DNA from: a phage
Direction: 5' to 3' (one strand)
Length of the DNA: 60,026 bases
Sequence record: PV806339.1
In this document: piece by piece, positions 1 to 60,026 of the stretch
Layout of the letters: the number at the start of each line of letters is the position of its first letter
Position numbering within the stretch: the stretch's first letter is position 1
The notes under the pieces: model-generated
Told to the model about the DNA's origin: nothing
The model's database searches: none
What the model saw: only the letters and a program-made list of their open reading frames with translations
Program-made: the position numbers and the translations under genes

Positions 1-288
1 ATGGCCGAGCCGATAATCAGAGAATCGAAGGTCGAAAAGCGCTGCTGCGAATACGCGCAGGGGCGCGGGTGGTGGGTGTCAAAATTCACCTCCCCCGGCA
101 AAAAAGCCGTCCCGGATCGCGTGCTGATCCGTGGCGGCATTGTGCTTTTTATCGAATTCAAACGCCCCGGCGAAGAACCAACGGCGCAGCAGTATCACCG
201 CCACAAGGAAATGCGTAAGGCCGGGGCTAACGTGACATGGGTGGACAATTTTGCAGACTTTAAAAACTACATTATCGCCTTTGAGTAG
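1..288 (+). CDS. VRR-NUC domain nuclease (95 aa)
   Basis: ORF starts at window edge; VRR-NUC-like pattern (VPDRVLI...LFIEFKRPGE...Q..W); immediately upstream of and overlapping SNF2 helicase. Confidence 0.6.
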   Translation: MAEPIIRESKVEKRCCEYAQGRGWWVSKFTSPGKKAVPDRVLIRGGIVLFIEFKRPGEEPTAQQYHRHKEMRKAGANVTWVDNFADFKNYIIAFE

Positions 289-334
289 AGCGCTCGCGTA
301 CTGCCTGCGGACGGTTAAACTGAACCGCAGCGAC

Positions 335-1810
335 ATGCACGACTATCAGGACGAAGGCGTCCAGTTCATCAAAGACCATCCGTACTGCGGCATGTTCGTA
401 GACCTCGGCTTGGGTAAGACTGTCATGACCGGGACGGCCATGCTAGACCTGATCGCGGACGGCGAAATCAACAAAGTCCTCGTCGTCGCGCCGAAGCGAG
501 TGGCCCGTACCGGGTGGCCGACGGAATTCGACGAGTGGGGGCATCTGTGCTTCTACAAGATGTCGATTATCGCCGGAAACGCCAAAGAGCGCGCAGCGGC
601 CGCGAGTAAGGACTGTCACTTCTACACGATCAGCGTGGATAACATCGCGTGGCTATGTGAGCACTTCAAGACGAAATGGCCGTTCGACGCCGTGGTGCTG
701 GACGAGTCGAGCATGTTCAAATCCCACACCTCGCAGCGCTTCAAACTGCTGCGCCGGGTGCGGAAGTACATCAAACGGATCGTCGAGTTGACGGCCACGC
801 CTGCGGCCGAAGGGTACATGGGTATCTTCTCGCAAATTTACCTGCTGGACGAAGGCGAGCGCTTTGGCTCCACCATCGGCGGTTATCAGGAAAACTACTT
901 CACGCAGAACCGCTACAACTTCAAATGGAAACTTCGCCCCGGTGCGGAAGACGAGATTATTCGGAAGATTTCTGATATATGTTTAGTCATGAAAGCGGAA
1001 GACTACCTTGACATGCACGAACCGAATTTCGTTCCTGTCCCGGTCGAGTTAGACGGGGAGACGGCCGAGCGGTACCGCATGATGGAGGAAGAGAGCCTCG
1101 TCGAGATTATGCCGGACGATTTCGATGAACATCTGGATGACCCAATCGTGATCGAAGCGGAGCAGGCCGCGTCTTTGCAGTCGAAGCTATTGCAGATGTG
1201 CTCAGGCTTCATCTACGACACGAAAATCGTTGGCATAACGCAAGACGACAAGGTCATTAAGCAGAAGGACACGTACAGGCTGCACGACCTGAAATTCGAT
1301 GCACTGGAAGAACTACTGGAAACCACGCTGGCCGATAAAAACGTGCTGATCGCCTATCACTTCAAGCCGACCCTCGAACGACTGAAAGAGCGGTTTAAAG
1401 ATCTGGTGGTCATGGATGATGACGGTAAGTGCATCAAGAAGTGGAACGCCGGAAAGATTCGACTGCTGGCCGCGCACCCTCAGTCAGCGGGACACGGTTT
1501 AAACCTCCAGCATGGCGGCCACGTCATCGTCTACATCGACAATCCGTGGTCACTCGAACGCTTCCTGCAATTCAATGGCCGATTGCACCGTCAGGGGCAG
1601 AAGTACCCGGTTACGATCTACCAGTTCAAAGCCATGCTGCGAACACCGAACGGGCTTCTGGCCGAGACGGCGGACGACGTAGTCATACAGGCGCTGGTCG
1701 AAAAGGAAGACGTGCAGGACGCGTTCTTCGAACTGCTCGAACGTATCAAAGGGCGCATCAAACGCCGCAAGAAATCGAAAAATAAAGGGGTATGGGATGA
1801 CGAAGAGTAA
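335..1810 (+). CDS. SNF2-family DNA helicase (alternative start at 251)
   Basis: Q-motif region HDYQDEGVQF, P-loop GLGKT, DESS (DExx) box, C-terminal helicase motif GLNLQHGG; ends ...VWDDEE. Confidence 0.75.
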   Translation: MHDYQDEGVQFIKDHPYCGMFVDLGLGKTVMTGTAMLDLIADGEINKVLVVAPKRVARTGWPTEFDEWGHLCFYKMSIIAGNAKERAAAASKDCHFYTISVDNIAWLCEHFKTKWPFDAVVLDESSMFKSHTSQRFKLLRRVRKYIKRIVELTATPAAEGYMGIFSQIYLLDEGERFGSTIGGYQENYFTQNRYNFKWKLRPGAEDEIIRKISDICLVMKAEDYLDMHEPNFVPVPVELDGETAERYRMMEEESLVEIMPDDFDEHLDDPIVIEAEQAASLQSKLLQMCSGFIYDTKIVGITQDDKVIKQKDTYRLHDLKFDALEELLETTLADKNVLIAYHFKPTLERLKERFKDLVVMDDDGKCIKKWNAGKIRLLAAHPQSAGHGLNLQHGGHVIVYIDNPWSLERFLQFNGRLHRQGQKYPVTIYQFKAMLRTPNGLLAETADDVVIQALVEKEDVQDAFFELLERIKGRIKRRKKSKNKGVWDDEE

Positions 1811-2366
1811 TGCGCCACTGGCAACCCGGAATCGCCGCTCTAATGCGCCGGACGCCGATACCGAAGCGATGATCTTTCAGGGCTGCAACATCACGCAACT
1901 GGCGAAGCTGTTTCGCATGGAGCGCCGGGACATCACGCCGAAAATCATGGATGTCCCGCCTGTCGGCGAGCGTGGCGGGTACCCGATCTACGCGGTTCAC
2001 GAAGTGGCCCCGTACCTCGTTAAGCCGCTGTACGATGTCGAGACGTACCTGCGCCGCATGAATTTCAAGGATCTGCCGAAGGAGTTGTCGAAAGAGTTTT
2101 GGGCCGGGCAGCGTGCAAAGCAGGACTTCGACATCAAAGCGGGAAACCTGTGGGAAACCGAGAAGGTGATCGAGCACTTCGGCGAGGCGGTGAAGGTGCT
2201 GCGCATGTCGATGTTGCTCATTCCCGACACGCTGGCGCGTCAGGCCGGACTCAGCGAGCCGCAACGTCAGGTCATCACGTCATCCATTGACGCCATGCTG
2301 AACGACCTGTCGAGCGCGCTGATCGATAAGTTCAACGGCGACGAGGTGGATGACGATGAAGTTTAA
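1797..2366 (+). CDS. putative terminase small subunit (189 aa)
   Basis: Position directly upstream of and overlapping TerL; N-terminal HTH-like segment ITQLAKLF; C-terminus ...DEVDDDEV; call by synteny only. Confidence 0.45.
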   Translation: MTKSNAPLATRNRRSNAPDADTEAMIFQGCNITQLAKLFRMERRDITPKIMDVPPVGERGGYPIYAVHEVAPYLVKPLYDVETYLRRMNFKDLPKELSKEFWAGQRAKQDFDIKAGNLWETEKVIEHFGEAVKVLRMSMLLIPDTLARQAGLSEPQRQVITSSIDAMLNDLSSALIDKFNGDEVDDDEV

Positions 2367-4431
2367 GAGCATCGGGCAGATTATCAGTTCGGTGGCCGAG
2401 CAGTTACGGCCGCCAATGCGCATGACGGTGGCCGACGCGGCCGCCAAGTATCGCTACGTCAACCAACCCGGCGCATACGTCGGGGATTGGCTTAACTCGA
2501 CGACGCCGTACATGGTCGAGCCGATGAACATGATGAACAGCCGGGCGTACGACAAGATGGCCTTTGTCGGCCCGGCGCAGTCCGGTAAAACCGATGCGCT
2601 GATCCTGAATAGCATTGTCTATTCGGTGAAAGTTGACCCGATGGATCTGATGGTCTACTGCCCGACGTCAACGGCCGCGCGCGACTTCTCGATGCGACGT
2701 GTAGACCGTCTTCACCGCCATAGCCCGAAGGTGGGCGAAATGCTGATGAAGAACCGCGACGCCGACAACAAATTCGACAAACACTACGTCACAGGCATCA
2801 TCCTGACGTTGAGTTATCCGTCAGTAACCGAACTGGCCGGGCGTCCCGTTGGCCGCATCATCATCACCGACTACGACCGTATTGACGACGACATCGGTGG
2901 CGACGGTAACGCCTTCGACCTCGCATCAAAACGTACGACGACCTTCGGGTCGTTTGCCATGTGTGCAGCCGAGTCATCACCATCGCGCCCGATTAAAGAC
3001 CCAAGCTGGATTAAGCGCACGCCCCACGAAGCCCCGCCGTGTGACGGGATTGTCGGCCTGTACAACCGAGGCGACCGCCGCCGCTGGAAATGGCCGTGTC
3101 CGCATTGCGACCAGTATTTCGAAGGTACCTTCCAGCTTTTGAAGTGGAACACGAAAGACGCCGATGGCAACCCTCTAACCAACCTCGAAAAGTCGGAGAC
3201 AGTGCGCATGGCCTGTCCACACTGCGGCTGCGAAATAGACCCGGTTGATAAGTATGAAATGAACCTGTGGGGGATGTGGGTGCCGGAAGGCTGTCATGTC
3301 AACGAGTTGGGCCAACTGGCCGGGGTACCGATGCGCTCGTCGTTCGCGTCCTTCTGGCTTCGCGGAACGGCGGCCGCATTCATCACATGGCAGAAACTGG
3401 TTCTGAACTACCTCGATGCGATGGATGACTACGAGCGTACGATGTCCGAAGAGTCCTTGAAGAAATTCTGGAACAACGACATGGGCGAACCGTACGTGCC
3501 GAAGGCGATCGAGACGGTACGCGTTCCGGAAGCGCTGAAAGCCCGCGCCGAGAAGTGGCCGGAACAGACGGTGCCGAAGAATGTGCGGTTCTTGGCGGCC
3601 ACGGTGGACGTGCAGAAGCATAGCTTTGAAGTGTCGGTGCATGGCGTGGCCCCCGGCTACCCATTCGACACCTACCTGATCGACCGCTTCAACATCACGA
3701 AATCGCGCCGACTCGATGACGATGGCGACCCGAAAATCCTGCACCCGGGCGCGTACCTCGAAGATTGGGATCTCATTGAAACCGAAGTGATGAACAAGAC
3801 GTATCCGCTGTCCGATAATTCGGGCCGTTCGCTGCCGATCAAGATGACCGCGTGCGACTCCGGTGGTGAAGCCGGGGTAACGGGCAACGCGTACGAATTC
3901 TTCCGGAAACTGCGGAAGGAAGGGAAAACCGGGCGCTTCTGTCTGGTGAAGGGCGACCCGAAAGCGAACAACCCGCGCACCCGTGTAGCGCTACCGGACT
4001 CCAACCAGAAAGACAAGAAAGCCATCGCACGCGGCGACGTTCCGGTGCTGATGATTAACTCGAACGTGATGAAAGACAGCCTGAACGGCCGACTGGACGT
4101 CGTGGAGCCGGGCAAAGGCATGTACCACATCCCGGACTGGATGGGCGACGCGGTATTCGCCGAACTGTGTACGGAGACGCGTGACGAGAAAGGCTGGCAC
4201 AACCCATCCCACGCCCGAAACGAAACGTGGGACTTGGCATATTATTTATTGGGAATTTGCGTCAGTGGCCGCGTGCTCGGGATTGAGCAGATAGATTGGG
4301 ATAACCCGCCATCATGGGCGGCCGAGTGGGACGATAACAGCATGGTTATTTTACCGCAGAGCGATGAACCTATTGATGCACCGAAAGATACCGAATACAG
4401 TTTCGAGAAACTCGCAATGGCGTTAGCATAG
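2350..4431 (+). CDS. terminase large subunit, lambda GpA-like (693 aa)
   Basis: Walker A VGPAQSGKT; zinc-finger-like CPHCDQYF...CPHCGCEID; size and position match GpA-family terminases. Confidence 0.85.
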   Translation: MTMKFKSIGQIISSVAEQLRPPMRMTVADAAAKYRYVNQPGAYVGDWLNSTTPYMVEPMNMMNSRAYDKMAFVGPAQSGKTDALILNSIVYSVKVDPMDLMVYCPTSTAARDFSMRRVDRLHRHSPKVGEMLMKNRDADNKFDKHYVTGIILTLSYPSVTELAGRPVGRIIITDYDRIDDDIGGDGNAFDLASKRTTTFGSFAMCAAESSPSRPIKDPSWIKRTPHEAPPCDGIVGLYNRGDRRRWKWPCPHCDQYFEGTFQLLKWNTKDADGNPLTNLEKSETVRMACPHCGCEIDPVDKYEMNLWGMWVPEGCHVNELGQLAGVPMRSSFASFWLRGTAAAFITWQKLVLNYLDAMDDYERTMSEESLKKFWNNDMGEPYVPKAIETVRVPEALKARAEKWPEQTVPKNVRFLAATVDVQKHSFEVSVHGVAPGYPFDTYLIDRFNITKSRRLDDDGDPKILHPGAYLEDWDLIETEVMNKTYPLSDNSGRSLPIKMTACDSGGEAGVTGNAYEFFRKLRKEGKTGRFCLVKGDPKANNPRTRVALPDSNQKDKKAIARGDVPVLMINSNVMKDSLNGRLDVVEPGKGMYHIPDWMGDAVFAELCTETRDEKGWHNPSHARNETWDLAYYLLGICVSGRVLGIEQIDWDNPPSWAAEWDDNSMVILPQSDEPIDAPKDTEYSFEKLAMALA

Positions 4432-4441
4432 GAGAACCACC

Positions 4442-4696
4442 ATGACACCCGAAGAATGCCGCGCGCAATATCGCCTCATGCTCAAAGAAGCGATGGATGC
4501 GTACCACCAATTAAACCTCGGCGGCTCGGTGCGCGTCGTGGTGGATCAGAACAGTGAACGCGTGGAATATACCGCAGCGAACCGACAAAGCCTATGGGCC
4601 TACATCGTTCGACTGCAAAACGCGATTAATTCGGACAACCCTTGCGCGGCCTTCATGGGCCTACCAAGTTCACCAGCAGGATTCTTATTCCCATGA
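4442..4696 (+). CDS. head-to-tail joining protein, lambda gpW-like (84 aa)
   Basis: Small ORF between TerL and portal; sequence pattern resembles lambda W; ends ...PAGFLFP. Confidence 0.6.
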   Translation: MTPEECRAQYRLMLKEAMDAYHQLNLGGSVRVVVDQNSERVEYTAANRQSLWAYIVRLQNAINSDNPCAAFMGLPSSPAGFLFP

Positions 4697-6372
4697 CCGA
4701 GAAAAAGAGAAGCACTACACAACGGGCGAAGAAAGCGGCAAAGACCGCCGACGTCGCTACGTTGGACGCCACGCCGCAGAATCCTTCGGCACTCGGTGGC
4801 GGCTTAGAGGGGGCTGAACGGAACACGCGTGAAATGTTCCGCTGGACGCCTGCCATCATTTCACCAGACCAGCAGATCGCCCAAGACGGTACGCTGGCGC
4901 TTTCGCGTGCGCAGGACATCGTACAGAACGATGGCTACGCATTTGGCGCGGTGGCGATTCACCGTGACAGCGTCGTCGGCTCGCAGTACAAACTCAACTC
5001 GAAACCGAATTCGCTGGTGCTCGGCGCGCCGGAAGGTTGGGCGGATGAATTTCAGGAGGTAGTCGAGGCGCGCTTCAACATGGTGGCCGAGTCTCCTGAA
5101 AACTGGTTCGATGCCCGCCGGATGAACACGCTGACCGGGCTTGTCCGTCTGGCCGTTGGCGGCTTCATCATGACCGGGGAAGTTCTGGCGTCATGCGAGT
5201 GGATGAAGCCGAAGGGAACCCGTATGCAGCGCCGTCCGTTCGGCACTGCGATCCAGATGATTTCGCCGTACCGTCTGTCCAACCCGGACAACATCATGGA
5301 CGACAAGTATCTGCGCTCCGGCGTCAAACTGGATGAAATGGGCGCTCCGATCGGCTACTGGCTGCGTAAAGCGTTCCCGGGCGACCCGACTGACCTCGAA
5401 CAATGGCGATGGGAATACCAGCCCGCTCGCTTCGATTGGGGCCGACGTCGGATGATCCACATCATCGAAGCGCTGCTGCCGGGCCAGACTCGCGGTATCA
5501 GTGAAATGGTCGCAGCGTTGAAGCAGATGAAGATGACCCGAAACTTTCAGGAAGTCACGCTGCAAAACGCCATCGTCAACGCGACCTACGCGGCCGCCAT
5601 CGAATCAGAATTGCCGTCTGACGTGGTCTTCAATCAGATGGGGATGGGACAGACGCCGTTCGGCGACATCCTGAAAACCTACATGGGGAGTCTGGCCGAG
5701 TACATCGCCGGATCGAAAAACATCGCAATCGACGGGGCGAAAATCCCGCACCTGTTCCCCGGTACGAAACTGAAAATGCAGCCCGCAGGAACGCCGGGCG
5801 GAGTCGGAACCGATTATGAAGAATCGTTGCTCAGGAACATCGCCGCATCACTCGGCCTTTCGTACGAGCAGTTCAGCCGCGACTATACGAAAACGAACTA
5901 CTCTTCTGCCCGCGCTTCGATGGCTGAAACGTGGAAGTACATGGAAAGCCGTAAAAAGCTGGTAGCCGACCGTTTCGCGTCGATGATTTATACGTTGTGG
6001 TTGGAAGAAGAGGTTAACGCTGGTAATGTTCCACTGCCGCCGGGCTTCACTTGGCGCGACTTCTACGACCCGATGAAACGTGACGCGCTTTGCAACGCAG
6101 AATGGATCGGCGCGAGTCGCGGCCAGATCGACGAGAAGAAAGAAACCGAAGCCGCTATCCTTCGCATCAAGAATGGCCTGTCAACGTACGAAGCAGAAAT
6201 CGCCCGCCTCGGTGGGGACTTCCGCGAAGTATTCAAACAGCGCGCCCGCGAAGAAGGCATCATCAAAGATTTGGGCCTTGATTTCTCCGGCAAGATGGTC
6301 GAAGGGACGGAGGCAAGCGGTTCAACTGGCAGCACTGGCTCGGACAACAACGAAGAGGATACGAAGGAATGA
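4693..6372 (+). CDS. portal protein, lambda gpB-like
   Basis: About 560 aa ORF; ATGA overlap with W stop; lambda synteny W-B-C-D-E. Confidence 0.8.
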   Translation: MTEKKRSTTQRAKKAAKTADVATLDATPQNPSALGGGLEGAERNTREMFRWTPAIISPDQQIAQDGTLALSRAQDIVQNDGYAFGAVAIHRDSVVGSQYKLNSKPNSLVLGAPEGWADEFQEVVEARFNMVAESPENWFDARRMNTLTGLVRLAVGGFIMTGEVLASCEWMKPKGTRMQRRPFGTAIQMISPYRLSNPDNIMDDKYLRSGVKLDEMGAPIGYWLRKAFPGDPTDLEQWRWEYQPARFDWGRRRMIHIIEALLPGQTRGISEMVAALKQMKMTRNFQEVTLQNAIVNATYAAAIESELPSDVVFNQMGMGQTPFGDILKTYMGSLAEYIAGSKNIAIDGAKIPHLFPGTKLKMQPAGTPGGVGTDYEESLLRNIAASLGLSYEQFSRDYTKTNYSSARASMAETWKYMESRKKLVADRFASMIYTLWLEEEVNAGNVPLPPGFTWRDFYDPMKRDALCNAEWIGASRGQIDEKKETEAAILRIKNGLSTYEAEIARLGGDFREVFKQRAREEGIIKDLGLDFSGKMVEGTEASGSTGSTGSDNNEEDTKE

Positions 6373-7685
6373 GCAACCACGTAAGAGCGAGCGTCTCAAT
6401 GGCGCTCAGTCGAATGAACGGCCAGCCGATCGCCATTCGCGAGAATGACCCGACGCTGCTGACCAACATGCAGCAGATGATGTCCTGCGATGACGAAGAT
6501 TTTCAGGAGCGCGCTGAACAGCAGATGCGCGAAAACCTGTGTGCAGCGTACGGCGTTGGCCGACCGTCTGCGGACAAGCCTTTCGCCTTCTCGAACGGCC
6601 TCGCCATCATCCCGATTCACGGCACCCTGATTAACCGCTATGGCGGGTATTACTACGGCTACGTGACGGGCTACAATTTTATCCGCAGTCAGCGTAATGC
6701 AGCGCTGGCCGACCCAGATGTCGAGGCTATCATCTACGACGTTAACTCGAACGGCGGGGAAGCAGCAGGCTGTTTCGAGCTGTCACAGGAAATGTTTGAT
6801 ACACGCGGCGAGAAACCTTCGCTGGCGGTTGTCGATTCAAACTGCTATTCTGCGGCATATGCGTTGGCGAGCGCAGCGGATAAAATCGTTGTAACGCCGT
6901 CCGGCGGTGCCGGAAGCATCGGTGTTATCGCCCTCCACATCGACATGTCGAAGATGTTGGCGGACATCGGTATCACCGTGAATATCATCAAGTCCGGGGA
7001 GCACAAAGCCGACGGCAACCCGTACGAACCAATGAGCGATGAAGTACGAGCAGACTGGCAAGCGAGCGTAGATTCAATGCGTACCGACTTCGTCAATCTT
7101 GTCGCTCAAAACAGGGATTTAGATCCGAAAGTGGTGCGCGACACCGAAGCGATGTGCTATAACGCTGGTGAAGCGATGTCAATCGGTCTAATTGACGCGG
7201 TATCAACGCCTTCGAAGGCTGTTACCGAATTCCTCAACGGGCCGTCCGATAACAGCCCGGATCACTCAGGAGCGAACGCAATGAGCTTTACGCAAGAAGA
7301 AATGGACGCAGCCCGCGCAGAGGCGGCGACCAACGAACGAACCCGCATTGCCGGGATCATGGGCTGTGATGCAGCGGCTAACCGTACCAAACTGGCAAAC
7401 CACATCGCCTTCAACACGAATATGTCCGTTGAAGACGCGACTGCAATGCTGACCAATTCCGCCGAAGAACCGAAAGCCGCTGTTACGACTACCGTCGTTG
7501 ACGCTGCTGCGCCGGGTAAAACCGGAACCGAAGCGAAGGGTGACAGCCCGTTCGATTCAGTGATGGCAAGCGCGGAACATCCTAACGCTGGTGCCGATGC
7601 AGGCAACGAGCAGGAAGGCGCGAAAGAAACGGCTGGCCTGATGGCGGCAATGACCGCTGTCGCTGGCAACAACATGGCTAAGTAA
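6369..7685 (+). CDS. head maturation protease / scaffold, S49 peptidase, lambda gpC-like (438 aa)
   Basis: Strong resemblance to lambda C: GLAIIPIHGTLINR, SNGGEAAG, GSIGVIALH, IIKSGEHKADGNPY; ATGA overlap with portal. Confidence 0.85.
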   Translation: MSNHVRASVSMALSRMNGQPIAIRENDPTLLTNMQQMMSCDDEDFQERAEQQMRENLCAAYGVGRPSADKPFAFSNGLAIIPIHGTLINRYGGYYYGYVTGYNFIRSQRNAALADPDVEAIIYDVNSNGGEAAGCFELSQEMFDTRGEKPSLAVVDSNCYSAAYALASAADKIVVTPSGGAGSIGVIALHIDMSKMLADIGITVNIIKSGEHKADGNPYEPMSDEVRADWQASVDSMRTDFVNLVAQNRDLDPKVVRDTEAMCYNAGEAMSIGLIDAVSTPSKAVTEFLNGPSDNSPDHSGANAMSFTQEEMDAARAEAATNERTRIAGIMGCDAAANRTKLANHIAFNTNMSVEDATAMLTNSAEEPKAAVTTTVVDAAAPGKTGTEAKGDSPFDSVMASAEHPNAGADAGNEQEGAKETAGLMAAMTAVAGNNMAK

Positions 7686-7699
7686 TAGGGGATCTTCGG

Positions 7700-8119
7700 A
7701 TGAATCTTTTGACTATGATGGCCGCCTCCAGCCTGCCTAACTATCTGGCTGGAAACGGCGACCTCGGCTCTTGGGAGCCAACCCAAATCTTCGCAGGTGA
7801 AGCGGATATTGTGACCGAAGGCGGTGCCGCTGGCGCTGACATCGAGATCTATCAGGTTATCGCGAAGAACGCCGCTGGCGCTATGGTGCCACATGACCCG
7901 ACTGCGACCACTGGCACGTCTCCGGACGAAGTACCAGCACCGCAGTCTGTGGCTATCGGTATCGCAGCGCAGCCCGCGAAGTCCGGCCAGAACGTGCCGT
8001 ACTACATCGGTGGTGTATTCAACCACGCTGCCCTCGGTTGGCACGCGTCGCTTGATACGCTGGCAAAACGTCAGGCGGTCTTCGACCGTACTAACATCCA
8101 CATCGGCAATCTGTACTAA
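7700..8119 (+). CDS. head decoration protein, lambda gpD-like (139 aa)
   Basis: Position between protease and major capsid; D-like pattern. Confidence 0.55.
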   Translation: MNLLTMMAASSLPNYLAGNGDLGSWEPTQIFAGEADIVTEGGAAGADIEIYQVIAKNAAGAMVPHDPTATTGTSPDEVPAPQSVAIGIAAQPAKSGQNVPYYIGGVFNHAALGWHASLDTLAKRQAVFDRTNIHIGNLY

Positions 8120-8131
8120 GGAGCAGCGCAA

Positions 8132-9196
8132 ATGGCTGGACTTTACACTACTTACCAACTGCTCGAAGTACAGCGCAAGCTGAAAACGCTGCCTGCGTTC
8201 TTCCTGCAATGGTTCCCGCGCCAGATTAACTTTCAGGAAGACATGATTGCCTTCGATAAAGTTATTCAGGACGTAACCCGCGTCGCTCCGTTCGTTGCAC
8301 CCAACGTACAGGGCCGCGTGATCAAAGAAAGCGGCTACAACACGAAGACTTTTAAACCTGCCTACGTGAAGCCGAAACATGTCATCGACCCTAACATGAT
8401 CATCCCGCGTCAGCCGGGTGAAGCGTTGGGTACTGGCACCCTGTCTATCGCGCAGCGCCGCGACCGTGTCATCGCATATCTGCTGATGAAACACCGCGCC
8501 ATGCACGAAAATACGTGGGAATGGATGGCGGCGCAGGCTGCGCAATACGGTTACGTTGACGTTCAGGGTCAGGACTACCCGCTGGTGCGTGTAGACTTCG
8601 GCCGTGATGCAGCGCTGACCATGACAACCGACTGGACTGCCAGCGGCGTCACCCTGATGGACATGATTGCTGACCTGCGTGACGGTCAACGTCTGGTGTC
8701 CGATAAGTCCATGTCCGGCACCGTGATCCGCGACTACGTCTTCGGCGGCGACGCTTGGGATCAGTTCGTCAAGGTCGGCGGTAAAGAACTGTGGGGCAAA
8801 GACGGCCTGATGGACTCAACCATCCGTGGGTCTGAAACCAACGTTACCCGCCTGTGGGACGACGTGGAAGGCGTTCAGTACATGGGCGAACTGGTAGGGG
8901 CTAACGGTGCTGGCCGTATGCGTATTTGGGTGAACACTCAGAAATACCGCGACCAGAACGACCAAGAACAGTTCCTGATGAAGCAGAAGGCGGTAATGGG
9001 TATTTCCTCGGCGATCGAGGGCGTACGTTGCTTCGGCGCGATTCTGGACAAAGGTGCGGGCTATCAGGCGCTTGATTACTTCCCGAAAATGTGGGATCAG
9101 GAAGACCCGAGTGTGGAATACCTGATGTCTCAGGGCGCACCACTGATGGTTCCGGCCGACCCGAACGCGTCGTTCCTGCTGACCGTGATGTCCTAA
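8132..9196 (+). CDS. major capsid protein, lambda gpE-like (354 aa)
   Basis: YTTYQLL N-terminus, YVKPKH, C-terminal APLMVPADP pattern as in lambda E. Confidence 0.85.
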   Translation: MAGLYTTYQLLEVQRKLKTLPAFFLQWFPRQINFQEDMIAFDKVIQDVTRVAPFVAPNVQGRVIKESGYNTKTFKPAYVKPKHVIDPNMIIPRQPGEALGTGTLSIAQRRDRVIAYLLMKHRAMHENTWEWMAAQAAQYGYVDVQGQDYPLVRVDFGRDAALTMTTDWTASGVTLMDMIADLRDGQRLVSDKSMSGTVIRDYVFGGDAWDQFVKVGGKELWGKDGLMDSTIRGSETNVTRLWDDVEGVQYMGELVGANGAGRMRIWVNTQKYRDQNDQEQFLMKQKAVMGISSAIEGVRCFGAILDKGAGYQALDYFPKMWDQEDPSVEYLMSQGAPLMVPADPNASFLLTVMS

Positions 9197-9218
9197 TAAC
9201 CCGTAATTCAAACCTACG

Positions 9219-9245
9219 ATCCGCCTGTACCGGGCGGGTCGCTTT
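9219..9245 (+). terminator. possible weak intrinsic terminator after major capsid gene
   Basis: Hairpin CCGCC-tgtaccg-GGCGG followed by gtcgcttt; T-tract is poor. Confidence 0.25.
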
Positions 9246-9257
9246 GAGGAAAGAGCC

Positions 9258-9551
9258 ATGCCAAAACGTAAAGTTCTCCAGACCGTCATCGTTTACCGCG
9301 ACGGCGCGCGTATCAAACCGTCCATCGGCGAGATCTTCGATTTCAAACAAGCCGAACTGGACAGCATCAACAAAATCAACCCGGATGCCATCGGCCGCCC
9401 GGTGATGGAAGTTGACGTTGAAAATCAGGCTGCACAGGAAGCCGCAGCGCAGCAGGCGAAAGCTGACGCGTCCAAAAAAGACGAGAAGGCTGACGGTGCT
9501 AAGAAAAACGCCAAAGACGATAAAAAGTCTGGCGCGGAAGATGAAGTCTAA
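9258..9551 (+). CDS. hypothetical protein in lambda FI position (97 aa), Lys/Ala-rich, ends ...AEDEV
   Basis: ORF after capsid gene; low-complexity KKDEKADGAKKNAKDDKK region; acidic DEV C-terminus. Confidence 0.45.
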   Translation: MPKRKVLQTVIVYRDGARIKPSIGEIFDFKQAELDSINKINPDAIGRPVMEVDVENQAAQEAAAQQAKADASKKDEKADGAKKNAKDDKKSGAEDEV

Positions 9552-9553
9552 TC

Positions 9554-9919
9554 ATGGCTTCTAACTTCGCCGCAATTAAAGCGAAGGCTCGCAGGGACGT
9601 ACATGCGTCCCTGTCTGTCGCTGCTCGCTATGAGAATTATGCGCAGGATGTCATCGTAGACGACATTAGCGTCCGCTGGCACAACAAGATCGCCATCATG
9701 GGCGACTTGGAAAACGGTGGTTACGCTAACGTTATCGAGGGCATCGAGCGCATCATTTTTATGCGTGACGAGTTAAATGCAAAAGGGATCATGCTGTCCG
9801 AAGGCGATAGCATCATCATGACGGCCGAGGGGTACGAGAACGCCCGTTTGGTACTCAAAACGCAGGAACCTATCGTCGGGCCAGTGGAAATCGTCTGGCA
9901 GGTGGCGAGGGCCGACTGA
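9554..9919 (+). CDS. putative head-tail connector/head completion protein (FII position)
   Basis: 121 aa ORF; call by lambda-like gene order only. Confidence 0.35.
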   Translation: MASNFAAIKAKARRDVHASLSVAARYENYAQDVIVDDISVRWHNKIAIMGDLENGGYANVIEGIERIIFMRDELNAKGIMLSEGDSIIMTAEGYENARLVLKTQEPIVGPVEIVWQVARAD

Positions 9920-10545
9920 TGCCTGTTAACGTGTTAGCGATCGGCTCCGACGAGTTGAAAGGGTATCTGGAACAGGTACCGGAAATCGCTAACAATTCGA
10001 TCCGCATGGCGATTAATAGCGTGGCTGCTGGCAAGGGCATGACCCTTATCAAGAAGTCGATGACCGACGAGATTGCCTTCCCAACCGGGTATCTCAACGC
10101 AGACCGCCTCAAGCTGACTAAGCGCGCCACCACATCCAACCTCGAAGCTGTCATTGTCGGCCGTAAGCGCGCCACCAGCCTCGCCCGTTTCGTTACAGGC
10201 GGCGCAATGGTGACGAATAGCAAACGGCCCGGCGGTGTACAGGTGCGGGTGAAGAAGGGCAAGACGACGTACCTGAAAAATGCGTTTCTTGTGCGGCTAA
10301 ACAAAGGCGCGAGCCTCACCGAAGACCAGTATAACGTCGGTCTGGCCGTGCGACTTTCTGCCGGGGAATCCCTGTCCAATAAACGCTCGCAGCACAAATC
10401 ATGGCTCGTACCGGGCCGGGTGGCATTGCTGTACGGGCCGTCCGTGGATCAGGTCTTTGCGGAAGTGTCCGGCACCGTCGCGCCGAAGATTGGCGACATG
10501 GTGGCCGCTGAATTCCATCGTAACTTTGCGAGGCTGTCTAAATGA
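9919..10545 (+). CDS. putative tail completion protein (Z position)
   Basis: 208 aa ORF, start overlaps previous stop; synteny only. Confidence 0.3.
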   Translation: MPVNVLAIGSDELKGYLEQVPEIANNSIRMAINSVAAGKGMTLIKKSMTDEIAFPTGYLNADRLKLTKRATTSNLEAVIVGRKRATSLARFVTGGAMVTNSKRPGGVQVRVKKGKTTYLKNAFLVRLNKGASLTEDQYNVGLAVRLSAGESLSNKRSQHKSWLVPGRVALLYGPSVDQVFAEVSGTVAPKIGDMVAAEFHRNFARLSK

Positions 10546-11045
10546 GTCAAAGGCTTGACATTCTTAAAGCATTGACAGCGCACCTTGAACAGATCACCAT
10601 TGAGAACGGATACGCCTACGACCTGAAAGGTAAAGTGTATCGCGGGCGCGACCGATTCGGCGCGGACTTCACGTCCAAACTGCCAATCGTGTCGATCCTC
10701 GAAGCGAAGGCCACGGACTACGGAGCCTTTGCCAACGAGGAACAGACCGTACGAATGGACGATTGGGTGCTGCTGGTGCAGGGGTGGGTCAAAGATGACC
10801 CGAGAAACCCGACCGACCCGGCGTACGAACTGCTGGCCGAGGTGGAAAAGCGACTGGCGATGTTGGTGGCGAAGGACGAGAACGGACAACCGATGTATCC
10901 GGCCCTCTACCGCTTGGGTGGGAAGATTGCTAAACTCACACTCGCGCAGCCCGTTGTCAGGCCACCCGAAGACGGCTTGTCCGATACAGCGTTTTTCTTC
11001 CTACCTGTTAGGGTAGGACTCAAAGTGGACATTAGGAATCCTTAA
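10542..11045 (+). CDS. putative tail terminator protein (U position)
   Basis: 167 aa ORF overlapping previous stop; synteny only. Confidence 0.3.
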   Translation: MSQRLDILKALTAHLEQITIENGYAYDLKGKVYRGRDRFGADFTSKLPIVSILEAKATDYGAFANEEQTVRMDDWVLLVQGWVKDDPRNPTDPAYELLAEVEKRLAMLVAKDENGQPMYPALYRLGGKIAKLTLAQPVVRPPEDGLSDTAFFFLPVRVGLKVDIRNP

Positions 11046-11058
11046 CAGGAGAAACAGA

Positions 11059-12198
11059 ATGAACGATAACTACCAAAACAACTACGTGGTAGGTCGCGGA
11101 ACGGTCTACTTTGACCGATTCCAAGACGGCACTAACCGTAAGACGGGTGAAATGTATTTCGGTAACACGCCGGAATTCACCATCAACACCGATTCCGAAA
11201 CGCTGGATCACTACTCTTCCGATCACGGTATGCGCGTGATGGATGCGTCCGTCCTGCTGGAAGCGTCTCAGGGCGGTACCTTTACCTGTGACAACATCAA
11301 CGCGGATAACCTCGCGCTGTGGTTCCTCGGTGAAGTATCGAACACCACTCAGACGCAGCAGACCGACGCGAAAGAAGTGTTCAACCCGATCATGCGCGGC
11401 CGTTACTATCAACTCGGCACCACTGACGATAACCCGACGGGTGTTCGCAGCGTGACTAACTTCCAGATGGTCAAGGCTGACGCGTCCATCGCAATTTCCG
11501 TTGGTACAGGCGACATCACTTCTATCGTGGGTGCCACTGTCGTTAACCCGGCGGGTAACTACGAAATTGATCTGGAAGCTGGCCGTATCTACATCGAGCC
11601 GGATTCAGCCGACCTCGCGGGCAACGTGCAGATCGCGGTTCAGTACGACGTTGATGCGCAGAAACGTACGCTGGTCATCGGCAAGTCCAACATGGTGTAT
11701 GGCGCGCTGCGCATGATCTCCGATAACCCGGTGGGTCTGAACAAGAACTACTACTTCCCGAAAGTGTCCATCGCGCCGGACGGCGATTATGCACTGAAAG
11801 GCGACGACTGGCAGGTCATGTCCTTCACCTTCAAGGCCATGCAGCTTAACAACATCACGCAGCGCGTCTACATCGACATCGTCGAAGCGGCCGCAGCGGT
11901 TGACCCGACCACGCAACGCACCATCGAGATTTCGCCTGCATCGACCTCGGCCGCATCCGGTGGCGCAGGTGTCGTTTGTACGGTGACTGTCCGTGACGGC
12001 ACTGGCACAGCAGTTCAGGGCGATGCAGTGACGTTTACCACCGTTTCCGGTGCGACCGTTACGCCTAACAGCGCGACGACCGGGTCTACCGGGACGGCGA
12101 CCACCACCGTCAACCGTGCCGCCGCTGGTACCGCGACTGTCACCGCCACGCTGGCGAACGGCAAAGCGGCCACGACTGGCACCATTACCTTCTCGTAA
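11059..12198 (+). CDS. major tail protein with C-terminal bacterial Ig-like domain (379 aa)
   Basis: Position before G/GT and tape measure; Thr/Ala/Gly-rich Ig-like C-terminus (VTVRDGTGTAVQGDAVTF...TATVTATLANG) as in lambda gpV; RBS AGGAG upstream. Confidence 0.6.
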   Translation: MNDNYQNNYVVGRGTVYFDRFQDGTNRKTGEMYFGNTPEFTINTDSETLDHYSSDHGMRVMDASVLLEASQGGTFTCDNINADNLALWFLGEVSNTTQTQQTDAKEVFNPIMRGRYYQLGTTDDNPTGVRSVTNFQMVKADASIAISVGTGDITSIVGATVVNPAGNYEIDLEAGRIYIEPDSADLAGNVQIAVQYDVDAQKRTLVIGKSNMVYGALRMISDNPVGLNKNYYFPKVSIAPDGDYALKGDDWQVMSFTFKAMQLNNITQRVYIDIVEAAAAVDPTTQRTIEISPASTSAASGGAGVVCTVTVRDGTGTAVQGDAVTFTTVSGATVTPNSATTGSTGTATTTVNRAAAGTATVTATLANGKAATTGTITFS

Positions 12199-12214
12199 TA
12201 CATGCCAAACTGAT

Positions 12215-12240
12215 AAAGCGCCTTCGGGCGCTTTTCTTTT
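12215..12240 (+). terminator. Rho-independent terminator after major tail gene
   Basis: Stem AAGCGCC / GGCGCTT with UUCG tetraloop followed by TTTTCTTTT. Confidence 0.7.
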
Positions 12241-12294
12241 ATCTGCAAGTATGTGCTACATTAACGACGGATTAGCGCAAAGGAGATCCGTCAA

Positions 12295-12756
12295 ATGTCA
12301 TTAGCAGATTACGCACCAGAAATCGAAGAAATCACCATCCCGGCCAGACACGGTAAAAAGGCTGGCTCGTTTAACGTCCGTGGGCTTTCCTTCCACGACA
12401 TTTCCAAAATCATCCGCGTCCACTATCACGACCTTGATGGCCTGTTCGACCTGTATCAGAAGACTGCCGGGGAAGACCTGACGGCCATCGCTACGGGGCG
12501 ATTCGCCGTGTCGCTGGTATCGGACGCGCCGGGGCTGGTGGCACATGTCATCGCGCTGGCCGCAGACGAAGAAGCCGAACTGGAAAAGGTACAGACGCTG
12601 CCGCTTCTGGTGCAGTTCGACGCCTTGAAAAAGATTGCTGGTCTGACGTTCTCGGACGTTGAAGAAGTAAAAAAGATGTTCGCTCAGGTAATGGAGCAGA
12701 TCGGCAAGATGAAGGGCGAAGAGGCGGGGTCGAAACCCGGTCAAAGCGCGAAATAG
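12295..12756 (+). CDS. tail assembly chaperone, lambda gpG-like (153 aa)
   Basis: ORF immediately upstream of tape measure; contains slippery heptamer near 3' end. Confidence 0.6.
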   Translation: MSLADYAPEIEEITIPARHGKKAGSFNVRGLSFHDISKIIRVHYHDLDGLFDLYQKTAGEDLTAIATGRFAVSLVSDAPGLVAHVIALAADEEAELEKVQTLPLLVQFDALKKIAGLTFSDVEEVKKMFAQVMEQIGKMKGEEAGSKPGQSAK

Positions 12757-12998
12757 TTCTCGACTTCCACAATAACCTTCGTGCCACGGTGTCCTTCCTC
12801 ATGTCCGAGGGACACCCGGCCGCCCGGCATTACCCGTTAGGATATTTGTGGTCAGAAACGAAAATCGCGAAGCGCCGGGTAAACGCGGGTTATGTCACCC
12901 AAAGTTTACTGATGCAGTCCTGTATCGGCGCTGTACTCAACGGCAAGAAAGGCGGGAAAGAGTATAAAAAACTAATCAAGGAATTATCTGATGGCTAA
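12295..12998 (+). CDS. tail assembly chaperone G-T fusion via programmed -1 frameshift
   Basis: Heptamer A_AAA_AAG at 12669-12675 in zero frame (gtA AAA AAG); -1 frame is open from 12675 to stop at 12998, overlapping tape measure start at 12991. Confidence 0.6.
12669..12675 (+). other. slippery heptamer A_AAA_AAG for -1 ribosomal frameshift
   Basis: Read directly; codons GTA AAA AAG encode V-K-K of ...SDVEEVKKMF... Confidence 0.6.
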
Positions 12999-15900
12999 CA
13001 GTAAAGACGTCGAGCTACGAATCCGGGCGAGGGACTACAGCCAGAAGCCCCTAAAGGCTGTGACCAGTGCCATCGAGCAGATGGCGAAGGCGCAGGACGA
13101 ACAGCGTAAAGCAGCCGAGCGCGGTGAAGTCTCGACGCGTGATCTGGAAGCCGCATACAAAAAGCTGGAAAGTGCCGGGAACCAACTGCTTAAACTCAAC
13201 TCGCTGATCGAGGTGTTCAAACGGCAGAATCAGGCCATGACGGAGGCGACGGCCAAGACCGAAGGACTCCGCCAGAAACAGGCCGATCTCCAGAAGACCT
13301 ACGATTCCACCGAGAAGGTTACGCAGAAACAGGAACGGGCGCTGGCCCGGGTAACACGTCAGGTTGAAGCCGCAACCCGCGCGGAAGCGAATCAGGCCGA
13401 GCGCGTGTCCCGGGCTACCCGCGACCTCGAACGATACGGGATCGAGACGTCGAAAGTTGGGGCGGCCCAAGCGGGTATCGTCACCAGCGTCGCGCAGGTC
13501 AACCGTGTCCTCGAACGTCAGGACGAAATCATTTCAACGTCTGCCGCTGCGGCCGCACAAGCGAAGGTCATTCGTGGATTGCAGCAGCAGGCTGATCAGG
13601 CGATGGCGACGGCGCGCGGGTACCAAACCCTCGGCCGCGTGGTGCAGCAGGCAACCGGGCAACTCGGGCCGCTTGGCACGCAGATCCAGACTATCGTCAG
13701 CCCGGCAGAAGCGGCGCGCCGCACGCTGTCCGGCCTTGAGAATCAGGTACACGGCGTTACTACCGAACTGGCCCGTAACAGTAAGGAAGTGGAAAACGTC
13801 GCTCAGAAAGTCCGAATGCTCAACGAGGCGAATAAAACCGTCTCGGCGCTGGCGCAGCAAATCGACCTGTACCGCCAGCAGGTGTCAACCCTTCGGAACG
13901 CCCGCACTGAATACCAACAAGCGCGACAAGACGTCATCAAGTTAGCACAGCAGATGCGCACCGCGACAACTGATACGGGCGCTTTAGGTATTCAGATGCA
14001 GGCCGCCCAACAACGGCTTTCCGCAGCCGCGACGGCCATGCGAAACACGGCCACGGCCGCCCGGTCTACCCAAGCCGCGTTACGAGCGGCGCAGGTGGAC
14101 ACGCGTAACCTGTCCGATGCGGAAGCCCGGCTGATCTCCACCAGCCAACAATCGGCCGCAGCGCTTAACACGCTGTCCACCGCGACGAACCGGAACAGCC
14201 AAGCGGCGCGCGACGGCTCGAAGGCGTGGTCACTGTTCCGAGACGAGGGCCGTACCACGCTGTCCTTCCTGCAACGTATTCGCGGTGAAGTGCTGGCGCT
14301 GACGACCACTTACATCGGTTTTCAGGGGGCTATCAATCTGGCGGGAGGCGCGATCGACGCGTACAAGAACCGTCAGCAGGCGATGGTCAAAATTGCGAAC
14401 GTGGTGGGTAACAGCCAAGCGGCCATCAACAAAGAGTGGGAATACATGGTCGGTCTGGCGAATACGCTCGGGATCGACATCACCACCCTGTCACAGTCGT
14501 ACACGAAATTCGCCGTATCCGCGAAGGCGGTCGGCCTGTCATTGCAGGACTCAAAGTTCATCTTCGAAAGCGTAGCGAAAGCGGGCCGCGTCTTCCACCT
14601 GTCACAAGATGACATGGAAGGCGTATTCCGCGCGCTGGAACAGATGTTGTCGAAGGGTCAGGTGTATGCGGAAGAACTGCGCGGCCAATTGGGTGAACGT
14701 CTCCCGGCGGCCTTCGCGCTGTTCGCAAAAGGCATGGACATGACCACCGCCGAACTGATGAAGGCGATGGAAAACGGGGAAGTCACTGGCGAGGCGGTTA
14801 TCAACTTCGCCCGCGAGCAGGCCAAAGCGATTGACGCTCAACTCGCCACGGCGCAGAAAGGTGTCGATGCGATGGAAGCGCGCGCCCGCAACGCCATGAA
14901 CGCGTTTCAACTGGCATTGGCCGACGCAGGCTTTATCGAAGCGTACGTGCAGATGCTTAACAAGATCACCGACTTCCTGAACAGCGAGGATGGTCGGGCG
15001 GCCGCCGTTAAACTCGGCGAGGCGTTCGGCACGTTGGCCGACGCTGTGACGTGGTGCATCGAGAACGTGGACACGCTGATCACCGCGTTAAGCGTTCTGG
15101 CCGGGCTGAAAGTGGTGCAGTTCATCGGCGGCATGATTTCGGGCCTTAAAAACCTGCTGCCGCTGTTCAGCACGCTCGGTAAAATCGGCGATGGCATTAT
15201 CACGATGCTAGAAGGTGTCGCGGCCAGAATGATTGCGGCACAAGGGGCCGTAGGGCTTCTCGGCATCGCGTTGAAAGGGCTGACCCGGTTAATCCCGATT
15301 GTCGGATGGGCGCTGCTGGCGTACGACATCGGTGCCATCATGTACGACCAGTCGCAGACCTTCCGCGAGGCGGTCAACGCGATCATCCGGGACTTCAAGA
15401 ACCTCGGGAATCAACTGGCAGCCGTCGTCGAGTCCATCCCGGCGCTGCTGTACGATCTGGCGGTATCGGTGCTGCGCCCTATTACCACGATGTTCGCCGA
15501 CACCACGCAGGCGATTATTAAGTGGATCGCGGATGTCCTGAAACTGATCCCGGGCGTTGGTCAAGGGCTGTCCGAGTGGGCCATGTCCATTGGCGACGAC
15601 CTGACGAAAGAGCAGCGTGGCTTCCTCGAATCGACTGGCCGCATTTGGGACAACGTCAATAAACAGTGGGTGAAACTGAACGACGAAATGGTCGCGAAGA
15701 ACGCCGATGCGACTGACAAGATTCGCGGGCAGGTCAACCAACTGGCCGCCGACATGGCCGCTATCACGAAGGGCGAAGGCTTCCAGTTCACCCAAGACCC
15801 GGGAACAGGCGTCACGAAGCGCAGCCGCGAGATCGCGGGCCTGACGAAAGAGTTAGGCAAGATGGAAGAGGCGGCCAAGAAGGCGGACGTTGCGTCGCGT

Positions 15901-17286
15901 AAAGCGGAACAGCGGAAAAGCCTGTCCGGACGCCTTGCCATTATCGACGAGGAATTCGCGCCGCAGTACGCCCGCGCTAAGTCGATCGGCGGCTCGGAGG
16001 GTGATGCCCTTACCAAACGTCTCGACGCCGTTGTGGCCGCGCGCAAGAAGGCAGAAACGACCCTCTTCAACTCGCAGCAACGTACGACGGGTGGTATCAA
16101 GAAACAGGAAAACGCATTACAGGCGCTGATCAACAAGTACAACGAGTTGAATGCCGCCGTCGGCGTGAAGGAAGTTAAGATTGACCCGAATGCCACGTTT
16201 GACGACCGTCTGGCCGCTAAACTGGCCGCTGTCAATACGCAGTACGATCAGCTGATCGCCAAGTCGAAGAAACTCGGGACTGGCGGGCAGAATCTGGCCG
16301 GGCAGTTCGAAGACCTTCGCAAACGCAATCTGGAATACGCGACCACGCAGGCCAAACTCGAAGAACTGAAACGCATTGAGGATCAGTTAAACTCGCAGCA
16401 GGAGACGAAGAAAAACCTGCTGGACGAAATCAATGCCAAACGGCAGGCCGGGGTTATCTCCGAAAATGAAGCCGTCGCGCAGACGGTAGCCTTGTATCAG
16501 AACATGAATACGGGCATCGCGTCGTCAGCCGAGCAGCTTGACGCCTTCGCGCAGAAGATTAAAGACACGATGTCGCCGGAAGAATTCAGCCGCATCATGG
16601 CGCAGATTGCATCCGTCAAAGCCGGGCTGGTGGACGTCACAGGCACCTTCACGACGATGGACACGACTGTCGTTCAGGGCGTGCTGGACGGAATGAGCAC
16701 GGCGCTGTCATCCATCGTTGACGAAATGGCGTTGGTCGTGGCCGGGTCGCAAAGCATTGGCGATGCGTTCTCAAACCTCGGCGTGGCCGTGGCACGGTTC
16801 TTCGCGGACTTCTTGCAGAAGATCGCAATGGCAATCTTGCAGCAGATGGCGCTCAACGCACTGGCCTCTATGGGGGGTGGCATCGGTTCGGCGGCCGTTG
16901 CATTAGGCGGCACCGTGGCGAAACACAATGGCGGCACCGTCGGCAGTAAGACAACTGGCGGCACGCAGATGAAGGGCGGCATCAGCCCGGCCATGTTCGC
17001 GAATGCCCCGCGCTTCCACGACGGCGGTCTGCCGGGCTTGCGTTCTGACGAGGTTCCGACCATTCTGCAAAAAGGCGAACAGGTGCTGTCGAAGGATGAC
17101 CCGAACAACGTGCTTAACCAATCACGCGGAGGCGGCCAGACGGCGCAGTCGCCACAAGGTCTTCGCTTCGTGCTGGTGGATGATAGGTCGAAAGTGCCGG
17201 AAGCCATGAACACGCCGGAAGGAGAAAAGGCGGTGATGCAGATTCTTCAACGCAACGTACCGACGTTGAAAAACTTAGTGGGATAA
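12991..17286 (+). CDS. tail tape measure protein (1431 aa)
   Basis: Very long ORF after G/GT; coiled-coil-rich N-terminus, Ala/Gly-rich hydrophobic middle region. Confidence 0.85.
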   Translation: MANSKDVELRIRARDYSQKPLKAVTSAIEQMAKAQDEQRKAAERGEVSTRDLEAAYKKLESAGNQLLKLNSLIEVFKRQNQAMTEATAKTEGLRQKQADLQKTYDSTEKVTQKQERALARVTRQVEAATRAEANQAERVSRATRDLERYGIETSKVGAAQAGIVTSVAQVNRVLERQDEIISTSAAAAAQAKVIRGLQQQADQAMATARGYQTLGRVVQQATGQLGPLGTQIQTIVSPAEAARRTLSGLENQVHGVTTELARNSKEVENVAQKVRMLNEANKTVSALAQQIDLYRQQVSTLRNARTEYQQARQDVIKLAQQMRTATTDTGALGIQMQAAQQRLSAAATAMRNTATAARSTQAALRAAQVDTRNLSDAEARLISTSQQSAAALNTLSTATNRNSQAARDGSKAWSLFRDEGRTTLSFLQRIRGEVLALTTTYIGFQGAINLAGGAIDAYKNRQQAMVKIANVVGNSQAAINKEWEYMVGLANTLGIDITTLSQSYTKFAVSAKAVGLSLQDSKFIFESVAKAGRVFHLSQDDMEGVFRALEQMLSKGQVYAEELRGQLGERLPAAFALFAKGMDMTTAELMKAMENGEVTGEAVINFAREQAKAIDAQLATAQKGVDAMEARARNAMNAFQLALADAGFIEAYVQMLNKITDFLNSEDGRAAAVKLGEAFGTLADAVTWCIENVDTLITALSVLAGLKVVQFIGGMISGLKNLLPLFSTLGKIGDGIITMLEGVAARMIAAQGAVGLLGIALKGLTRLIPIVGWALLAYDIGAIMYDQSQTFREAVNAIIRDFKNLGNQLAAVVESIPALLYDLAVSVLRPITTMFADTTQAIIKWIADVLKLIPGVGQGLSEWAMSIGDDLTKEQRGFLESTGRIWDNVNKQWVKLNDEMVAKNADATDKIRGQVNQLAADMAAITKGEGFQFTQDPGTGVTKRSREIAGLTKELGKMEEAAKKADVASRKAEQRKSLSGRLAIIDEEFAPQYARAKSIGGSEGDALTKRLDAVVAARKKAETTLFNSQQRTTGGIKKQENALQALINKYNELNAAVGVKEVKIDPNATFDDRLAAKLAAVNTQYDQLIAKSKKLGTGGQNLAGQFEDLRKRNLEYATTQAKLEELKRIEDQLNSQQETKKNLLDEINAKRQAGVISENEAVAQTVALYQNMNTGIASSAEQLDAFAQKIKDTMSPEEFSRIMAQIASVKAGLVDVTGTFTTMDTTVVQGVLDGMSTALSSIVDEMALVVAGSQSIGDAFSNLGVAVARFFADFLQKIAMAILQQMALNALASMGGGIGSAAVALGGTVAKHNGGTVGSKTTGGTQMKGGISPAMFANAPRFHDGGLPGLRSDEVPTILQKGEQVLSKDDPNNVLNQSRGGGQTAQSPQGLRFVLVDDRSKVPEAMNTPEGEKAVMQILQRNVPTLKNLVG

Positions 17287-17291
17287 TAACA

Positions 17292-18980
17292 ATGGCTTTG
17301 AGCGGACTGCGCCCCGCGCGCGAACAGTTTAACCAAGCAATCTACGACGCCCTTAACGGGGCGTACCAGCTTTACGTTCAGGACGTCTTCGGTCAGGCTG
17401 CGGCCAACCAGACGTACTACATGGCGAAGTGGATGAAGTTGAAGGCCGGGTCTTATACGGCGGTCATGTATGTCGATGACTCCGGCACCCTGTCTATCGA
17501 TCATGCCGTCGTCGCGACTGCGGCCATCGGCACCAATCCGAACAGCGGGGAGTTTACGATCTCCGCCGACGGCGTGTACCGCTTTGACTGCATCTACTCC
17601 AACGTCCCGGCCGACACCCCGGCGTACATGGCATTCCAGCTAATCCTTGACGGCCAGACCGTCGAGGTTAGCCGGGCCAACGACTTTATCGCGGACATCG
17701 TGCCGATCCCGGATAAGGCATTGGGGCCGAAGCCGCCATACTCCGACGACGTCCGCCTGACGTACCCGGTGTTCCTGCCGCTGCCGAACTGGAAAGACGG
17801 CGTCACCGAGCGCATCGAGTGGCAAACTGACGTCATGATTTCCGAGTCCGGCGCAGAACAGCGACGCCCGATCCGCCTGCACCCTCGCCGCTCATTCGAA
17901 GCGACGTTCCTGCGTTGGGAAGAAAAGCGTACGCTGCTCGATACGACCATCGCGGGCGTCGGCCAGTCTCCGTTACTCCTGCCTTTGTGGCACGACATGA
18001 CAGCCACGGAAAACGATGCGCCAGCCGGGTCGGTGGACATCTTCGGCCAGTTCCGGGTGAAAGACTTCAACGTGGGTGACGTGGTCATGTTCAACCGTGG
18101 CACGACGTGGGACTATGAGACGAACATCATCGCCGGGCTGGACATTGACGCCGGGCATATGACGCTGACGTTTGGCCTCCAGTCGGACACGCCGCGAGGC
18201 ACGCGCCTGTATCCGGTTCGCGTTGCGCAGATCCGGGAGGCGATGAACGGCCAGCAGATGACCGATAGCGTGTCACAGACCCAAGTCCGGTTCTTCTGCA
18301 CCGAGAACTATGACCTGACGCCATCGTGGTCAGACTTCCCTGTCTACACCCGTACCGGGCTGCACATCTTCGTCCTGCCGGAAGATTGGGGATCGTCCAA
18401 TGAAATCACGTCTGACCGCCTGACCTACAATTTCGATAACCAGTCCGGCCCGGTGGTCATTGTTGACCCGGGCGGCCAGAACTACGGCACCGTGAAGAAG
18501 TCGTACACCATTAACGGCCGCACAGCGGATCGGCAGTTCCGGCAGATCCTGTTCGCGCTCCGTGGCCGCACCAAGACTTTCCACCTGCCGCTCGATACGA
18601 ATGACTTCATTCTGTCCCGCGACATCAACCCGGCCGACGGCGCGCTCGTAGTCCGGCGCTGCGGTTATACTCAGTACATCGGCGGGACGCAGGAAACGAA
18701 ACGTGACATCATGGTCGAACTGTACGACGGCACCAGAATCCCGACCACCATCATTTCGAGTCGTATCGTTGGGGATGAAGAGTGGCTATTCCTGTCACAG
18801 TCCATCCCGGCGACGTCCAGAAACGACGTCCGGCGCATCGGATATATCCCCGTAGCGCGATTAGATGTTGACGGAATCGAAATAAAACGGTTGACTGACT
18901 CGGCGGGCGTAAGTCAAGTTTCTCTGACCTTCAAGTTTTTCGACGATCGGAGGATTGCAACGCCCTTACCATTATCATAA
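17292..18980 (+). CDS. minor (distal) tail protein (562 aa)
   Basis: First ORF after tape measure; synteny. Confidence 0.5.
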   Translation: MALSGLRPAREQFNQAIYDALNGAYQLYVQDVFGQAAANQTYYMAKWMKLKAGSYTAVMYVDDSGTLSIDHAVVATAAIGTNPNSGEFTISADGVYRFDCIYSNVPADTPAYMAFQLILDGQTVEVSRANDFIADIVPIPDKALGPKPPYSDDVRLTYPVFLPLPNWKDGVTERIEWQTDVMISESGAEQRRPIRLHPRRSFEATFLRWEEKRTLLDTTIAGVGQSPLLLPLWHDMTATENDAPAGSVDIFGQFRVKDFNVGDVVMFNRGTTWDYETNIIAGLDIDAGHMTLTFGLQSDTPRGTRLYPVRVAQIREAMNGQQMTDSVSQTQVRFFCTENYDLTPSWSDFPVYTRTGLHIFVLPEDWGSSNEITSDRLTYNFDNQSGPVVIVDPGGQNYGTVKKSYTINGRTADRQFRQILFALRGRTKTFHLPLDTNDFILSRDINPADGALVVRRCGYTQYIGGTQETKRDIMVELYDGTRIPTTIISSRIVGDEEWLFLSQSIPATSRNDVRRIGYIPVARLDVDGIEIKRLTDSAGVSQVSLTFKFFDDRRIATPLPLS

Positions 18981-18989
18981 GAGGGCATT

Positions 18990-19808
18990 ATGTCTTACAA
19001 CATTATCGAGACGTCCAACGACAACGGCAGGCCCGTATTTATGTACGAGTTTCGCCTGCTGGATAAATACTGGCGTTATACCTCCGCAGACGCTAAAGTA
19101 AGTGCGCTGGGGAGCATTTGGGAACCGATGGGAGTGTCCGACGACGGGATTAAACAAACGGGCGAGGCTAAGACGGATGCGCTAAATCTGACGCTGCCAA
19201 ACTCGAATCCCGTCGTCGGCCTCTTCATCGGGACTCCCCCCGGCTCCCCCGTAACCCTGACTATCCGACGGATGCACCTTGACGATAACGACCCGGTGGT
19301 CTGTTATGTCGGCACCGTCGATAGCATCAATCAGGGCGAAAACCCTACCGTAGCAACTGTCACCTGTTCAACCCTGTCGGCCACGATGGACAGAAATGGT
19401 CTGCGCCTGTCGTGGAGCCGTGGTTGTCCGCACGCGCTGTATGACGGCCAATGCCGCGTTAACAAAGAAGCCTTCCGCGTGGATGCCACGATCCTTACCG
19501 TTGGCGCGGGTACCGTTACGGCTGCTGCATACGCCACACGGCCAGATGGGTATTTCGCAGGCGGCTTCATCGAGTGGATAGATCCGGTGTACGGCGTGGA
19601 ACGTCGCGGCATCGAAACCCATACCGGGAATACCATTACCATCTTTGGTACCGTAGACGGCTTGGCCGGGGGCTACATCCTCAAGACTTACCCGGGATGC
19701 CCGCGCACCAGTACGGCCTGTGATACCATCTTCAACAATCTGGCGAACTTCGGCGGTATCCCGTCGCTGCCAGACCGTTCCCCGTTCGACGGCAACCCAA
19801 TCTTTTAA
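18990..19808 (+). CDS. minor tail protein (272 aa), possibly DUF2163/BR0599-like
   Basis: Position; Cys-containing motif GCPHALYDGQC...GCPRTSTACD. Confidence 0.4.
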   Translation: MSYNIIETSNDNGRPVFMYEFRLLDKYWRYTSADAKVSALGSIWEPMGVSDDGIKQTGEAKTDALNLTLPNSNPVVGLFIGTPPGSPVTLTIRRMHLDDNDPVVCYVGTVDSINQGENPTVATVTCSTLSATMDRNGLRLSWSRGCPHALYDGQCRVNKEAFRVDATILTVGAGTVTAAAYATRPDGYFAGGFIEWIDPVYGVERRGIETHTGNTITIFGTVDGLAGGYILKTYPGCPRTSTACDTIFNNLANFGGIPSLPDRSPFDGNPIF

Positions 19809-19819
19809 GGAGAATCGCT

Positions 19820-20050
19820 ATGTGGTGGGCGTTAGCTATGCTGGTGGCCTCGGTGCTGATCAACGCGGCCCTCGCGCCGAAGCCTGCATCGGCAAAACCA
19901 GCAACAATTCAGGACTTCGACATCCCGCAGGTGAAGGAAGGCACGCCGCAGTCCGTGGTATTCGGCGAGGTGTGGACAGCCGACTGGCAGGTATTGGGCT
20001 TCGGCAACTTCCGAACCAAAGCAGTTAAAGCGAAACAGGCGAAAAAATAA
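19820..20050 (+). CDS. small hydrophobic protein (76 aa)
   Basis: N-terminal hydrophobic helix WWALAMLVASVLINAALAP; RBS AAGGAG. Confidence 0.4.
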   Translation: MWWALAMLVASVLINAALAPKPASAKPATIQDFDIPQVKEGTPQSVVFGEVWTADWQVLGFGNFRTKAVKAKQAKK

Positions 20051-20289
20051 TGAGCAGACACGACGAGCCGCAGGATCAGCCGCGCATCTTTATGCGCCAT
20101 GCCCGGAAACTCGGGTATTGCAAAAACGGGTCGGAGCGCTTGGCCGAGCGCTTCGGAATCACCTTCGAACAATTCCTACGGGAAGGCTACCCGGTAGCGG
20201 AAGCCATGAAGTCCGCAAACCCGCTGCTGCGTAAAGCCGCAGCCGTGGCCCAACAAGAATGGGACGAGGCGCACGCACATGGGAAGTAA
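20050..20289 (+). CDS. hypothetical protein (79 aa)
   Basis: ORF overlapping neighbours in tail module. Confidence 0.35.
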   Translation: MSRHDEPQDQPRIFMRHARKLGYCKNGSERLAERFGITFEQFLREGYPVAEAMKSANPLLRKAAAVAQQEWDEAHAHGK

Positions 20290-23200
20290 AGCCAAGAAGA
20301 TTACGGTTGGGTACAAATACTACATGGGCCTGTTTATGGGCCTTTTCCGTGGCCCGGTGAATGAGATTGTCGAGATCCGCGTGGGCGACCGTACCGCGTG
20401 GACAGGCTCAATCACTGGCAACACAACCATCCAGATTAACCGCGAAGACTTGTTCGGCGGCACGAAGGCGGAAGGCGGCATTGATGGCCCGCTAGAACTG
20501 TACATGGGCGCGCCGACGCAGACCGTCAGCCAGAAGTTAAAGAACATGCTCGGTGGCCGCCAGCCGGAATTCCGTGGTGTCGTTACCGCGTATTTCGACG
20601 GCCTGATCTGCGCCATGAACCCATACCCGAAGCAGTGGAAATTCAAGGCCCGCCGCTCTACGGCCGGGTGGACTGGCGGCGTCTGGTATCCGGAAAAATG
20701 TCTGGTCAAGATGCAGGGGTACGACGGTCAGGGCAATCAGCACGAAATCCATGCCATGAACCCTGCGCACATCCTGTATGAGTGCCAGTCGAACTTCGAA
20801 TGGGGCCGTGGCCTGTCACGCTCGCTTATCGACGATACGACGTTCCGCCTTGTGGCCGACACCCTGTTTAACGAGAACTTCGGCCTTTGCATCCGATGGA
20901 ACCGTCAGGACACGCTCGAATCGTTCATGCAGCTTATCCTCGACCACATTGGCGGTGCGATGTACGTCAGCAAAGTGACGGGCAAACTGTCCCTGCGGTT
21001 GATCCGGAAGGACTACGACTTCGACACGCTGCCGATCTTCGACACGGATTCCGGGCTGCTGTCCATTCAGGAAGCGACCAACGCGTCTCCGGCCAATCTG
21101 GTTAACGAAGTGGTCGTGACCTACCACAACCCGATCATGGACGAAGACCAGCAGGTGCGTAGCCACAACCTCGCGCAGATCCAGAATCAGGGCTGTCTGA
21201 ACAGCAACACGATTGAATACCTCGGCATCCCTACCGGGAAACTGGCGATGCAGGTGGCACAGCGTGACTTGCGCGCCGCGTCTACCAACGTCCGCCGTTT
21301 CACCGTGATCTGTGACCGCCGGGCATGGAACGTGCAGCCGGGCGACGTGCTGAAAGTGCGTGACCCGAAACAGCGCGGCCTGACCGAAGTTGTTATCCGC
21401 GTCGGTACCGTTGAAGATGGCACGCTGCCGGACGGCAAGATCAAGATTGTCGCGCTGCAAGACCAGTTCGCCTTCCAGTTAAACACGTTCAACCAAGTCG
21501 AGCCACCATCCGGATACGAGCCTGACCTGACTCCCGCGATTGCCCGCCGTATCGTGTACGAAATGCCGTACGTGGATCTGGTGCAGCAGCTACCGGACGG
21601 CGAACTGAACGCCGTTGGCCCGAACGATGCGTTCATCAACTCGCAGGCCGAGAAGCCGACTGACATGTCCGCCGCGTATGACATGGGTATCATGGCCGAA
21701 GGTGAATCGGGCTTCGACATCCGTGGCAACGGTGACTTCGGCGCGTTCGGATCACTGGCCGCCGACATCGACTACCTGTCAACGCAAATCGTTCTGTCCG
21801 AAATGACCGACATGTGGGACGACGTGCAGCCCGGATTTGTGGCGCGCATCGCCAAGCCTGTTCTTGACGGCCAACGCACGCAGATGGAAATCGCGGAAGA
21901 GTTTGTCCGCATCGACGCCATCAATGGCAACGTGATTACCGTGGCGCGCGGCGTACTTGACACCATCCCATTCCGCCACCAGAAAAGCGAAATGCTTTGG
22001 GTGACGACGTACGACGGCGGTACCGACTGGCAGAAATACGCGGGCAACGAGTCCATCGACATCAAGATTCTGCCGTGGACATTGGGCGGTGGCCGCTTCC
22101 CGATTGAAGATGCGCCGATTGATCATCTGGACATGGACTTCCGCCAGATCCGCCCATACCCGCCGGGCAACGTGCAGCACTATCTCGCTTCGACGTCAAC
22201 GCTGCAACGCTGGTATGTCCCGTCCGCGCTTACCTACACGGCCAACGCCGGGGAAACGCCTGACACGTACACCCTGACTTGGGCGCACCGCGACCGTATC
22301 CTGCAAGCGGATAAGCCTGTGCCGCACACCGACGGCGACATCGGGCCAGAACCGGGTACCACGTACACCATCCGCGTCTACAATCAGGAAGGCACGTTAG
22401 TTCGCACCGAATCCGGCATCAACGGCACGTCGTGGAATTGGCCGTACGCAACCGCAGCGGCTGACATGAATGTCGAAGCCAGTCTGTTCGACCCGGTGCT
22501 CGCGACGCTCCGCCTGACGTCTGTCCGCAGTGGCCGCGAAAGTTGGGAATACTACGAAATGAAGGTCAGCGTTTATAAAAAGCCGCCGCAGTTCGTGTAT
22601 GACGCCAGCCTGATGCAGTTCGCCGCGCAGCCGTACAACGCCGCCAGTGATCCTAACCCGCCAACGCCACCGATGGACGGCCCGTATGTTTCGTCCCTGA
22701 TGCAGTTCGCCGCGCAGCCGGATGGTAGCGGTGATTTCGGCGAAGCAGATAGCATGAGTGGCCCGAACGTGGCGCTGCTGCCGCACCAAGTTACGCAGAC
22801 GTCGTCCATCATTACGCCGCTCGATACGCTGCTGTACGAAACACCGTACATCCAGTTATCCCGCGACGGCCGTGACCTGAACACGTCGAAAGTCAGCGCG
22901 TACGTGGCGCGTTCGTCCGACCGTACCGTCGATTCGTATACCCTGTTCACCAAGCATGAAGCCGATGCGGATTACGCTTCCGCCGGGACTCAGCCGTGGA
23001 CACCGTGGGGCATGACAACCGTCGGCCTCGGCTTCTTCACGGACGAAGTGACGATTGACCCGACGTCGGATAAAGACGGCGTTCCTATCGCGGGCGCGCA
23101 GGTGGGCGATCTTCTGCTTATCGATCAGGAATTGATGTCCATCACCGCCATCAACGGCCGCACGTACAAGATTGGGCGTGGCGTGGCTGACACCATTCCG

Positions 23201-24169
23201 GCGCAGCACTACAGCCGCCGTCCGGTCTGGCTGATCTCCGTGGGCTTCGGCTACTCCGACATGGCATTCGGCGATAACGAAAAGGCGATGGTCATCGTCC
23301 GCCCGGATACCTACGGCACCGACATCCCGCTGAACAAGCTGTACCCGCTCCAGTTGCAGATGCAGTACCGCCCGAAACGTCCATACCCGCCGGGCCTGAT
23401 GATGATTGGCGGCCAACCGTTCTTCAACACCGCGAGCGGACTGGCAGACGATTTCAACCCGTACAACAACCTGAAAGCGAAAGACGTGGCCTGCACGTAC
23501 GCCCACCGCAACCGCGTAACTCAGGCAAACACGGCGCGCGACCATTTCGCCGTCGGTATCAACCCGGAACCGGGCGTGAAGTACCGCGTGCGTATCGGCT
23601 ATGCGTACTGGTCGCAGTCCGGCAGTGGATTCTCGCTGCTGTCTCAGTTCGACACGGAAGACGCGGGCTTCATCATGCGCGCGGCCGACCTTGAACGTTG
23701 GGGCCGTCAGGCGGGCTATGCGCAAGACGCTGGCGGATACTCCACGTTAAACGTGACCGTCAACGCGATTCGTGATGGAATGCTGAACTGGCAGGGATAC
23801 ACGATGACCGTGCGCGTGCCGTCCTTCCCGCTTCCTCCGGGTCAGAAACCGGGCGGTGGCGATGGGCCGTGGAACCCGCCGGGCGGAGGCAATACAGGCG
23901 GTACCACGCCACCTACGGAGCCGCCGGATCGTCCAGACCCGAGCGAGCCGGGTACAACCGACCCATCCGAGCCGACCAAGCCGGACGAACCGGAAGATCC
24001 GCAACCGCCTGTAGACCCGGAAGACCCGGATACTGATCCGCCGACTCCGCCAGACCCGCCGATCGACCCGACCAACGTGCCGGGCTGGTCATTGAGTTGG
24101 GATCACGGTTGGGCGATGACGCTGCCAGATTTCCGATACGTTCCACCAGCAGAAGAGGAACCTGAATAA
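20279..24169 (+). CDS. host specificity / central tail fibre protein (1296 aa)
   Basis: Largest tail-tip ORF; Pro/acidic low-complexity C-terminus; internal repeat SLMQFAAQP x2. Confidence 0.6.
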   Translation: MGSKAKKITVGYKYYMGLFMGLFRGPVNEIVEIRVGDRTAWTGSITGNTTIQINREDLFGGTKAEGGIDGPLELYMGAPTQTVSQKLKNMLGGRQPEFRGVVTAYFDGLICAMNPYPKQWKFKARRSTAGWTGGVWYPEKCLVKMQGYDGQGNQHEIHAMNPAHILYECQSNFEWGRGLSRSLIDDTTFRLVADTLFNENFGLCIRWNRQDTLESFMQLILDHIGGAMYVSKVTGKLSLRLIRKDYDFDTLPIFDTDSGLLSIQEATNASPANLVNEVVVTYHNPIMDEDQQVRSHNLAQIQNQGCLNSNTIEYLGIPTGKLAMQVAQRDLRAASTNVRRFTVICDRRAWNVQPGDVLKVRDPKQRGLTEVVIRVGTVEDGTLPDGKIKIVALQDQFAFQLNTFNQVEPPSGYEPDLTPAIARRIVYEMPYVDLVQQLPDGELNAVGPNDAFINSQAEKPTDMSAAYDMGIMAEGESGFDIRGNGDFGAFGSLAADIDYLSTQIVLSEMTDMWDDVQPGFVARIAKPVLDGQRTQMEIAEEFVRIDAINGNVITVARGVLDTIPFRHQKSEMLWVTTYDGGTDWQKYAGNESIDIKILPWTLGGGRFPIEDAPIDHLDMDFRQIRPYPPGNVQHYLASTSTLQRWYVPSALTYTANAGETPDTYTLTWAHRDRILQADKPVPHTDGDIGPEPGTTYTIRVYNQEGTLVRTESGINGTSWNWPYATAAADMNVEASLFDPVLATLRLTSVRSGRESWEYYEMKVSVYKKPPQFVYDASLMQFAAQPYNAASDPNPPTPPMDGPYVSSLMQFAAQPDGSGDFGEADSMSGPNVALLPHQVTQTSSIITPLDTLLYETPYIQLSRDGRDLNTSKVSAYVARSSDRTVDSYTLFTKHEADADYASAGTQPWTPWGMTTVGLGFFTDEVTIDPTSDKDGVPIAGAQVGDLLLIDQELMSITAINGRTYKIGRGVADTIPAQHYSRRPVWLISVGFGYSDMAFGDNEKAMVIVRPDTYGTDIPLNKLYPLQLQMQYRPKRPYPPGLMMIGGQPFFNTASGLADDFNPYNNLKAKDVACTYAHRNRVTQANTARDHFAVGINPEPGVKYRVRIGYAYWSQSGSGFSLLSQFDTEDAGFIMRAADLERWGRQAGYAQDAGGYSTLNVTVNAIRDGMLNWQGYTMTVRVPSFPLPPGQKPGGGDGPWNPPGGGNTGGTTPPTEPPDRPDPSEPGTTDPSEPTKPDEPEDPQPPVDPEDPDTDPPTPPDPPIDPTNVPGWSLSWDHGWAMTLPDFRYVPPAEEEPE

Positions 24170-24909
24170 TGCCGAAAAAGACAGCCCCGAATCAGGGGCT
24201 ACCCTACGGGTGGATTCGCGGGGAAGACTATTGGGGTGGCCCGATGTCCGACTCGCAAATCTTCCTCGACACCACGCTATTCCTGACACTGGAATCGCTG
24301 ACCTTCTCCGCTCCGCCGCCTAACGCGGTGGACGGGGCCACCTACGTCGTCGCGGCCAACCCGACGGGGGCGTGGGCCGGGCATGAAGGCGATGTGGCCG
24401 TGTACGTGGAAAAGGTCTGGACGTTTTACACGCCTCGCTACGGGTGGCGCGCTCGCGTTCGTTCGTACGAGAAGTTCTTGTGGTTCAATGGCACGACGTG
24501 GATTGACGAGGCGACCGGGGAAGACCCGGTCAACCCTGACCCTGACCCAAGCGTTAAGCCGAAATGGTACGACATCGGGGTGACGGTGTCGGACAGCATG
24601 TACGCGAATGAGCCTGTCGTGCATCTGCCGATCCTTGACCCGATGTACCTGCCCGCCAACATGGTAGGATCTCAGTTTGACATGGCCGACGGTGCAAGCC
24701 CGGCCTATTATCAATTCCGCGTGCAGCGCAACGGCCAGAACGTCGCAACGATGACCGTGGAAATCGGAAACTTCAACGCGTCGTTTACCACTACCGGGGG
24801 CAACCCGATTTCCTTCGCGGCCGGGGATCGCATGACGGTTCGCGCGCAGCAGGAAGCCGTCGCCGGGATGAAAAACTTTGGCTTCGTAATTCGCATGGGA
24901 CTGGTCTAA
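24169..24909 (+). CDS. hypothetical tail-associated protein (246 aa)
   Basis: ATGA overlap with host specificity gene. Confidence 0.4.
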   Translation: MPKKTAPNQGLPYGWIRGEDYWGGPMSDSQIFLDTTLFLTLESLTFSAPPPNAVDGATYVVAANPTGAWAGHEGDVAVYVEKVWTFYTPRYGWRARVRSYEKFLWFNGTTWIDEATGEDPVNPDPDPSVKPKWYDIGVTVSDSMYANEPVVHLPILDPMYLPANMVGSQFDMADGASPAYYQFRVQRNGQNVATMTVEIGNFNASFTTTGGNPISFAAGDRMTVRAQQEAVAGMKNFGFVIRMGLV

Positions 24910-24918
24910 GGGGATCAC

Positions 24919-25926
24919 ATGGCAAGTTATTTTGATGGATATGAGCAGTTCCGGTCTACGGACAAGTCTAACCCGGGAACCTTTATGCGGCTCGCCGGGT
25001 ACACGGTTCGCGGTGCAATCTCCGCAGGTCTTGGTCGCCTCCAGACGAGCATCGGCCTGTACACACTGAACAGCGCCTACGAGCGCGATTGGACGTGGGG
25101 CGGTGACACCCTTACCATCGGCTTCGCGTGCAAGCAGCAGGCGCGTGGCGCGCTATTTGGGCTAAAGGTCGGTGACGCCACTGGCCGCGATGTTCCGCAT
25201 GTCGTTGTCTACACTGACCCGGTGTCGGCGCTCGTCACCATCCAGACCGGGCCAGACCAGTCGGAAGTCGGGTATGTCACGCCGATCCCGACACGCTGGT
25301 ATTACTATGAAGTCGTGATGAACCGCGCCACGAAGGTTATCGAGGTGTTTGTCAACGGGAAATCGGACGTAGCCTATACACTGCCGGACGTCCTTGCGGC
25401 GTCGGCCGTCGTGCGCATGGTCTTCAACCCGTTCGACATGCTGCCATCGTTCCCGGCCGACGCGGAGTACACGGAAGACACGAAGGTATTCGACGACATG
25501 TACGCGCAGGACGGCGGCCGCTTAGGGGCCATCCAGATCAGCGGACGTCTGCCGGACGGCGACCGCGATACCGAATGGGGCGTGGCCGGGCCTAACCCAA
25601 CGGCCGCACATAACCAGATGGTCGGCCGACTGCCGCCAGACATGGCAAACAAGTACATCTACACTGGCACGAATGACCGTCACGACTCGTTTATCTCGAC
25701 GAACAAACTGCCGGATAACGGGGCCATTCTGGCGCAGGGTCTGATCGCCTTAGTCCGGAAGGCCACGGCCGACCCGGTGTCGATTATCGCGAACATTGAC
25801 AGCCACACTGTTACCCTGTCGAATATCGGCCGTAATTGGGAATATCGTTACGCGCAATTCACCACAAGCGGTTATGATCAGGCCGCCATTGAAGCCGCCG
25901 AATTCGGTGTGCGTTCAGTTCTATAA
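24919..25926 (+). CDS. fibre-like protein, paralog 1 (335 aa)
   Basis: Shares MxxFxDG[YF][DE] N-terminus, WYY[YF]E[VI], I.ISGRLP..D.D.EW and FG[VI] C-terminus with next two ORFs. Confidence 0.5.
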   Translation: MASYFDGYEQFRSTDKSNPGTFMRLAGYTVRGAISAGLGRLQTSIGLYTLNSAYERDWTWGGDTLTIGFACKQQARGALFGLKVGDATGRDVPHVVVYTDPVSALVTIQTGPDQSEVGYVTPIPTRWYYYEVVMNRATKVIEVFVNGKSDVAYTLPDVLAASAVVRMVFNPFDMLPSFPADAEYTEDTKVFDDMYAQDGGRLGAIQISGRLPDGDRDTEWGVAGPNPTAAHNQMVGRLPPDMANKYIYTGTNDRHDSFISTNKLPDNGAILAQGLIALVRKATADPVSIIANIDSHTVTLSNIGRNWEYRYAQFTTSGYDQAAIEAAEFGVRSVL

Positions 25927-25936
25927 AGGGGTTACT

Positions 25937-26899
25937 ATGCTGAAATTTATGGACGGTTTTGACCAGCTACGCGGCTGGTCTGACGTTACGGATGGGCTGA
26001 CCAAATGCGGGTACACCGTGTCTGGCACGCCCACGTTAGAAGAAGGACGCGTGGCTACGCAGATGGCGGTATCACTGCCGGACACGGCCAGCCTGAAACG
26101 CGTGTTCACCTCCGGGGCCACGAAAGTCGTGTTTGGCTTTGCCTTCCGGGCCATCGGTCTGCGCCACACCCTGATCACCATCAAAGATGTCGTGACGATT
26201 ACGTGGAGCGAGACGGACGGGAAGATCACGGCCGCTGGCGGTACCGGAACGGCGGTGCTGCTGCTGGACTTGTGGTACTACATCGAAGTGGTTCTGGACA
26301 AGACCACCAGCACGATCGAGGTGTACGTGAACAACGGGCTGGACATCACCGCGCCATCGCCGTCGAGCGCTAACCCGGTCACTAACTATGAAGTCACATG
26401 GGCGGGCGTTGCCACGGCGCAGTACCTTCTCGACGACCTCCAGTTCATCGACAATCAGCCGGGCAAGTATACCGGGCGCATCGGGCCTATCCAGATCACC
26501 AGTCGCTTGCCGATGGTGGACGTGGACAAAGAATGGTCGCCGTCATCCGGCAACGACCACTACCCGCTCGTCTACAATCAGCCGCCCGTCGAGGGGTCGT
26601 ACATCCAGTCGAACACGTCCGGCGCGACCGACACGTTTCTATCAAACACCGTCATCCCTGATACGCAAAACATTCTGGCCGTCGGCATGACCGTGCTGAA
26701 TAAAAAGTCAGACGTGGACAACCGTCAGTTAGGCATGGTCATCGGCCAAAAAGGCGACACGCAAAAAGAAGTTATCGACGCGGCGCTATCCACGACTGAA
26801 AAGTATAGTTATGCTGTGTTCGAGACGAACGCGGCCGGGCAAGACTGGAATGACGAACGACTCAGCGAAGCGCCGTTCGGCGTCATCGTAAGACCATAA
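25937..26899 (+). CDS. fibre-like protein, paralog 2 (320 aa; start refined from ORF 25796)
   Basis: ATG at 25937 with RBS AAAGGGG after previous stop; paralog of 24919 and 26913 ORFs. Confidence 0.5.
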   Translation: MLKFMDGFDQLRGWSDVTDGLTKCGYTVSGTPTLEEGRVATQMAVSLPDTASLKRVFTSGATKVVFGFAFRAIGLRHTLITIKDVVTITWSETDGKITAAGGTGTAVLLLDLWYYIEVVLDKTTSTIEVYVNNGLDITAPSPSSANPVTNYEVTWAGVATAQYLLDDLQFIDNQPGKYTGRIGPIQITSRLPMVDVDKEWSPSSGNDHYPLVYNQPPVEGSYIQSNTSGATDTFLSNTVIPDTQNILAVGMTVLNKKSDVDNRQLGMVIGQKGDTQKEVIDAALSTTEKYSYAVFETNAAGQDWNDERLSEAPFGVIVRP

Positions 26900-26912
26900 G
26901 GAGCATACCGAA

Positions 26913-27932
26913 ATGTTTAAATTCTGTGACGGGTACGACCACTATGCCGAAATCGGCGTGAAGGGTACGGCCCTACAAGGTTATCTGGAAGCCGCCGGGT
27001 ACGTGGTGCGTAATGCCAGCGATACGACGTTTTCCGTTGTCGAGGGCCGCCGGACAGGTGCGCGTGCGCTGAAATTCACCGTGGCCGCCAGTTCATCGGT
27101 CAACGCCTCGCTGTCATGGGGATTCACCACGACGGCCTCGTCAGTCGTCTTCGGATTTGCCATGAAAGCCGGGCTGTCCCGTATGCGTATCGCGCGTATC
27201 GAGAACATCGTGGATATCGAGTGGGACACCACGACCGGGAAAATCCGCGTAGGCGAGCAGTTAGGCGTCAACCCGCTGATCCTGAACGCATGGTACTACT
27301 TCGAAATCGAGATCGATAAGACGGCCAACACCGTCAAGGTCTACGCGAATAACGAATTGCAGTTAACCGTTACGCCATCGAGTGCGCCGACCACCACGTA
27401 CACAATCGTTTGGGGCCAGACGGGTACCGCACCTAATGCGGGCGAACAGACACTGGATGACTTCTACGTGATCGACGGTTCCGGTAGCCGCAACAACGCG
27501 CGCCTGACTCCGGTCGAAGTGACCAGCCGTATGCCGACGGCCGACGTTTCTACGCAGTGGGACGTTGTGAACGCCTCGTCCTCCACGCCGCACTATCAGA
27601 TCGTGTCACAGCTTTCCCCGGGCGGCGAGTCGAAGCCATACCTGCAATCGAACACCGCAGGGGCCACGGATATGTACCGTTCGAACGTGACGCTGCCGAA
27701 CAATAACCAGATCTTCGCCGTATCTGTTATCGCGTACGCCCGTAAAGGCGACCTTGATGATCGTAAACTCGGTCTGGTGGTCAACACGGAAGGCGGTACG
27801 CCGACTGAAATTCAGGTGCCGCTTACCGAGTCGTATAAGTATTATCAGGCATCGTTCGAGCAAGCGCCGGGCGGAAGTGACTGGAACCAGAACAACGTCG
27901 AATCTTTGCAATTCGGCATCATCACGCGATAA
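26913..27932 (+). CDS. fibre-like protein, paralog 3 (339 aa)
   Basis: Paralogous motifs MFKFCDGYDHY, WYYFEIEIDKT, VEVTSRMPTADVSTQW, FGIITR. Confidence 0.5.
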   Translation: MFKFCDGYDHYAEIGVKGTALQGYLEAAGYVVRNASDTTFSVVEGRRTGARALKFTVAASSSVNASLSWGFTTTASSVVFGFAMKAGLSRMRIARIENIVDIEWDTTTGKIRVGEQLGVNPLILNAWYYFEIEIDKTANTVKVYANNELQLTVTPSSAPTTTYTIVWGQTGTAPNAGEQTLDDFYVIDGSGSRNNARLTPVEVTSRMPTADVSTQWDVVNASSSTPHYQIVSQLSPGGESKPYLQSNTAGATDMYRSNVTLPNNNQIFAVSVIAYARKGDLDDRKLGLVVNTEGGTPTEIQVPLTESYKYYQASFEQAPGGSDWNQNNVESLQFGIITR

Positions 27933-27946
27933 GGGAGGGACACACT

Positions 27947-29176
27947 ATGCCTGTAGTATGGCACTGCGGTTTTAATGGTTTTATCAACAATACGTCGGGG
28001 CAGGGTCAGTCGAACCTGTTTATCAACACAAACGATACCGGGACGGTGAGCCATGCCCTCTCCGCCGACAATTTAATTAATAACGTTTTTGGTCGTGGCG
28101 GAAACGGCTACCAAAACGGCGGCTTTCTCCCTTTGATCACTTACTACGGACGTAAATGGTCGTCGTCCGGGTCGTACGGGTCGTCTTATGTTTTTGGTCG
28201 TGTTAAGCCGTCTTTCTTTGATAACTCCGTGCCATGTCTAAGCACCGAACAATACCAACCTGCTAACACTTCCGACTGGTGGGGAGGGTGGCAGTTCCGT
28301 ATCGATTTGTGCTGGCCCTCGGCGGAACGCCTGACGACGTCGTGGCGCATGGGCTTCCGTATTGGCCGCGCAACACACCCCACATACAATATTGGTTATC
28401 AAGTCTATATCTGCCCGGCGGGTATTAACGAAGCAAACGGCCAAGACTTGTATCGTATCTCGATCTCTGCGGGTCAGGACGAGAAGTATATGGAGGTGGA
28501 ATGGTTGGCGGACAGCAAGACCCTTAACATCTATCTGAACGACGAACTTGTCTCGACCCGCACCAACTATACTGCCAACGATATGTCGTACGGCCTTATT
28601 TTGATGTGCGAACATTTCGTTGGCACTAACACTAGCTCCACACCGTTCTTCGGTTTTGAACTGCGGGACATGTATGTCCAGAAAATCGTTTCAGATGCAG
28701 ATCAACGCCTCGGGTCTTCGACGAAAGTATATGCGTTCAATCCCGTTAATGACGATGTTGTACAGTTCTCTCGGCCAGACGCATATTCGTCAAACGCCGC
28801 CGTCGCGGTAACGCCGATCGCTCCCGGGGGTATCACCCCGACGCCGTCGCAATCTCCCGCAATTCTCGGGGCGGACGTGGTCGGACAGCAAGACCTGTAT
28901 AACATTGACATTTCCAAAGTCAGCACACGTCTGGCGTCGATTGAAGCGGTCAACGTCCGGACGATGGCCCGAAATCCGTTGCTTGGAAATAGACAATCTG
29001 CCGCGATCGCTAAATCCGGGGCGACCCAAACCCAAAGCGAGAACACATCGACGCTCGAACAAGGCGGCCTGTGGCGTTTCAACACGTTGCAGATGGTGTC
29101 TGACCCGGCGGACGGCGCACGTTGGAACCTTACAAAACTGGCCGGGCTTAAAGTCGGTACCAAATTCGTCGCGTAA
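27947..29176 (+). CDS. fibre-like protein, divergent paralog 4 (409 aa)
   Basis: Gly/Asn-rich N-terminus; weaker shared motifs; position in the tandem array. Confidence 0.4.
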   Translation: MPVVWHCGFNGFINNTSGQGQSNLFINTNDTGTVSHALSADNLINNVFGRGGNGYQNGGFLPLITYYGRKWSSSGSYGSSYVFGRVKPSFFDNSVPCLSTEQYQPANTSDWWGGWQFRIDLCWPSAERLTTSWRMGFRIGRATHPTYNIGYQVYICPAGINEANGQDLYRISISAGQDEKYMEVEWLADSKTLNIYLNDELVSTRTNYTANDMSYGLILMCEHFVGTNTSSTPFFGFELRDMYVQKIVSDADQRLGSSTKVYAFNPVNDDVVQFSRPDAYSSNAAVAVTPIAPGGITPTPSQSPAILGADVVGQQDLYNIDISKVSTRLASIEAVNVRTMARNPLLGNRQSAAIAKSGATQTQSENTSTLEQGGLWRFNTLQMVSDPADGARWNLTKLAGLKVGTKFVA

Positions 29177-29185
29177 GGGGGCCAT

Positions 29186-31381
29186 GTGGCTGATGAAGAC
29201 GTAGGTATCAGCGCGGCCAAGTTGGTCGGCGAAGCCTTGCAGTGGAATGGCGAGAAGCCCAAACTCACATACCTGTCCCGGTGTGTAGGGGAAGCGTTAG
29301 CCATTTCCGCATTGAACATGGACGCGGCGAAAAACTTCGGGGAGGTTTTGCAGTGGGACGGTAAATTGCCGTCCATCTTCCGCGCCTCCAGACTGGTCGG
29401 CGAAGTGCTGGCGATTCAAAAGATGGAGATCCGCGCATCGTCAATGATTTGCGAAGCGCTGGTCAAAGAGCCGCAATTTATGGCGGCCGAAATGATCTGC
29501 GAGGCTATCGGTCAGGCGGCCACGGAACGGCCACCGCTTTACGCAGATGCGGTGTATGAGTATGTCACGCAGCACGACGTCGTACCGCCTTTGTCGGAAG
29601 TCATTTCTCCGGAAAGTCTGTACACGTTGTGGAATTACGCCATTGTCCAGCGGCCGATCGATGACCCGATTTCCTACAACATCGTGAAGCAGGCGGTGAC
29701 GCTGTCCGTTCTGGCGTCGCCTATCGTGACCATTTCGTACGACAAGGTGAAGACCGCGTGGTCGTATGCTGTGGTGTCCGCGACGCTCGGTGACTTCCCG
29801 CTGCCGGATGAAATGTGGTCGAAGATCAGCACGAAGCAGGTCTGGAATCTGGTATTGCAGTCGATCGACATCCCGTACGTCCCGACGTCTGGTGTGTTCG
29901 TTCGTCATGAATCGACGCTGGTGGTTCAGGCCCATCCGCTGCCGATGTACACGACGCCTGCGTCCGTGAAGTCGAACGCGGTTCTGGCCGCGCAGAAGCG
30001 CCCGGTTGAACGACTCCCGCGCTCAATGACTCGCGTGGCGCAGGGATTATCGCAGGCCGTTACCGCGCTGCCGATCCCGATGCCACGGTCTGACGTGTTC
30101 GCCGCGCAGATGCTGTCACAGGCTGTAATCCCGGCCGACTTCGTTGACCCGACTGTCGGCGTCGAGCACGCGGCCGCAGTGACGTCGTACGCCGTTTGCG
30201 AGTATCAGGTGTCGCTTCCTATCAGTTACACGCGCGCGAAGTCCCTGACGCCGCTGGTGCTGCAATTTAGCGATAACCAACGAGTCATTCCGCTGTCCAC
30301 GATGCGCACCAAACATGTTTCGTCTCAGTTCTTGGTCAAGTCTGACTTGCTCCCGGTGCTGTCCACGATGCGCACCGAACATGTTTCGTCTCAGTTCTTG
30401 GTCAAGTCTGACTTGCTCCCGGTGCTGTCTCGGACGCGCGTTAAACAGGTACGCGGCTATGCAGTGCGGGCGGAAGAGTACACGCCTCCGATTAACCTGC
30501 TGGTGTGGTCGCGCGCTGACGCTGTTCGCATGTCGGTGGTGCAGCAGGCAACGGACTACCCTGACCCGGGAATCCCTACAACGTCGGCCATCGTCAGCGC
30601 GGCCACGGCGTACCACGTCATGAAAGCGCTGGACTACGAAGATCCGAACGACATGTGGGAGGCGAGCAAGGTTCAGATCGTGCCGCAGTTCTTAGAGAAG
30701 GTGGTGAAAGCCCAACCGCTGCGGCTCCCGATCTCGTACGCTCCGCTGGCGCAATTTGTTGAACTGGTGACGCGGTACCAGTACATGCCGCCTCCGGGCG
30801 AAGTCGCCGAGTCCGGTATCCATGTTCGTCAGGTGATGCAGCCAGTGGCGTTCCGCGCGACGTACCCTGACCCGACTGTCCCGGTATCCCACCTGACGGT
30901 CAATCAGGTGCTGGAGCACATCGCGATCCCGGCCGACTATCCGGACGTCCACCTGCCGACGTCGGACGCGATTGTAAATCAGGTATTGGAACACGTTGCG
31001 CAGATTGACGATTTCCCTGATCCCGGTACCATGTTCCGGCCGCTTATTGTCAGCCAGATCATTCAGCAGGCGGCACAGGATGCGTCTTACCCGGATTGGA
31101 GCACACTGCATAAACCGCTTGCGGTTCAGCAGGTAATTCAGCATGTATCAATGACGGCGGAATACCCTGACAAGGACGTCCCGCAATCATTTGCAAAAGT
31201 GTCTCAAGTTTTGCAGCACTATGCCGATAAAGCTAATTACCCAGACAAAGATGCTCCCCAATCCACGCTACGAGTCCGTCAGGTACTTGAGCAGGTAATG
31301 ATGCGCGACAAGTCGATGTACGAAATGCCGCAGCCACCACGGAAACATCGGGTGCAAATCACTTGCCGCTTTGTGTACTGA
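29186..31381 (+). CDS. repeat-rich fibre-like protein (731 aa; GTG start)
   Basis: RBS AAGGGGG; periodic ~24-aa repeats (YPDxxxPxSxxxVxQVLxHV...) and a 22-aa exact tandem duplication. Confidence 0.55.
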   Translation: MADEDVGISAAKLVGEALQWNGEKPKLTYLSRCVGEALAISALNMDAAKNFGEVLQWDGKLPSIFRASRLVGEVLAIQKMEIRASSMICEALVKEPQFMAAEMICEAIGQAATERPPLYADAVYEYVTQHDVVPPLSEVISPESLYTLWNYAIVQRPIDDPISYNIVKQAVTLSVLASPIVTISYDKVKTAWSYAVVSATLGDFPLPDEMWSKISTKQVWNLVLQSIDIPYVPTSGVFVRHESTLVVQAHPLPMYTTPASVKSNAVLAAQKRPVERLPRSMTRVAQGLSQAVTALPIPMPRSDVFAAQMLSQAVIPADFVDPTVGVEHAAAVTSYAVCEYQVSLPISYTRAKSLTPLVLQFSDNQRVIPLSTMRTKHVSSQFLVKSDLLPVLSTMRTEHVSSQFLVKSDLLPVLSRTRVKQVRGYAVRAEEYTPPINLLVWSRADAVRMSVVQQATDYPDPGIPTTSAIVSAATAYHVMKALDYEDPNDMWEASKVQIVPQFLEKVVKAQPLRLPISYAPLAQFVELVTRYQYMPPPGEVAESGIHVRQVMQPVAFRATYPDPTVPVSHLTVNQVLEHIAIPADYPDVHLPTSDAIVNQVLEHVAQIDDFPDPGTMFRPLIVSQIIQQAAQDASYPDWSTLHKPLAVQQVIQHVSMTAEYPDKDVPQSFAKVSQVLQHYADKANYPDKDAPQSTLRVRQVLEQVMMRDKSMYEMPQPPRKHRVQITCRFVY
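30293..30424 (+). repeat. 66-bp tandem direct repeat, 2 copies, 65/66 identical, inside fibre-like CDS
   Basis: Copy 1 30293-30358, copy 2 30359-30424; single a/g difference at 30311 vs 30377. Confidence 0.9.
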
Positions 31382-31402
31382 CAATTGACGGGTTAATATT
31401 CT

Positions 31403-31428
31403 TAGCGGGCTTGTCCCGCTAATTTTTT
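31403..31428 (+). terminator. Rho-independent terminator after fibre genes
   Basis: Stem TAGCGGG / CCCGCTA followed by ATTTTTT. Confidence 0.6.
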
Positions 31429-31443
31429 GTGAGGAAGCACCCA

Positions 31444-31782
31444 ATGAGCGAAATGGAACGGGAACGGCCGGGGGATAACTCCGGCGGCATCAAGTTAGAC
31501 TTGTCTGTCAATCTCCCCACGATTCTGACGATGGCTTCGATGCTGGTGGCGGCGGTACTGTACGTCAACAACCGCTTCGCCGACCTATCAAACCAGAACA
31601 CGCAGACGGACACCCGGCTTACCAACGTCGAGAAACGTCAGGACTCCACTGACGCGGCGTTCACGGTTCTCCGGGCCGAAACCGTCTCGCAAAACTCCGC
31701 CCTTCGTTCAGACCTTCGCGCCGACATGCGCGACCTGAAACAAAGCGTGGATACCCTATCTTCCCAAATGATGAGGAAATAA
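31444..31782 (+). CDS. putative holin (single TM, about 112 aa)
   Basis: RBS GAGGAAG; one TM LPTILTMASMLVAAVLYV; first gene of lysis cassette. Confidence 0.4.
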   Translation: MSEMERERPGDNSGGIKLDLSVNLPTILTMASMLVAAVLYVNNRFADLSNQNTQTDTRLTNVEKRQDSTDAAFTVLRAETVSQNSALRSDLRADMRDLKQSVDTLSSQMMRK

Positions 31783-31785
31783 CCG

Positions 31786-32499
31786 ATGGCTAAACAGAAG
31801 CCGCGCGGGATTCGCAATAACAACCCGGGCAACATCGAGTGGGGGTCGCCGTGGCAAGGGCTGATCCCGCGCAGTGAAGCGACGGACAGCCGCTTCGCAC
31901 AGTTCAAAGACCCGGCATCCGGCATCCGCGCCATTGCCGTCACTCTGACCACCTACTACGACAAGCGCAAAGCGAATGACGGTAGCAAAATCGACTCGGT
32001 GCGAGAAGTTATCGAGCGGTGGGCACCCGCCGTTGAGAACAACGTATCGGCCTACGCTAAACAGGTTGCCGCCGTTCTGGCCGTTGACCCGAATAGCGAA
32101 ACGCTGAACCTCCACGACTACGACACCATGCGCGGTCTGGTGGAAGGCATCATCCGCCACGAAAACGGGAACCCGGAAGCGTTCGGCCTGACGTCGTACA
32201 GCAACGCGAATACGTGGTACTCGGACGAAGTGATCGAGGAAGGTCTGCGCCGGGCGGGCATCGTTAAGGCGGCCAAGCCTGTTAACCGTACCACCGTGGC
32301 CGCGACAAGCGTGGCAGGACTCGGCGCGGCGCAACTGGTTGACATGGTACAGCCCGTCAAGGCTGCGATGGACAGCGCCCACGGTGATATTTCTTCCGGT
32401 GATTGGGTACGCATCGCATTCGGCGCGGCCACAATCGCGATTGGCCTGTACATGGGATGGGTCGCGTACCGGAAGCATCGGGCCGGGGCCGCTGCATGA
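31786..32499 (+). CDS. putative endolysin with C-terminal transmembrane helix (237 aa)
   Basis: Position between holin-like and spanin genes; N-terminal RGIRNNNPGNIEWG motif; C-terminal TM WVRIAFGAATIAIGLYMGWVAY; enzyme family not verified. Confidence 0.4.
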   Translation: MAKQKPRGIRNNNPGNIEWGSPWQGLIPRSEATDSRFAQFKDPASGIRAIAVTLTTYYDKRKANDGSKIDSVREVIERWAPAVENNVSAYAKQVAAVLAVDPNSETLNLHDYDTMRGLVEGIIRHENGNPEAFGLTSYSNANTWYSDEVIEEGLRRAGIVKAAKPVNRTTVAATSVAGLGAAQLVDMVQPVKAAMDSAHGDISSGDWVRIAFGAATIAIGLYMGWVAYRKHRAGAAA

Positions 32500-32750
32500 C
32501 GGGGCTACTCGCCCGGATTAAGACGGGCGTCCTTGCGGCGCTCGTTTTCGTTGTGGCCCTCTTCGGCGTCTGGCGGGCAGGACGCACGAAGGGCAAACAG
32601 GATCAGATTAATAACCAGAACAATGACACGTTGCGGGAACAGGCAAACGCGGATAAAAATGTGGCCGAGGTGCATAATGAAATCAATAAACTCCCTGATG
32701 GTGGCGCTAACGATCTGCTTCGCCGTAAGTGGATGCGTCGAAAGGATTAA
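32496..32750 (+). CDS. i-spanin (Rz-like), N-terminal TM (84 aa)
   Basis: ATGA overlap with previous gene; TM GVLAALVFVVALFGVW followed by charged/coiled region. Confidence 0.5.
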   Translation: MTGLLARIKTGVLAALVFVVALFGVWRAGRTKGKQDQINNQNNDTLREQANADKNVAEVHNEINKLPDGGANDLLRRKWMRRKD

Positions 32751-32880
32751 CCCTGCGCCGTCTTTCTGTTCTGTCGCGCGCGCCATCTACATCGGTGAGG
32801 AAGACGTGCTGACAGATGAAACCGCACGGCAGATCGCCACCCACGATGAAATCGGCGAACGGCTATGCGGCTGGAAATAG
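32677..32880 (+). CDS. o-spanin (Rz1-like) outer-membrane lipoprotein, overlapping i-spanin in +1 frame
   Basis: Signal peptide with lipobox MKSINSLMVALTICFAVSG-C; starts inside i-spanin gene and extends beyond it. Confidence 0.55.
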   Translation: MKSINSLMVALTICFAVSGCVERINPAPSFCSVARAIYIGEEDVLTDETARQIATHDEIGERLCGWK

Positions 32881-33342
32881 TTAAATGGTCGGGTGGGTGA
32901 TAACCACCGTACGTTCACCCTCGATTGTCTGGTGGTACCGCAGTGAGGACACCAGATGATCGAGGTTATTGAAGACCGGGATATTCAGCCGCTTCGCCTC
33001 TTCCACCTCCGCGCGGGTACCTGAACTGCGCATCGCGTCTTCACCAATCAGCAGAACCGCGTCACAGCGGCGCATCAATTCCATCGTGCATTCCAGCCAA
33101 TATTCATCCGGTATCTCGCCCTCGGTCTTGTACTCGAAGTTGGCCGTGTTCAGGTGCGGCGTGACCGGGAACATCTTGTGGACGTAGAGTTGATCGACAA
33201 CCGACACGGCCGTCTCTTCGGCTTTCAGGATGTTGACCTTCGTCGGAACGGTGCAGCCAGAACCGATGATGTACGGGCGGTACGGCCCGGCCAGATAGAT
33301 CATGACGGGCTTGGCCGCCGGGTTACACATATTCACGTTCAT
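32881..33342 (-). CDS. nucleoside 2-deoxyribosyltransferase-like protein (153 aa)
   Basis: IYLAGPY N-terminal motif and CDAVLLIGEDAMRSSGTRAEVEEAKRLNIPVF C-terminal region typical of NDT/DUF4406-like fold. Confidence 0.45.
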   Translation of the reverse strand: MNVNMCNPAAKPVMIYLAGPYRPYIIGSGCTVPTKVNILKAEETAVSVVDQLYVHKMFPVTPHLNTANFEYKTEGEIPDEYWLECTMELMRRCDAVLLIGEDAMRSSGTRAEVEEAKRLNIPVFNNLDHLVSSLRYHQTIEGERTVVITHPTI

Positions 33343-33623
33343 ATTAAGCCTCGGTTATATTCGTCCACGTATTTTTCATTTTCAGGAGATCGGTCTACCT
33401 GATTAATCTCGCTGAACTCGCAGGAAATAATATCCCCGCTAGGCAGGCGCACCCGCCAAAAAATATCCTCTTCACGCGGCCCGGTGCGTTCCCATTCGAG
33501 CACGGTTCCGTAGTATTTATGCCCGTTGAATCGGTCAGTGAAATGCACGGAGTCGCCTTTAATCGGCCAGCCCGGTTTTATCTTGGCACGGTATTTCCGT
33601 TTTATAGCCTCAACGTCGATCAT
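33339..33623 (-). CDS. hypothetical protein (94 aa)
   Basis: ORF overlapping neighbours in - strand operon. Confidence 0.45.
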   Translation of the reverse strand: MIDVEAIKRKYRAKIKPGWPIKGDSVHFTDRFNGHKYYGTVLEWERTGPREEDIFWRVRLPSGDIISCEFSEINQVDRSPENEKYVDEYNRGLI

Positions 33624-34519
33624 ACTTCATCGTCCTCGAAGTCTTCGTCAAAAAGGTCAGACTGGAACGGCTCACATGATGATGTGCAGCCATCGCCGTC
33701 GTCCGGGTTAGTGCGGGTCAGGTACAGCAGGCGCTGGCGGTCTTCCAGTCCGGCGTCGGCCATAAGCTGATCCGTGTTTCGTTTGCCACGGAACCATGTG
33801 TGGCCGTCTTCCGCTTTAACGTGGCCGTACTGGATTTCCATGTCGCGGTTCCACGTAAACCATTCAGGGTGTTCGTGGGCTATCAGGTACAGCTTTGCAT
33901 TGCTCTTTTTAAAGCAGGTCAGGCAGTTCCCGTAATGCGGCGGGATGTTCAGTTTGAACGGCATGGCATCCCAATAATCGTTCACGTCCTGCTTATCGAA
34001 ACTCCCCCAATGGCAAAGGGGGTACACCAGATTGAATTTCTTGGCCGACGCTTTGTTCGGGTCAGCCCGCTCCGGCTCGTCCGACCGCATTCCGATGGCC
34101 GTCTTGGCACTCCACCCCCGGCGCGCAAGACCATTGCTGCGCATCCAGTGGCGAATCGTCTGCGTTTTCAGATAGTCGCTGCACTTCTGGCGCGATATGT
34201 TCGGGATGCCCTCGACGCTGATCAGGCTTTCAAACGGTTCGCCCTTCCGTGCGGCCGTCTCGAAACTGACGACCCGGTGGCGCATCCCGACACCGTGTTC
34301 CGGACTGGCGTAGCCCTCCAGCCACACCAGATTCAGGCCGAAGTGTTTATCCACCTTGTCGGCGAATATCAGTGTTTCTTCGTGCTCCCGGCCAGTATTG
34401 GCGAACACGAAACGCAGGTCATATTTGTGGCCGTAATTCTCGATCAGGTATGCACAAAGAAAGCCGGACGACTGGCCGCCGGAAAAGCTGACGACAAGCG
34501 GCTCTTTGTTAGTTGGCAT
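33620..34519 (-). CDS. PAPS-reductase-like PP-loop protein (about 299 aa from Met at 34519; ORF extends to 34603)
   Basis: PP-loop VVSFSGGQSS; C-terminal Cys cluster CLTCF...GDGCTSSC; ATG at 34519 after upstream stop; ends ...FEDDEV. Confidence 0.55.
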   Translation of the reverse strand: MPTNKEPLVVSFSGGQSSGFLCAYLIENYGHKYDLRFVFANTGREHEETLIFADKVDKHFGLNLVWLEGYASPEHGVGMRHRVVSFETAARKGEPFESLISVEGIPNISRQKCSDYLKTQTIRHWMRSNGLARRGWSAKTAIGMRSDEPERADPNKASAKKFNLVYPLCHWGSFDKQDVNDYWDAMPFKLNIPPHYGNCLTCFKKSNAKLYLIAHEHPEWFTWNRDMEIQYGHVKAEDGHTWFRGKRNTDQLMADAGLEDRQRLLYLTRTNPDDGDGCTSSCEPFQSDLFDEDFEDDEV

Positions 34520-35222
34520 CGGTTGAATCCTCGCATAATGGTATGAAGTCCTTCGGGCCGTCGCCTGAACCGGGGAAGCGCCGGAAGACCATTTCGTCTT
34601 CAATGGTCAGTTTATCCTTGCTGTTCCCGCGACGATAGAAGTCGGCCATGCCGCTGCCGTACGTGCGGTCAATCCCGGCACCATACGGATCTTGCGGGCA
34701 AAGTTCCAGCGCCAGCACTTCTCGCCAGTCCGGCCGATCGATGCGGCTGACGATGCGATGGTTATTCGACACCCGGCAGTACCCCGAGGCTATCAGCGTT
34801 TCCACCAGCCGGGCCTGTTCCTTGCCACGCATCGTTTTCGCGCGCTTGACGTCCTCTTTCCTTGCCCGGGCGAAATACTCCCGCGAGAAGCGGCTACCGA
34901 CGTTCTCCGCGAAGATGCGCAGGTCTTTGATGACCATGCCCCATTTCCGTCGGCTACCTTCTTCCACGTATCGAATGGCCCCGGCGTAGCGCAGCAGCAT
35001 TGCATCGGTCAGGCGGGCATTCTTCGGGTCTTTGGCCTTCCACCAGCCGTACACTTCCACCATGCGGGCCATCGCCTTGTCGCTGTACCATAGCTCGGCG
35101 TGGCTGGTGGGCGAGTATTCCGGGTAACACTTCGCTCCGCCGTCAAACGCCCGGTAGCAGTACCAGATCCCGCCGCTGTACTGGAAGTGCGGTATCTTGT
35201 GTCGCTCTTTCATCGTAGCCAT
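34509..35222 (-). CDS. hypothetical protein (237 aa)
   Basis: ORF directly upstream of PAPS-reductase-like gene. Confidence 0.5.
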   Translation of the reverse strand: MATMKERHKIPHFQYSGGIWYCYRAFDGGAKCYPEYSPTSHAELWYSDKAMARMVEVYGWWKAKDPKNARLTDAMLLRYAGAIRYVEEGSRRKWGMVIKDLRIFAENVGSRFSREYFARARKEDVKRAKTMRGKEQARLVETLIASGYCRVSNNHRIVSRIDRPDWREVLALELCPQDPYGAGIDRTYGSGMADFYRRGNSKDKLTIEDEMVFRRFPGSGDGPKDFIPLCEDSTDAN

Positions 35223-35223
35223 G

Positions 35224-35676
35224 TCAGCCCTCGGCCAGTTCAGGATTAATGGTAAACCGCAGCCCGTACTTAAAATCGTTTACGGACAGCAGATGGATGA
35301 TGTCGTCCGAGTTTTCTATCTTGATGCCCTTCGCGGCCAGCGCTTCCCTCGGCGGAAGCCACGGATCGATAGTCAACTGGCGGTATACCGGGGCCATGTG
35401 TATCGGCGAGCCTTCGCGCACGATGAATGGCAGCGGGTACGGACGGCCAGACCGGGCGTGGATACGACGTGGCACGGGCGAACGGGTAATACCGTAGAAC
35501 GATGCCATAACGTCGGTCAGCCCTTTGCCGTACATCGAGCGTATGACTTCTTCGTCGCCGCGCAGGAGCCGCTTAACGATATGCCGGACAAACGGGTACA
35601 GATCCCACTTCGCGCGTTGGCGGATGACCGAAGCCTGTCGGCGGGCCTCCTGCTGGAATAATGATCCGCGTTTCAT
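35224..35676 (-). CDS. hypothetical protein (150 aa)
   Basis: ORF in - strand operon. Confidence 0.5.
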   Translation of the reverse strand: MKRGSLFQQEARRQASVIRQRAKWDLYPFVRHIVKRLLRGDEEVIRSMYGKGLTDVMASFYGITRSPVPRRIHARSGRPYPLPFIVREGSPIHMAPVYRQLTIDPWLPPREALAAKGIKIENSDDIIHLLSVNDFKYGLRFTINPELAEG

Positions 35677-36020
35677 TTTTTATATTTATCCTCTTCGTTG
35701 AAATTACGGACAGGCACGCCGTCCCAAATGCGTACGATGCCCGGGTGCGCCTCGCGCCACGATCCGAGCAGGTGGTCAGCCCACTCCTTCAAGTCTTCGC
35801 TGTATGCGGCCAGAAGTCGGTCTTCAATGGACTGGCGTTCCGCTGCGGACATCGGCCCGACCTGATGGATGATGTCAAACCAGATCTCGTCGTGGACACC
35901 GTTGACGGCCACCAGATAGCCTTTTGCTTCCAGATCTGCGATGACGGCGTGGGTGCGGTCGGCTTTCATGCGCATGTAATTCATGCGGCGGCCCTCCCCC
36001 ATAAGATTTGTAGGGTGCAT
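35673..36020 (-). CDS. hypothetical protein (115 aa)
   Basis: ORF in - strand operon. Confidence 0.45.
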   Translation of the reverse strand: MHPTNLMGEGRRMNYMRMKADRTHAVIADLEAKGYLVAVNGVHDEIWFDIIHQVGPMSAAERQSIEDRLLAAYSEDLKEWADHLLGSWREAHPGIVRIWDGVPVRNFNEEDKYKK

Positions 36021-36262
36021 GGCGGCTCGTCCGGGTCGGAATAGATTTCGAACCCGGCGTCCTTGATCCAGCCGATAAGCATGGCGCGGGATTTATCGGA
36101 CAGCGGGTGGTCGTTGTGTAACAGCGCGACCGTAGTGGTGGTCAGCCCGGCCGATGCGGCCCGGCGGATAAGACGCTCTACCTCGCCACGTACTTCAATC
36201 GCTTCGGCGGTGTGGTGATCGGTAGCAGCTTTATACATTTCATCGGCAGTGATAGTCAGCAT
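35981..36262 (-). CDS. hypothetical protein (93 aa)
   Basis: ATG at 36262 preceded by GGGGG RBS, leader hairpin and promoter. Confidence 0.5.
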   Translation of the reverse strand: MLTITADEMYKAATDHHTAEAIEVRGEVERLIRRAASAGLTTTTVALLHNDHPLSDKSRAMLIGWIKDAGFEIYSDPDEPPCTLQILWGRAAA

Positions 36263-36306
36263 GTTGCCCCCTAAAGTAAAAATCCCCGTTGTTGCCTTCG
36301 GGGATA

Positions 36307-36335
36307 ATATAGGTTATACACGCGACGTATGTCAA
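36307..36335 (-). promoter_or_regulatory. sigma70-like promoter with conserved extended spacer (- strand)
   Basis: On - strand: TTGACA (36335-36330), 17-nt spacer TACGTCGCGTGTATAAC, -10 CTATAT/TATATT. Confidence 0.55.
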
Positions 36336-36342
36336 ACAGTTT

Positions 36343-36855
36343 CTAAGACTTTCTTTTCCGGGCGTGCTCCAGTCGATCACCGTGGCCCTTCTCGACCATG
36401 AAATCGCGGGTCTGTTTGTGCAGGTTGGCGATCGTCTCCTTCGTTTTCCGCCAGCGCGCCACTAACCCTTCGCGCACTTCCCGTTCGCGGAACAGGACGG
36501 CCAAGTCCGTCGCGGTGATGTCGTACCCTTCGCACGCGGCCAAAACTCCGGCCTTGAATTCGTAGAACAGGCTTTGGATCTCCCGGAATTCGGCCTCGGT
36601 TACGATCTCGATATTGACCGTTTTCCCTTCACCGATGTCGTCCTCGGTAAACAGGCACCCGGCTTCGCCAATGGCGCGGCCATCGTCCTTCCGGTAGCGC
36701 GTATTCCCTACGATGATCTGCGTCGGCGTGGTGCGCTCTACGCGTCGTTTCACGGCGAAGGTTACTTCCGGGCTGTACCCGATACGAATGCTGTTACGCT
36801 CCAGTGTCATGTCGCCAGTTTCGAGGTGTCCGAATCTCAATTTTTTATCGGCCAT
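36343..36855 (-). CDS. hypothetical protein (170 aa)
   Basis: ORF. Confidence 0.5.
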   Translation of the reverse strand: MADKKLRFGHLETGDMTLERNSIRIGYSPEVTFAVKRRVERTTPTQIIVGNTRYRKDDGRAIGEAGCLFTEDDIGEGKTVNIEIVTEAEFREIQSLFYEFKAGVLAACEGYDITATDLAVLFREREVREGLVARWRKTKETIANLHKQTRDFMVEKGHGDRLEHARKRKS

Positions 36856-37091
36856 TCTGCGTATTCTCCCTTCGGTAATTCGTCAGTCACGTCGCGCTCG
36901 GCCCATTTCAGGAACGCTTCGCGGGTGCAACTTGGATAGTGTCGGCCAAAGCCTACGACCGGGCCGTCATACTGGATGTGCGTGGCACCGATGTACAGGA
37001 TGGTGCGGTCGTTCACCAGTCCGCTGCGGTTCTGCGGCCGTTTACCGCGATAGGTGCGGCCGACTTTAAGTTTTAACGCTTCATCGGCCAT
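36837..37091 (-). CDS. hypothetical protein (84 aa)
   Basis: ORF. Confidence 0.4.
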   Translation of the reverse strand: MADEALKLKVGRTYRGKRPQNRSGLVNDRTILYIGATHIQYDGPVVGFGRHYPSCTREAFLKWAERDVTDELPKGEYAEWPIKN

Positions 37092-37326
37092 CGGTGTCCA
37101 CCTCGACTTCGAACGTGCGCGGAACGGTCATGGTCAGCACGTCATTCTCGGTGAACGGTGACAGCGGTTCGTCGCCCGGCTGGAAGCGCAGCGTCACGCT
37201 GCCGACGTTGTGATACGTGATATAGCGAAGGCGGAACTGCTCGCCGAAGATGGTCGCGAGTACGCCCGGCTTAACGTCTCCTGCGGGAATTTTCATGGTC
37301 ATAGTCTCCAGTCTAACGGCTCCCAT
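37081..37326 (-). CDS. hypothetical protein (81 aa)
   Basis: ORF. Confidence 0.4.
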   Translation of the reverse strand: MGAVRLETMTMKIPAGDVKPGVLATIFGEQFRLRYITYHNVGSVTLRFQPGDEPLSPFTENDVLTMTVPRTFEVEVDTDGR

Positions 37327-37493
37327 TGGCCGTCTCGTTTGATGTAGCAGCCGCTTAACGGGCTGTATTTGGTTGGTAGTTCGGTCTGGACGCTGACGTC
37401 GTTACACCCGATCGCCGCGCCCACACGGCCAATAACAAACAGCACACCGCAGATAATCAATACAAACAGCGTTAGCGCAGCGATCTTCTTCAT
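37299..37493 (-). CDS. small membrane/secreted protein (64 aa)
   Basis: N-terminal hydrophobic segment KKIAALTLFVLIICGVLFVIG. Confidence 0.4.
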   Translation of the reverse strand: MKKIAALTLFVLIICGVLFVIGRVGAAIGCNDVSVQTELPTKYSPLSGCYIKRDGQWEPLDWRL

Positions 37494-37503
37494 GGTGGCC
37501 CCT

Positions 37504-38322
37504 TTATTCCTTCGGTGGATTTGATTGGTGGCGATTTAGCCAGATGACAATCCCGGCAGTATAATTGATCACGCCGAGCAACTCCCTAACCCTTTGGTCA
37601 TGCGTTGGCAGGTTGACGCCTTCTACGACCTTCTTGCACACCTGATAGACCAAGCCGAGCGGGCTACCGATCAGGTCGGAAATAGCGTTCATCGGCTGCT
37701 GGTGGAAAGGCAGGTCGTTTGCGTGGCGTTCCCGCCCTTTACCATACGCGGCTTGCGTCAGCGCATCATGCAGCACTTTGACTAATTCGGAATAATCGTT
37801 GCTGTCTTTGACGTCCCGGAATTCGTATTTCCATGACCGGGGGGCCGAAGGTGCCACGGCTTCCGGCGCGACGAGGGCTTCGTTAAGCGGCCAGCCCTGC
37901 GCGAAGGAGAACATGATGTAATTCATTGCGTCGATGTACTGATTCTCTTCGAGACAACGACGAATGGCGTCGGAACATTGCTTCGGCCAGTCCGGCTGCA
38001 TCCATCCCAATTCCAGTCCCGGGTTTTTGCGCTCGAACTGCACCAGACGGTCAAGCATGTAGCCGAAAGTCTTCTCGGCCTGTTCAACCGTTGGCGCGCT
38101 CAGTTTAGGGCGGCGCAGCACGATGACCGTCTCGGCGTCGGCGGCTTTCGGGATGGCGATCTGATTGTCCATCATGGAATTGATAAGTTCGAGAACGTGG
38201 TCGGTCGCGTCGTCGTCCGTTTCAAAGTCGTCCATGTCGAGGTTCAGTGCGTTCATCACTGAATTGCGGAAACGCTGCGCGGATGGCTTGCCAGCGTGCT
38301 TTTGTTTTGATGCGTCTACCAT
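37504..38322 (-). CDS. hypothetical protein (272 aa)
   Basis: ATG at 38322 preceded by leader hairpin and promoter. Confidence 0.5.
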   Translation of the reverse strand: MVDASKQKHAGKPSAQRFRNSVMNALNLDMDDFETDDDATDHVLELINSMMDNQIAIPKAADAETVIVLRRPKLSAPTVEQAEKTFGYMLDRLVQFERKNPGLELGWMQPDWPKQCSDAIRRCLEENQYIDAMNYIMFSFAQGWPLNEALVAPEAVAPSAPRSWKYEFRDVKDSNDYSELVKVLHDALTQAAYGKGRERHANDLPFHQQPMNAISDLIGSPLGLVYQVCKKVVEGVNLPTHDQRVRELLGVINYTAGIVIWLNRHQSNPPKE

Positions 38323-38361
38323 AATAAAAAACTCCCGTTGGTGGATTAACCTTCGGGAGTA

Positions 38362-38390
38362 ATATTAATTACACATGTCGCGTGTGTCAA
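38362..38390 (-). promoter_or_regulatory. sigma70-like promoter with conserved extended spacer (- strand)
   Basis: On - strand: TTGACA (38390-38385), spacer CACGCGACATGTGTAAT (17), -10 TAATAT (38367-38362). Confidence 0.55.
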
Positions 38391-38399
38391 ACGCTTTCT

Positions 38400-39086
38400 T
38401 TAAATCTCGTCCCACATCTTGATCCAGCGGTTCCGGATCTTGGCCGATACGTTAGCCAGTGGCGCGCCGATTTCCAGTAGCGTTTCACGGTCGATATACT
38501 CGTTGGGGTGAATGCGGTCACTCTCCGGGTCGAAGATGTGGATGGCCGCGCCGAACCCGGCTGACGTGATTTCGCTGCTGCCTTCCTTCGGCCGGAACCA
38601 GACTGGCGGTTCAAACCCGATGCGCCCTTTGATGAAGATGGTACGCGTGGCGATAGCGTCCGGCCACCAGCTTTCTGATGTCGCGGACTTGGTCAGCCAG
38701 ATGGTTCCCGCACCTTTGGCCCGTTCTTCGTCGGCCTTGCGCATGATGTGCGTCATCCCGGTCAGGTGATCTTTCCCGGCGCGCTTCTGGCTGTAAGGGG
38801 GGTTAGCGTAGGCCCAAACGCGGGTCTTCTGGTCGAACCCGTCGCTGGCGTGGATCTCGGCCAGACGTTTTGACCAGTCCTGCTTTAACGCATTGTCTTC
38901 GGCGGTGAAGAAGCGCTGACATTTGGCGTTCTGGCCGTCGGTGAACAGGTCAAGCACGATTGGCCCGTACAGCTTGTTAATCGCTTGAAACAGCCATTCC
39001 GGCGTACGCCATTGGTCGCCGATCATCTTTGGTTCGTGTTCGTCCATGTTTTTCATGGCGTTGAGTGCATCAACATACTGGCTCAT
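38400..39086 (-). CDS. phage-type N6-adenine DNA methyltransferase (228 aa)
   Basis: WRTPEWLF motif and catalytic NPPY (ANPPYS) characteristic of N6A methyltransferases. Confidence 0.7.
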   Translation of the reverse strand: MSQYVDALNAMKNMDEHEPKMIGDQWRTPEWLFQAINKLYGPIVLDLFTDGQNAKCQRFFTAEDNALKQDWSKRLAEIHASDGFDQKTRVWAYANPPYSQKRAGKDHLTGMTHIMRKADEERAKGAGTIWLTKSATSESWWPDAIATRTIFIKGRIGFEPPVWFRPKEGSSEITSAGFGAAIHIFDPESDRIHPNEYIDRETLLEIGAPLANVSAKIRNRWIKMWDEI

Positions 39087-40186
39087 TAAAACGTGTCTCC
39101 GTTAAGCAGGTCTTCGGCCTCGCGGTAGAAGGCTTCGTATTTGTCCTCCGACATCATTGTCAGCGAATGGACGCCTGCATATTTGCGGGTCAGATCGCTG
39201 AACGTGGACGCGCTCGCGAGGGAGTGGAGGCGGTTGATCATGTCTTTGACCATTTGCTGCGTGACCGTCTTCGGTGGCGGTGACAGCAGCAGGTTATCGC
39301 ACATCGCATGGATGAACGACGTTACTTGTGGCGGAAGCCCGACTACCAGATCTGCATCAATGCGATAGTGCGGGATTTCGAGGTATTCCGCCGCCTGTAA
39401 CGGGTATGTGTGGAAGGCGGACAGGACAACCATGCGAGCGGCCGTAAGGTCGATGGCCGCCAGTTCTTCCCATGCCGCGCGAACCGAGGCGGACTGTCGG
39501 GTGTACCGTACGTTATTCTGTAGTGACTTGATCGTGGCGCGCAGCTTAGTGATTTCCCGGTCGTGCTCGGTGTTATCGTCGGCGTGACGGCGGTGGGCCT
39601 CGGATAACTGGATTTGCAGACTGGTGACAGCGCTTTCAGCAGTATCGAGACGGCGGCCTTTGTCGTCCAGCGCTTCGCGTAGTGCAGCCAGTTCGCCCGG
39701 CGTGATGTTGGCGAGGCGCAGCGGTTCGAAGTCTTTCAGCGTCAGCGGGCCATCGCTGGTCATCTGTCCGGTCAGGCGCTGTATGTCCTGCATGGCGAGG
39801 CTTCCGGCCAGTTCGAGGCTGGTGGTGCCTGCAATCTTCGCGTATTTAGCGCGGGCGCGTACCGTTTCGAGGATGGTGCTCAGGATCTGCTGGCACTGCT
39901 CGCGCTCCCACTCGGTCACTTCGGCGGCCGTTGGCGTAACTGCGGACGGACGTTTAACCCGCGTCCAGTGAATGCGGATCTCCCGGGGCATCGCGTCACC
40001 GTCCACCTCGACTTCATCGACTGACTGGATGTTCCCTTCCGGAACGCCGCAGTTATCGAGAAGGTATTTATGCGCCACGCACAGGATATGATTCGGGGAT
40101 ATGCCGCCTTCCTGCTCGATAGCCATGACGAGGATGTCTTTCAGGCTTTTGTCGTCGGTGATGTAAGTGACTTTTGGTTCGCTCAT
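39086..40186 (-). CDS. hypothetical protein (366 aa), coiled-coil-rich
   Basis: ORF; ATGA overlap with upstream gene. Confidence 0.5.
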   Translation of the reverse strand: MSEPKVTYITDDKSLKDILVMAIEQEGGISPNHILCVAHKYLLDNCGVPEGNIQSVDEVEVDGDAMPREIRIHWTRVKRPSAVTPTAAEVTEWEREQCQQILSTILETVRARAKYAKIAGTTSLELAGSLAMQDIQRLTGQMTSDGPLTLKDFEPLRLANITPGELAALREALDDKGRRLDTAESAVTSLQIQLSEAHRRHADDNTEHDREITKLRATIKSLQNNVRYTRQSASVRAAWEELAAIDLTAARMVVLSAFHTYPLQAAEYLEIPHYRIDADLVVGLPPQVTSFIHAMCDNLLLSPPPKTVTQQMVKDMINRLHSLASASTFSDLTRKYAGVHSLTMMSEDKYEAFYREAEDLLNGDTF

Positions 40187-40788
40187 TTGGATACCTTTAA
40201 GATGTTAGAGAATTCAACGATGTTGACGATTTTGTGCTGGCGGCCGCTGTTCGATCTGGCGAGGCTGGCCGACTCCATCACGCGAGGATTCATTTCAACG
40301 CGCGGCGTGCGCCCGGTACCGTATTGATCCATGCTGCTCATGCGGTCAACGCTGATGCTGTACATCTGGCTGGCCGTCATCCAGTTACCCATCGTATTGA
40401 TGAAAAATTCCATCGCCTGCAATGCGTCGAGCGCATAGACCAACGTGGACGCGTTGTCCGTGTACAGCACGTACGCGCCGACGGACGGCACAACCTTATC
40501 GACGCCGCTCATGTACTGCTCGATCCATTCTGGCGGCACTGGCGGCACGGCCAGACGTTCCCCGGTAGCCGGGCTGCCGTACGGATAGGCGAAAGCCGGG
40601 CTGGACGACACGCGACGTCCGGTAGGCGTGGTCGTCGCCATTGCTTTCGGCGCGTCGGACTCCGGCGCGGTGCATGGGGGTGGGTCGATGTCATTCGCAT
40701 CCCATGTCTTCTGGCAGTCCCGGCAATAGAATTGGTCACTATGCTGCACGACTGATAAGTGGCTTCCGCCAGTGGCTTCGATTCTCAT
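40183..40788 (-). CDS. hypothetical protein (ORF to 40851; likely Met at 40788)
   Basis: ATGA overlap at 40785-40788; N-terminal CRDC Cys pair. Confidence 0.45.
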   Translation of the reverse strand: MRIEATGGSHLSVVQHSDQFYCRDCQKTWDANDIDPPPCTAPESDAPKAMATTTPTGRRVSSSPAFAYPYGSPATGERLAVPPVPPEWIEQYMSGVDKVVPSVGAYVLYTDNASTLVYALDALQAMEFFINTMGNWMTASQMYSISVDRMSSMDQYGTGRTPRVEMNPRVMESASLARSNSGRQHKIVNIVEFSNILKVSK

Positions 40789-41531
40789 ATCTCGACTTCC
40801 CCTTCGGTTAAAATGCGAAACGCGCCGCCGCCGACTTTCCAGCCCTGCCATACGTCGGCCAGAAGCGCCGCCCGGTACTTCCGGTGAAACACGTTATAAA
40901 TCATGTCCCAATTCTCACTCGGCAGGTCAGACGCGATACCGCCGCCCTCCCACGCCCAATCACGCGGCGACTGCGTCAGCCATTTCAGCGGAGGACGGGG
41001 GTAGGTGTACGGATTCGCCAGACCGCAGGCCACCAGCCCGCGTTTAATCCATGCACGTTGCCACCATAAATCGTGAACCGTCTTCCCGGCGATGAATTCT
41101 TCGTCCAGCATCGCGCACAGGATCGTCATGGCGGCCTTTTCTGCGTTCATGGGTACGCCAATGTCGTCCCAATCTTCCAGCGCCGCCCTGACGCCGTCAG
41201 CGCTGCCGTCGTCGTTGCTGGTGGATGAACGGTCATGCAGGATGACGTCGAACACCATGAACGGGAACACGACCTGTTCGCCGTTCCGCGTGTATTTCGG
41301 GTTAGGCTCGCTGAACATGGCCGAGTACAGGCGGCGGATGTGGTCTTCGAGATCCGGGACGAAGCCAGTCAGGTTTTCGGTGGTGTCGGCGTTAACGACT
41401 TCAAGGTCGGTTCCGTTGGTGCGGACAAGGCAGCGCGGCCCGTACGGCAGGGGGAACACGTACAGCACTTCTTTCCCGATCAACGCTTGGTTGAAAGGTA
41501 CGAATTTCATTACGTGGGTCTTCATCGGCAT
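40785..41531 (-). CDS. hypothetical protein (248 aa)
   Basis: ATG at 41531 with AAGGAG RBS and upstream promoter. Confidence 0.5.
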   Translation of the reverse strand: MPMKTHVMKFVPFNQALIGKEVLYVFPLPYGPRCLVRTNGTDLEVVNADTTENLTGFVPDLEDHIRRLYSAMFSEPNPKYTRNGEQVVFPFMVFDVILHDRSSTSNDDGSADGVRAALEDWDDIGVPMNAEKAAMTILCAMLDEEFIAGKTVHDLWWQRAWIKRGLVACGLANPYTYPRPPLKWLTQSPRDWAWEGGGIASDLPSENWDMIYNVFHRKYRAALLADVWQGWKVGGGAFRILTEGEVEI

Positions 41532-41553
41532 GACTCCTTTGTTATGGTACGGG

Positions 41554-41582
41554 AATATTAGTCGTACACGCGACGTACGTCA
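41554..41582 (-). promoter_or_regulatory. sigma70-like promoter with conserved extended spacer (- strand)
   Basis: On - strand: TTGACG (41582-41577), spacer TACGTCGCGTGTACGAC (17), -10 TAATAT (41559-41554). Confidence 0.55.
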
Positions 41583-41720
41583 ATAACTTTATTCGGGGCA
41601 AAAGAAAGCCCGCGTAAAGGGATTGCGGGCTTTTGGAAGGTGGCATCCGAAGATTACCACTGGCTTAAAGCGGACAACGCAGGAGCCGATAAGGAAGCAC
41701 TATGCCGAGTCCGCAGTTAA

Positions 41721-41996
41721 TCATATGTCGGGGTTACTGTAAATAAGATTCCAGTATTTGTACTCCTTCAAGTCCAGTTCGATGACGCATGGGTCATCCA
41801 GCGCGCTCAGGCAGGTGCCGTAGTCCTCGACAAAGACGCAGGAGGATTCCGGGTGATGCAGCAGGCGTACCCGGCGGTAGTTCAGGTGCCATTCCGGACT
41901 GAACACATGATCCTCCGGCTGGCGTATCAGCATGATCTGGCCTGTCGTTTTGACCTGCCAGTATTGGTCTACTTGGGGCGTGGCATAGGCTCCCAT
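41721..41996 (-). CDS. hypothetical protein (about 92 aa from Met at 41996; ORF extends to 42128)
   Basis: AAGGAG RBS before ATG at 41996, just downstream of previous stop. Confidence 0.4.
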   Translation of the reverse strand: MGAYATPQVDQYWQVKTTGQIMLIRQPEDHVFSPEWHLNYRRVRLLHHPESSCVFVEDYGTCLSALDDPCVIELDLKEYKYWNLIYSNPDI

Positions 41997-42000
41997 TTCG

Positions 42001-42234
42001 TTACTCCTTTTTATCCGCTTTGTCCCGGTAAACGCGGGTACCCATCTTCCCGTAGATCTGGTCTTGCAACGTGAACCGGATGGACAGGCGGATGTTAAGC
42101 CGATAGCCCATTCGACGCAGATAGCCAAGATCCTGCGGCTTCACGCCTTCGATAAAGAACGAATCGCCGTCCTTCATCCCGAGCAGAAGTTTTTCGTGAG
42201 TTTCACGCACGCTTTTGTCGGTAGTCGCGGCCAT
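42001..42234 (-). CDS. hypothetical protein (77 aa)
   Basis: ORF. Confidence 0.4.
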   Translation of the reverse strand: MAATTDKSVRETHEKLLLGMKDGDSFFIEGVKPQDLGYLRRMGYRLNIRLSIRFTLQDQIYGKMGTRVYRDKADKKE

Positions 42235-42236
42235 TG

Positions 42237-43313
42237 TTAAACCTCGTCGTCGTCTTCTTCGTCGTTCAGCGTTCCGGTGTACTCGACTACCTGCCCGGCC
42301 TCGTCCAGCACGCTGATCACCGCACGCAGGGACTTATCGAGTTGGAACAGGTTAGCCATCATGGTCAGGAACTGGCCGCCGTCGGTGCCGTAGCGTTCGA
42401 GCGTGGCGTCGTAGTTCGCATCAACGTCGGCCTCGCCGATGTGGATACCGGACAGGATGGCTTTGTCGGACAGGCGGAAGTACACGGTGTCGATGCCCGG
42501 GCATTGCGTATCGACTTCGAGATCCAGCGCGCGGACAGTCCAGTGACGTGACAGCAGGTCAACCACCGACTCGTCTTTGAAGATGTCCGTGTCCTTCATC
42601 TTGACGTCGTCGCCATCGTCGTGTTTCAGGTGGATAAACGCATCGCCCTTGATGCCGTCCTGCTGGCCGAGAACCGCGCGCTGCATTAACTGGCGCAGCT
42701 CATACTCGCTCGGCAGGAGGTGTTCGACGGGCCATGTGCCGAGCGCGGTACGGATCAGCGCGCTGCACTCTTCTGCCGTCTTCGCGCTCGACGTGAACAC
42801 GTACACGAACGGGGCGGACAGGATGACGTTGACGCGGGAAGGGCGGATAGGCGCGTGTTTCAGCATTTCCGCTTCCACGTCGTCCTTCATCTGCGCCCAA
42901 TCCTTGCGGTTCGGCTCCCAACCCTCGATCTCTTTCTCCCGCAACGCGGCCATGCGCTTCACGACTTCATTTCGTACGCTGACGCCGGGCAACACACGTT
43001 CGCGCTTCTCGATCTGGAAGACGATGGCGTTTGTTCCGGGGATGGCGAGGGCGAATTTACTTTCAACCTCTTCGCCGTACGCTGCAAAGCCCATTGTCTT
43101 GTAAGACGCCTCCGGCGGATCTGACACTTCATGCTTTTCGAGTGCATCGCTAAACGCTCCTTTCGCGAAAGCCGTTACGGCCTCTTCGTCAACGTTCGGC
43201 AGGTTCAGGATCAGGCGGTGCAGCGGCTTGACCTTCTCGTTACCGTCGTTGGCCGCGTCATACAGCGCGCCGAGGTGCAAGATAATGGCTTTCTCATAAC
43301 CCTTGATTTTCAT
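42237..43313 (-). CDS. recombination-associated RdgC-like protein (358 aa), ends ...EEDDDEV
   Basis: Length and several colinear segments resemble RdgC (e.g. ALGTWPVEHLLPSEYEL); identification tentative. Confidence 0.4.
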   Translation of the reverse strand: MKIKGYEKAIILHLGALYDAANDGNEKVKPLHRLILNLPNVDEEAVTAFAKGAFSDALEKHEVSDPPEASYKTMGFAAYGEEVESKFALAIPGTNAIVFQIEKRERVLPGVSVRNEVVKRMAALREKEIEGWEPNRKDWAQMKDDVEAEMLKHAPIRPSRVNVILSAPFVYVFTSSAKTAEECSALIRTALGTWPVEHLLPSEYELRQLMQRAVLGQQDGIKGDAFIHLKHDDGDDVKMKDTDIFKDESVVDLLSRHWTVRALDLEVDTQCPGIDTVYFRLSDKAILSGIHIGEADVDANYDATLERYGTDGGQFLTMMANLFQLDKSLRAVISVLDEAGQVVEYTGTLNDEEDDDEV

Positions 43314-43656
43314 GCTCTATGGCTCCTACGTTAATTAAATTGGCTGGTGCTCCGTGGTACATCGACTGCGCAGCATGGAACATCGCGGCGCGTAGTGCTT
43401 CTTTGGCCGCCCGAAGGCCCGCCATTGATTCAGCGTACTGGTCGCTGACCGTGTTATACGCCGCCTCGTCGTTGTCCAGTGTGGCGAGGTCAAGCATTTT
43501 GGTACTGTGGGCCTGCACTTCGTCTTCCATGTCCTTGAAAAACGTCTCAAGGGCAGACAGTTTGCAGGTGATTTGGTCTAACCGGACTTTGCGCAGTTCT
43601 TGGAACTGCACGCGAACGAATTCAATGCCTTCCACCAGCCACCTCCACGACGACAT
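43294..43656 (-). CDS. hypothetical protein (120 aa)
   Basis: ORF. Confidence 0.45.
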   Translation of the reverse strand: MSSWRWLVEGIEFVRVQFQELRKVRLDQITCKLSALETFFKDMEDEVQAHSTKMLDLATLDNDEAAYNTVSDQYAESMAGLRAAKEALRAAMFHAAQSMYHGAPANLINVGAIEHENQGL

Positions 43657-43957
43657 TCTGCACTTCCGGGCATGGCATATTCGTCATGGCCCAATCCAGA
43701 AACTTCACGATGTACATGCGCATGGCCGTGCATTCATCCGCGCCGCGAGCCTCGCCGTGCTTCGCGATGGCCGGGTCGCCAGACTGATAGAAGGTCACGC
43801 GGTGATTCGTGGCCGCCGACACCTTGATCCCGGTGTGCGTGGCATGGATGGTCACGCTGTAGATCCGCTCGATAGCGCGGAACGCCGGGACGACGTCGAT
43901 GCGGCCTTTCGGGTGCATGGCGTTGTTCACCATCAACGCGGTATTAGTCGGCTGCAT
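43622..43957 (-). CDS. hypothetical protein (111 aa)
   Basis: ORF. Confidence 0.4.
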   Translation of the reverse strand: MQPTNTALMVNNAMHPKGRIDVVPAFRAIERIYSVTIHATHTGIKVSAATNHRVTFYQSGDPAIAKHGEARGADECTAMRMYIVKFLDWAMTNMPCPEVQNVVVEVAGGRH

Positions 43958-44384
43958 TCAGAGGTTCCTCTTTCAGACGGTAGGTGATGGTGTCCGGGCG
44001 AGTCGCGTCGATTTCCAGTTCAGGCATCTGCCCGGTGATCAGGCGGGACGGCGTAAGGACTGCGGTGCGCAGGCCATTCTCGAACATGATGTTGGCCGCC
44101 GTGACCAGCGAAATACTTTCGATGTGGTCTTGGGTCTGGTCGAGGCGGCGCTGTAACAGTTCGACCTTCTCCGCGTTCGTGTCCGGAATGTCGAAGGCAG
44201 ACCGCAAGCCATCGATCAACGCAATAGCGTCCGCGCGGGTCAGGGGGGTAACGATCTCGGTGTCGCCGTTGTCCTTCTCGATGTAGATCTCGCCGTCCTT
44301 CTGGCCGGGCTTCTTGTAGATAAAGGCCGTGCGGGTGATGTCGCGTACCGGACTCAGTTCAATAGGGTGGTGCGTGGTTTTCAT
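43944..44384 (-). CDS. hypothetical protein (146 aa)
   Basis: ORF. Confidence 0.45.
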   Translation of the reverse strand: MKTTHHPIELSPVRDITRTAFIYKKPGQKDGEIYIEKDNGDTEIVTPLTRADAIALIDGLRSAFDIPDTNAEKVELLQRRLDQTQDHIESISLVTAANIMFENGLRTAVLTPSRLITGQMPELEIDATRPDTITYRLKEEPLNAAD

Positions 44385-44455
44385 CGGTGTGCGTCCTATA
44401 GGGTGTCAGGTCAAAAGGGTGGTACGCCATTTTTCAGGCGTGCCGTCCTACGTTT

Positions 44456-44827
44456 TTAAACTTCGTCGTCGTCCGAAACGTCGGTGTCAGTACAGGTCAC
44501 AACGGCCTGAATGAACATGCGGCCAGACGGGTAAGTCACCAGCGCGGATTCCATGCTGAACCGTTGGCCGTGGTGTTTCATGGCGTTCCGGATGGAAGAA
44601 TTAAGGCTGGCCCGCATCTTCGCTTTGAGGGCATTGGCCTCGTCCTGTACCTGCGAAAGCGTACGGTCAAGCGGGAGTTCTTGGGACAGGGTGTACACGC
44701 CACCGACTTCCAGCGCAATGAGGTTCCCCACGACGCTGTACACGCGCACGCGTGACGGCAGTTCAACATCCGGCTCGGTCGTCATCATTGCGCCAGTCAG
44801 TTCGGCCGGGCTTAGTTCTTTGCTCAT
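44456..44827 (-). CDS. hypothetical protein (123 aa), ends ...VSDDDEV
   Basis: First gene of - strand early operon; GGAG RBS; promoter upstream. Confidence 0.5.
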   Translation of the reverse strand: MSKELSPAELTGAMMTTEPDVELPSRVRVYSVVGNLIALEVGGVYTLSQELPLDRTLSQVQDEANALKAKMRASLNSSIRNAMKHHGQRFSMESALVTYPSGRMFIQAVVTCTDTDVSDDDEV

Positions 44828-44869
44828 TGGGATGGCTCCAGTTGGTTCGTTAAATGTTACGTTCGGAGA

Positions 44870-44898
44870 ACAATAGTTCTACACGCGACGTATGTCAA
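44870..44898 (-). promoter_or_regulatory. sigma70-like promoter with conserved extended spacer (- strand)
   Basis: On - strand: TTGACA (44898-44893), spacer TACGTCGCGTGTAGAAC (17), -10 TATTGT (44875-44870). Confidence 0.55.
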
Positions 44899-44951
44899 TT
44901 CATTTCATCCAGTAATTATGATGACCGGGTGACACTCCAGTTTAGTTTCAG

Positions 44952-45187
44952 CCGGATGACTTTTTGAAGTAAGGCGGGTGGCCGGGCCGCCGGGCTTCAA
45001 CCGGGTAACTTTTTCAAGTAAGCGCGGAACGTCGCAACGACAACCGGACAGGTTTTTCAAGTAAGCCCGTCAGCCGGGTGAAATTGCCCCGACGCTGGTG
45101 GACAAAACCGTCAGCCGGGTAGGTTTTTGAAGTAAGAACTGGCCGCGTCGTTCAAAATTTTTCAACCGGGTAACTTTTTCAAGTAAG
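44952..45187. repeat. array of five 22-bp direct repeats CCGG(G/A)T(A/G)(A/G)(C/G)TTTTT(C/G)AAGTAAG
   Basis: Copies at 44952-44973, 45001-45022, 45044-45065, 45115-45136, 45166-45187; copies 2 and 5 identical. Confidence 0.85.
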
Positions 45188-45493
45188 CCCGTCGGGAATT
45201 TTTATAGAGAAAGTCAGGCCCGGCGCGGCCTGCCGTTGTGGGCGGTTGTCGTTTTTGGCGGGATTTCGTACAAATCGTTATAAATCAACGGCTTAACCTA
45301 TGCGCCGATCGGCCTGTTTTGGCCCGGTTGGCGTCGGTTTTTCGTATAGAGTTCAAGTGTTTAGGACGTGGCGCGGTGTGCCGTTTGGCGGTGTGCCGGG
45401 GCGGGGGCCGTGGGGCGCGGCGGTGCAATGCGGCCCGGCGTGGCGATCGGTGGCGCTTTTATGTGCGGTTAATCAAATAATATGAAAAAAGAT

Positions 45494-45522
45494 TTGACGC
45501 ACGCCGCGTATATCATTTACAT
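45494..45522 (+). promoter_or_regulatory. sigma70-like promoter with conserved extended spacer (+ strand)
   Basis: TTGACG (45494-45499), spacer CACGCCGCGTATATCAT (17), -10 TTACAT/TACATT; followed by CCCTTCGGGGG hairpin. Confidence 0.5.
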
Positions 45523-45587
45523 TTAAATTCCCTTCGGGGGACGGGGCAAAAAGTCCCGGCGATAAACTAACTTTATGAGGTGTCACG

Positions 45588-45848
45588 ATGGAAAAGGTAT
45601 ACAACGCGATCAAGGGTCAGACGTTGCAACATTGGTTATCAATCGTTATTAAGCGCGACGAAAGCGGCACGGCAACGGTTGAACTGCATAGCACGATCCA
45701 CGTTAACCGGGTGAGCACGCTTTCTTTTTCATGGGGGAAGGAATTCACCGACGCCGATATTTTAAATGACAATGATTTATTACGCGTTATTTATCAGAAG
45801 TACGGCCGCGAAATTTTCACCGCCGAATATACCCGCGATTTCAAATAA
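45588..45848 (+). CDS. hypothetical early protein (86 aa)
   Basis: ORF downstream of promoter. Confidence 0.5.
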   Translation: MEKVYNAIKGQTLQHWLSIVIKRDESGTATVELHSTIHVNRVSTLSFSWGKEFTDADILNDNDLLRVIYQKYGREIFTAEYTRDFK

Positions 45849-45861
45849 GAGGATCAACACA

Positions 45862-46401
45862 ATGCAAACTATCATTACCAAATATTCTAACGGTTCAATT
45901 ATGGCTAAATGCTGGAATGGTTGGACGCGTTCACAGTATGACGCTGAATTAAATAGCGAACAAAATCACCGCGCGGCCGCTGAAAAGTTGATCGCTAAAC
46001 TCAATGCGAATAAATCAGTTAGTTGGGGGATTGTTGCTAGTGCGCCATCCGTGCCGGGCGTGCGTGGTACGGATAATGGCTGGACGTTTATGATCGGTTA
46101 TATTCCAGAAGTCGCGCCGCTGGATATGTCGATCACTGTTAAATTCTGCCCGGCAACAAATAAAGGCCCGGCGTATATGCGCGTTTATTCGTGGTTAGTG
46201 CCGCGCGGGATCAAGGTTAACTATTCGCCACGCGTCGCCGACGGGTCAGACATTCAAGCCAATGCACGATACGCGGCCGGGATCATGTTAGAGCGAATTA
46301 ATGAAATATGCCGCGAGGGGGGCGATCTTTTAGGCTGGAAAATTGCGGACTATGTGCAATTGTACGACGGCGATCGCCTGTTCACACTGAAAGCTAATTA
46401 A
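45862..46401 (+). CDS. hypothetical early protein (about 180 aa; start refined from ORF 45766)
   Basis: RBS AAGAGG before ATG at 45862. Confidence 0.5.
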   Translation: MQTIITKYSNGSIMAKCWNGWTRSQYDAELNSEQNHRAAAEKLIAKLNANKSVSWGIVASAPSVPGVRGTDNGWTFMIGYIPEVAPLDMSITVKFCPATNKGPAYMRVYSWLVPRGIKVNYSPRVADGSDIQANARYAAGIMLERINEICREGGDLLGWKIADYVQLYDGDRLFTLKAN

Positions 46402-46415
46402 TCCGGGGGCGCGTC

Positions 46416-46616
46416 ATGTTAATGGCTATTATCTTGATCGGTTATTCAATTATTGCGGCTGTTATATATCGTGACGCGCGGGCGGTGTGGCGTCGCTGTA
46501 AGGTTGAGCGCCGTTATTCTTTCGGGCGTAAAACTTTTTATTTACGCGAGCGTAAAACAGGCCGTTTGATCGGCTGTTCAAATAATTTTTTCACTCTTCT
46601 GTTACAAGGGGCTTAA
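46416..46616 (+). CDS. small membrane protein (66 aa)
   Basis: N-terminal TM LMAIILIGYSIIAAVIY. Confidence 0.4.
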   Translation: MLMAIILIGYSIIAAVIYRDARAVWRRCKVERRYSFGRKTFYLRERKTGRLIGCSNNFFTLLLQGA

Positions 46617-46618
46617 TC

Positions 46619-47101
46619 ATGAATCTTAATTCTATCAATAAAGATCAACGTTTATACGTCATGAAAGCGGGCGCGGGCTTTACCTGCTACGGGTTCGACG
46701 TGCTGAACAATAAAGCGCGCCGGGCGTTGGAATGGTTAAAGCGTCACGGCCGCGCGGCTGAAATGCTGTTAGGGGCAAAGGGGATCGACGTCATCGCGCT
46801 GGATATTCCCGCCCGCGTTGGTACTAAAAAACATTTTGCCGCGTGCAATAAGGTATTCGACGCCGCGCGGATCTATTCCATCGCGAGCGGCAATAAATGC
46901 GATGCGGAATATACACCGCAATTAATCGGCCTTGAGGGTCGCCGCGTGGAAGTGGTGGACGCATACGGGGAAACGCGCCGCTTTACCGTGGGGCGGTCAT
47001 CCGGCTGGATGCCTTGCCACCTTGAGATCGCCCGCCGCGATTCCAACGGCGGCCCGGCGGTGACGGGCGCGCCTTTTAAATCCGTATCCGTAATTAACTA
47101 A
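46619..47101 (+). CDS. hypothetical early protein (160 aa)
   Basis: ORF. Confidence 0.5.
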   Translation: MNLNSINKDQRLYVMKAGAGFTCYGFDVLNNKARRALEWLKRHGRAAEMLLGAKGIDVIALDIPARVGTKKHFAACNKVFDAARIYSIASGNKCDAEYTPQLIGLEGRRVEVVDAYGETRRFTVGRSSGWMPCHLEIARRDSNGGPAVTGAPFKSVSVIN

Positions 47102-47112
47102 CCGGGGGATCT

Positions 47113-47316
47113 ATGGGTCATATGTATGGCGTTATCTTGTCAAATGGTACGCATTGCGACACGTCAACCACGGAAAAGGGCGCGAAAAATTACGCCACGC
47201 GCCACGGTTACAAGGAAGTAAGCCGCCGCCTGAATTGCGGCTATGACGTCGAAATCGTAGCACATCGCGCCGGGTCGAAATGGATCGACGGGCCTGCTAA
47301 CCACTCAACCAAATAA
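47113..47316 (+). CDS. hypothetical early protein (67 aa)
   Basis: RBS GGGGGAT. Confidence 0.4.
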   Translation: MGHMYGVILSNGTHCDTSTTEKGAKNYATRHGYKEVSRRLNCGYDVEIVAHRAGSKWIDGPANHSTK

Positions 47317-47326
47317 GGGGATCACC

Positions 47327-47875
47327 ATGAAACTAAATATCACCGCGCCGGGCCTGTTCTTTAATCGTAGCGGCGACCGCGTCACCGTGGATCAAATCGT
47401 TTTAGAGAATAGCGCCGGGGCCGTCGTGTCATTCCCTGTTAAGGGCCGGATCTGGAAAATGTACCGGGGCGCTTATCGTCCGCGTGAGTTCAAGATCTGG
47501 ACGGCGGCGGGCAAGTTTTACGCGGGCGAACAATCCCGATCGCCGTGGGATATTGTCGGCGAGGTTGTCGCGGACGATGTGCGCCCGGTGTACTGGCAAG
47601 ATCTGACCGATGTCCAGAAAGCGCAAGCCGCCGCCAAATATCACAACGGGGAAGGCACGCCGGAAGATTATTTCACCTATACGCCGGATCAATTCATCCT
47701 GATTAATGGTGACGTTTACGATCTGGACGCCGACGCGGCCGTTTATGAGGTGGAAGGGTTAAAAGGTCATGTGCGCATACTGGAAAGCTCAAAGGCGGAC
47801 GGGGCCGCGTTGGCGGTGCAATGTGTGGACGGCTGGCAAGTAATAAGCGTTTACCGCGTACAGGTGGCATCATGA
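47327..47875 (+). CDS. hypothetical early protein (182 aa)
   Basis: RBS AAGGGGAT. Confidence 0.5.
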   Translation: MKLNITAPGLFFNRSGDRVTVDQIVLENSAGAVVSFPVKGRIWKMYRGAYRPREFKIWTAAGKFYAGEQSRSPWDIVGEVVADDVRPVYWQDLTDVQKAQAAAKYHNGEGTPEDYFTYTPDQFILINGDVYDLDADAAVYEVEGLKGHVRILESSKADGAALAVQCVDGWQVISVYRVQVAS

Positions 47876-48093
47876 ATAAAACCGGATTTTCGGGGAACGC
47901 CGCAAGGGCCGCGATCAAGTTTACCGCGTGCGGCGCGATCGTGGCGTTTATCGGGGCGGCGGTTATTTTCGGCGACAACGTCGGGCCATATAAAGTGTTT
48001 TTGTATACCGTCGCCGGGGGCGTATGTGTGCGCCTGATTTGGCCGACTCAAGACGAGGGCGACGCGCTTTTAAAACGGGATGACGGCCCGTAA
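47872..48093 (+). CDS. small membrane protein (about 73 aa; start refined from ORF 47821)
   Basis: ATGA overlap; hydrophobic segments AIKFTACGAIVAFIGAAVIFG and VFLYTVAGGVCV. Confidence 0.4.
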   Translation: MNKTGFSGNAARAAIKFTACGAIVAFIGAAVIFGDNVGPYKVFLYTVAGGVCVRLIWPTQDEGDALLKRDDGP

Positions 48094-48127
48094 TGGTGAC
48101 GCGGCCGACGATTAAAGAGAAAAGTTA

Positions 48128-48157
48128 TTGACGCACGCCGCGTATATCATCTATTAT
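48128..48157 (+). promoter_or_regulatory. sigma70-like promoter with conserved extended spacer (+ strand)
   Basis: TTGACG (48128-48133), spacer CACGCCGCGTATATCAT (17), -10 CTATTA/TATTAT; followed by CCCTTCGGGGG hairpin. Confidence 0.55.
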
Positions 48158-48218
48158 TAAATTCCCTTCGGGGGCCGGGGGCAATGGGGCCGACGGTTAT
48201 CAAAACAGGTACATAAAA

Positions 48219-49388
48219 ATGACTCACGATCAAATCGTTGCAATGGTTAACAAATACAGCATTAAAGCCGATCGCGCCGTTTCTTATAACTTTGATAAAT
48301 ATGGTTCGACGCAAGTCGAGATCCGCGAGATTGACGGCGGCTGTTTAGTGTGGCGCGCGTGGTCTTATGAAAGCAATTTTGAAAACGTGTTAGAAAGCGC
48401 GCTCGATCATTCCGGTGTACTGAAAACCGCCGACGAAATCGCAGAACAGGAAGCCGCCGCACGCGCTCAAAAGCTCCGCAATGACGCGATTTTCTTTGAG
48501 GTTCACGGCTTCGAAGATGATTTCATTCTTAACCTGTCCGACTTTACCCGCGCTGAAATCGAAGCGGAGATCATCGCGATGAATGCAGAATTAAACGCGG
48601 CAAGCGCCGACGCCGACGCGGCAACGTTTGACGCCGCCGATCATGTTTTACGCTCAACCAATCCGGCCGGGGAATATGTGTATTTAAAGCGCGGTTTCTG
48701 GATGTTAGATCTTGAGGACGCGGAGATCCTGAACGCGCGCCCGGATATACACTGGACAAGCCTTTACGATACCCCGATCGAATATGTGACCGTTGAGCAG
48801 GCCCGCAAGGATGACCCGGAAAGCGATTTCATCAAGCAAATGAAAGCGGGCTATGTGACCGCCCCGGCCGACTATGTCGATCGCGCGTGCGCCGCCGTTG
48901 AGCGTGGCAACGTTAACGCATCGGGGATCGTGCTGCATACCTTGCGCGACAAAATCGACGGCGAATTTTACGAAATCTCGACCCGTATTAGCCCGGCCGA
49001 ATATCAGGTTTATCGTGTGCGCGTTGTCGTGTCGTGCTGCATTGATGGCGCGTTTCATAACGTCATTGAACTGGATCGCGACGTCAACACGGTTGAACAC
49101 GTCCGCGACGTGGTGCGCGTCGGCTGCATGAAACAATACATCAAGCAAGCCCGCGCGACGTTTGCCGCGACCGGGGCCGCAACGCTGAACAATGACAAGA
49201 CGGCGACCCGTATCAAGATTAAAACCGTTGCGGGCATGACGTTGATCGCTAAAACCGAAGACGTGATTTTTTCAGAAAGCGGCCTGTTTTGCTCCGCGTG
49301 GTTAATGCGCCTTGATTTACTGGAAAACAAGACATACGCGCAAGCCGTCCTAACGTCGCAAATCAAATCAATCGAATTTATCAAATAA
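48219..49388 (+). CDS. hypothetical early protein (389 aa)
   Basis: ORF downstream of promoter. Confidence 0.55.
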   Translation: MTHDQIVAMVNKYSIKADRAVSYNFDKYGSTQVEIREIDGGCLVWRAWSYESNFENVLESALDHSGVLKTADEIAEQEAAARAQKLRNDAIFFEVHGFEDDFILNLSDFTRAEIEAEIIAMNAELNAASADADAATFDAADHVLRSTNPAGEYVYLKRGFWMLDLEDAEILNARPDIHWTSLYDTPIEYVTVEQARKDDPESDFIKQMKAGYVTAPADYVDRACAAVERGNVNASGIVLHTLRDKIDGEFYEISTRISPAEYQVYRVRVVVSCCIDGAFHNVIELDRDVNTVEHVRDVVRVGCMKQYIKQARATFAATGAATLNNDKTATRIKIKTVAGMTLIAKTEDVIFSESGLFCSAWLMRLDLLENKTYAQAVLTSQIKSIEFIK

Positions 49389-49398
49389 GGGGATCGCG

Positions 49399-49623
49399 AT
49401 GTTTTACACCGTGCTTTTAAACGCCGACTTCGAAGGGGCGACAAACGTCAAAATCTTTTACGTGGAAGGGGAAACGGTAGAAGACGCCGTGACCGCCGCG
49501 ATCGATGACATCAACGCGACCGAAGCGGAGATCGGCGGGGATGACTTCGAACCGTTAGCGCGTGACCAGTTCACGATCATTGCAGTTTTTCCGGGCTATC
49601 AGCCTAACGTGTGGGAGGGTTAA
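49399..49623 (+). CDS. hypothetical early protein (74 aa)
   Basis: RBS AAGGGGAT. Confidence 0.4.
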   Translation: MFYTVLLNADFEGATNVKIFYVEGETVEDAVTAAIDDINATEAEIGGDDFEPLARDQFTIIAVFPGYQPNVWEG

Positions 49624-49626
49624 CCG

Positions 49627-49896
49627 ATGGAAATTAACGGCGTACAGGTCAAAAGCGTTGAGCGGTTCAGCAATTACGCGGAATGGTTAGCGCGTCAAAT
49701 GGTGGCGGGCGTGCCGTTGGCGTCGCACGCTTGCCCGCATTGCGGATCGGCGTTGCACGTCATCGCAAACGGTGACAAGGGCGATCAATGGGATTCTACT
49801 TGCGCTTGTCCGGTGTGCGCGGGCTTCTTTCATCGCTCAATCATTCACGGCGAAAAGCCGGAAATAACGATCGTTAAACTGGATCGAGGTTGGTAA
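49627..49896 (+). CDS. putative zinc-ribbon protein (89 aa)
   Basis: Cys motifs CPHCGS...CACPVC. Confidence 0.45.
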   Translation: MEINGVQVKSVERFSNYAEWLARQMVAGVPLASHACPHCGSALHVIANGDKGDQWDSTCACPVCAGFFHRSIIHGEKPEITIVKLDRGW

Positions 49897-50048
49897 TTAT
49901 GGCGGGCTTATGGTTTTTAGTGGTGACGATGTGCGGCGCGGTTGGCGCTGATAATATGGCGGCCGATTGTCACGATTATGTTATTGACGCGGGGATCTCT
50001 TATGACGATTGCCGCGCGGCCGTGGCGAGGCGGTAGAAGGGGGCAACG

Positions 50049-50300
50049 ATGAATAAAGGCCAATACCGCGCCGCGCGTCGCCTGATACGTGATAACGGGA
50101 TCTATGCGTTGCGATGGCTGGACGATGACACCGCGCCGATTATGGACGTGTTAGCAAGCCAGCCGGATGACCAGTTAGAGACAAGGGCGGCGATCGTGGC
50201 GTACAGCGCCCGCGCCGGGCTTGCGTGCAATGTGCGTAAAACGGCGTCACTTGACCTTTTAGCGCGGTACCATGACCGCAAGGCGGCCGCGAATGGATAA
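50049..50300 (+). CDS. hypothetical early protein (83 aa)
   Basis: ORF. Confidence 0.4.
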   Translation: MNKGQYRAARRLIRDNGIYALRWLDDDTAPIMDVLASQPDDQLETRAAIVAYSARAGLACNVRKTASLDLLARYHDRKAAANG

Positions 50301-50544
50301 GGCGCAACGCTTAACGGCCGCACGTATGGCGGCGGATCGGTATGCCGGGATCGCAAGGGCAAAAGGTTTTAAGCGTCATATTGATGGCGTGACGTTTACC
50401 CGGGCCGATGCGGATCTAACGTGGGATGACCGGGCGCGCGCTTTCCGTGTGACGCTGTACAAAATGGACGGGGCCGCGCGTCTTGCCGTTGCCACTGTAC
50501 GCGCTAACGCGATGCTTAACGTGCTGTTAAAAGCGTTTATCTAA
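50293..50544 (+). CDS. hypothetical early protein (about 83 aa; start refined from ORF 50272)
   Basis: ATG at 50293 overlapping previous stop. Confidence 0.4.
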   Translation: MDKAQRLTAARMAADRYAGIARAKGFKRHIDGVTFTRADADLTWDDRARAFRVTLYKMDGAARLAVATVRANAMLNVLLKAFI

Positions 50545-50613
50545 AACCGAATTTTCGGGGAACGCCGCACGATCCCTTTTAACCTGTTTTGACATATTCC
50601 CCATGTATCAAAG

Positions 50614-50637
50614 GCCGCCTATCCGGGCGGCTTTTTT
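50614..50637 (+). terminator. Rho-independent terminator ending the + strand early cluster
   Basis: Stem GCCGCC / GGCGGC with loop tatccg followed by TTTTTT. Confidence 0.7.
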
Positions 50638-50648
50638 ATTGCCTTTCT

Positions 50649-50846
50649 GATATACGCGGCGTGCGTTGGTGTGCCGTGTATCGGGCCTATGGTGCGCCGC
50701 TGTAGTTGATATACGCGGCGTGCGTATGGCGGCCCGTCCTGCTTTCTTCCTTCCTGATATACACGACGTGCATCAATGCGGCCTTATGTGCGCGCTATGC
50801 CGTATGGCGGCCCGCTATGGTGCTGCATGATATACGCGGCGTGCGT
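50649..50846. repeat. four copies of the promoter-core motif in reverse orientation (GATATACGCGGCGTGCGT)
   Basis: Copies at 50649-50666, 50708-50725, 50755-50775 (variant), 50829-50846; reverse complement of the spacer core of the 45494 and 48128 promoters; no matching -10 on the - strand. Confidence 0.8.
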
Positions 50847-51307
50847 TGGTGTGCGGCTGTATATGGCTATCTATTCCCCTTTCTATGGTATCCCCTGCTA
50901 TATGGTGTGACGGGGCGTTATTGTATGCCCTTATTTCGGCCGCTATGGGGGCTAGGCGGGGCGATCGTGGTGTAAGGTATGCCTACCTATTACGATCTAT
51001 CTTGCGAGGCGTGGCGGGCGGCTGAGAAAGAATTACGGTCACGATTTCAAAAAGGTACTTACCCGCCAGTCGGTCGGCCCGGGGGTGCGCAGAGCCGCTT
51101 TCTCGGAAAATGGGCCGGATCTGCCATAGCCCCGCTTTGCGAAATCAATAACTTAGCCGAAAAACCGAATTTCTCCCGTAGGGAGTCTCCAAATCGCGGT
51201 GGTGACGGGGGTGCGGGCGGAACGGCGCTTTAGCCCCGCAATCGGTTGATTGTATTACTGTTTTACCCGGTGGGCGGGTGCTGACCAAGTCCACGGCAGC
51301 AGTATCA

Positions 51308-51590
51308 GGTTACAAGTTACAGACGGGTTACAAGTTTTTCGCTTTGTAACCTCTAACTATCTCACTGTTTTTACTGCGTTTTTCTCCTATAAAGTTACAA
51401 GTTACAAATAAAGTATAGTAATAGTCCAGAAATAGAGAAAACGAGGTAAAAATGTGAATTTTATATAGGGGGGAATTTTACCCGGGCGCTAAACCACTTC
51501 GGTTTGTAACCTGAATACCCGGATCGCTGAGAGCCGCGCCACCACTGGCCCGAACATGGTTACAAACGGCGAAAATGGTATGTAACCTTT
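51308..51590. repeat. iteron array of GTTACAA / TTGTAAC heptamers (at least 8 copies, both orientations)
   Basis: GGTTACAAG at 51308 and 51325, TTGTAACC at 51344 and 51504, tandem GTTACAAGTTACAA at 51394-51407, GGTTACAAAC at 51558, TGTAACC at 51580; AT-rich surroundings. Confidence 0.8.
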
Positions 51591-51608
51591 TGCCCGTTTT
51601 GGCCGTTT

Positions 51609-51662
51609 TCTTGCGTTTCAATAACAAATTTGTTATACGTCTTGCCCCGAATCCTGCTATAA
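51609..51662 (+). promoter_or_regulatory. candidate promoter/operator region upstream of XRE regulator
   Basis: Palindrome ACAAATTTGT, TATAAT hexamer, repeated TTTGTTATA. Confidence 0.35.
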
Positions 51663-51696
51663 TTTATTTGTTATAAACAGCAAAAATAGGTCAAAA

Positions 51697-51984
51697 ATGC
51701 AGCACGATGAATGCCGTGAAACGTTGATGGATTTCAAACGACAATTACAGACACATTTGAAGGCGATTTTACGTCGTCAGGGGGTCACACAGAGCGCGCT
51801 TGCGACGATGATCGGCGTACACCAGTCAAGATTAAGTTTCATGCTTAACAGTGACGCAGACAGAGTTTCGATCGATAAACTCATTGAAGCGATAGTGAAA
51901 CTGGACGGCGTGTTTATGGTGAAAATCGGAGATCAAACAGACATAAATCGAGTGCGGTACAAGGAGTGCGAAGACAACGTTTGA
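51697..51984 (+). CDS. XRE-family helix-turn-helix transcriptional regulator (95 aa)
   Basis: HTH GVTQSALATMIGVHQSRLSFML typical of Cro/CI-type regulators. Confidence 0.65.
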   Translation: MQHDECRETLMDFKRQLQTHLKAILRRQGVTQSALATMIGVHQSRLSFMLNSDADRVSIDKLIEAIVKLDGVFMVKIGDQTDINRVRYKECEDNV

Positions 51985-51995
51985 CAGACAAAAAT

Positions 51996-52020
51996 AAGGC
52001 CGGATTTCCCGGCCTTTTTA
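51996..52020. terminator. bidirectional Rho-independent terminator between convergent genes
   Basis: Stem AAGGCCGG / CCGGCCTT with loop atttc; A-run upstream and T-run downstream. Confidence 0.7.
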
Positions 52021-52024
52021 TCGA

Positions 52025-54610
52025 CTAAACTTCGTCTTCATCGTCAAACGGGTCTGGCTTTTTGCCGACCAGTTTTTCGACTTCTGCGTCATGCCGTTTT
52101 AACGTAGTCTGCACCCACGACGAGTTAAGTTTCCCCGCGTCGTCGAATGCCCCTTTGACCCGCTTCCTGACATAAACGCGGCCAGATTCGCCGCCAAATT
52201 TGACCACGCCGCCCGGCTTGAAGCCCAATTCCATAAGCATGTTTTTCAGGCGGTTCGTCTTCGGCATTTCCACGTCTGTCATTTCGAGGAATGCGTTTTT
52301 CAGGGACGGCACGAAGATGACGTCGCGGTGTACGCCCGGCGTCGTTCCGTCACGAAGCATTTGTGCGATTGCGCCTTCCACGCCATCGTCAGACGCGTCG
52401 GCCATGACCGCGAATGCTTCGGTGTCCTGCGGTGCGTGTCCTTTGGCATCGAAATCCTTTCCGATCTCCCAATCGAGGAACCACTTTTTGATAGCAGGTG
52501 CGTGGTTTTCGATTGCCCGGTACACGTTTTTGAAGAAGCGCGCGCGTTCAGTCTTCGACCCGTAAACCCGCTCCATGTCCAGATGATTTTCTGCCTGCGT
52601 GGACACCACCAGATAACGACGCTGGTTTTCATCGAGTGGCAATGCGTTGAAGTGGTTGGTGAACATCATTTTGCTGCTGGTGTTCACGACTTCCTTCGGC
52701 TTGCGGCCCTTTGGCTCAATCTGGAAGCGATCGTTTGTGATGAATTCCTTCTGGCGTTCCACCGCGCTGTACCGATCGCCTTTGTCGTAGATCTCTTCCA
52801 CGATTTTCAGGATGTGGCCCTCGGCCCAATCGCTGAAACGGCCATTCATCACGGTGTTTGACACATAGCCCACGTTCGACGCGCCGAGCATCCGCGACAT
52901 GATGATGCCGAGCGTCGTTTTACCAGAACCATGCGCACCACGGATCAGAAGCGAGTAGTTGATGCGTTTCGTTGGGTGCTGAATAACCCACGCCATCCAG
53001 TCCAGAACATAGCGGCGTTCCTTCTCGTTCGGGAAAAGCACGATGAAGAAGTCTTTGATGATCTCCAGCGCCTTTTTGTCGTACGGAGAAAGGTCAGTCG
53101 CGGCCTCCGGAATGGATTCAGGGTCAAAAGAGTTCAGCCACGTACGCCCACGGTCGTCAATAAAGAATTCCGGCCCGATCACCCCCTCTTTCGGCTTCCA
53201 CACAGATTCCGGCATGTCACCGTGCATCGCCGGGTAGTACATCGCGTCCCAAACGATAGGAACCGGGCGGACTACCGACGCATAGTGGACAGGCTTGAAG
53301 GCTTCTTCCTCAAACACGCATTTTTTCGCAAAAGCGACGTCGAAAGCGCCTTTTGTGATGTAATCGCCCGTGGTTTTTTCGATAAAACTGTCATTTGCCT
53401 TCGAGAAAACGAAGTTTTTCAGCCACTGCGGAGTCTCTTTTGACCCGTAATCGAAGCCCAAAAGCTCCCTTTTGTCACCAGCAGTGAGGCGGAAGTTGTT
53501 GATCCTGCGGTATGCTTCGGCCGCAATCTGGACGATGGCCTTGCGGGTAAGCCCGAAAATCTGCGCTTTTTTGAATGATTCGGCCCACGCATTCCAGTCA
53601 TTCGCCTCGGTACACTCGGCGAAAGCCTCGCGGTACTCGATGGCGCGTTCTTCCTGCTCGGCTTTCTCGATGTCCTGCACTTCTTTGATGATGGTGCCGA
53701 GCGTGATCAGTCGAGTCGAGTTGTGCGCGAAGCCCTTATCCCACTTGTATTCGAAATCACCTTCGTCGAAGTTGTGTGCCTGCATGGCCCATTCGCGGGC
53801 AATGGCCTTCGCCTCGTCCTGATCGCGGCAGGAAATTTGCAGCGCGGCCAGTACGGTGATGTAGTTCTCGTAATCTTCCGGGTTCGGGTATTTCAGGACG
53901 ATGTCGCGCAGTTCATCGTACGTGCCGTCCCACTTTTTGACGTCAGACAGCGCGGCCCAATCGTCATCGTCTGCCGAACCGATAGACTCATAACCGTTCA
54001 TTGGCCGTTTGACCATTGTCCAGCCCAAGTCCTTCGCGTATCGGTCGAATTCGGCGGCGATCTCGCGAGCGGTATCGAGGCTGATCTCTTCGAGGTCAAG
54101 GTCGGCGGCGTTGTTCAGCGGATTCTCGCCATCAATCCAGTAATAGTCGCGCTTGGTGTCCGGGTGGATACCGTACGCAACGAACTGCTGGCCGTCGGCG
54201 AGGATTTCAACTGCATGGCGCTGGCCGAAGTCGTCTTCCCACACGCCGGATTTCACTTTGGCGAACGGGTTTTCGGTTCGGTACAGGTAGAGTTTCTTCG
54301 GCTCCCGGCCGATACGACATGGCGCTGCACCGACGTTCTCGGCGATCCAGTCTGCCATGTGCGCCACGGCGTCTTCATCGTAAACGTCGATGTCAACCGC
54401 CGGGGTGTATTTGGTCAGAATCCCGATGCCGTTATTCGTATAGCGTTTCGCCCAACGCTGGATCTGCTCCTTATCATTGATTGTTCGTTCCCAATCTTCA
54501 CCGATAGGGCGTTTGCCCGCACCCTTCTTATCGGCGTCCGGGGCGTAGATAGGTACGATGGTGTACCCATTCCCCCAAAGCGTTTCGCCGTACTCTTGCC
54601 AGTAGTTCAT
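52025..54610 (-). CDS. bifunctional DNA primase-polymerase / SF3 (D5/P4-type) helicase (861 aa), ends ...DDEDEV
   Basis: N-terminal prim-pol-like region (GIGILTKYTPAVDIDVYD); C-terminal Walker A LIRGAHGSGKTTLG. Confidence 0.7.
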   Translation of the reverse strand: MNYWQEYGETLWGNGYTIVPIYAPDADKKGAGKRPIGEDWERTINDKEQIQRWAKRYTNNGIGILTKYTPAVDIDVYDEDAVAHMADWIAENVGAAPCRIGREPKKLYLYRTENPFAKVKSGVWEDDFGQRHAVEILADGQQFVAYGIHPDTKRDYYWIDGENPLNNAADLDLEEISLDTAREIAAEFDRYAKDLGWTMVKRPMNGYESIGSADDDDWAALSDVKKWDGTYDELRDIVLKYPNPEDYENYITVLAALQISCRDQDEAKAIAREWAMQAHNFDEGDFEYKWDKGFAHNSTRLITLGTIIKEVQDIEKAEQEERAIEYREAFAECTEANDWNAWAESFKKAQIFGLTRKAIVQIAAEAYRRINNFRLTAGDKRELLGFDYGSKETPQWLKNFVFSKANDSFIEKTTGDYITKGAFDVAFAKKCVFEEEAFKPVHYASVVRPVPIVWDAMYYPAMHGDMPESVWKPKEGVIGPEFFIDDRGRTWLNSFDPESIPEAATDLSPYDKKALEIIKDFFIVLFPNEKERRYVLDWMAWVIQHPTKRINYSLLIRGAHGSGKTTLGIIMSRMLGASNVGYVSNTVMNGRFSDWAEGHILKIVEEIYDKGDRYSAVERQKEFITNDRFQIEPKGRKPKEVVNTSSKMMFTNHFNALPLDENQRRYLVVSTQAENHLDMERVYGSKTERARFFKNVYRAIENHAPAIKKWFLDWEIGKDFDAKGHAPQDTEAFAVMADASDDGVEGAIAQMLRDGTTPGVHRDVIFVPSLKNAFLEMTDVEMPKTNRLKNMLMELGFKPGGVVKFGGESGRVYVRKRVKGAFDDAGKLNSSWVQTTLKRHDAEVEKLVGKKPDPFDDEDEV

Positions 54611-54888
54611 TCAAGGATTTCCCCTGTTTCGCTGTCCGTTTTGATCCATGAAGGGTTAGTCAGCCAATGCGGACGGATGCCGCAGTGAGGGACAGCTTTG
54701 CAAACTTTTTCGGCCACGCTGCTCGTTACGTTGTTCTGCACGGCCCATAACAATGTCGGGTAACTGATCTTCGCTGCCTTCGCCAGTTCGGCCATTCTGG
54801 CGTTCGGGTCTACCTCCAAAGCCGCTTGCATCATGAGAAATTTGACCCGCATCCGGTCGTCGTTTAAAGCCCAATCTGGAAATCGCAT
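54607..54888 (-). CDS. small HTH-like protein (93 aa), upstream of primase
   Basis: HTH-like MAELAKAAKISYPTLLWAVQ; ATGA overlap with primase start. Confidence 0.45.
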   Translation of the reverse strand: MRFPDWALNDDRMRVKFLMMQAALEVDPNARMAELAKAAKISYPTLLWAVQNNVTSSVAEKVCKAVPHCGIRPHWLTNPSWIKTDSETGEILE

Positions 54889-54930
54889 AGTGATGCCCTC
54901 GCGTAATGTGCGCGTGTTATAGATTTGCGG

Positions 54931-54959
54931 ATATTATATCCGGGCTTGACATCTGTCAA
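54931..54959 (-). promoter_or_regulatory. sigma70-like promoter for primase operon (- strand)
   Basis: On - strand: TTGACA, 17-nt spacer GATGTCAAGCCCGGATA, -10 TAATAT; -35 lies within palindrome TTGACATCTGTCAA. Confidence 0.5.
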
Positions 54960-55048
54960 GTTGGCCAGTTATTCGGGTACCAAAGGCGCTTTATGTCCGG
55001 AAAACAAAGGGCTTGCGGTACCCGAATAAAAAATTTCTAAAAAAGTGT

Positions 55049-55078
55049 TTGACAGTGATTCGGCGTTTGGGCCATACT
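55049..55078 (+). promoter_or_regulatory. sigma70-like promoter for + strand replication genes
   Basis: TTGACA (55049-55054), 18-nt spacer, -10 CATACT (55073-55078). Confidence 0.5.
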
Positions 55079-55130
55079 TCATCCCGTCAACACGACACGA
55101 CCTTTTAAACACTTAACGGAGTAGAAAATT

Positions 55131-55547
55131 ATGTCTGGTATCTTCGAACAACTGCTGGCTGAACAACAAAAAACCAACACCCTGCTGGAAGGCGTTCTGG
55201 CAGCACTGAAAGGCGGCGCGGTGAACACTTCCGCTGACGCTGGTAGCGAAACTACTGAAAAAACCACCACCACCAAAGGCGGTGCTAAGGGCGGCGCGAA
55301 AGGCGGTGCAGGTAAAACCGAAACTAAAGCGGTCAAGCCTAAACACACCAAAGACGAAGTAGTCGCGGCTGTCGTTGCGGTTAAAGACGCGTTCGGCGCG
55401 CCGGAAGCCAAGAAAATCACCGCACACTTCGGCCTCGCCAAAGTCGCGGAAGCGAAGGAAGAACACTTCGACGAAATCGTCGAAATGTGTGAAGCCAAAC
55501 TGGCTGAAAAAGATGAAGGCGGTAACGGCGAAGAAGACGACGTTTAA
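55131..55547 (+). CDS. hypothetical Lys/Ala/Gly-rich protein (138 aa), ends ...GEEDDV
   Basis: RBS GGAG; KGGAKGGAKGGAGK repeat; flanked by promoter and terminator. Confidence 0.55.
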   Translation: MSGIFEQLLAEQQKTNTLLEGVLAALKGGAVNTSADAGSETTEKTTTTKGGAKGGAKGGAGKTETKAVKPKHTKDEVVAAVVAVKDAFGAPEAKKITAHFGLAKVAEAKEEHFDEIVEMCEAKLAEKDEGGNGEEDDV

Positions 55548-55562
55548 TCTTTCGCCCCGCAT

Positions 55563-55587
55563 CGGCTCCCTTCGGGGGGCCGTTTTT
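55563..55587 (+). terminator. Rho-independent terminator with UUCG tetraloop
   Basis: Stem CGGCTCCC / GGGGGCCG, loop TTCG, then TTTTT. Confidence 0.65.
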
Positions 55588-55608
55588 CACACCAACGGAG
55601 AGGCAATT

Positions 55609-55938
55609 GTGACCAGCATTACTTTCACCAACGTAGCAACATCCGGCGGCGCAGTTCTCGCGCGCACTTGGGCGGAGTTTCGTTTTCAAATCGGTGATCG
55701 CGATGTGCTGTTCAGAGTTACTTCACCTGTTTCGAAACACGAAGCGCCGCTGCTCGTAACCCATGCTGCATCGGGCTATCGAGTGTGCGACGTCTGGTGG
55801 GACGACGTGGCGAAGACTCGCTTTAACGCAGGCCGCAATAATTACAGCGGGGCAGGCGCTAGGGCATTGGTAGCGACGATTGAGCGAGTCGGCGAACACC
55901 GATTCCTCAATGCGATAAAGGCGTATCCGAATGAGTAG
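55609..55938 (+). CDS. hypothetical protein (109 aa; GTG start within ORF 55375..55938)
   Basis: RBS ACGGAGAGG before GTG at 55609. Confidence 0.4.
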   Translation: MTSITFTNVATSGGAVLARTWAEFRFQIGDRDVLFRVTSPVSKHEAPLLVTHAASGYRVCDVWWDDVAKTRFNAGRNNYSGAGARALVATIERVGEHRFLNAIKAYPNE

Positions 55939-57268
55939 TAAGTCACTGTTAGTCCGCATCATGCGGGAATTCGGCGGTGGCGGCCACTCAATCTTCGCGC
56001 CTTCTGCGTCAGCGCGTTGGATCGCATGTTCTGGAAGCCTGATAGCCGGGCTTTTCGAGCATGACGAAACCATCTACGAGGCGGCGGAAGGCACGGTGGC
56101 CCACGGAATCGCCGAACAATGGCTGCGAACGGATGTCCGGCCAACCCATTTAATCGGTACGGTCGAGACGATCACGGAAGGCGGTGTCAGCCATGACATC
56201 CCCATTACTCGGTCAATGCTCGACTCGGTTCAGGAGTACGTTGACTGGTGCCGATTTGAAGAGGGTGAAATGTTCACGGAAATCCGGGTCTGGTTTACCG
56301 ACCTGATGCCGCGAGCGAACCCGGATGAACCTGACGAAGACCCGATCGAGTTTGTCGCTCAGGGCGGAACGGCGGATAATATCATCATCCGCGACCGAAC
56401 CTTGATCGTGACCGACCTGAAATACGGGACTGGCGTTCAGGTTTTCGCGGAAGGGAACCCGCAGGCGCTACTTTACGCGTACGGTGCGTACCGCGCTTTC
56501 TCGGATGAATACGAGTTTGACCGTATTGTCATCCGGATCGCGCAGCCGAGGCTCGACCATTTCGATACGTGGGAAATCACGATTGACGAATTGTTAGAGT
56601 TCGCGGAGTATGCCCGGGAGCGAATTGCAGCGGCATGGAGCCTTACCGCGCCGCGCCGCGCATCCCTGAAAGGGTGTCGCTTTTGCCGGGCAGCACATAA
56701 CTGCGCAGCGATAGCGTACATGATGGAATGCGCAGTGGGCGGGGACGTGGAATTCCTTGAAGCTGAATTCGGGGAGGAAGAAATGTCAGTATTGCGTGAT
56801 GCGCTGGCGCAGGAATATAAGTTCCGGCGTGCGCAGTTCGGAAACCTGACAACCGAGCAGATGGCGAAGATCCTGCCATACCGCAAGGTGGTCGAAAACT
56901 GGTTCTCGCGCCTTGACTTCGAACTGGAACGCCGCGCAATGAACGGCGAGAAGGTACCGGGTCAAAAGCTGGTGGAGTCGCGGACAAACCGTAAATTCGC
57001 CAACGAGAAAGATGCGATCGCGCTGTTCCGGTTCCTCGATATTGACGAGGACAAGTACATCGAACGCAAACTGCGTACCCCGGCGCAGATGGAAGAAGTG
57101 CTTAGGGATGAATTGGGCGTGTCCCGGGCTGGCGCGCCGAACATCATCGCGGGGATCGTCTACAAGCCGGAAGGCAAGCCGACACTGGCACCGCTGACCG
57201 ATAAGCGGCCACCACTGGACGGCAAGTATTCCGGGGCGTGGGACGACGAAGATGATGACGAAGTGTAA
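55931..57268 (+). CDS. PD-(D/E)xK exonuclease, Cas4/RecB-like with Cys cluster (DUF2800-like, 445 aa), ends ...DDEDDDEV
   Basis: Nuclease motif region IVTDLKYG; N-terminal Cys (WIACSG) plus C-terminal CRFCRAAHNC; position before SSB and DNA polymerase. Confidence 0.55.
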   Translation: MSSKSLLVRIMREFGGGGHSIFAPSASARWIACSGSLIAGLFEHDETIYEAAEGTVAHGIAEQWLRTDVRPTHLIGTVETITEGGVSHDIPITRSMLDSVQEYVDWCRFEEGEMFTEIRVWFTDLMPRANPDEPDEDPIEFVAQGGTADNIIIRDRTLIVTDLKYGTGVQVFAEGNPQALLYAYGAYRAFSDEYEFDRIVIRIAQPRLDHFDTWEITIDELLEFAEYARERIAAAWSLTAPRRASLKGCRFCRAAHNCAAIAYMMECAVGGDVEFLEAEFGEEEMSVLRDALAQEYKFRRAQFGNLTTEQMAKILPYRKVVENWFSRLDFELERRAMNGEKVPGQKLVESRTNRKFANEKDAIALFRFLDIDEDKYIERKLRTPAQMEEVLRDELGVSRAGAPNIIAGIVYKPEGKPTLAPLTDKRPPLDGKYSGAWDDEDDDEV

Positions 57269-57322
57269 ACCCGTAAAACCGTAGAAAGTAAACCCGTAAA
57301 ACAGTAAACCGAGGATATTAAG

Positions 57323-57919
57323 ATGGCCGAGAAATTAGTCCCTGCGAAAAAAGTCAAGAATGGCGTGCTGTACAAATCTGGTCACATCAAGATTTCTAAC
57401 GTACGTGCTTCTTACCCGCACCTCGATAAGCCGTACGGCGGTGAAGACGGCGGCGAGCCGAAATACTCGCTGACGCTTTTGATGCCGAAAGACAGCCACG
57501 GCGAGATCGAGAAAATCATCCGTGAGCAGATCGAAGTCACCAAGAAGAACCACAAGACAGGCGCGCTGAAAGTCGCCCCGTCCATGTTGTTCATCAAAGA
57601 CGGTGATACCGATTTTCCGGATAAACCGGAATGCGAAGGGATGTGGGTTATCTCCGCACGCGAAAGCAAACGCCCGGATGTGTATAACATCGAGCGCGAA
57701 GAGTTGACTACCTCTTCCGAAATTCTGGAAGAGATCTACGGTGGTTGTTGGGTGTCGGTTGTCATCCGTCCGTGGTCGCAGGAAAACAAATTCGGCAAAC
57801 GCGTTAACGCCAACCTGATTTCCGTTCTGAAACGCAAAGACGACGAGCCGTTCGGTGAAGGTCGTGTGGACACGTCCGACGCGTGGGATGAAGACGAAGA
57901 TTGGGAAGACGAAGTGTAA
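57323..57919 (+). CDS. single-stranded DNA-binding protein, T7 gp2.5-like (DUF2815-like, 198 aa), ends ...EDWEDEV
   Basis: ASYPHLDKPY and F.KDGD motifs colinear with T7 gp2.5; acidic C-terminal tail. Confidence 0.65.
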   Translation: MAEKLVPAKKVKNGVLYKSGHIKISNVRASYPHLDKPYGGEDGGEPKYSLTLLMPKDSHGEIEKIIREQIEVTKKNHKTGALKVAPSMLFIKDGDTDFPDKPECEGMWVISARESKRPDVYNIEREELTTSSEILEEIYGGCWVSVVIRPWSQENKFGKRVNANLISVLKRKDDEPFGEGRVDTSDAWDEDEDWEDEV

Positions 57920-57985
57920 TGTACGCCCTCGGGCGGTAATACAAGGCCCGCCGCGTGCGGGCTTTTTTCATACAGGAGCGTTAAC

Positions 57986-60025
57986 GTGACCGATTGCATT
58001 AATCTGGACTATGAATCCCGAAGCCGGGTGAACCTTAAAACGAACGGATTCGACCGATATTCGAACGACGAATCGACTAAAATTCTGATGGGCGCATGGT
58101 CTATCAATGGCGGAGCGGTGCAGCACATCGACCTTCACCGAGGGAAGAAGTTGCCCGGCGAACTGCGTGAAGCGCTGGAAGACCCGGCCGTCGAGAAGTG
58201 GGCCTTTAACGCGCAGTTCGAACGCGTAATGACCCGCCGGGTGCTCGGCATCAAGACGCCGTATAAATCGTGGCGCTGTACGATGGCGCTGGCGTACATG
58301 CTCGGCTTTGCTGGCGACCTTCTGGCCGTCGGCACGCAGATCGGCTTGCCGGAAGAGAAACTGAAAGACCCGGAAGGCAAGCGCCTGATCGACCTGTTCA
58401 GCAAGCCGCAGCGTGTCACGAAGAAAAACCCGTTTGAGTGGCGCAATGAAGCGACCGACCCGGAAGACTGGTGGCACTTCTGCAAATATAACGTGCGGGA
58501 CGTTGAAACCGAACTGGCGATTAAAGCCCGCCTGATGCGGTACCCGGTTCTGGATGCCGAATGGGACATGTACGCGCTGGATCAGTTCATCAACGATACA
58601 GGCGTGATGATTGACCGCGAATTCGCGTACTCGGCGCTGGCGCTCGCAGAGGCGCGCAAACCGCAGATTATCGAAGAAATGGCCGACATCACTGGCCTGA
58701 ACAACCCCAATTCCCCGGCTCAGTTAACACCGTGGCTCAAAGAGCGCGGCTATCCGTTCAGCGACCTTCGCAGTGACACCGTCAACAAGGTCATTCGCGA
58801 AGCCGATGAAAACGGCGTTGACCCGGATGCGATCCGCGTGCTGCGGATGCGCCTGAATAGCGCGAAAAACTCCCTGTCAAAATATCAGACCATGATTGAC
58901 GCGGCTGGCGAAGATGGCCGATTCCGCTTCTCGCTGCAATTCGCCGGGGCAAGCCGCACGAACCGTTGGGCTGGCCGCCGTATTCAGACTCAAAACCTGC
59001 CGAGAACGCCGAAGCTGATCGAGGACGTGACCGACCTGTCCATCGTTAACAAGATGATCCACCAGCGCGACCTTGATGCGTTGACGCTGTATGTGGGCGA
59101 GCCGATGGACGCGCTGGTGGGCTGCATTCGCTCCGCCTTCATCCCGACGCCGGGCCACAAGTTCATCGTTGCCGACCTGTCGTCCATCGAATCCGTGGTC
59201 ATCGGGTGGCTGACAAACTGCAAATGGTTCATGGACACGCTGGCGGCCAAGCACGACCTTTACCGTTCATTCGCGGCTCACTGGCTGCACCTGCCGTACG
59301 AAGAAACGAAGCCACACCGCCCGAAAGCCAAACCTGCTACCCTCGGCGCGGGCTATCGCCTCGGCGGCGGCCACATGGACGAGAATGGCAAGAAGACCGG
59401 ACTGTGGGGCTACGCCGAAAACATGGGCGTACACATGACGCAGAAAGAGGCAGAAGAGTCGGTACAGGCGTTCCGCGACCTTTGCCCGGAAATTGTGCGC
59501 GCATGGTATGACCTCGAAAACGCGGTATTCAAGGTTATCCGTACCCGTCAGGCCGTCGTATGGGGCTGTCTGATCATCGAATACACAAAACCTTTCCTGA
59601 CCATCCGTCTGCCGTCTGGCCGCAAAATGTATTACTTCCGTCCGCGTCTGGTCGAGCGCCAGATGACCGTTCAGAAAGGGCCGAAGAAGGGTGAGAAGTA
59701 CACAAAGACCAACTTCCAGTACGAAGGCAAGGTGGAAGGCAGCGGCACCAAGTGGGGCAAGATTTACAGCCACGGCGGTAAGCTGGTGGAAAACATCGTT
59801 CAGGCGCTGGCGCGCGACGTGCTCGCCGAAGGTCTGAAAAAGGCGCACCGCATGGGCTTCCGGATCGTCATGCACATCCACGATGAAATCGTAACCGAAG
59901 TGCCGGAAGACAGCCCGCTGACCGTGGACGACCTTATTTCCTGCATGGCGGCCGAACTACCGTGGGCCGAAGGGCTACCGCTTGGCGCTGCCGGGTGGGA
60001 AGGCTATTTCTACCGTAAGGATTAA
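57986..60025 (+). CDS. family A DNA polymerase with N-terminal 3'-5' exonuclease domain (679 aa)
   Basis: Exo I LDYESRS; motif A ADLSSIES; motif B region KAKPATLGAGYRLG; motif C HIHDEIV. Confidence 0.75.
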   Translation: MTDCINLDYESRSRVNLKTNGFDRYSNDESTKILMGAWSINGGAVQHIDLHRGKKLPGELREALEDPAVEKWAFNAQFERVMTRRVLGIKTPYKSWRCTMALAYMLGFAGDLLAVGTQIGLPEEKLKDPEGKRLIDLFSKPQRVTKKNPFEWRNEATDPEDWWHFCKYNVRDVETELAIKARLMRYPVLDAEWDMYALDQFINDTGVMIDREFAYSALALAEARKPQIIEEMADITGLNNPNSPAQLTPWLKERGYPFSDLRSDTVNKVIREADENGVDPDAIRVLRMRLNSAKNSLSKYQTMIDAAGEDGRFRFSLQFAGASRTNRWAGRRIQTQNLPRTPKLIEDVTDLSIVNKMIHQRDLDALTLYVGEPMDALVGCIRSAFIPTPGHKFIVADLSSIESVVIGWLTNCKWFMDTLAAKHDLYRSFAAHWLHLPYEETKPHRPKAKPATLGAGYRLGGGHMDENGKKTGLWGYAENMGVHMTQKEAEESVQAFRDLCPEIVRAWYDLENAVFKVIRTRQAVVWGCLIIEYTKPFLTIRLPSGRKMYYFRPRLVERQMTVQKGPKKGEKYTKTNFQYEGKVEGSGTKWGKIYSHGGKLVENIVQALARDVLAEGLKKAHRMGFRIVMHIHDEIVTEVPEDSPLTVDDLISCMAAELPWAEGLPLGAAGWEGYFYRKD

Positions 60026-60026
60026 C

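What the first reader, a model, noticed from the sequence alone, without database searches (positions are those of the whole stretch)
44952..45187. Five 22-bp direct repeats between the divergent early promoters
CCGGGTAACTTTTTCAAGTAAG-like units (two copies identical) spaced 43-71 bp apart lie between the - strand promoter at 44870-44898 and the + strand promoter at 45494. There is no coding potential here. Candidates: operator array for a regulator of both early operons, a replication origin, or a packaging site. Irregular spacing and absence of cas genes argue against CRISPR.
Basis: seen in the sequence. Interest (0 to 1): 0.55.

Follow-up and report, generated by a model that had tools for sequence, protein, structure and literature searches.

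The report
Conserved repeat array in Chi-like phages
Five same-direction copies of a ~25-bp DNA motif sit in the untranscribed gap between the two early operons of this Chi-like Salmonella phage; the motif and its odd spacing are conserved in related phages from Salmonella to Pseudomonas, so it is almost certainly a protein-binding control site, most plausibly for starting DNA replication, though its function is not proven.

Summary
Five co-oriented repeats lie at 44949-45187, with core TTTTT-S-AAGTAAG and start-to-start spacing 49/43/71/51; none are expected by chance. The window is a permuted Chi-like siphovirus genome (Chivirus, Casjensviridae) with cos at 51084-51095.

- **Position:** the array is unique in the genome. 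It lies in a 760-bp gap between divergent sigma-70-type promoters.
- **Conservation:** arrays of 3-6 copies occupy the same place and orientation in 24 sampled lineages of at least 8 genera, including a Pseudomonas phage.
- **Constraint:** in nine chiviruses the AAGTAAG boxes are 97% invariant against 54% for the spacers. The spacing stays fixed.
- **Partner site:** a perfect IHF consensus follows the array about 100 bp away in 17 of 24 lineages.

CRISPR, coding sequence and a cos/pac role are excluded. A classical operator role is unlikely.

My best reading, at about 0.35, is an iteron-like replication origin or replication enhancer. Counter-evidence:
- There is no AT-rich unwinding element beside the array.
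- Proteus phage Saba keeps the replication genes but lacks the array.
- Neither gp2 nor gp62 tracks the array.

The binding protein is unidentified. I found no description of these repeats in the papers searched.

The parts
44949..44973 (+). R1 copy 1 (CAGCCGGATGAC-TTTTT-G-AAGTAAG)
   Evidence: aligned with copies in other genera
44998..45022 (+). R1 copy 2 (CAACCGGGTAAC-TTTTT-C-AAGTAAG); identical to copy 5 over 28 nt
45041..45065 (+). R1 copy 3 (CAACCGGACAGG-TTTTT-C-AAGTAAG)
45112..45136 (+). R1 copy 4 (CAGCCGGGTAGG-TTTTT-G-AAGTAAG)
45163..45187 (+). R1 copy 5 (CAACCGGGTAAC-TTTTT-C-AAGTAAG)
45150..45163 (+). A/T block GTTCAAAATTTTTC immediately left of copy 5. It is the lowest-GC stretch of the array (GC 0.43 in an 80-bp window). 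It is near-invariant in nine chiviruses (one variable column) and recognisable in Enc34, Redjacvirus, JC01 and Yonseivirus.
45197..45211 (+). R2 motif AATTTTTATAGAGAA, 10 bp right of the last R1. The composite R1-N(6-11)-R2 recurs in Yonseivirus, Kokobelvirus, Zhonglingvirus and Redjacvirus. A second R2-like copy (TTTTCGTATAGAGT) is at 45339-45352.
45283..45295 (+). Perfect IHF core consensus (AATCAACGGCTTA), about 100 bp right of the last R1. It is one of only 4 in the genome. A perfect match at a similar offset occurs in 17 of 24 lineages, and the differences in the listed sites fall mainly at the four N positions.
44870..44898 (-). Leftward early promoter-like site (TTGACA-17-TATTGT), forming the left border of the untranscribed gap. 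It belongs to a promoter family with a shared spacer sequence.
45494..45523 (+). Rightward early promoter-like site (TTGACG-18-TACATT), forming the right border of the gap. A near-identical copy is at 48128.

Best explanation
**What it is.** The array is a cis-acting, double-stranded-DNA protein-binding array that nucleates a fixed-geometry nucleoprotein complex in the untranscribed gap between the two divergent early operons.

**Most likely role.** I think it is an iteron-type replication origin, or a replication enhancer acting with an origin elsewhere.

**Proposed mechanism (inferred, not shown):**
1. A conserved factor binds the five co-oriented sites through the AAGTAAG box, the preceding T-tract and a looser CC.G box.
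2. IHF bends the DNA about 100 bp to the right.
3. Divergent transcription from the two flanking promoters supplies negative supercoiling.
4. The short A/T blocks (GTTCAAAATTTTTC, AATTTTTATAGAGAA) open.
5. The phage PrimPol/SF3-helicase gp2 then loads and primes.

**Shown:** the array, its uniqueness, its conservation and fixed spacing, the IHF consensus, and the flanking promoters.

**Inferred:** binding, the identity of the binder, and any link to replication.
For: **Array properties**
- The array is real and occurs once in the genome.
- Unit size (about 25 bp), copy number (3-6) and strict co-orientation are iteron-like.

**Conservation**
- Arrays sit at the same syntenic place in 24 sampled lineages. 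These include Chivirus, Enchivirus, Redjacvirus, Jacunavirus, Yonseivirus, Kokobelvirus, Zhonglingvirus and Maxdohrnvirus of Pseudomonas.
- In nine chiviruses the right boxes have 34 of 35 invariant columns, against 54% for the spacers. Mean pairwise difference is 0.011 against 0.19.
- Only 1 of 20000 random block placements did as well. There is one gap column in 239, so the 49/43/71/51 spacing is held while the spacers diverge.

**Accessory features**
- A perfect IHF consensus lies about 100 bp right of the array in 17 of 24 lineages.
- A/T-rich motifs sit next to the last copies.
- The gap is bounded by divergent promoters.
- The leftward operon beside it encodes DNA-metabolism proteins such as an RdgC-like protein.

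**A plausible initiator exists**
- gp2 has Prim-Pol, PriCT-2 and SF3-helicase domains, plus a modelled C-terminal winged helix.

**No competing host use**
- No similar sequence was found in plasmids or in E. coli genomes, and the core-pair scan of one representative genome per species found no arrays in host chromosomes.

**Weak support**
- From the figures, I calculate that the trend-corrected cumulative GC-skew minimum falls near 44 kb. This is confounded by the switch in gene orientation there.
Against: **No unwinding element.** There is no extended AT-rich region beside the array. The minimum GC is 0.43 in 80-bp windows, against 0.28 at 51360-51480. No DnaA box is present.

**Saba lacks it.** Proteus phage Saba keeps homologues of gp2, gp4 and gp6-gp10 and of gp62. 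It has no R1 anywhere and only a 246-bp divergent gap.

**The motif is too conserved for a phage-specific iteron.** The right box is invariant across genera, yet the replication proteins are only 33-51% identical. The putative recognition helix of the gp2 winged helix differs between Chi and the Pseudomonas phage, although both carry the array.

**No covariation with gp2.** ZCSE8 has a unique gp2 middle domain but the same array type as Season12, which carries the standard gp2.

**A rival origin site exists.** Genus-specific short repeats next to the primase gene and cos behave more like initiator-specific sites. These are GGTTACAAGTT in Chi, TCATTTTTTAACCG in Saba and TATCCGGGACA in the Pseudomonas phage.

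**No phasing.** Spacings are not helically phased (Rayleigh p at least 0.09).

Confidence: 0.35

Rival explanations
1. **Transcription-control array.** A conserved factor, possibly a host protein given the conservation from Enterobacterales phages to a Pseudomonas phage, binds the five sites. With the IHF bend it loops to one or both early promoters, acting as an upstream enhancer, silencer or insulator that sets the timing of the leftward DNA-metabolism operon against the rightward small-gene operon.
For: - The array lies between the two divergent early promoters.
- The IHF consensus is roughly midway between the array centre and the rightward promoter, and it is conserved.
- The motif is far more conserved than neighbouring proteins, as expected for a site read by conserved machinery.
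Against: - No copy overlaps a promoter.
- The first copy lies 83-170 nt from the start codon of the leftward first gene, depending on genus, so there is no fixed activator geometry.
- At least three other promoters of the same extended family (48128, 41583, 36335) have no R1 nearby.
- The shared ACGYCGCGT spacer inside those promoters is the more obvious operator candidate.
- I found no match to any host-factor consensus I could recall: DnaA, IHF, Fis, CRP, sigma-32, sigma-28, sigma-E, marbox or Tus. This is recalled knowledge, not a database test.
- The scan for pairs of the core in one representative genome per species found no arrays in host chromosomes.
Confidence: 0.2
2. **Polar DNA-entry signal.** The array would be a directional pause or stop signal, analogous in logic to the T5 injection stop signal. 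The co-oriented sites would halt or slow genome entry once the right-end 6 kb, carrying the rightward operon and its promoter, is inside the cell. This would create a pre-early expression phase.
For: - The array sits 5.9 kb from the right cohesive end, directly behind the promoter of the right-end operon.
- Two IHF consensus sites lie just right of cosN (51143, 51239). By analogy with lambda cosB (my knowledge), this suggests packaging runs rightwards, so the right end would be ejected first.
- Strict co-orientation in all genomes suits a directional process.
- As described for the T5 signal region, the non-coding array is better conserved than the adjacent coding DNA (bioRxiv 10.1101/866236).
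Against: - I found no report of two-step transfer for Chi-like phages in the literature searched.
- The T5 region is built from DnaA boxes and large inverted repeats, and none are present here.
- Saba lacks the array.
- The packaging direction is inferred only.
Confidence: 0.1
3. **Single-strand priming signals.** The invariant octamer SAAGTAAG, with its 5' T-run, would be a template recognition and start site for the PrimPol domain of gp2. The model is the 8-nt TTTGGTTA site needed by the related NrS-1 PrimPol. Five co-oriented copies would give redundant leading-strand starts directed leftwards.
For: - gp2 carries Prim-Pol and PriCT-2 domains, and its helicase domain matches the NrS-1 enzyme.
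- NrS-1 PrimPol depends on an 8-nt template sequence, proposed to fix the start of genome replication (PMC7102993, PMC8718748).
- The invariant part of R1 is 7-8 nt and strand-specific, and it is preceded by a T-run that would template a purine-rich primer.
Against: - The T-run is replaced by GATC-containing heptamers in several lineages.
- The fixed spacing and the conserved left box are not explained by priming.
- Saba has gp2 but no array.
- The DNA would first have to be opened by something else.
Confidence: 0.08
4. **Centromere-like or anchoring site.** The array would serve partition or membrane attachment, bound by a ParB/ParR-type protein. This would matter in carrier-state or temperate members of the family.
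For: - Irregularly spaced asymmetric boxes with an IHF site recall P1 parS (my knowledge).
- The Pseudomonas relative encodes a protein with a ParB HTH domain 2 kb from its array, and also an integrase.
Against: - Pfam found no ParA/ParB/ParR-type domain in the proteins I scanned from the window, or from Chi itself (99% identical in gp2).
- Chi is described as lytic (PMC4342425).
- The ParB-like gene is confined to one genus while the array is widespread.
Confidence: 0.05

Closest known systems
Iteron-containing replication origins of plasmids and phages (lambda ori, P1 oriR, pSC101, R6K gamma ori; phage P4 ori/crr with irregularly spaced octamer sites read by a primase-helicase)
   Same: - Several co-oriented direct repeats of about 20-25 bp sit in one cluster, unique in the genome.
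- There is an accompanying IHF site.
- The array lies in non-coding DNA next to replication and recombination genes.
- The phage encodes a primase plus SF3-type helicase with a winged-helix-like C-terminal domain, an architecture like P4 alpha. The P4 comparison is from my knowledge.
   Different: - There is no adjacent AT-rich unwinding region and there are no DnaA boxes.
- Spacing is irregular (43-71 bp) rather than roughly 22-bp tandem.
- The motif is invariant across genera instead of co-evolving with the initiator.
- No cognate Rep protein is identified.
- A related genus with the same replication genes lacks the array.
Origins of lactococcal phages such as c2 and sk1, which are non-coding repeat-rich regions between divergent promoters (my knowledge, not checked in the library)
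   Same: A repeat-rich non-coding region between divergently transcribed early gene blocks of a siphovirus.
   Different: Unrelated sequences and hosts. Those origins were shown by plasmid-replication or interference assays, and nothing comparable exists here.
Phage Mu operator/enhancer region (O1-O3 with an IHF site between the divergent Pe and Pc promoters) (my knowledge)
   Same: Multiple copies of a short asymmetric motif with irregular spacing and an IHF site, located between divergent early promoters.
   Different: The Mu sites overlap the promoters and are read by a known repressor and transposase domain. Here the sites are clear of both promoters and no reader is known.
T5 injection stop signal region (bioRxiv 10.1101/866236)
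   Same: A complex, conserved non-coding repeat region located some 6-10 kb from a genome end, bordering a block of small early genes. It is better conserved than the neighbouring genes.
   Different: The T5 region is built from inverted repeats and paired DnaA boxes within a terminal repeat. Here there are simple co-oriented direct repeats, no DnaA boxes, cohesive ends, and no evidence of stepwise entry.

Membership tests
Iteron-type replication origin | Cluster of several direct repeats of about 17-25 bp in one orientation | tested here: met
   Five co-oriented copies of about 25 bp here, and 3-6 in relatives.
Iteron-type replication origin | Adjacent AT-rich DNA unwinding element | tested here: not met
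   The lowest GC next to the array is 0.43 in 80-bp windows. Only 14-15-bp A/T blocks are present. The genome's AT-rich non-coding DNA is at 51360-51480, with GC 0.28.
Iteron-type replication origin | Host accessory sites (DnaA boxes and/or IHF) | tested here: inconclusive
   A perfect IHF consensus lies at 45283-45295 and is conserved in 17 of 24 lineages. No DnaA box occurs in the gap.
Iteron-type replication origin | A cognate initiator whose specificity tracks the repeats | tested here: not met
   - The gp2 middle-domain variant of ZCSE8 does not track the array type.
- The helix of the modelled gp2 winged helix differs between phages that both carry the array, and the domain is present in Saba, which lacks the array.
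- gp62 (DUF7609) is unchanged between T-tract and GATC variants, and its fold is uninformative.
Iteron-type replication origin | Initiation of DNA synthesis at the site, or autonomous or phage-dependent replication of a cloned fragment | not testable with these tools
   Needs marker-frequency sequencing, 2D gels or plasmid assays.
CRISPR array | Regularly spaced repeats with unique spacers of similar length, plus cas genes or a leader | tested here: not met
   Start-to-start distances are 43-71 bp and irregular. The 'spacers' are homologous between phages. Among the proteins I scanned with Pfam and PHROGs, none matched a cas family, and the genome is a 60-kb phage genome.
Operator array of the early promoters | Sites overlap or abut the regulated promoters and recur at co-regulated promoters | tested here: not met
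   The nearest copy ends about 50 bp upstream of the -35 of the leftward promoter, and the array ends about 300 bp from the rightward one. The other promoters of the family (48128, 41583, 36335) have no R1.
cos/pac accessory sites (terminase small-subunit binding sites) | Location next to the DNA cleavage site | tested here: not met
   The cohesive-end sequence GGTGCGCAGAGC is at 51084-51095, 5.9 kb from the array (PMC4342425).
T5-type injection stop signal | Paired DnaA boxes within large inverted repeats at the end of the first-entering segment | tested here: not met
   There are no inverted repeats in the gap and no DnaA boxes. Only the position relative to a genome end is comparable.
parS-type centromere | A partner ParB/ParR and ParA encoded by the element | tested here: inconclusive
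   No such Pfam domain appeared in the scanned proteins of the window or of Chi itself. Not all about 75 proteins were scanned. A ParB-HTH protein occurs only in the Pseudomonas relative.

The most novel reading that the evidence does not exclude
The array is a polar signal read during a directional DNA transaction, not a classical origin. The most interesting version is that it arrests genome entry after the right-end 6 kb, giving Chi-like phages a T5-like pre-early phase. A second version is that a conserved host protein with no described consensus is captured there. Either would explain three observations: the motif outlasts every neighbouring protein from Salmonella phages to Pseudomonas phages, its orientation never changes, and it marks the exact border of the right-end operon.
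Probability: 0.1. Interest if true: 0.7.

Novelty: new member of a known kind. Interest (0 to 1): 0.4.

Why it matters
**Little is known about these phages inside the cell.** Chi-like phages (Casjensviridae) are classic flagellotropic phages and are being considered for Salmonella control. Yet in the literature I searched I found no mapped origin, no described early regulatory circuit, and no account of the genome's non-coding architecture.

**The array is a concrete handle.** It is the most strongly conserved non-coding element I found in the genome. Its 25-bp bait could be used to pull down the binding protein, and its five boxes can be mutated.

**What each outcome would give:**
- If it is the origin, it supplies the cis element needed for replicon studies and phage engineering.
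- If it is read by a host factor or controls DNA entry, it would reveal a new host dependency shared by phages of Enterobacterales and Pseudomonas.

Tried and rejected
- **Structured RNA:** an Rfam scan of 44000-46500 at E up to 1 found nothing.
- **gp62 (DUF7609) as binder:**
  - PDB sequence search found nothing.
  - The AF2 model had pLDDT 72.6.
  - The afdb50 library was not available.
  - The protein is unchanged between array variants, and Saba has it too.
- **gp56 as binder, by phylogenetic profile:** rejected. Kokobel1 has the array but no gp56 at the syntenic place, and the Pseudomonas hit is marginal.
- **gp2 middle domain or winged helix as reader of the variable left half:** rejected by the ZCSE8 versus Season12 and S.Ent 1-35-3 comparison and by the helix alignment.
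- **Helical phasing of the spacings:** not significant.
- **Host regulatory array or plasmid iterons:**
  - The core-pair scan of genome contigs found no arrays in host chromosomes.
  - No hits in plasmids.
  - No hits in E. coli genomes.
- **Looser scan for three AAGTAAG copies in viral contigs:** returned mostly non-specific contigs of unrelated sizes, many from giant-virus bins.
- **R2 as a genome-wide promoter motif:** it occurs only here.
- **Host-factor consensus sequences recalled from memory** (DnaA, IHF, Fis, sigma-32, sigma-28, sigma-E, CpxR, marbox, Tus/Ter): none fits R1 in all genera. These are recollections, not tests.
- **Literature:** seven full-text searches and several papers read mention neither these repeats nor a Chi origin.

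Full report
**1. What the window is.** Megablast of 44400-45900 finds 105 phage records. Nearly all are Chi-like Salmonella phages at 93-98% identity, including Chivirus chi NC_025442. The published Chi cohesive end GGTGCGCAGAGC (PMC4342425) occurs once, at 51084-51095. The window is therefore a circularly permuted whole genome of a Chivirus (family Casjensviridae).

In Chi's annotation the finding lies between gp62 (leftward) and gp63/gp64 (rightward). In the window these are a DUF7609 gene at 44456-44827 (minus strand) and a DUF7300 gene at 45588-45848 (plus strand).

**2.
- The repeat finder gives five direct copies with start-to-start spacing 49, 43, 71 and 51, and no inverted repeats.
No hits occurred in 100 shuffles.
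- The 13-nt core TTTTTSAAGTAAG is exact in all five. Five of the six genomic SAAGTAAG octamers are in the array.
- Promoter-like sites flank the gap at 44898-44870 (minus) and 45494-45523 (plus).
- There is no Rfam match.

**3. Conservation is the main result.** The same array sits at the same place and in the same orientation in many relatives:

| Phage or genus | Copies | Spacing |
|---|---|---|
| Serratia phage Smarc5 | 5 | 49/43/71/51 |
| Hafnia phage Enc34 | 5 | 39/32/43/51 |
| Redjacvirus | 5 | 72/45/71/51 |
| Cronobacter phage JC01 | 5 | 59/47/56/71 |
| Klebsiella Yonseivirus | 4-6 | variable |
| Kokobelvirus | 3 | 83/63 |
| Zhonglingvirus | 4 | 52/73/51 |
| 59-61 kb metagenomic relatives (RdgC only about 27% identical to Chi's) | 4-5 | (57)/47/57/61 |
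| Pseudomonas phage SS2019XI (Maxdohrnvirus) | 4-5 | 37/44/35 (/33) |

A compilation of 102 distinct copies from 24 lineages gives the consensus C-A-R-C-C-K-G-C-T-A-G-G-TTTTT-S-AAGTAAG. The right box is invariant and the left half has a few strong positions: C at -17, CC at -14/-13, G at -11 and A at -8. The search pattern imposed part of the right-box invariance. The earlier searches that allowed mismatches show the same thing.

Within nine chiviruses whose spacers differ by about 19%:
- The AAGTAAG boxes have 34 of 35 invariant columns, against 54% for the spacers.
- Only 1 of 20000 random block placements did as well.
- There is a single gap column in 239, so the irregular spacing is itself conserved.

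**4. Informative natural variants.**
- **T-tract replacement.** The T5 tract is replaced by GATC-containing heptamers in several independent lineages. These are all four copies in one Yonseivirus contig, mixed arrays in others, copy 5 of STP11, and single copies in Zhonglingvirus and Redjacvirus relatives. The neighbouring DUF7609 protein does not change.
- **Insertion.** FSL SP-030/039 carry an insertion in this gap, annotated as an HNH endonuclease, and retain only three copies.
- **Loss.** Proteus phage Saba (Cenphatecvirus) has the same genome plan, the same cos sequence, and homologues of gp2, gp4, gp6-gp11 and gp62. It has no R1 anywhere and only a 246-bp divergent gap.

The array is therefore strongly constrained where present, but it is not indispensable to the family.

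**5. Other elements in the gap.**
- A perfect IHF core consensus lies at 45283-45295. It is one of four in the genome. Two of the others sit just right of cos.
- A perfect IHF match lies 79-127 bp right of the last repeat in most lineages, and further away in Enc34 and Redjacvirus. Differences in the listed sites fall mainly at the N positions.
- An A/T block (GTTCAAAATTTTTC) precedes the last copy. An AATTTTTATAGAGAA motif follows it and recurs in other genera, but occurs nowhere else in this genome.
- There are no DnaA boxes.
- The spacings show no helical phasing.
- GC content within the array is 0.43-0.59, so there is no classical unwinding element.

**6. What it is not.**
- **CRISPR:** the spacing is irregular, the spacers are homologous between phages, and no cas family appeared among the proteins scanned.
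- **Coding sequence.**
- **A cos or pac element:** it is 5.9 kb from cos.
- **A typical operator:** the sites are clear of both promoters, their distance to the leftward gene start varies from 83 to 170 nt between genera, and other promoters of the same extended family lack R1. That family has the form TTGACryACGyCGCGTrT, at plus 45494, plus 48128, minus 44898, minus 41583 and minus 36335.
- **Borrowed from a host or plasmid**.

**7.
- **gp62 (DUF7609).** It is always the first gene left of the array, including in the Pseudomonas phage. Residues 1-108 are 100% identical in about 100 chiviruses. However, its AF2 model (pLDDT 72.6) finds only non-specific folds. It does not change with array variants, and Saba keeps it.
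- **gp2.** It has Prim-Pol, PriCT-2 and SF3-helicase domains, and its helicase domain matches the NrS-1 enzyme.
  - Its putative recognition helix differs between Chi and the Pseudomonas phage, although both carry the array. Saba has the domain too.
  - ZCSE8's unique gp2 middle domain coexists with an array type shared with phages that carry the standard gp2.
- **gp56.** Its phylogenetic profile fails as well.

The cross-genus invariance of the motif points to a very conserved phage protein or a host factor.

**8. Weighing mechanisms.**
- **In favour of an origin or replication enhancer:**
  - The array is a unique cluster.
  - Its size, copy number and orientation are iteron-like.
  - It has an IHF partner site and A/T blocks.
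  - It has divergent promoters on both sides, which could drive supercoiling.
  - An initiator-type gp2 is present.
- **Against:** the points in sections 4, 5 and 7, plus the existence of genus-specific short repeats next to the primase gene and cos. These are GGTTACAAGTT, about 9 copies around DNA of GC 0.28 in Chi; TCATTTTTTAACCG in Saba; and TATCCGGGACA in the Pseudomonas phage. They vary with genus, as initiator sites usually do. They could equally be terminase cosB sites, given the two IHF sites there.

I therefore give the origin or replication-enhancer reading 0.35. The alternatives are transcription control (0.2), a polar DNA-entry signal (0.1), PrimPol priming sites (0.08) and a centromere or anchor (0.05). 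The remainder is unassigned. That the array is a functional, protein-read cis element I hold at about 0.9.

**9. Novelty.** None of the papers found or read mentions these repeats or an origin for Chi-like phages. These include the Chi, Utah, Enc34 and Season12 papers. The element is a new, family-wide member of a familiar class: clustered direct-repeat binding sites in phage non-coding DNA. It has two unusual traits. It is invariant across hosts as distant as Salmonella and Pseudomonas, and its spacing is irregular but fixed.

Noticed in passing
window 50648-50854: Four direct repeats TGATATACGCGGCGTGCGT (spacing 59, 48, 73) lie 230-440 bp left of cos. They are the reverse complement of the spacer and -10 part of the rightward early promoters at 45494 and 48128, but they lack a good -35. 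They could be decoy or operator sites, leftward promoters, or part of the cos region.
   Followed up: partly
window +45494, +48128, -44898, -41583, -36335: A family of sigma-70-like promoters shares an extended sequence, TTGACryACGyCGCGTrT, between and including the -35 and the spacer. The rightward pair also shares a 53-nt leader at 90% identity. The two divergent promoters are likewise mutually similar in Enc34 and JC01.
   Followed up: partly
window 51300-51600: About nine copies of GGTTACAAGTT or GTAACC, in both orientations, surround the most AT-rich non-coding DNA of the genome (GC 0.28). This lies between cos and the gp1/gp2 genes. Two perfect IHF consensus sites are at 51143 and 51239. 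It is a rival origin candidate, or the terminase cosB. Analogous but different repeats occur in Saba and in the Pseudomonas phage.
   Followed up: partly
window 51621-51675: Two copies of the palindrome ATAACAAATTTGTTATA lie just upstream of the Cro/CI-type HTH gene at 51697-51984. This is probably its operator.
   Followed up: no
C-termini of genes ending at window 57268, 57919, 2366 (+) and 42237, 52025, 44456, 33620 (-): Seven proteins end in the same acidic peptide D-[DE]-[DE]-E-V. They are the gp6-like exonuclease, the T7 gp2.5-type SSB, the terminase small subunit, the RdgC-like protein, the gp2 PrimPol-helicase, gp62 (DUF7609) and a PAPS-reductase-like protein. This looks like a shared docking tail for one replisome hub, by analogy with the T7 acidic tails. 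The tail on DUF7609 is absent in JC01, Kokobel1, the Pseudomonas phage and Saba.
   Followed up: partly
whole window; one site at 45094-45101 inside the array: There are 24 copies of the E. coli/Salmonella Chi recombination hotspot GCTGGTGG, against 1.8 expected (largest shuffle count 5). The plus-strand copy inside the array is the first correctly oriented Chi that RecBCD would meet when entering from the right cohesive end. It is kept in 8 of 9 chiviruses.
   Followed up: partly
window 52025-54610 (-), gp2: gp2 is a Prim-Pol, PriCT-2 and SF3-helicase protein with a modelled C-terminal winged-helix-like domain (aa 744-815). Its middle region (aa 300-500) is the most variable part. Phage ZCSE8 carries a version less than 60% identical to that of every other phage in the collection.
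   Followed up: yes
window 44456-44827 (-), gp62: Residues 1-108 of this DUF7609 protein are 100% identical in most of the 103 phage records that match at 99% identity or more. The intergenic DNA next to it differs by up to 15%.
   Followed up: partly
window 45360-45470: A G-rich block (GC up to 0.78, GC skew about +0.35) just upstream of the rightward promoter is highly conserved among chiviruses. It overlaps the small annotated ORF gp63 of Chi. Its function is unknown.
   Followed up: no
L043 (FSL SP-030) and records KC139514, NC_021779: These phages carry an insertion in this gap, annotated as an HNH endonuclease. They keep only three R1 copies. This is a natural partial deletion compatible with viability.
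   Followed up: partly
phage collection records, e.g. GU169904 (Staphylococcus phage SA1), OR850409, OR847543, OR844965: Records labelled as Staphylococcus, Listeria or Enterococcus phages contain Chi-like Salmonella phage sequence at 90-99% identity. These are probably contamination or chimeric or mislabelled assemblies.
   Followed up: no

What the first reader, a model, noticed from the sequence alone, without database searches (positions are those of the whole stretch)
45588..50570. Compositionally distinct cluster of about 12 small early genes of unknown function, bounded by a repeated 26-bp element
The + strand genes between 45588 and 50544 are visibly more AT-rich at the third codon position than the structural genes, have strong GGGGAT-type RBSs, and none is recognisable. 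This is the expected location for host-takeover, anti-restriction or anti-defence genes. A 26-bp element AAACCG(G/A)ATTTTCGGGGAACGCCGCA occurs at 47878 (start of a gene) and at 50545 (just after the last gene), suggesting a recombination scar or mosaic boundary.
Basis: partly seen in the sequence, partly recalled or inferred. Interest (0 to 1): 0.45.

Follow-up and report, generated by a model that had tools for sequence, protein, structure and literature searches.

The report
Chi-like phage early accessory gene block
This is the block of 13 small, mostly uncharacterised genes that all Chi-like Salmonella phages carry next to the right end of their DNA, laid out as two operons with host-type promoters; the repeated 28-bp element is real but looks like a leftover of an old rearrangement, not a border of the block.

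Summary
The window is a Chi-like siphophage genome (Chivirus). It is 92-96% identical to public genomes, and its cos site lies at 51084-51095. The flagged region corresponds to Chi gp64-gp75: 13 plus-strand ORFs just left of the right cos end.

The observations mostly hold.
- GC3 is 0.60 in the block against 0.71 elsewhere (p=2e-5).
- Shine-Dalgarno sites are G-rich.
- No gene has a named function.
- The repeat is real (28 nt, chance expectation 0) and occurs twice per genome in about 100 Chivirus records.

However, copy 1 sits mid-block, covering codons 2-10 of membrane gene g7. Copy 2 is non-coding, directly after the last stop codon.

The block is two tandem sigma70-type operons (P1 at 45494, P2 at 48128) with one terminator at 50614-50639. 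Both promoters belong to a six-member promoter family that shares a 21-bp palindrome.

Three genes have relatives in early regions of other phages. g1 matches a T7-group class I gene. g10 weakly matches Mu gp6. g13 matches the T5 pre-early Ung-dependent nicking protein.

The repeat is absent from three sister genera, is not a present-day mosaic breakpoint and is no better conserved than its surroundings. A rearrangement scar is the likeliest reading. Overall this is ordinary, with modest leads.

The parts
45494..45523 (+). Promoter P1: TTGACG, 18-nt spacer, TACATT. The 21-bp palindrome TGACGCACGCCGCGTATATCA (45495-45515) overlaps the -35 hexamer and the spacer.
   Evidence: Promoter scan. 77-nt duplicate of P2 (family D4). 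Member of the six-copy family TTGACRYACGYSRCRTRTR, expected 0.01 by chance.
45528..45558 (+). P1 leader: hairpin CCC-UUCG-GGG followed by a second hairpin, at the probable 5' end of the transcript.
   Evidence: Fold. Hairpin 1 is invariant across 12 leader variants. Hairpin 2 differs in sequence between variants and was not captured by the consensus fold. Energy z-scores are not significant.
45588..48093 (+). Operon 1, genes g1-g7. g1 is DUF7300. g3 (signal peptide in the Siskin annotation) and g7 are membrane-associated proteins. g7 overlaps the g6 stop codon (ATGA).
   Evidence: Equivalent to Chi gp64-gp70.
47877..47904 (+). Repeat copy E1: TAAAACCGGATTTTCGGGGAACGCCGCA. It encodes codons 2-10 of g7 (NKTGFSGNAA).
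48128..48157 (+). Promoter P2: TTGACG, 18-nt spacer, TATTAT. It carries the same 21-bp palindrome (48129-48149). The leader hairpins lie at 48164-48197.
48219..50544 (+). Operon 2, genes g8-g13. g8 is 389 aa and acidic. g9 is a 74-aa acidic ORFan (net charge -13). g10 has a CxxC...CxxC zinc ribbon. g11 is a truncated signal-peptide protein. g13 is a homologue of the T5 Ung-dependent nicking protein.
   Evidence: Equivalent to Chi gp71-gp75 plus g9.
50542..50569 (+). Repeat copy E2: TAAAACCGAATTTTCGGGGAACGCCGCA. It is non-coding and begins at the g13 stop codon.
   Evidence: No start codon is available in the g7 reading frame (sequence read).
50590..50610 (+). Degenerate palindrome copy TGACATATTCCCCATGTATCA, with no -10 element, 20 nt after E2.
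   Evidence: Enc34 carries an analogous palindrome-like sequence just before its terminator.
50614..50639 (+). Intrinsic terminator: GCCGCC-TATCCG-GGCGGC followed by TTTTTTAT. It ends both operons.
   Evidence: Fold and sequence. The consensus scan did not list it.

Best explanation
Region 45.5-50.6 kb is the conserved right-end accessory-gene block of a Chi-like virulent siphophage, equivalent to Chi gp64-gp75. It lies 540 bp left of the cos site.

Transcription. The host sigma70 RNA polymerase transcribes it from two near-identical strong promoters. P1 drives g1-g7 and P2 drives g8-g13. No terminator is predicted between them, and a single intrinsic terminator closes both at 50614-50639. The promoters belong to a six-member phage promoter family. 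Its -35 hexamer and spacer form a 21-bp palindrome, which is probably the binding site of a phage regulator that switches the early set on or off together. Each transcript starts with a small hairpin.

Products. The 13 products are small accessory proteins that act on the host cell rather than on replication or assembly.
- g3 and g7 are membrane proteins. g11 has a signal peptide (Siskin annotation).
- g13 is related to the T5 pre-early protein that uses Ung to nick host DNA.
- g1 and g10 belong to families found in T7-group and Mu early regions.
- g9 is a very acidic ORFan present in only some relatives.

The repeat. Copy E2 is a non-coding copy of the g6/g7 stop-start junction plus the first nine codons of g7. 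It sits directly after the g13 stop codon. It is most simply a scar of a rearrangement in the Chivirus ancestor (cassette duplication or a short conversion patch). It neither delimits the block nor acts as a current recombination joint.

Shown: the sequence anatomy, conservation and homologies. Inferred: timing of expression, regulator binding, all protein functions and the origin of the repeat.
For: Identity and position.
- The region is 92-96% identical to more than 100 Chivirus records.
- cos (GGTGCGCAGAGC) lies at 51084-51095. This matches the published Chi termini (PMC4342425) and the ends of public records.
- Gene-for-gene synteny with Chi gp64-75.

Promoters.
- Only three sigma70-like sites occur in 44300-52100, against 8.7 in shuffles. 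They are P1, P2 and a leftward one.
- The family pattern matches six times against 0.01 expected. All six have an 18-nt spacer and a TAnnnT -10 element.
- P plus leader is duplicated over 77 nt.
- The same architecture occurs in Enc34, PatoteraRojo and Seifer.

Accessory, host-directed nature.
- No named family matches any gene.
- Indels remove or add whole genes (g5, g9 and an extra gene in KFS-SE1), and diversity steps fall at gene borders.
- g1 has relatives beside SAM hydrolase in Autographiviridae class I regions.
- g10 resembles Mu/D108 gp6, next to kil.
- g13 is 39-43% identical over 56 aa to the T5 and K20 first-step-transfer gene annotated as the Ung-dependent AP endonuclease. The PHROG 4227 match has E=1e-5 and hhalign gives E=5.5e-5. 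The GFK and FxRxD motifs are shared (PMC8201957).

The repeat as a scar.
- Similarity is confined to 28 nt.
- Operon 1 and operon 2 proteins are not paralogues.
- The two E2 variants each keep a different part of the sequence upstream of E1: TGAAT in one and TAAAA in the other. Both can be derived from ATC(A)TGAATAAAACCGG.
- Neither copy is more conserved than its neighbourhood (rank 13-15%), and no diversity step occurs at either copy.
- No equivalent duplication exists in Enc34, PatoteraRojo or Seifer, although a g7 homologue precedes P2 in all three.
- Gene order at this end differs between Chivirus and Enc34.
Against: - No expression data exist. 'Early' rests on promoter consensus and on homologue context only.
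- The g13-T5 link is short and the profiles are thin (hhalign probability 66%).
- The g10-Mu gp6 match is weak (27.5% identity, E=2e-4).
- For the scar reading, E2 is 27-28/28 identical to E1, yet the adjacent palindrome copy at 50590 matches P2 at only about 15 of 23 positions. Uniform neutral decay of one old duplication does not fit this.
- One lineage (PST-D32, FSL SP-030, SAL_R1, Adana) carries the same G-to-C change in both copies. This hints at gene conversion or at selection on the sequence.
Confidence: 0.6

Rival explanations
1. The 23-28-nt element is a functional cis-acting site. The same protein would read it at both places, either on the mRNA (one copy in the translation-initiation region of g7, one in the 3' untranslated region) or on the DNA.
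For: - Two copies per genome occur in about 100 Chivirus records (107 records, 200 places).
- The edges of identity are sharp.
- Four related genomes carry the same G-to-C substitution in both copies. It also turns the core into the perfect palindrome CCGGA-TTT-TCCGG.
- Both copies have the same orientation in the same transcription unit.
Against: - The element is not more conserved than its surroundings.
- Other variants are not shared between copies. Siskin and ZCSE8 have GGTTTTACG in E1 only. ZCSE8 mixes the two types. The window has G-to-A in E2 only.
- No significant RNA fold (z-scores +0.57 and -0.08) and no Rfam match.
- No counterpart in three sister genera that share the rest of the architecture.
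- No further copy elsewhere in the genome.
Confidence: 0.2
2. The two copies, together with the duplicated promoter-leader cassettes, are active substrates for homologous recombination that adds or removes gene cassettes. This would resemble the PeSL cassettes of T4-like phages.
For: - Direct repeats are interleaved as P1...E1...P2...E2, with similar spacing (2634 and 2665 nt).
- Promoter plus stem-loop cassettes flank variable ORFans, as described for PeSLs (PMC2839356).
- Gene content in the block varies between relatives.
Against: - None of the fetched relatives has an indel junction at E or at P. Breakpoints sit at gene borders.
- The one record lacking the segment (PK5) is joined inside g7 and inside cos, most likely an assembly artefact.
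- The P1 and P2 leader hairpins lack a U-tract, so they are not terminators.
Confidence: 0.1
3. The low GC3 marks a recently acquired foreign island rather than an ancestral early region.
For: - GC3 is 0.60 against 0.71.
- g1, g6, g9 and g10 have no homologue in the right ends of Enc34 or PatoteraRojo.
- g9 occurs only in some Chivirus genomes.
Against: - The block, its two promoters and homologues of g2-g5, g7, g8, g11, g12 and g13 are shared with other Casjensviridae genera.
- Its promoters are the same family as those of the leftward early genes.
- Low GC3 holds across both operons (0.58 and 0.62). This fits small accessory genes with high turnover and weak codon adaptation.
Confidence: 0.1
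4. The genes are ordinary replication or recombination accessory factors.
For: - The block is co-regulated, through the same promoter family, with the leftward genes. Those include an exonuclease/RdgC-like recombination protein in relatives.
- A five-copy iteron array lies between the divergent promoters.
Against: - No replication or recombination family matches any of the 13 proteins.
- The functional names given in some public records (RecT, resolvase, transposase, terminase) are not reproduced by any profile search.
- Three products are membrane or secreted proteins.
- Presence varies among close relatives.
Confidence: 0.1

Closest known systems
T5 pre-early (first-step-transfer) genes, T7 class I early genes and the Mu semi-essential early region
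   Same: All are runs of small, mostly uncharacterised, host-directed genes read by host RNA polymerase from strong promoters near a genome end. Three direct homology links exist. g13 matches the T5 Ung-dependent nicking protein. g1 matches a gene beside SAM hydrolase in Autographiviridae. g10 matches Mu/D108 gp6 beside kil.
   Different: There is no terminal repeat and no two-step DNA transfer signal. Which DNA end enters first is unknown for Chi. Ten of the 13 genes have no counterpart in those phages. No activity has been tested.
PeSL (promoter-early stem-loop) regulatory cassettes of T4-like phages (PMC2839356)
   Same: A repeated strong sigma70-type promoter is joined to a stem-loop. Copies are spread through a region rich in small variable ORFans.
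   Different: Here the stem-loop follows the promoter as a 5' leader, and for P1 and P2 it is not a terminator. No indel junction at a cassette was seen. The promoter spacer is a palindrome that is also repeated without a -10 element beside cos.
Short conserved boundary or 'linker' sequences at module junctions in lambdoid phages
   Same: A short identical sequence sits at two gene junctions of one genome.
   Different: The element is restricted to one genus. It is not located at present-day mosaic breakpoints. One copy is coding and the other is a non-coding remnant.

Membership tests
Chivirus right-end gene block (Chi gp64-gp75) | Nucleotide identity and gene-for-gene synteny with Chi and its relatives | tested here: met
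   92-96% identity over 45400-51000 to more than 70 full-length records. Gene order matches KM458633 gp64-75.
Chivirus right-end gene block (Chi gp64-gp75) | Position directly left of the 12-nt cos site GGTGCGCAGAGC | tested here: met
   cos lies at 51084-51095. Public records end at window 51083 or 51095. Published termini are in PMC4342425.
Host-RNA-polymerase (sigma70) early operon | -35 and -10 hexamers with 16-18 nt spacing upstream of the first gene | tested here: met
   P1 is TTGACG/18/TACATT and P2 is TTGACG/18/TATTAT. They are two of only three sites in 7.8 kb.
Host-RNA-polymerase (sigma70) early operon | Transcription early in infection, before phage protein synthesis | not testable with these tools
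   The literature searches run here returned no transcript data for Chi-like phages.
PeSL-type mobile regulatory cassette | The stem-loop acts as a terminator | tested here: not met
   The P1 and P2 leader hairpins have no U-tract. Only the leftward promoters at 38390 and 36335 are followed by a hairpin plus T-run.
PeSL-type mobile regulatory cassette | Insertions, deletions and replacements between relatives are joined at the cassettes | tested here: not met
   In 19 aligned genomes, diversity steps fall at gene borders (about 46394, 46594, 47094, 47344, 49144, 49394, 49644), not at P1, P2, E1 or E2.
T5 Ung-dependent AP-site nicking protein family (PHROG 4227; T5.015 of PMC8201957) | Sequence homology over most of the 70-aa protein | tested here: inconclusive
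   PHROG E=1.2e-5. 39-43% identity over 56 aa with pairwise E of 1e-8 to 2e-10. tblastn against the phage collection gives E=8e-3. hhalign gives probability 66% and E=5.5e-5. The GFK and FxRxD motifs are shared.
T5 Ung-dependent AP-site nicking protein family (PHROG 4227; T5.015 of PMC8201957) | Binds Ung and is toxic to the host only when ung is present | not testable with these tools
   Needs expression in ung+ and ung- hosts.
Known anti-restriction or anti-defence protein families (Ocr, ArdA, KlcA, Gam and others with solved structures) | Profile or fold match | tested here: not met
DNA-mimic type inhibitor (candidate: g9) | Small, strongly acidic protein | tested here: met
   74 aa, 15 Asp+Glu against 2 Lys+Arg, pI 4.05. 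This is a necessary feature only and is very weak evidence.
DNA-mimic type inhibitor (candidate: g9) | Surface charge pattern mimicking B-DNA, and inhibition of a DNA-binding defence enzyme | not tested
   Only two close homologue clusters exist.
Processive antitermination leader (nut/put-like) | Match to a described leader RNA family, or conserved two-hairpin structure with covariation | tested here: not met
   No Rfam match at E<=1. Only an invariant 4-bp hairpin is supported by the consensus fold, with no compensatory change.

The most novel reading that the evidence does not exclude
The 21-bp palindrome built into every early promoter may be the site of one phage-encoded DNA-binding protein. 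That protein may also occupy the array of five promoter-less copies (50590-50848) packed between the last gene and the right cos end. This would couple shut-off or timing of the whole early gene set, including this block, to an event at the genome end such as end protection on entry, circularisation or packaging.

Support comes from covariation between genera. Klebsiella phage Seifer uses a different palindrome (TTGCACTCGTTCCGTGTGCA) in its promoters, and its cos-proximal copies follow that version.

Within the block itself, g13 would be a second, independent instance of the T5 strategy of using host Ung to nick host DNA. g9 would be a new DNA-mimic inhibitor.
Probability: 0.15. Interest if true: 0.6.

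Novelty: new member of a known kind. Interest (0 to 1): 0.3.

Why it matters
Chi-like phages are widely isolated and are proposed for Salmonella control, yet roughly the last 5 kb of their genome is annotated only as 'hypothetical'. Some public records attach names (RecT, resolvase, transposase, terminase, holin) that no profile search here reproduces.

This analysis provides:
- an operon map with promoters and a terminator;
- a list of which genes are core to the family and which are accessory;
- one testable function: g13 as an Ung-dependent host-DNA nicking factor;
- evidence that the repeated element should not be treated as a module border.

The practical value is as a shortlist for deletion, toxicity and anti-defence screens. 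It does not reveal a new kind of system.

Tried and rejected
1. Tandem duplication of whole operons. All-against-all BLASTP of the 13 proteins found nothing (best E=0.14). At DNA level the two units share only the promoter-leader and the 28-mer.
2. RNA structure for the element. Folds are not better than shuffles, and Rfam finds nothing.
3. Extra conservation of the element. A 23-nt sliding diversity scan over 19 genomes ranks E1 and E2 at 13-15%, which is unremarkable.
4. Strict covariation of the two copies. ZCSE8, Siskin, L019 and the window itself break it.
5. An equivalent repeat in other genera. None was found in Enc34, PatoteraRojo or Seifer. Only chance-level 10-12-mers appear.
6. E-mediated deletion. 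The PK5 record lacks window 47921-51091, but its junction lies inside g7 and inside cos, so it is not at E. STM1 BHU is an artificial concatenation of CDSs.
7. The element elsewhere in nature. IMG/VR holds only two Chivirus contigs with it. The genome collection gave eight exact 22-mer hits in unrelated bacteria (Mesorhizobium x4, Desulfovibrio, Bacteroidaceae, Spyradenecus, Tepidisphaeraceae). Where I read the flanks by eye they pointed to unrelated reading frames. I could not interpret these hits and treat them as coincidental, although they exceed a naive expectation of about 0.14.
8. Structure route.
   - The g2 model is good but has no fold match.
   - The g8 model is poor outside residues 1-127.
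   - g9 has too few homologues to model usefully.
9. Leader covariation. Hairpin 2 differs too much in register to align, so there is no statistical support.
10. Literature. The searches run here returned no paper on promoters, transcription timing or these genes in Chi-like phages.

Full report
WHAT THE WINDOW IS

A megablast of 45400-51000 finds 116 phage records. Of these, 74 cover at least 80% of the query at 90-96% identity, and essentially all are Chivirus (Salmonella phage Chi, KFS-SE1, BSPM4, YSD1, Serratia Smarc6 and others).

Public linear records end at window 51083 or 51095. The 12-mer GGTGCGCAGAGC at 51084-51095 is the published cohesive end of Chi (PMC4342425). The window is therefore a circularly permuted Chi-like genome. 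The flagged region is the last 5 kb before the right cos end and corresponds to Chi gp64-gp75, all annotated 'hypothetical'.

CHECKING THE OBSERVATION

I count 13 plus-strand ORFs (g1-g13).

- **Composition.** Length-weighted GC3 is 0.603 against 0.710 for 49 other genes (Mann-Whitney p=2e-5). The block is lower than the structural genes, the minus-strand early genes and the left arm. Overall GC is 52.9% against 57.3%.
- **Ribosome-binding sites.** G-rich Shine-Dalgarno sites precede most genes. The literal GGGGAT/GAGGAT precedes four.
- **Recognisability.** Pfam recognises only DUF7300 in g1. Every best PHROG hit is 'unknown function'. NCBIfam and PDB sequence searches are empty.
- **The repeat.** It is real. 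The 26-mer occurs at 47879 and 50544 with none in 100 shuffles. It extends to 28 nt, and similarity ends abruptly on both sides.
- **What is not right.** The element does not bound the cluster. Copy E1 is in the middle, covering codons 2-10 of g7. Copy E2 begins at the stop codon of the last gene.

ANATOMY

Only three sigma70-like promoter sites occur in 44300-52100, fewer than in shuffles. They are P1 (45494-45523), P2 (48128-48157) and a leftward promoter at 44898-44870.

P1 and P2 are part of a 77-nt duplicated promoter-plus-leader. No terminator is predicted between g7 and P2. One intrinsic terminator at 50614-50639 closes both units. The block is therefore two tandem operons: g1-g7 and g8-g13.

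The -35 hexamer and spacer of P1 and P2 form the 21-bp palindrome TGACGCACG-C-CGTATATCA. The pattern TTGACRYACGYSRCRTRTR occurs six times in the genome against 0.01 expected. The sites are P1, P2 and four leftward promoters at 44898, 41583, 38390 and 36335. Each has an 18-nt spacer, a TAnnnT -10 element and a downstream hairpin. The block thus shares its promoter type with the leftward non-structural genes.

The same layout exists in three other genera: Hafnia phage Enc34, Providencia phage PatoteraRojo and Klebsiella phage Seifer. It comprises:
- a five-copy iteron array between divergent promoters;
- two rightward promoter-leader duplicates;
- a g7 homologue immediately upstream of P2;
- a terminator.

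THE PROTEINS

- **Localisation and charge.** g7 is a membrane protein; g3 and g11 have predicted signal peptides in the Siskin annotation. g8 (389 aa, net charge -21) has N- and C-terminal domains conserved across genera and a Chivirus-specific central insert. g9 is a 74-aa protein with net charge -13. It is found only in some Chivirus genomes.
- **Core versus accessory.** g2, g3, g4, g5, g7, g8 (its termini), g11, g12 and g13 have homologues in Enc34 and/or PatoteraRojo. g1, g6, g9 and g10 do not.
- **Turnover.** Among 19 Chivirus genomes, diversity changes stepwise at gene borders, and g5 and g9 are present or absent as whole genes.
- **g1 context.** Relatives of g1 sit beside the SAM hydrolase gene in the class I early region of Autographiviridae.
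- **g10 context.** g10 weakly resembles Mu/D108 gp6, next to kil.
- **g13 context.** g13 matches PHROG 4227 (E=1e-5). It is 39-43% identical over 56 of the 70 residues of the T5/K20 first-step-transfer protein annotated as the Ung-dependent AP-site endonuclease. The invariant GFK and FxRxD motifs are shared, and hhalign gives E=5.5e-5 with probability 66% (function from PMC8201957).

No anti-defence function is shown. The early, host-directed reading is supported by promoters, gene turnover and homologue context only.

THE REPEATED ELEMENT

About 100 Chivirus records carry exactly two copies (107 records, 200 places). It is absent from the other genera.

E2 comes in two forms: ATC-TAAAA-CCGG... 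and ATC-TGAAT-C-CCGG.... Each keeps a different part of the sequence upstream of E1 (ATCATGAATAAAACCGG...). Both can be derived from a copy of the g6/g7 ATGA stop-start junction plus the first nine codons of g7. In the window no start codon is available in that frame, so E2 is non-coding.

Points in favour of a scar:
- Neither copy is more conserved than its surroundings, and no diversity step occurs at either copy.
- No relative has an indel joined at the element. PK5 and STM1 BHU are artefactual records.
- The element has no significant RNA fold and no Rfam match.
- Gene order at this end differs between Chivirus and Enc34.

Points against a simple neutral scar:
- One lineage carries the same G-to-C change in both copies. 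However, ZCSE8, Siskin and the window itself show unshared changes.
- E2 is far better preserved relative to E1 than the nearby palindrome copy at 50590 is relative to P2.

I therefore favour a genus-specific rearrangement or conversion scar (about 0.55-0.6). A functional cis-element gets about 0.2, and an active recombination substrate about 0.1.

COMPARISON WITH KNOWN SYSTEMS

The block works like the early accessory regions of T5 (pre-early), T7 (class I) and Mu (semi-essential early region). It has direct but thin homology links to each.

The promoter-hairpin cassettes recall the PeSLs of T4-like phages (PMC2839356). They fail two defining features: the hairpins are not terminators, and indel junctions do not fall at the cassettes.

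No paper on transcription or on these genes in Chi-like phages turned up in the searches run here.

VERDICT

This is an ordinary, conserved early accessory-gene block of a well-sequenced phage genus. The 'boundary' reading of the repeat is wrong, and the 'scar' reading is plausible.

The useful products are the operon and promoter map, the g13-T5 lead and the acidic ORFan g9.

The most interesting thing nearby lies just outside the finding. Promoter-less copies of the promoter palindrome are clustered beside cos, and they co-vary with the promoter sequence between genera.

Noticed in passing
window 50590-50848: Five copies of the 21-bp promoter palindrome without any -10 element lie between the last gene and the right cos end, at 50590, 50648, 50707, 50755 and 50828. 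Enc34 and PatoteraRojo have 2-3 such copies at the same place. In Klebsiella phage Seifer both the promoters and the cos-proximal copies use a different palindrome (TTGCACTCGTTCCGTGTGCA). The two therefore co-vary between genera, which points to one phage-encoded DNA-binding protein reading both.
   Followed up: partly
window 36317-48146 (36335-, 38390-, 41583-, 44898-, 45494+, 48128+): A six-member promoter family, TTGACRYACGYSRCRTRTR plus an 18-nt spacer and TAnnnT, against 0.01 expected by chance. The leftward members at 38390 and 36335 are followed at once by a hairpin plus T-run, which looks like an attenuator.
   Followed up: partly
window 44947-45191: Five copies of a roughly 31-nt iteron (ACCGGGTAACTTTTTCAAGTAAGCC) lie between the divergent leftward and rightward promoters. 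The AAGTAAG end of the iteron and the five-copy layout are kept in Enc34, PatoteraRojo and Seifer. This could be a replication origin or a regulator array.
   Followed up: partly
window 51084-51095: The cos site GGTGCGCAGAGC. The window is a permuted whole genome, so the flagged block is the physical right end of the virion DNA.
   Followed up: yes
window 51309-51565: Seven of the ten GTTACAA/TTGTAAC heptamers in the genome fall in 257 bp just right of cos, at the left end of the mature DNA. They lie upstream of a 95-aa XRE-type HTH gene (51697-51984). This is a candidate terminase-binding (cosB-like) or operator array.
   Followed up: partly
window 49899-50036 (g11): g11 is truncated to 45 aa, against 68 aa in Smarc6. 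A 49-nt deletion between two 8-nt direct repeats (CGTGGCGA) shifts the frame. The signal-peptide part is retained.
   Followed up: partly
window 45360-45450: A G-rich plus-strand tract upstream of P1 carries repeated GGTGTGCCG-like units. The same unit follows two of the cos-proximal palindrome copies (50668, 50794). Some records annotate it as a small ORF (Chi gp63), but it has no PHROG or Pfam match.
   Followed up: no
L030 (Salmonella phage PK5, PV567558.1) 4543/4544: This 55.9-kb 'complete genome' lacks window 47921-51091. The junction runs from inside g7 to inside the cos overhang, so the record is probably mis-assembled. Several other public records give these genes functional names (RecT, resolvase, transposase, terminase, holin) that no profile search supports.
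   Followed up: partly
L031, L034-L040 (bacterial genome contigs): Exact 22-nt matches to the repeat core occur in unrelated bacteria: four Mesorhizobium, Desulfovibrio, Bacteroidaceae/Spyradenecus and Tepidisphaeraceae. Where I read the flanks by eye they pointed to unrelated reading frames. This is more than a naive chance estimate of about 0.14, and I left it unexplained.
   Followed up: partly
L022 (Salmonella phage ZCSE8) 4342-4632: The g8 homologue is annotated as only 291 bp instead of about 1170 bp. This suggests that most of g8 can be lost, although the locus sequence itself was not checked here (domain layout).
   Followed up: no

What the first reader, a model, noticed from the sequence alone, without database searches (positions are those of the whole stretch)
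50649..50846. Four reverse-oriented copies of the promoter spacer core without a matching -10
GATATACGCGGCGTGCGT (reverse complement of ACGCACGCCGCGTATATC) occurs at 50649, 50708, 50755 (variant) and 50829, just after the early-cluster terminator. On the - strand they lack a proper -10 and would point antisense into the early genes, so they look like binding-site decoys or a regulatory/titration array rather than promoters. Their position beside the iteron region suggests a combined control/origin locus.
Basis: seen in the sequence. Interest (0 to 1): 0.55.

Follow-up and report, generated by a model that had tools for sequence, protein, structure and literature searches.

The report
Promoter-less operator array beside phage cos
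Four copies of the DNA site found inside this Chi-like phage's early promoters sit, without any promoter, next to the right end of the phage chromosome; they are most likely extra landing sites for the phage's own early-gene regulator, in an arrangement that is conserved across the phage family but whose purpose is untested.

Summary
TGATATACGCGGCGTGCGT occurs exactly at 50648, 50707 and 50828, with a 3-mismatch variant at 50755. Two more exact copies lie on the other strand inside promoters P1 and P2 (6 matches, 0.19 expected by chance).

The window is a Chi-like phage genome (Chivirus). The motif is a 17-bp two-fold symmetric operator, AYRYACG-N3-CGTRYRT, so "reverse-oriented" has little meaning. 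It overlaps the -35 hexamer of all six strong sigma70-type promoters of the right arm. The four array copies have no -10 on either strand.

The array lies between the last operon's terminator and the right cohesive end (cosN 51084-51095), 238-436 bp from the end.

Every Chi-like genus examined has promoter-less copies there, weakest in Yonseivirus. Their sequence tracks that genome's promoter operators. In phage JC01 the operator changes in both places while cosN and the small-terminase DNA-binding region stay the same.

The best candidate binder is the 93-aa Cro/XRE-like protein encoded upstream of primase.

The array is therefore an auxiliary operator cluster, not promoters. Whether it acts as a sink, a barrier, a cos-end architectural element or an origin is unresolved.

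It is undescribed, moderately interesting, and a new variant of a known kind.

The parts
50648..50666 (.). Array copy A1. The 19-mer is TGATATACGCGGCGTGCGT; the 17-bp operator is 50650-50666. It starts 3-4 bp after the terminator U-run.
   Evidence: Exact match. PWM score 23.6 bits against a shuffle maximum of 17.6. No -10 on either strand. Invariant in 6 Chivirus genomes.
50707..50725 (.). Array copy A2 (operator 50709-50725).
   Evidence: Exact match. 23.6 bits. No -10 on either strand. Invariant in 6 Chivirus genomes.
50755..50773 (.). Array copy A3, a variant reading TGATATACACGACGTGCAT (operator 50757-50773). The same position holds a perfect consensus copy in phage FSL SP-088.
   Evidence: 19.5 bits. 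No -10 on either strand.
50828..50846 (.). Array copy A4 (operator 50830-50846). Its centre is 211 bp from the conserved cos-flank motif, a position kept in five of the seven lineages measured; Enc34 (209) and Soft (210) are within 2 bp and JC01 has no site there.
50610..50644 (+). Intrinsic terminator of the last rightward right-arm operon: hairpin 50610-50635 followed by a U-run.
   Evidence: RNA fold dG -17.4 kcal/mol, z = -2.6. The same hairpin plus TTTTTTATTGCC tail precedes the array in the Serratia (Smarc5) and Providencia (Stilesk) phages; Hafnia phage Enc34 has a hairpin there with a different tail, TTTTTTGTG.
51084..51095 (+). cosN: the 12-base cohesive-end sequence GGTGCGCAGAGC. This is the junction of the right and left virion ends.
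   Evidence: Unique in the window. The sequence was determined experimentally for phage Chi (PMC4342425). Related records that start or end at cos place it here.
45494..45523 (+). Promoter P1: TTGACG-N18-TACATT. The operator ACGCACGCCGCGTATAT (45497-45513) overlaps the -35 hexamer and the spacer.
48128..48157 (+). Promoter P2: TTGACG-N18-TATTAT. It carries the identical operator at 48131-48147.
44870..44898 (-). Leftward promoter TTGACA-N17-TATTGT with operator ACATACGTCGCGTGTAG (44879-44895).
   Evidence: Conserved in ER24, SP-088, Smarc5, Enc34 and BP12C.
41555..41583 (-). Leftward promoter TTGACG-N17-TAATAT with operator at 41564-41580.
38362..38390 (-). Leftward promoter TTGACA-N17-TAATAT with operator at 38371-38387.
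36306..36335 (-). Leftward promoter TTGACA-N18-TATATT with operator at 36316-36332.
54607..54888 (-). Candidate operator-binding protein: a 93-aa Cro/XRE-like helix-turn-helix (HTH) protein, called 'HTH2' here. Its stop codon overlaps the primase start codon. Its own promoter (54959, - strand) has no operator.
   Evidence: Present in every Chi-like genus, always directly upstream of primase. Its putative recognition helix diverges exactly where the operator diverges, in JC01. The AF2 model has pLDDT 65 and its top structural matches are all XRE/434/Cro/C-protein HTH domains. This evidence is correlative only.

Best explanation
The four elements are promoter-less copies of a 17-bp two-fold symmetric operator, AYRYACG-N3-CGTRYRT. 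In this Chi-like phage the same operator overlaps the -35 hexamer and upstream spacer of all six strong sigma70-type promoters of the right arm: P1 and P2 rightward, and four leftward.

The array copies therefore bind the same phage-encoded dimeric regulator. That regulator is inferred to be a repressor, because a protein bound over -35 to about -17 would exclude sigma region 4. The best candidate is the 93-aa Cro/XRE-like protein encoded just upstream of primase (54607-54888, - strand).

The array sits in the roughly 440-bp untranscribed spacer between the terminator of the last right-arm operon and the right cohesive end, at distances from cos that are kept across genera. Regulator bound there cannot control initiation. 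The most likely role is an auxiliary operator cluster: a high-affinity regulator-DNA complex at the chromosome end. Such a complex would compete with the promoters for regulator, shaping the threshold and timing of right-arm shut-off, and would form a protein barrier or marker next to cos.

Shown here: the sequence facts, the absence of promoter features, the conservation, the co-variation and the position.

Inferred: that a protein binds, which protein it is, that it represses, and what the array does.
For: - The motif is statistically real, and it is conserved as islands within variable spacers.
- The same 17-mer family, and no other sequence, scores above the shuffle maximum. Six of those sites have a 5-6/6 match to the -35 hexamer and a -10 with A2 and T6 at 17-18 bp. 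The four array sites have neither, on either strand.
- Promoter-less copies between the last right-arm gene and cos are present in Chivirus, Serratia phage Smarc5, Redjacvirus, Enchivirus, a metagenomic relative (L033), Jacunavirus, and more weakly Yonseivirus.
- There is co-variation. PWMs built only from promoter-embedded operators find strong sites in the right end of the same genome, with z > 7.
- In JC01 the operator has changed to ACACACTYCGGRTGTGT in 7 promoters and also in 3 right-end copies. cosN and the N-terminal region of the small terminase subunit (TerS) are essentially unchanged there. HTH2 is only 35% identical, and its putative recognition helix differs.
- HTH2 is universal in the group. 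The other HTH protein (51697-51984) is absent from Enc34, JC01 and the other genera.
- The HTH2 model matches XRE/434/Cro-type domains, which bind palindromic operators as dimers.
Against: - No binding, transcription or genetic data exist for any Chi-like phage.
- The assignment to HTH2 is correlative. The model is only moderately confident (pLDDT 65), the fold-search E-values are weak (0.3-1.5), and the roughly 30 right-arm proteins of unknown function cannot be excluded.
- A pure sink or barrier does not explain why the sites keep their distance from cos rather than from the terminator.
- In Chivirus all four copies keep one orientation, so the small asymmetry of the site may matter.
- The right-end sites are weak in Klebsiella phage Soft, where the best site has z of about 2.7.
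Confidence: 0.55

Rival explanations
1. Architectural element of the right cos end. Regulator dimers bound on a fixed lattice next to cos help terminase finish (or start) packaging, or help the ends join or be protected, much as IHF sites do within lambda cosB. Under this reading the transcription sites are a second use of the same protein.
For: - Site centres at about 211, 330 and 391 bp from the conserved cos-flank motif recur in Chivirus, Smarc5, L033, Enc34, the Redjac-like phages and Soft, although the DNA between the sites is not alignable between genera.
- The distance to the terminator varies from 404 to 515 bp, so the anchor is cos, not the terminator.
- The operators are interleaved with strand-specific CTGTAT/CTATGG repeats that run up to cos.
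Against: - The motif does not track terminase. The TerS N-terminal region and cosN are the same in Chi and JC01, while the motif differs.
- JC01 site positions differ, at 336, 301 and 255 bp.
- The sites are 238-436 bp from cosN, further than any lambda cos subsite (my knowledge of lambda).
- Better cosB candidates lie on the other side of cosN in all genera: TAGCCCCGC boxes plus an IHF-like site.
Confidence: 0.17
2. Replication-origin iterons. The array is where an initiator (HTH2, with the translationally coupled primase-helicase) assembles, and the copies in promoters are its transcriptional operators, as in iteron plasmids and lambda ori.
For: - There are four roughly 19-bp repeats in one orientation.
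- The candidate binder's gene overlaps the primase start codon.
- After circularisation the array is about 450 bp from an AT-rich region that carries 8 GTTACAA repeats next to primase.
- In JC01 that left-end region contains operator-like half-sites.
Against: - The array itself is GC-rich (36-52% AT), with no DnaA box and no IHF site.
- The promoter of the HTH2-primase operon lacks the operator, unlike Rep autoregulation.
- The GTTACAA/ATTACAA repeat block next to primase is a more conventional origin candidate, and in Chi and Enc34 it is unrelated in sequence to the operator.
- Spacings of 48-120 bp are much wider than those of known iteron arrays (my knowledge).
Confidence: 0.12
3. Cryptic or antisense promoters, or promoters for a non-sigma70 holoenzyme, producing RNA across cos or antisense to the early genes.
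For: On the + strand the copies start with -35-like hexamers: TTGATA (5/6) at A2, and CTGATA or ATGATA (4/6) at the others.
Against: - There is no -10 with A2 and T6 at any spacing from 16 to 19 bp on either strand, in this phage or in the other genera (sequences).
- There is no Rfam hit.
- No phage RNA polymerase or sigma factor is annotated in the group.
Confidence: 0.03
4. Non-functional relics of duplicated promoters that lost their -10, or products of recombination between short repeats.
For: Copies 1 and 3 share upstream flank sequence (CCTTYCTGATATAC), which suggests a duplicated two-site unit. The array copies are near-identical to that genome's P1/P2 operators, as gene conversion would produce.
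Against: - The motif is conserved while the spacers drift (p = 3.5e-6).
- The copies persist across six genera with the specificity switch followed in JC01.
- Position relative to cos is conserved.
Confidence: 0.06
5. Binding sites for a conserved host transcription factor or for RNA polymerase itself.
For: The site overlaps a consensus -35 hexamer in the promoters.
Against: The operator differs between phages of closely related enterobacterial hosts (ACG-N3-CGT arms in most genera, ACW-N3-WGT-type arms in JC01), and it changes together in promoters and array. The array copies lack the TTGACA hexamer on the - strand (2/6).
Confidence: 0.03

Closest known systems
Cro/CI-type operators of lambdoid phages and phage 434, and C-protein operators of restriction-modification systems
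   Same: A 14-17-bp pseudo-palindrome overlaps promoter core elements. The candidate binder's model matches these HTH domains. Sites occur in several copies of graded similarity.
   Different: This is a virulent-type phage with the operator in six dispersed promoters, plus a promoter-less cluster at the chromosome end. The regulator's own promoter carries no operator. Binding is not demonstrated.
Promoter-less auxiliary repressor sites: coliphage 186 CI flanking sites FL/FR, lambda OL-OR long-range looping, and mycobacteriophage L5 gp71 'stoperators' (from my knowledge of the literature; L1/L5 multiple asymmetric operators also appear)
   Same: Repressor sites that do not overlap a promoter. 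They act through cooperativity or looping, or as elongation barriers. In this window P1-P2 and P2-array are 2.5-2.6 kb apart, similar to the lambda OL-OR distance.
   Different: The sites here are palindromic, not asymmetric. They are clustered behind a terminator rather than spread through transcription units. They are anchored at fixed distances from cos.
Iteron origins with a related inverted-repeat operator (F RepE, pPS10 RepA, lambda O/ori); from my knowledge
   Same: Four roughly 19-bp repeats in one orientation, plus related symmetric copies inside promoters.
   Different: There is no adjacent AT-rich unwinding element or DnaA box. The spacing is wide and irregular. The operator is absent from the promoter of the candidate initiator operon.
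Lambda cosB (gpNu1 R sites interleaved with the IHF site I1); from my knowledge
   Same: Several protein sites at fixed positions next to cosN, interleaved with a second repeat type.
   Different: The sites are 238-436 bp from cosN. Their sequence tracks the promoters, not terminase. The conserved TAGCCCCGC boxes and an IHF-like site on the other side of cosN fit cosB better.
Decoy or titration loci (E. coli datA for DnaA; synthetic decoy-site arrays); from my knowledge
   Same: A cluster of high-affinity sites with no regulated gene. It could sharpen or delay the response of the real targets.
   Different: The decoys and the targets replicate together on one phage genome, so the ratio stays at 4 to 6. 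No measurement exists.

Membership tests
sigma70 promoter | -10 hexamer (TATAAT-like, with A at position 2 and T at position 6) 16-19 bp downstream of a -35-like hexamer | tested here: not met
   None of the four copies has one, on either strand (best matches 0-3 of 6, none with both A2 and T6). The six promoter-embedded copies all do. The generic scan finds 0 promoters in 50500-51750.
sigma70 promoter | -35 hexamer resembling TTGACA | tested here: inconclusive
   On the + strand: CTGATA, TTGATA, CTGATA and ATGATA (4-5 of 6). On the - strand: 2, 2, 4 and 2 of 6. The resemblance is a by-product of the operator arm TGAYAY.
Cro/CI/XRE-type dimer operator | Two-fold symmetric site of about 14-17 bp | tested here: met
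   The site is ATATACG-CGG-CGTGCGT in the array and ACGCACG-CCG-CGTATAT in P1/P2. The symmetric arms ACAYACG / CGTRTGT recur in 10 window sites and in five other genera.
Cro/CI/XRE-type dimer operator | Overlaps a promoter core element | tested here: not met
   Met for the six promoter copies, where the operator begins at base 4 of the -35 hexamer. Not met for the four array copies, which have no promoter. The array copies are therefore auxiliary, promoter-less operators.
Cro/CI/XRE-type dimer operator | Sequence co-evolves with a phage-encoded HTH regulator | tested here: met
   The operator switch in JC01 is mirrored in its right-end copies, and it coincides with a divergent HTH2 recognition helix (35% identity). 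TerS (60% overall, N-terminal region nearly identical) and cosN are unchanged. This is a correlation from one switch event.
Cro/CI/XRE-type dimer operator | Specific binding by the regulator | not testable with these tools
   Needs EMSA, footprinting or ChIP.
Iteron-type replication origin | Three or more direct repeats of about 17-22 bp | tested here: met
   Four copies in one orientation, with spacings of 59, 48 and 73 bp.
Iteron-type replication origin | Adjacent AT-rich unwinding element and host-factor sites (DnaA, IHF) | tested here: not met
   AT content is 36-52% over 50650-50950. There is no DnaA box in 50545-51700. The IHF-like sites occur only beyond cos, at 51143 and 51239. The nearest AT-rich stretch (62-76% AT) is at 51300-51700, on the other virion end.
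Iteron-type replication origin | Related operator in the promoter of the initiator gene (autoregulation) | tested here: not met
   The promoter of the HTH2-primase operon (TTGACA-N17-TAATAT at 54959, - strand) has no operator. No PWM hit lies in 54890-55130.
Lambda-type cosB (small-terminase sites) | Immediately flanks cosN | tested here: not met
   The sites end 238 bp from cosN and extend to 436 bp from it.
Lambda-type cosB (small-terminase sites) | Specificity follows the small-terminase DNA-binding domain | tested here: not met
   The TerS N-terminal region is nearly identical in the window and JC01, and cosN is identical, yet the motif differs.
L5-type stoperators | Asymmetric repressor sites inside transcription units, in one orientation relative to transcription | tested here: inconclusive
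   All four copies share one orientation in Chivirus. However, the site is symmetric, the copies lie downstream of a strong terminator, and orientation relative to the promoters differs between genera.
Intrinsic terminator | GC-rich hairpin followed by a U-run | tested here: not met
   The motif can form a 5-bp hairpin (ACGCG-GCG-TGCGT). Only the P1 copy, on the - strand, is followed by a T-rich tail. No array copy was reported by the scan.
Known RNA family | Match to an Rfam covariance model | tested here: not met
   There are only two sub-threshold chance hits in 44000-53000, and neither overlaps the array.

The most novel reading that the evidence does not exclude
The regulator that shuts off the right-arm (early) promoters also builds a fixed-geometry nucleoprotein complex on the last roughly 450 bp of the chromosome. 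This complex would act in DNA maturation, for example by slowing or positioning the incoming terminase so that the terminal cos is cut, or by holding or protecting the chromosome end that is probably ejected first. That would couple early-gene shut-off to packaging. The sites keep their distance from cos (about 211, 330 and 391 bp, close to a 60-bp lattice) across genera whose intervening DNA is unalignable. A pure transcriptional sink does not explain this.
Probability: 0.15. Interest if true: 0.7.

Novelty: new variant of a known kind. Interest (0 to 1): 0.45.

Why it matters
Chi-like phages (Casjensviridae) are widely isolated and are being used for therapy and biocontrol, yet their gene regulation is essentially unstudied. 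I found no paper that mentions this motif, these promoters or a regulator.

This analysis provides:
- a testable regulatory map: one operator family governing all six strong promoters of the right arm;
- a named candidate repressor;
- a conserved promoter-less operator cluster tied to the chromosome end.

If the cluster turns out to act in packaging, end handling or replication, it would be an example of a transcription regulator reused as a chromosome-end architectural factor. If it is a sink or barrier, it is a natural case of decoy-site tuning of a lytic timing switch. Either way, the experiments needed are simple: EMSA, TSS mapping and site mutants.

Tried and rejected
- **Promoters in either orientation:** rejected. 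There is no -10.
- **Terminators or structured RNA:** no U-run after the array copies and no Rfam hit.
- **Coding sequence:** ORFs 50666-50830 and 50706-50975 overlap the array, but related phages carry 1-nt indels there.
- **Small terminase as binder:** rejected. Its DNA-binding region and cosN do not change where the motif changes.
- **The XRE-type HTH gene next to the array (51697-51984) as binder:** rejected. The gene is missing from Enc34, JC01 and the other genera that still have the array. Palindromes ATAACAAATTTGTTATA just upstream of it look like its own operators.
- **DUF7300, the first gene after P1, as a Cro-like autoregulator:** absent from Enc34 and the Redjac-like phages.
- **Right-arm proteins:** Pfam, PHROGs and PDB sequence searches gave no function for any of them.
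- **An operator in the HTH2 leader:** a conserved ACACGCGCACAT element exists in four genera, but it does not fit the operator. Left open.
- **Helical phasing of the sites:** spacings are not multiples of 10.5 bp.
- **Host-factor sites:** no DnaA box, and IHF-like sites only beyond cos. RecBCD Chi sites show no pattern near the end in this window.
- **Literature:** searches for the motif or for any transcription study of these phages found nothing. PMC3754727 is not held.
- **Homologue searches:** the word-indexed search for HTH2 found only two near-identical proteins. The exhaustive search found 11 cluster representatives.
Full report
**What the window is**

The region around the finding is 93-97% identical to many Salmonella and Escherichia Chi-like phages of the genus Chivirus, family Casjensviridae. 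The window's length, 60,026 bp, equals the genome size reported for Escherichia phage Kompetensportalen/LuPh5 (PMC12671086), so it is probably a complete, circularly permuted genome.

The experimentally determined cohesive-end sequence of phage Chi, 5'-GGTGCGCAGAGC (PMC4342425), occurs once, at 51084-51095. Related records that begin or end at cos map their termini to exactly this point.

Read from cos in the + direction, the genome contains, in order:
- a non-coding stretch with GTTACAA repeats;
- a small XRE-type HTH gene (51697-51984);
- primase and a 93-aa HTH gene, both on the - strand;
- replication genes, terminase genes (more than 10 kb from the end), virion genes and lysis genes;
- a roughly 17-kb 'right arm' of mostly unknown small genes, first leftward and then, from 45.5 kb, rightward.

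The finding lies at the very end of that right arm.

**Check of the observation**

The 18-mer is present exactly at 50649, 50708 and 50829 and with three mismatches at 50756. Its reverse complement is present exactly at 45497 and 48131. That is six matches against 0.19 expected by chance. With the preceding T it is a 19-mer repeated at start-to-start spacings of 59, 48 and 73 bp.

It starts 3-4 bp after the U-run of a strong intrinsic terminator, whose hairpin spans 50610-50635 with dG -17.4 kcal/mol. This terminator ends the last rightward operon (the last ORF ends at 50544).

In an alignment of six Chivirus genomes, 72 of 76 motif columns are invariant, against 107 of 155 columns between the copies (Fisher p = 3.5e-6). 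One-base indels in relatives rule out the overlapping ORFs.

**What the motif is**

P1 (45494) and P2 (48128) are near-consensus sigma70 promoters, TTGACG-N18-TACATT and TTGACG-N18-TATTAT.

The shared sequence is not just 'spacer'. It begins at the fourth base of the -35 hexamer and is two-fold symmetric: ACGCACG-CCG-CGTATAT in P1/P2 and ATATACG-CGG-CGTGCGT in the array. These are the same two arms, flipped.

A symmetric weight matrix built from these sites picks out ten sites in the 60-kb genome at or near the level of the best shuffle: P1, P2, the four array copies, and four more at 36316, 38371, 41564 and 44879.

Each of those four lies inside a leftward promoter of the same design, TTGACA/G-N17-18-TAnnnT. 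Only eight sequences in the genome match TTGAC[AG]-N16-18-TAnnnT. Six carry the operator. One is intragenic. One is the promoter of the HTH-primase operon, which lacks the operator.

The motif is therefore the operator of one promoter class that drives the whole right arm. I call these promoters 'early' by inference only; no transcription data exist.

**Why the four copies are not promoters, terminators, RNA or genes**

At spacings of 16-19 bp from the -35-equivalent, on either strand, no array copy has a hexamer with both A at position 2 and T at position 6. The best matches are 0-3 of 6, whereas all six promoter copies have such a hexamer. The generic scan finds no promoter in 50500-51750.

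The motif can form a 5-bp hairpin, but the array copies have no U-run. Rfam has nothing there.

**Comparative evidence**

The same layout recurs in every Chi-like lineage I could read. The order is: last right-arm gene, a terminator-like hairpin with a T-run where I read the sequence, three or four promoter-less operator copies, a conserved block, then cos.

- FSL SP-088: four perfect copies at the same spacings, although the region is only 85% identical overall.
- Serratia phage Smarc5.
- Providencia phages Stilesk and PibeRecoleta and a Redjac-like contig.
- Hafnia phage Enc34.
- A metagenomic relative, L033.
- Cronobacter phage JC01.
- More weakly, Klebsiella phage Soft.

In each genome the array copies resemble that genome's own promoter operators. 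For example, the P2 variant of Enc34, CACACGCGGCATGTA, reappears in one array copy.

Matrices built only from promoter-embedded operators find strong sites in the promoter-less right end of the same genome (z > 7). For four of the five matrices, the highest score is in that matrix's own genome.

The decisive case is JC01. Its seven promoters carry ACACACTYCGGRTGTGT instead of the ACG-N3-CGT type, and three copies of this new operator, one of them a perfect match, sit in its right end. cosN and its flank are unchanged there.

In Enc34 and the Redjac-like phages the array copies read in the same sense as the promoters. The 'reverse orientation' seen in Chivirus is therefore a lineage detail of a symmetric site.

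**Who binds**

A host factor is unlikely, because the operator changes between phages of closely related enterobacteria, and it changes in promoters and array together.

The small terminase subunit (1797-2366; DUF1441) is unlikely. Its N-terminal region is almost identical in the window and JC01 (60% identity overall), and cosN is identical, yet the operator differs.

The XRE-type HTH gene next to the array (51697-51984) is missing in Enc34, JC01 and the other genera. None of the right-arm proteins has a recognisable DNA-binding domain, and only one 73-aa protein among them is conserved in all genera.

The one regulator-like protein present everywhere is the 93-aa protein at 54607-54888 (- strand). 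It is always directly upstream of primase, and its stop codon overlaps the primase start codon.
- Its helix-turn-helix segment, AELAKAAKISYPTLLWAVQNN, is conserved in the four lineages with ACG-N3-CGT operators that I aligned (the window, L033, Enc34 and the Redjac-like contig; 58-73% identity to the window protein).
- In JC01 that segment reads QQLSRLADVNYHTALKAQEAGR, at 35% overall identity.
- An AlphaFold model (pLDDT 65, pTM 0.52) has four helices. All its best structural matches are XRE/434 repressor/434 Cro/C-protein/SinR-type domains, though with weak E-values.
- The family is tiny: 11 cluster representatives among 1.8 billion proteins.

This is correlative evidence. I put the assignment at about one in two.

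**What the array does**

Shown: these are conserved, promoter-less operators in an untranscribed spacer at the right chromosome end.

Inferred: a protein bound over the -35 hexamer and upstream spacer of near-consensus promoters would repress them. The array would then hold the same repressor where there is nothing to repress.

The simplest roles are two. One is a high-affinity sink or nucleation cluster that shapes the threshold and timing of right-arm shut-off. The other is a protein barrier behind the terminator.

One observation does not fit a pure sink. Measured from the conserved cos-flank motif AAAAAGGTACTT (51049), the site centres are:

| Lineage | Site centres (bp from cos-flank motif) |
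|---|---|
| Window | 391, 332, 284, 211 |
| Smarc5 | 391, 332, 212 |
| L033 | 395, 336, 212 |
| Enc34 | 448, 329, 209 |
| Redjac-like phages | 390, 310, 211 (plus 451 in Stilesk) |
| Soft | 327, 259, 210 |
| JC01 | 336, 301, 255 |

The terminator-to-cos distance varies from 404 to 515 bp, and the DNA between the sites is not alignable between genera. The sites are therefore anchored to cos, roughly on a 60-bp lattice. They are interleaved with strand-specific CTGTAT/CTATGG repeats. This keeps a cos-end architectural role alive as the main rival.

An origin role is the next rival. It is weakened by the GC-rich composition, by the lack of DnaA or IHF sites in the array, by the absence of the operator from the HTH-primase promoter, and by the better-looking GTTACAA/AT-rich block beside primase.

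Conserved TAGCCCCGC boxes and an IHF-like site just right of cosN in all genera suggest that cosB lies on the left end, as in lambda. If so, the array would be on the end that is packaged last and probably ejected first. That is analogy, not evidence.

**Comparison with what is known**

The array works like auxiliary operators: the 186 CI flanking sites, lambda OL-OR, L5 stoperators, or decoy clusters such as datA. The operator itself looks like a Cro/434/C-protein-type site.

The array fails the defining tests for a sigma70 promoter, an intrinsic terminator, a lambda-type cosB site and, on two of the three criteria tested, an iteron origin (see the membership table).

I found no description of the motif, the promoter class, the regulator or the array in the literature.

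**Verdict**

The 'reverse orientation', 'spacer core' and 'beside the iterons' parts need correcting: the site is a symmetric operator, it is found in six promoters, and cos lies between the array and the iteron-like repeats.

This is a new variant of a known kind: a promoter-less operator cluster that is family-wide, cos-anchored and located in a virulent-type phage. Interest is moderate (0.45). It would be higher if the cos-anchored geometry proves functional.

Noticed in passing
window 44951-45187: Five copies of RCCGGRNNNNTTTTTSAAGTAAG lie in one orientation between the divergent promoters at 44898 (- strand) and 45494 (+ strand). These are the only five TTTTT[CG]AAGTAAG sequences in the genome. 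The spacing of 49, 43, 71 and 51 bp is identical in FSL SP-088 and Serratia phage Smarc5 and nearly so in Providencia phage Stilesk. This is an unexplained second repeat array, possibly an origin or a site for another regulator.
   Followed up: partly
window 51303-51590: Eight GTTACAA/TTGTAACC elements (7 of the genome's 10 GTTACAA) lie in a 62-76% AT region between cos and the HTH/primase genes. Enc34 has ATTACAA repeats at the same place, and JC01 has ACACAC-type repeats that resemble its own operator arms.
   Followed up: partly
window 51127-51135, 51231-51239 and 51143-51155: Two TAGCCCCGC boxes and an IHF-consensus match (AATCAATAACTTA) lie just to the right of cosN. They are conserved in all genera, including JC01. 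They are a candidate cosB (small-terminase sites) on the left chromosome end.
   Followed up: partly
window 50677-50950: There is strand-specific enrichment of CTATGG/TATGG (8 on the + strand, 0 on the - strand) and CTGTAT, interleaved with and downstream of the operators. The same oriented repeats occur in the right ends of Smarc5, the Redjac-like phages and L033. The segment around 50900-50996 is the most conserved non-coding stretch between genera (82% identity to Providencia phages).
   Followed up: partly
window 45524-45545, 48158-48180, and the leaders of the leftward promoters (e.g. 38350-38362, 36290-36305): Transcripts from the operator-bearing promoters would begin with small GC hairpins closed by UUCG- or GAAG-type loops: TAAATTCCCTTCGGGGG is identical in P1 and P2, and CTCCCGAAGG or CCCCGAAGG occurs in the leftward ones. 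These may be 5' stabilising stem-loops.
   Followed up: no
window 54889-54925 (- strand leader of the 93-aa HTH gene): A conserved ACACGCGCACAT element lies between the -10 hexamer and the start codon of the HTH-primase operon in four genera. It does not fit the operator. It may be an RNA structure or a different control site.
   Followed up: partly
window 51621-51637 and 51659-51675: A perfect and a near-perfect palindrome, ATAACAAATTTGTTATA, lie immediately upstream of the XRE-type HTH gene (51697-51984). They are likely that protein's own operators. The gene is specific to Chivirus.
   Followed up: no
window 37742-37758: An eleventh, weaker operator-like site, CCATACGCGGCTTGCGT (14.7 bits), lies in the leftward cluster. 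It has a -35-like hexamer (TTGACA in phage BP12C) but no clear -10.
   Followed up: no
window 54940-55045: Further palindromes lie in the divergent region between the HTH-primase operon and the replication genes: TTGACATCTGTCAA, and TTATTCGGGTACC...GGTACCCGAATAA. The second is conserved in Enc34 and L033. They suggest a separate control system for the replication module.
   Followed up: no
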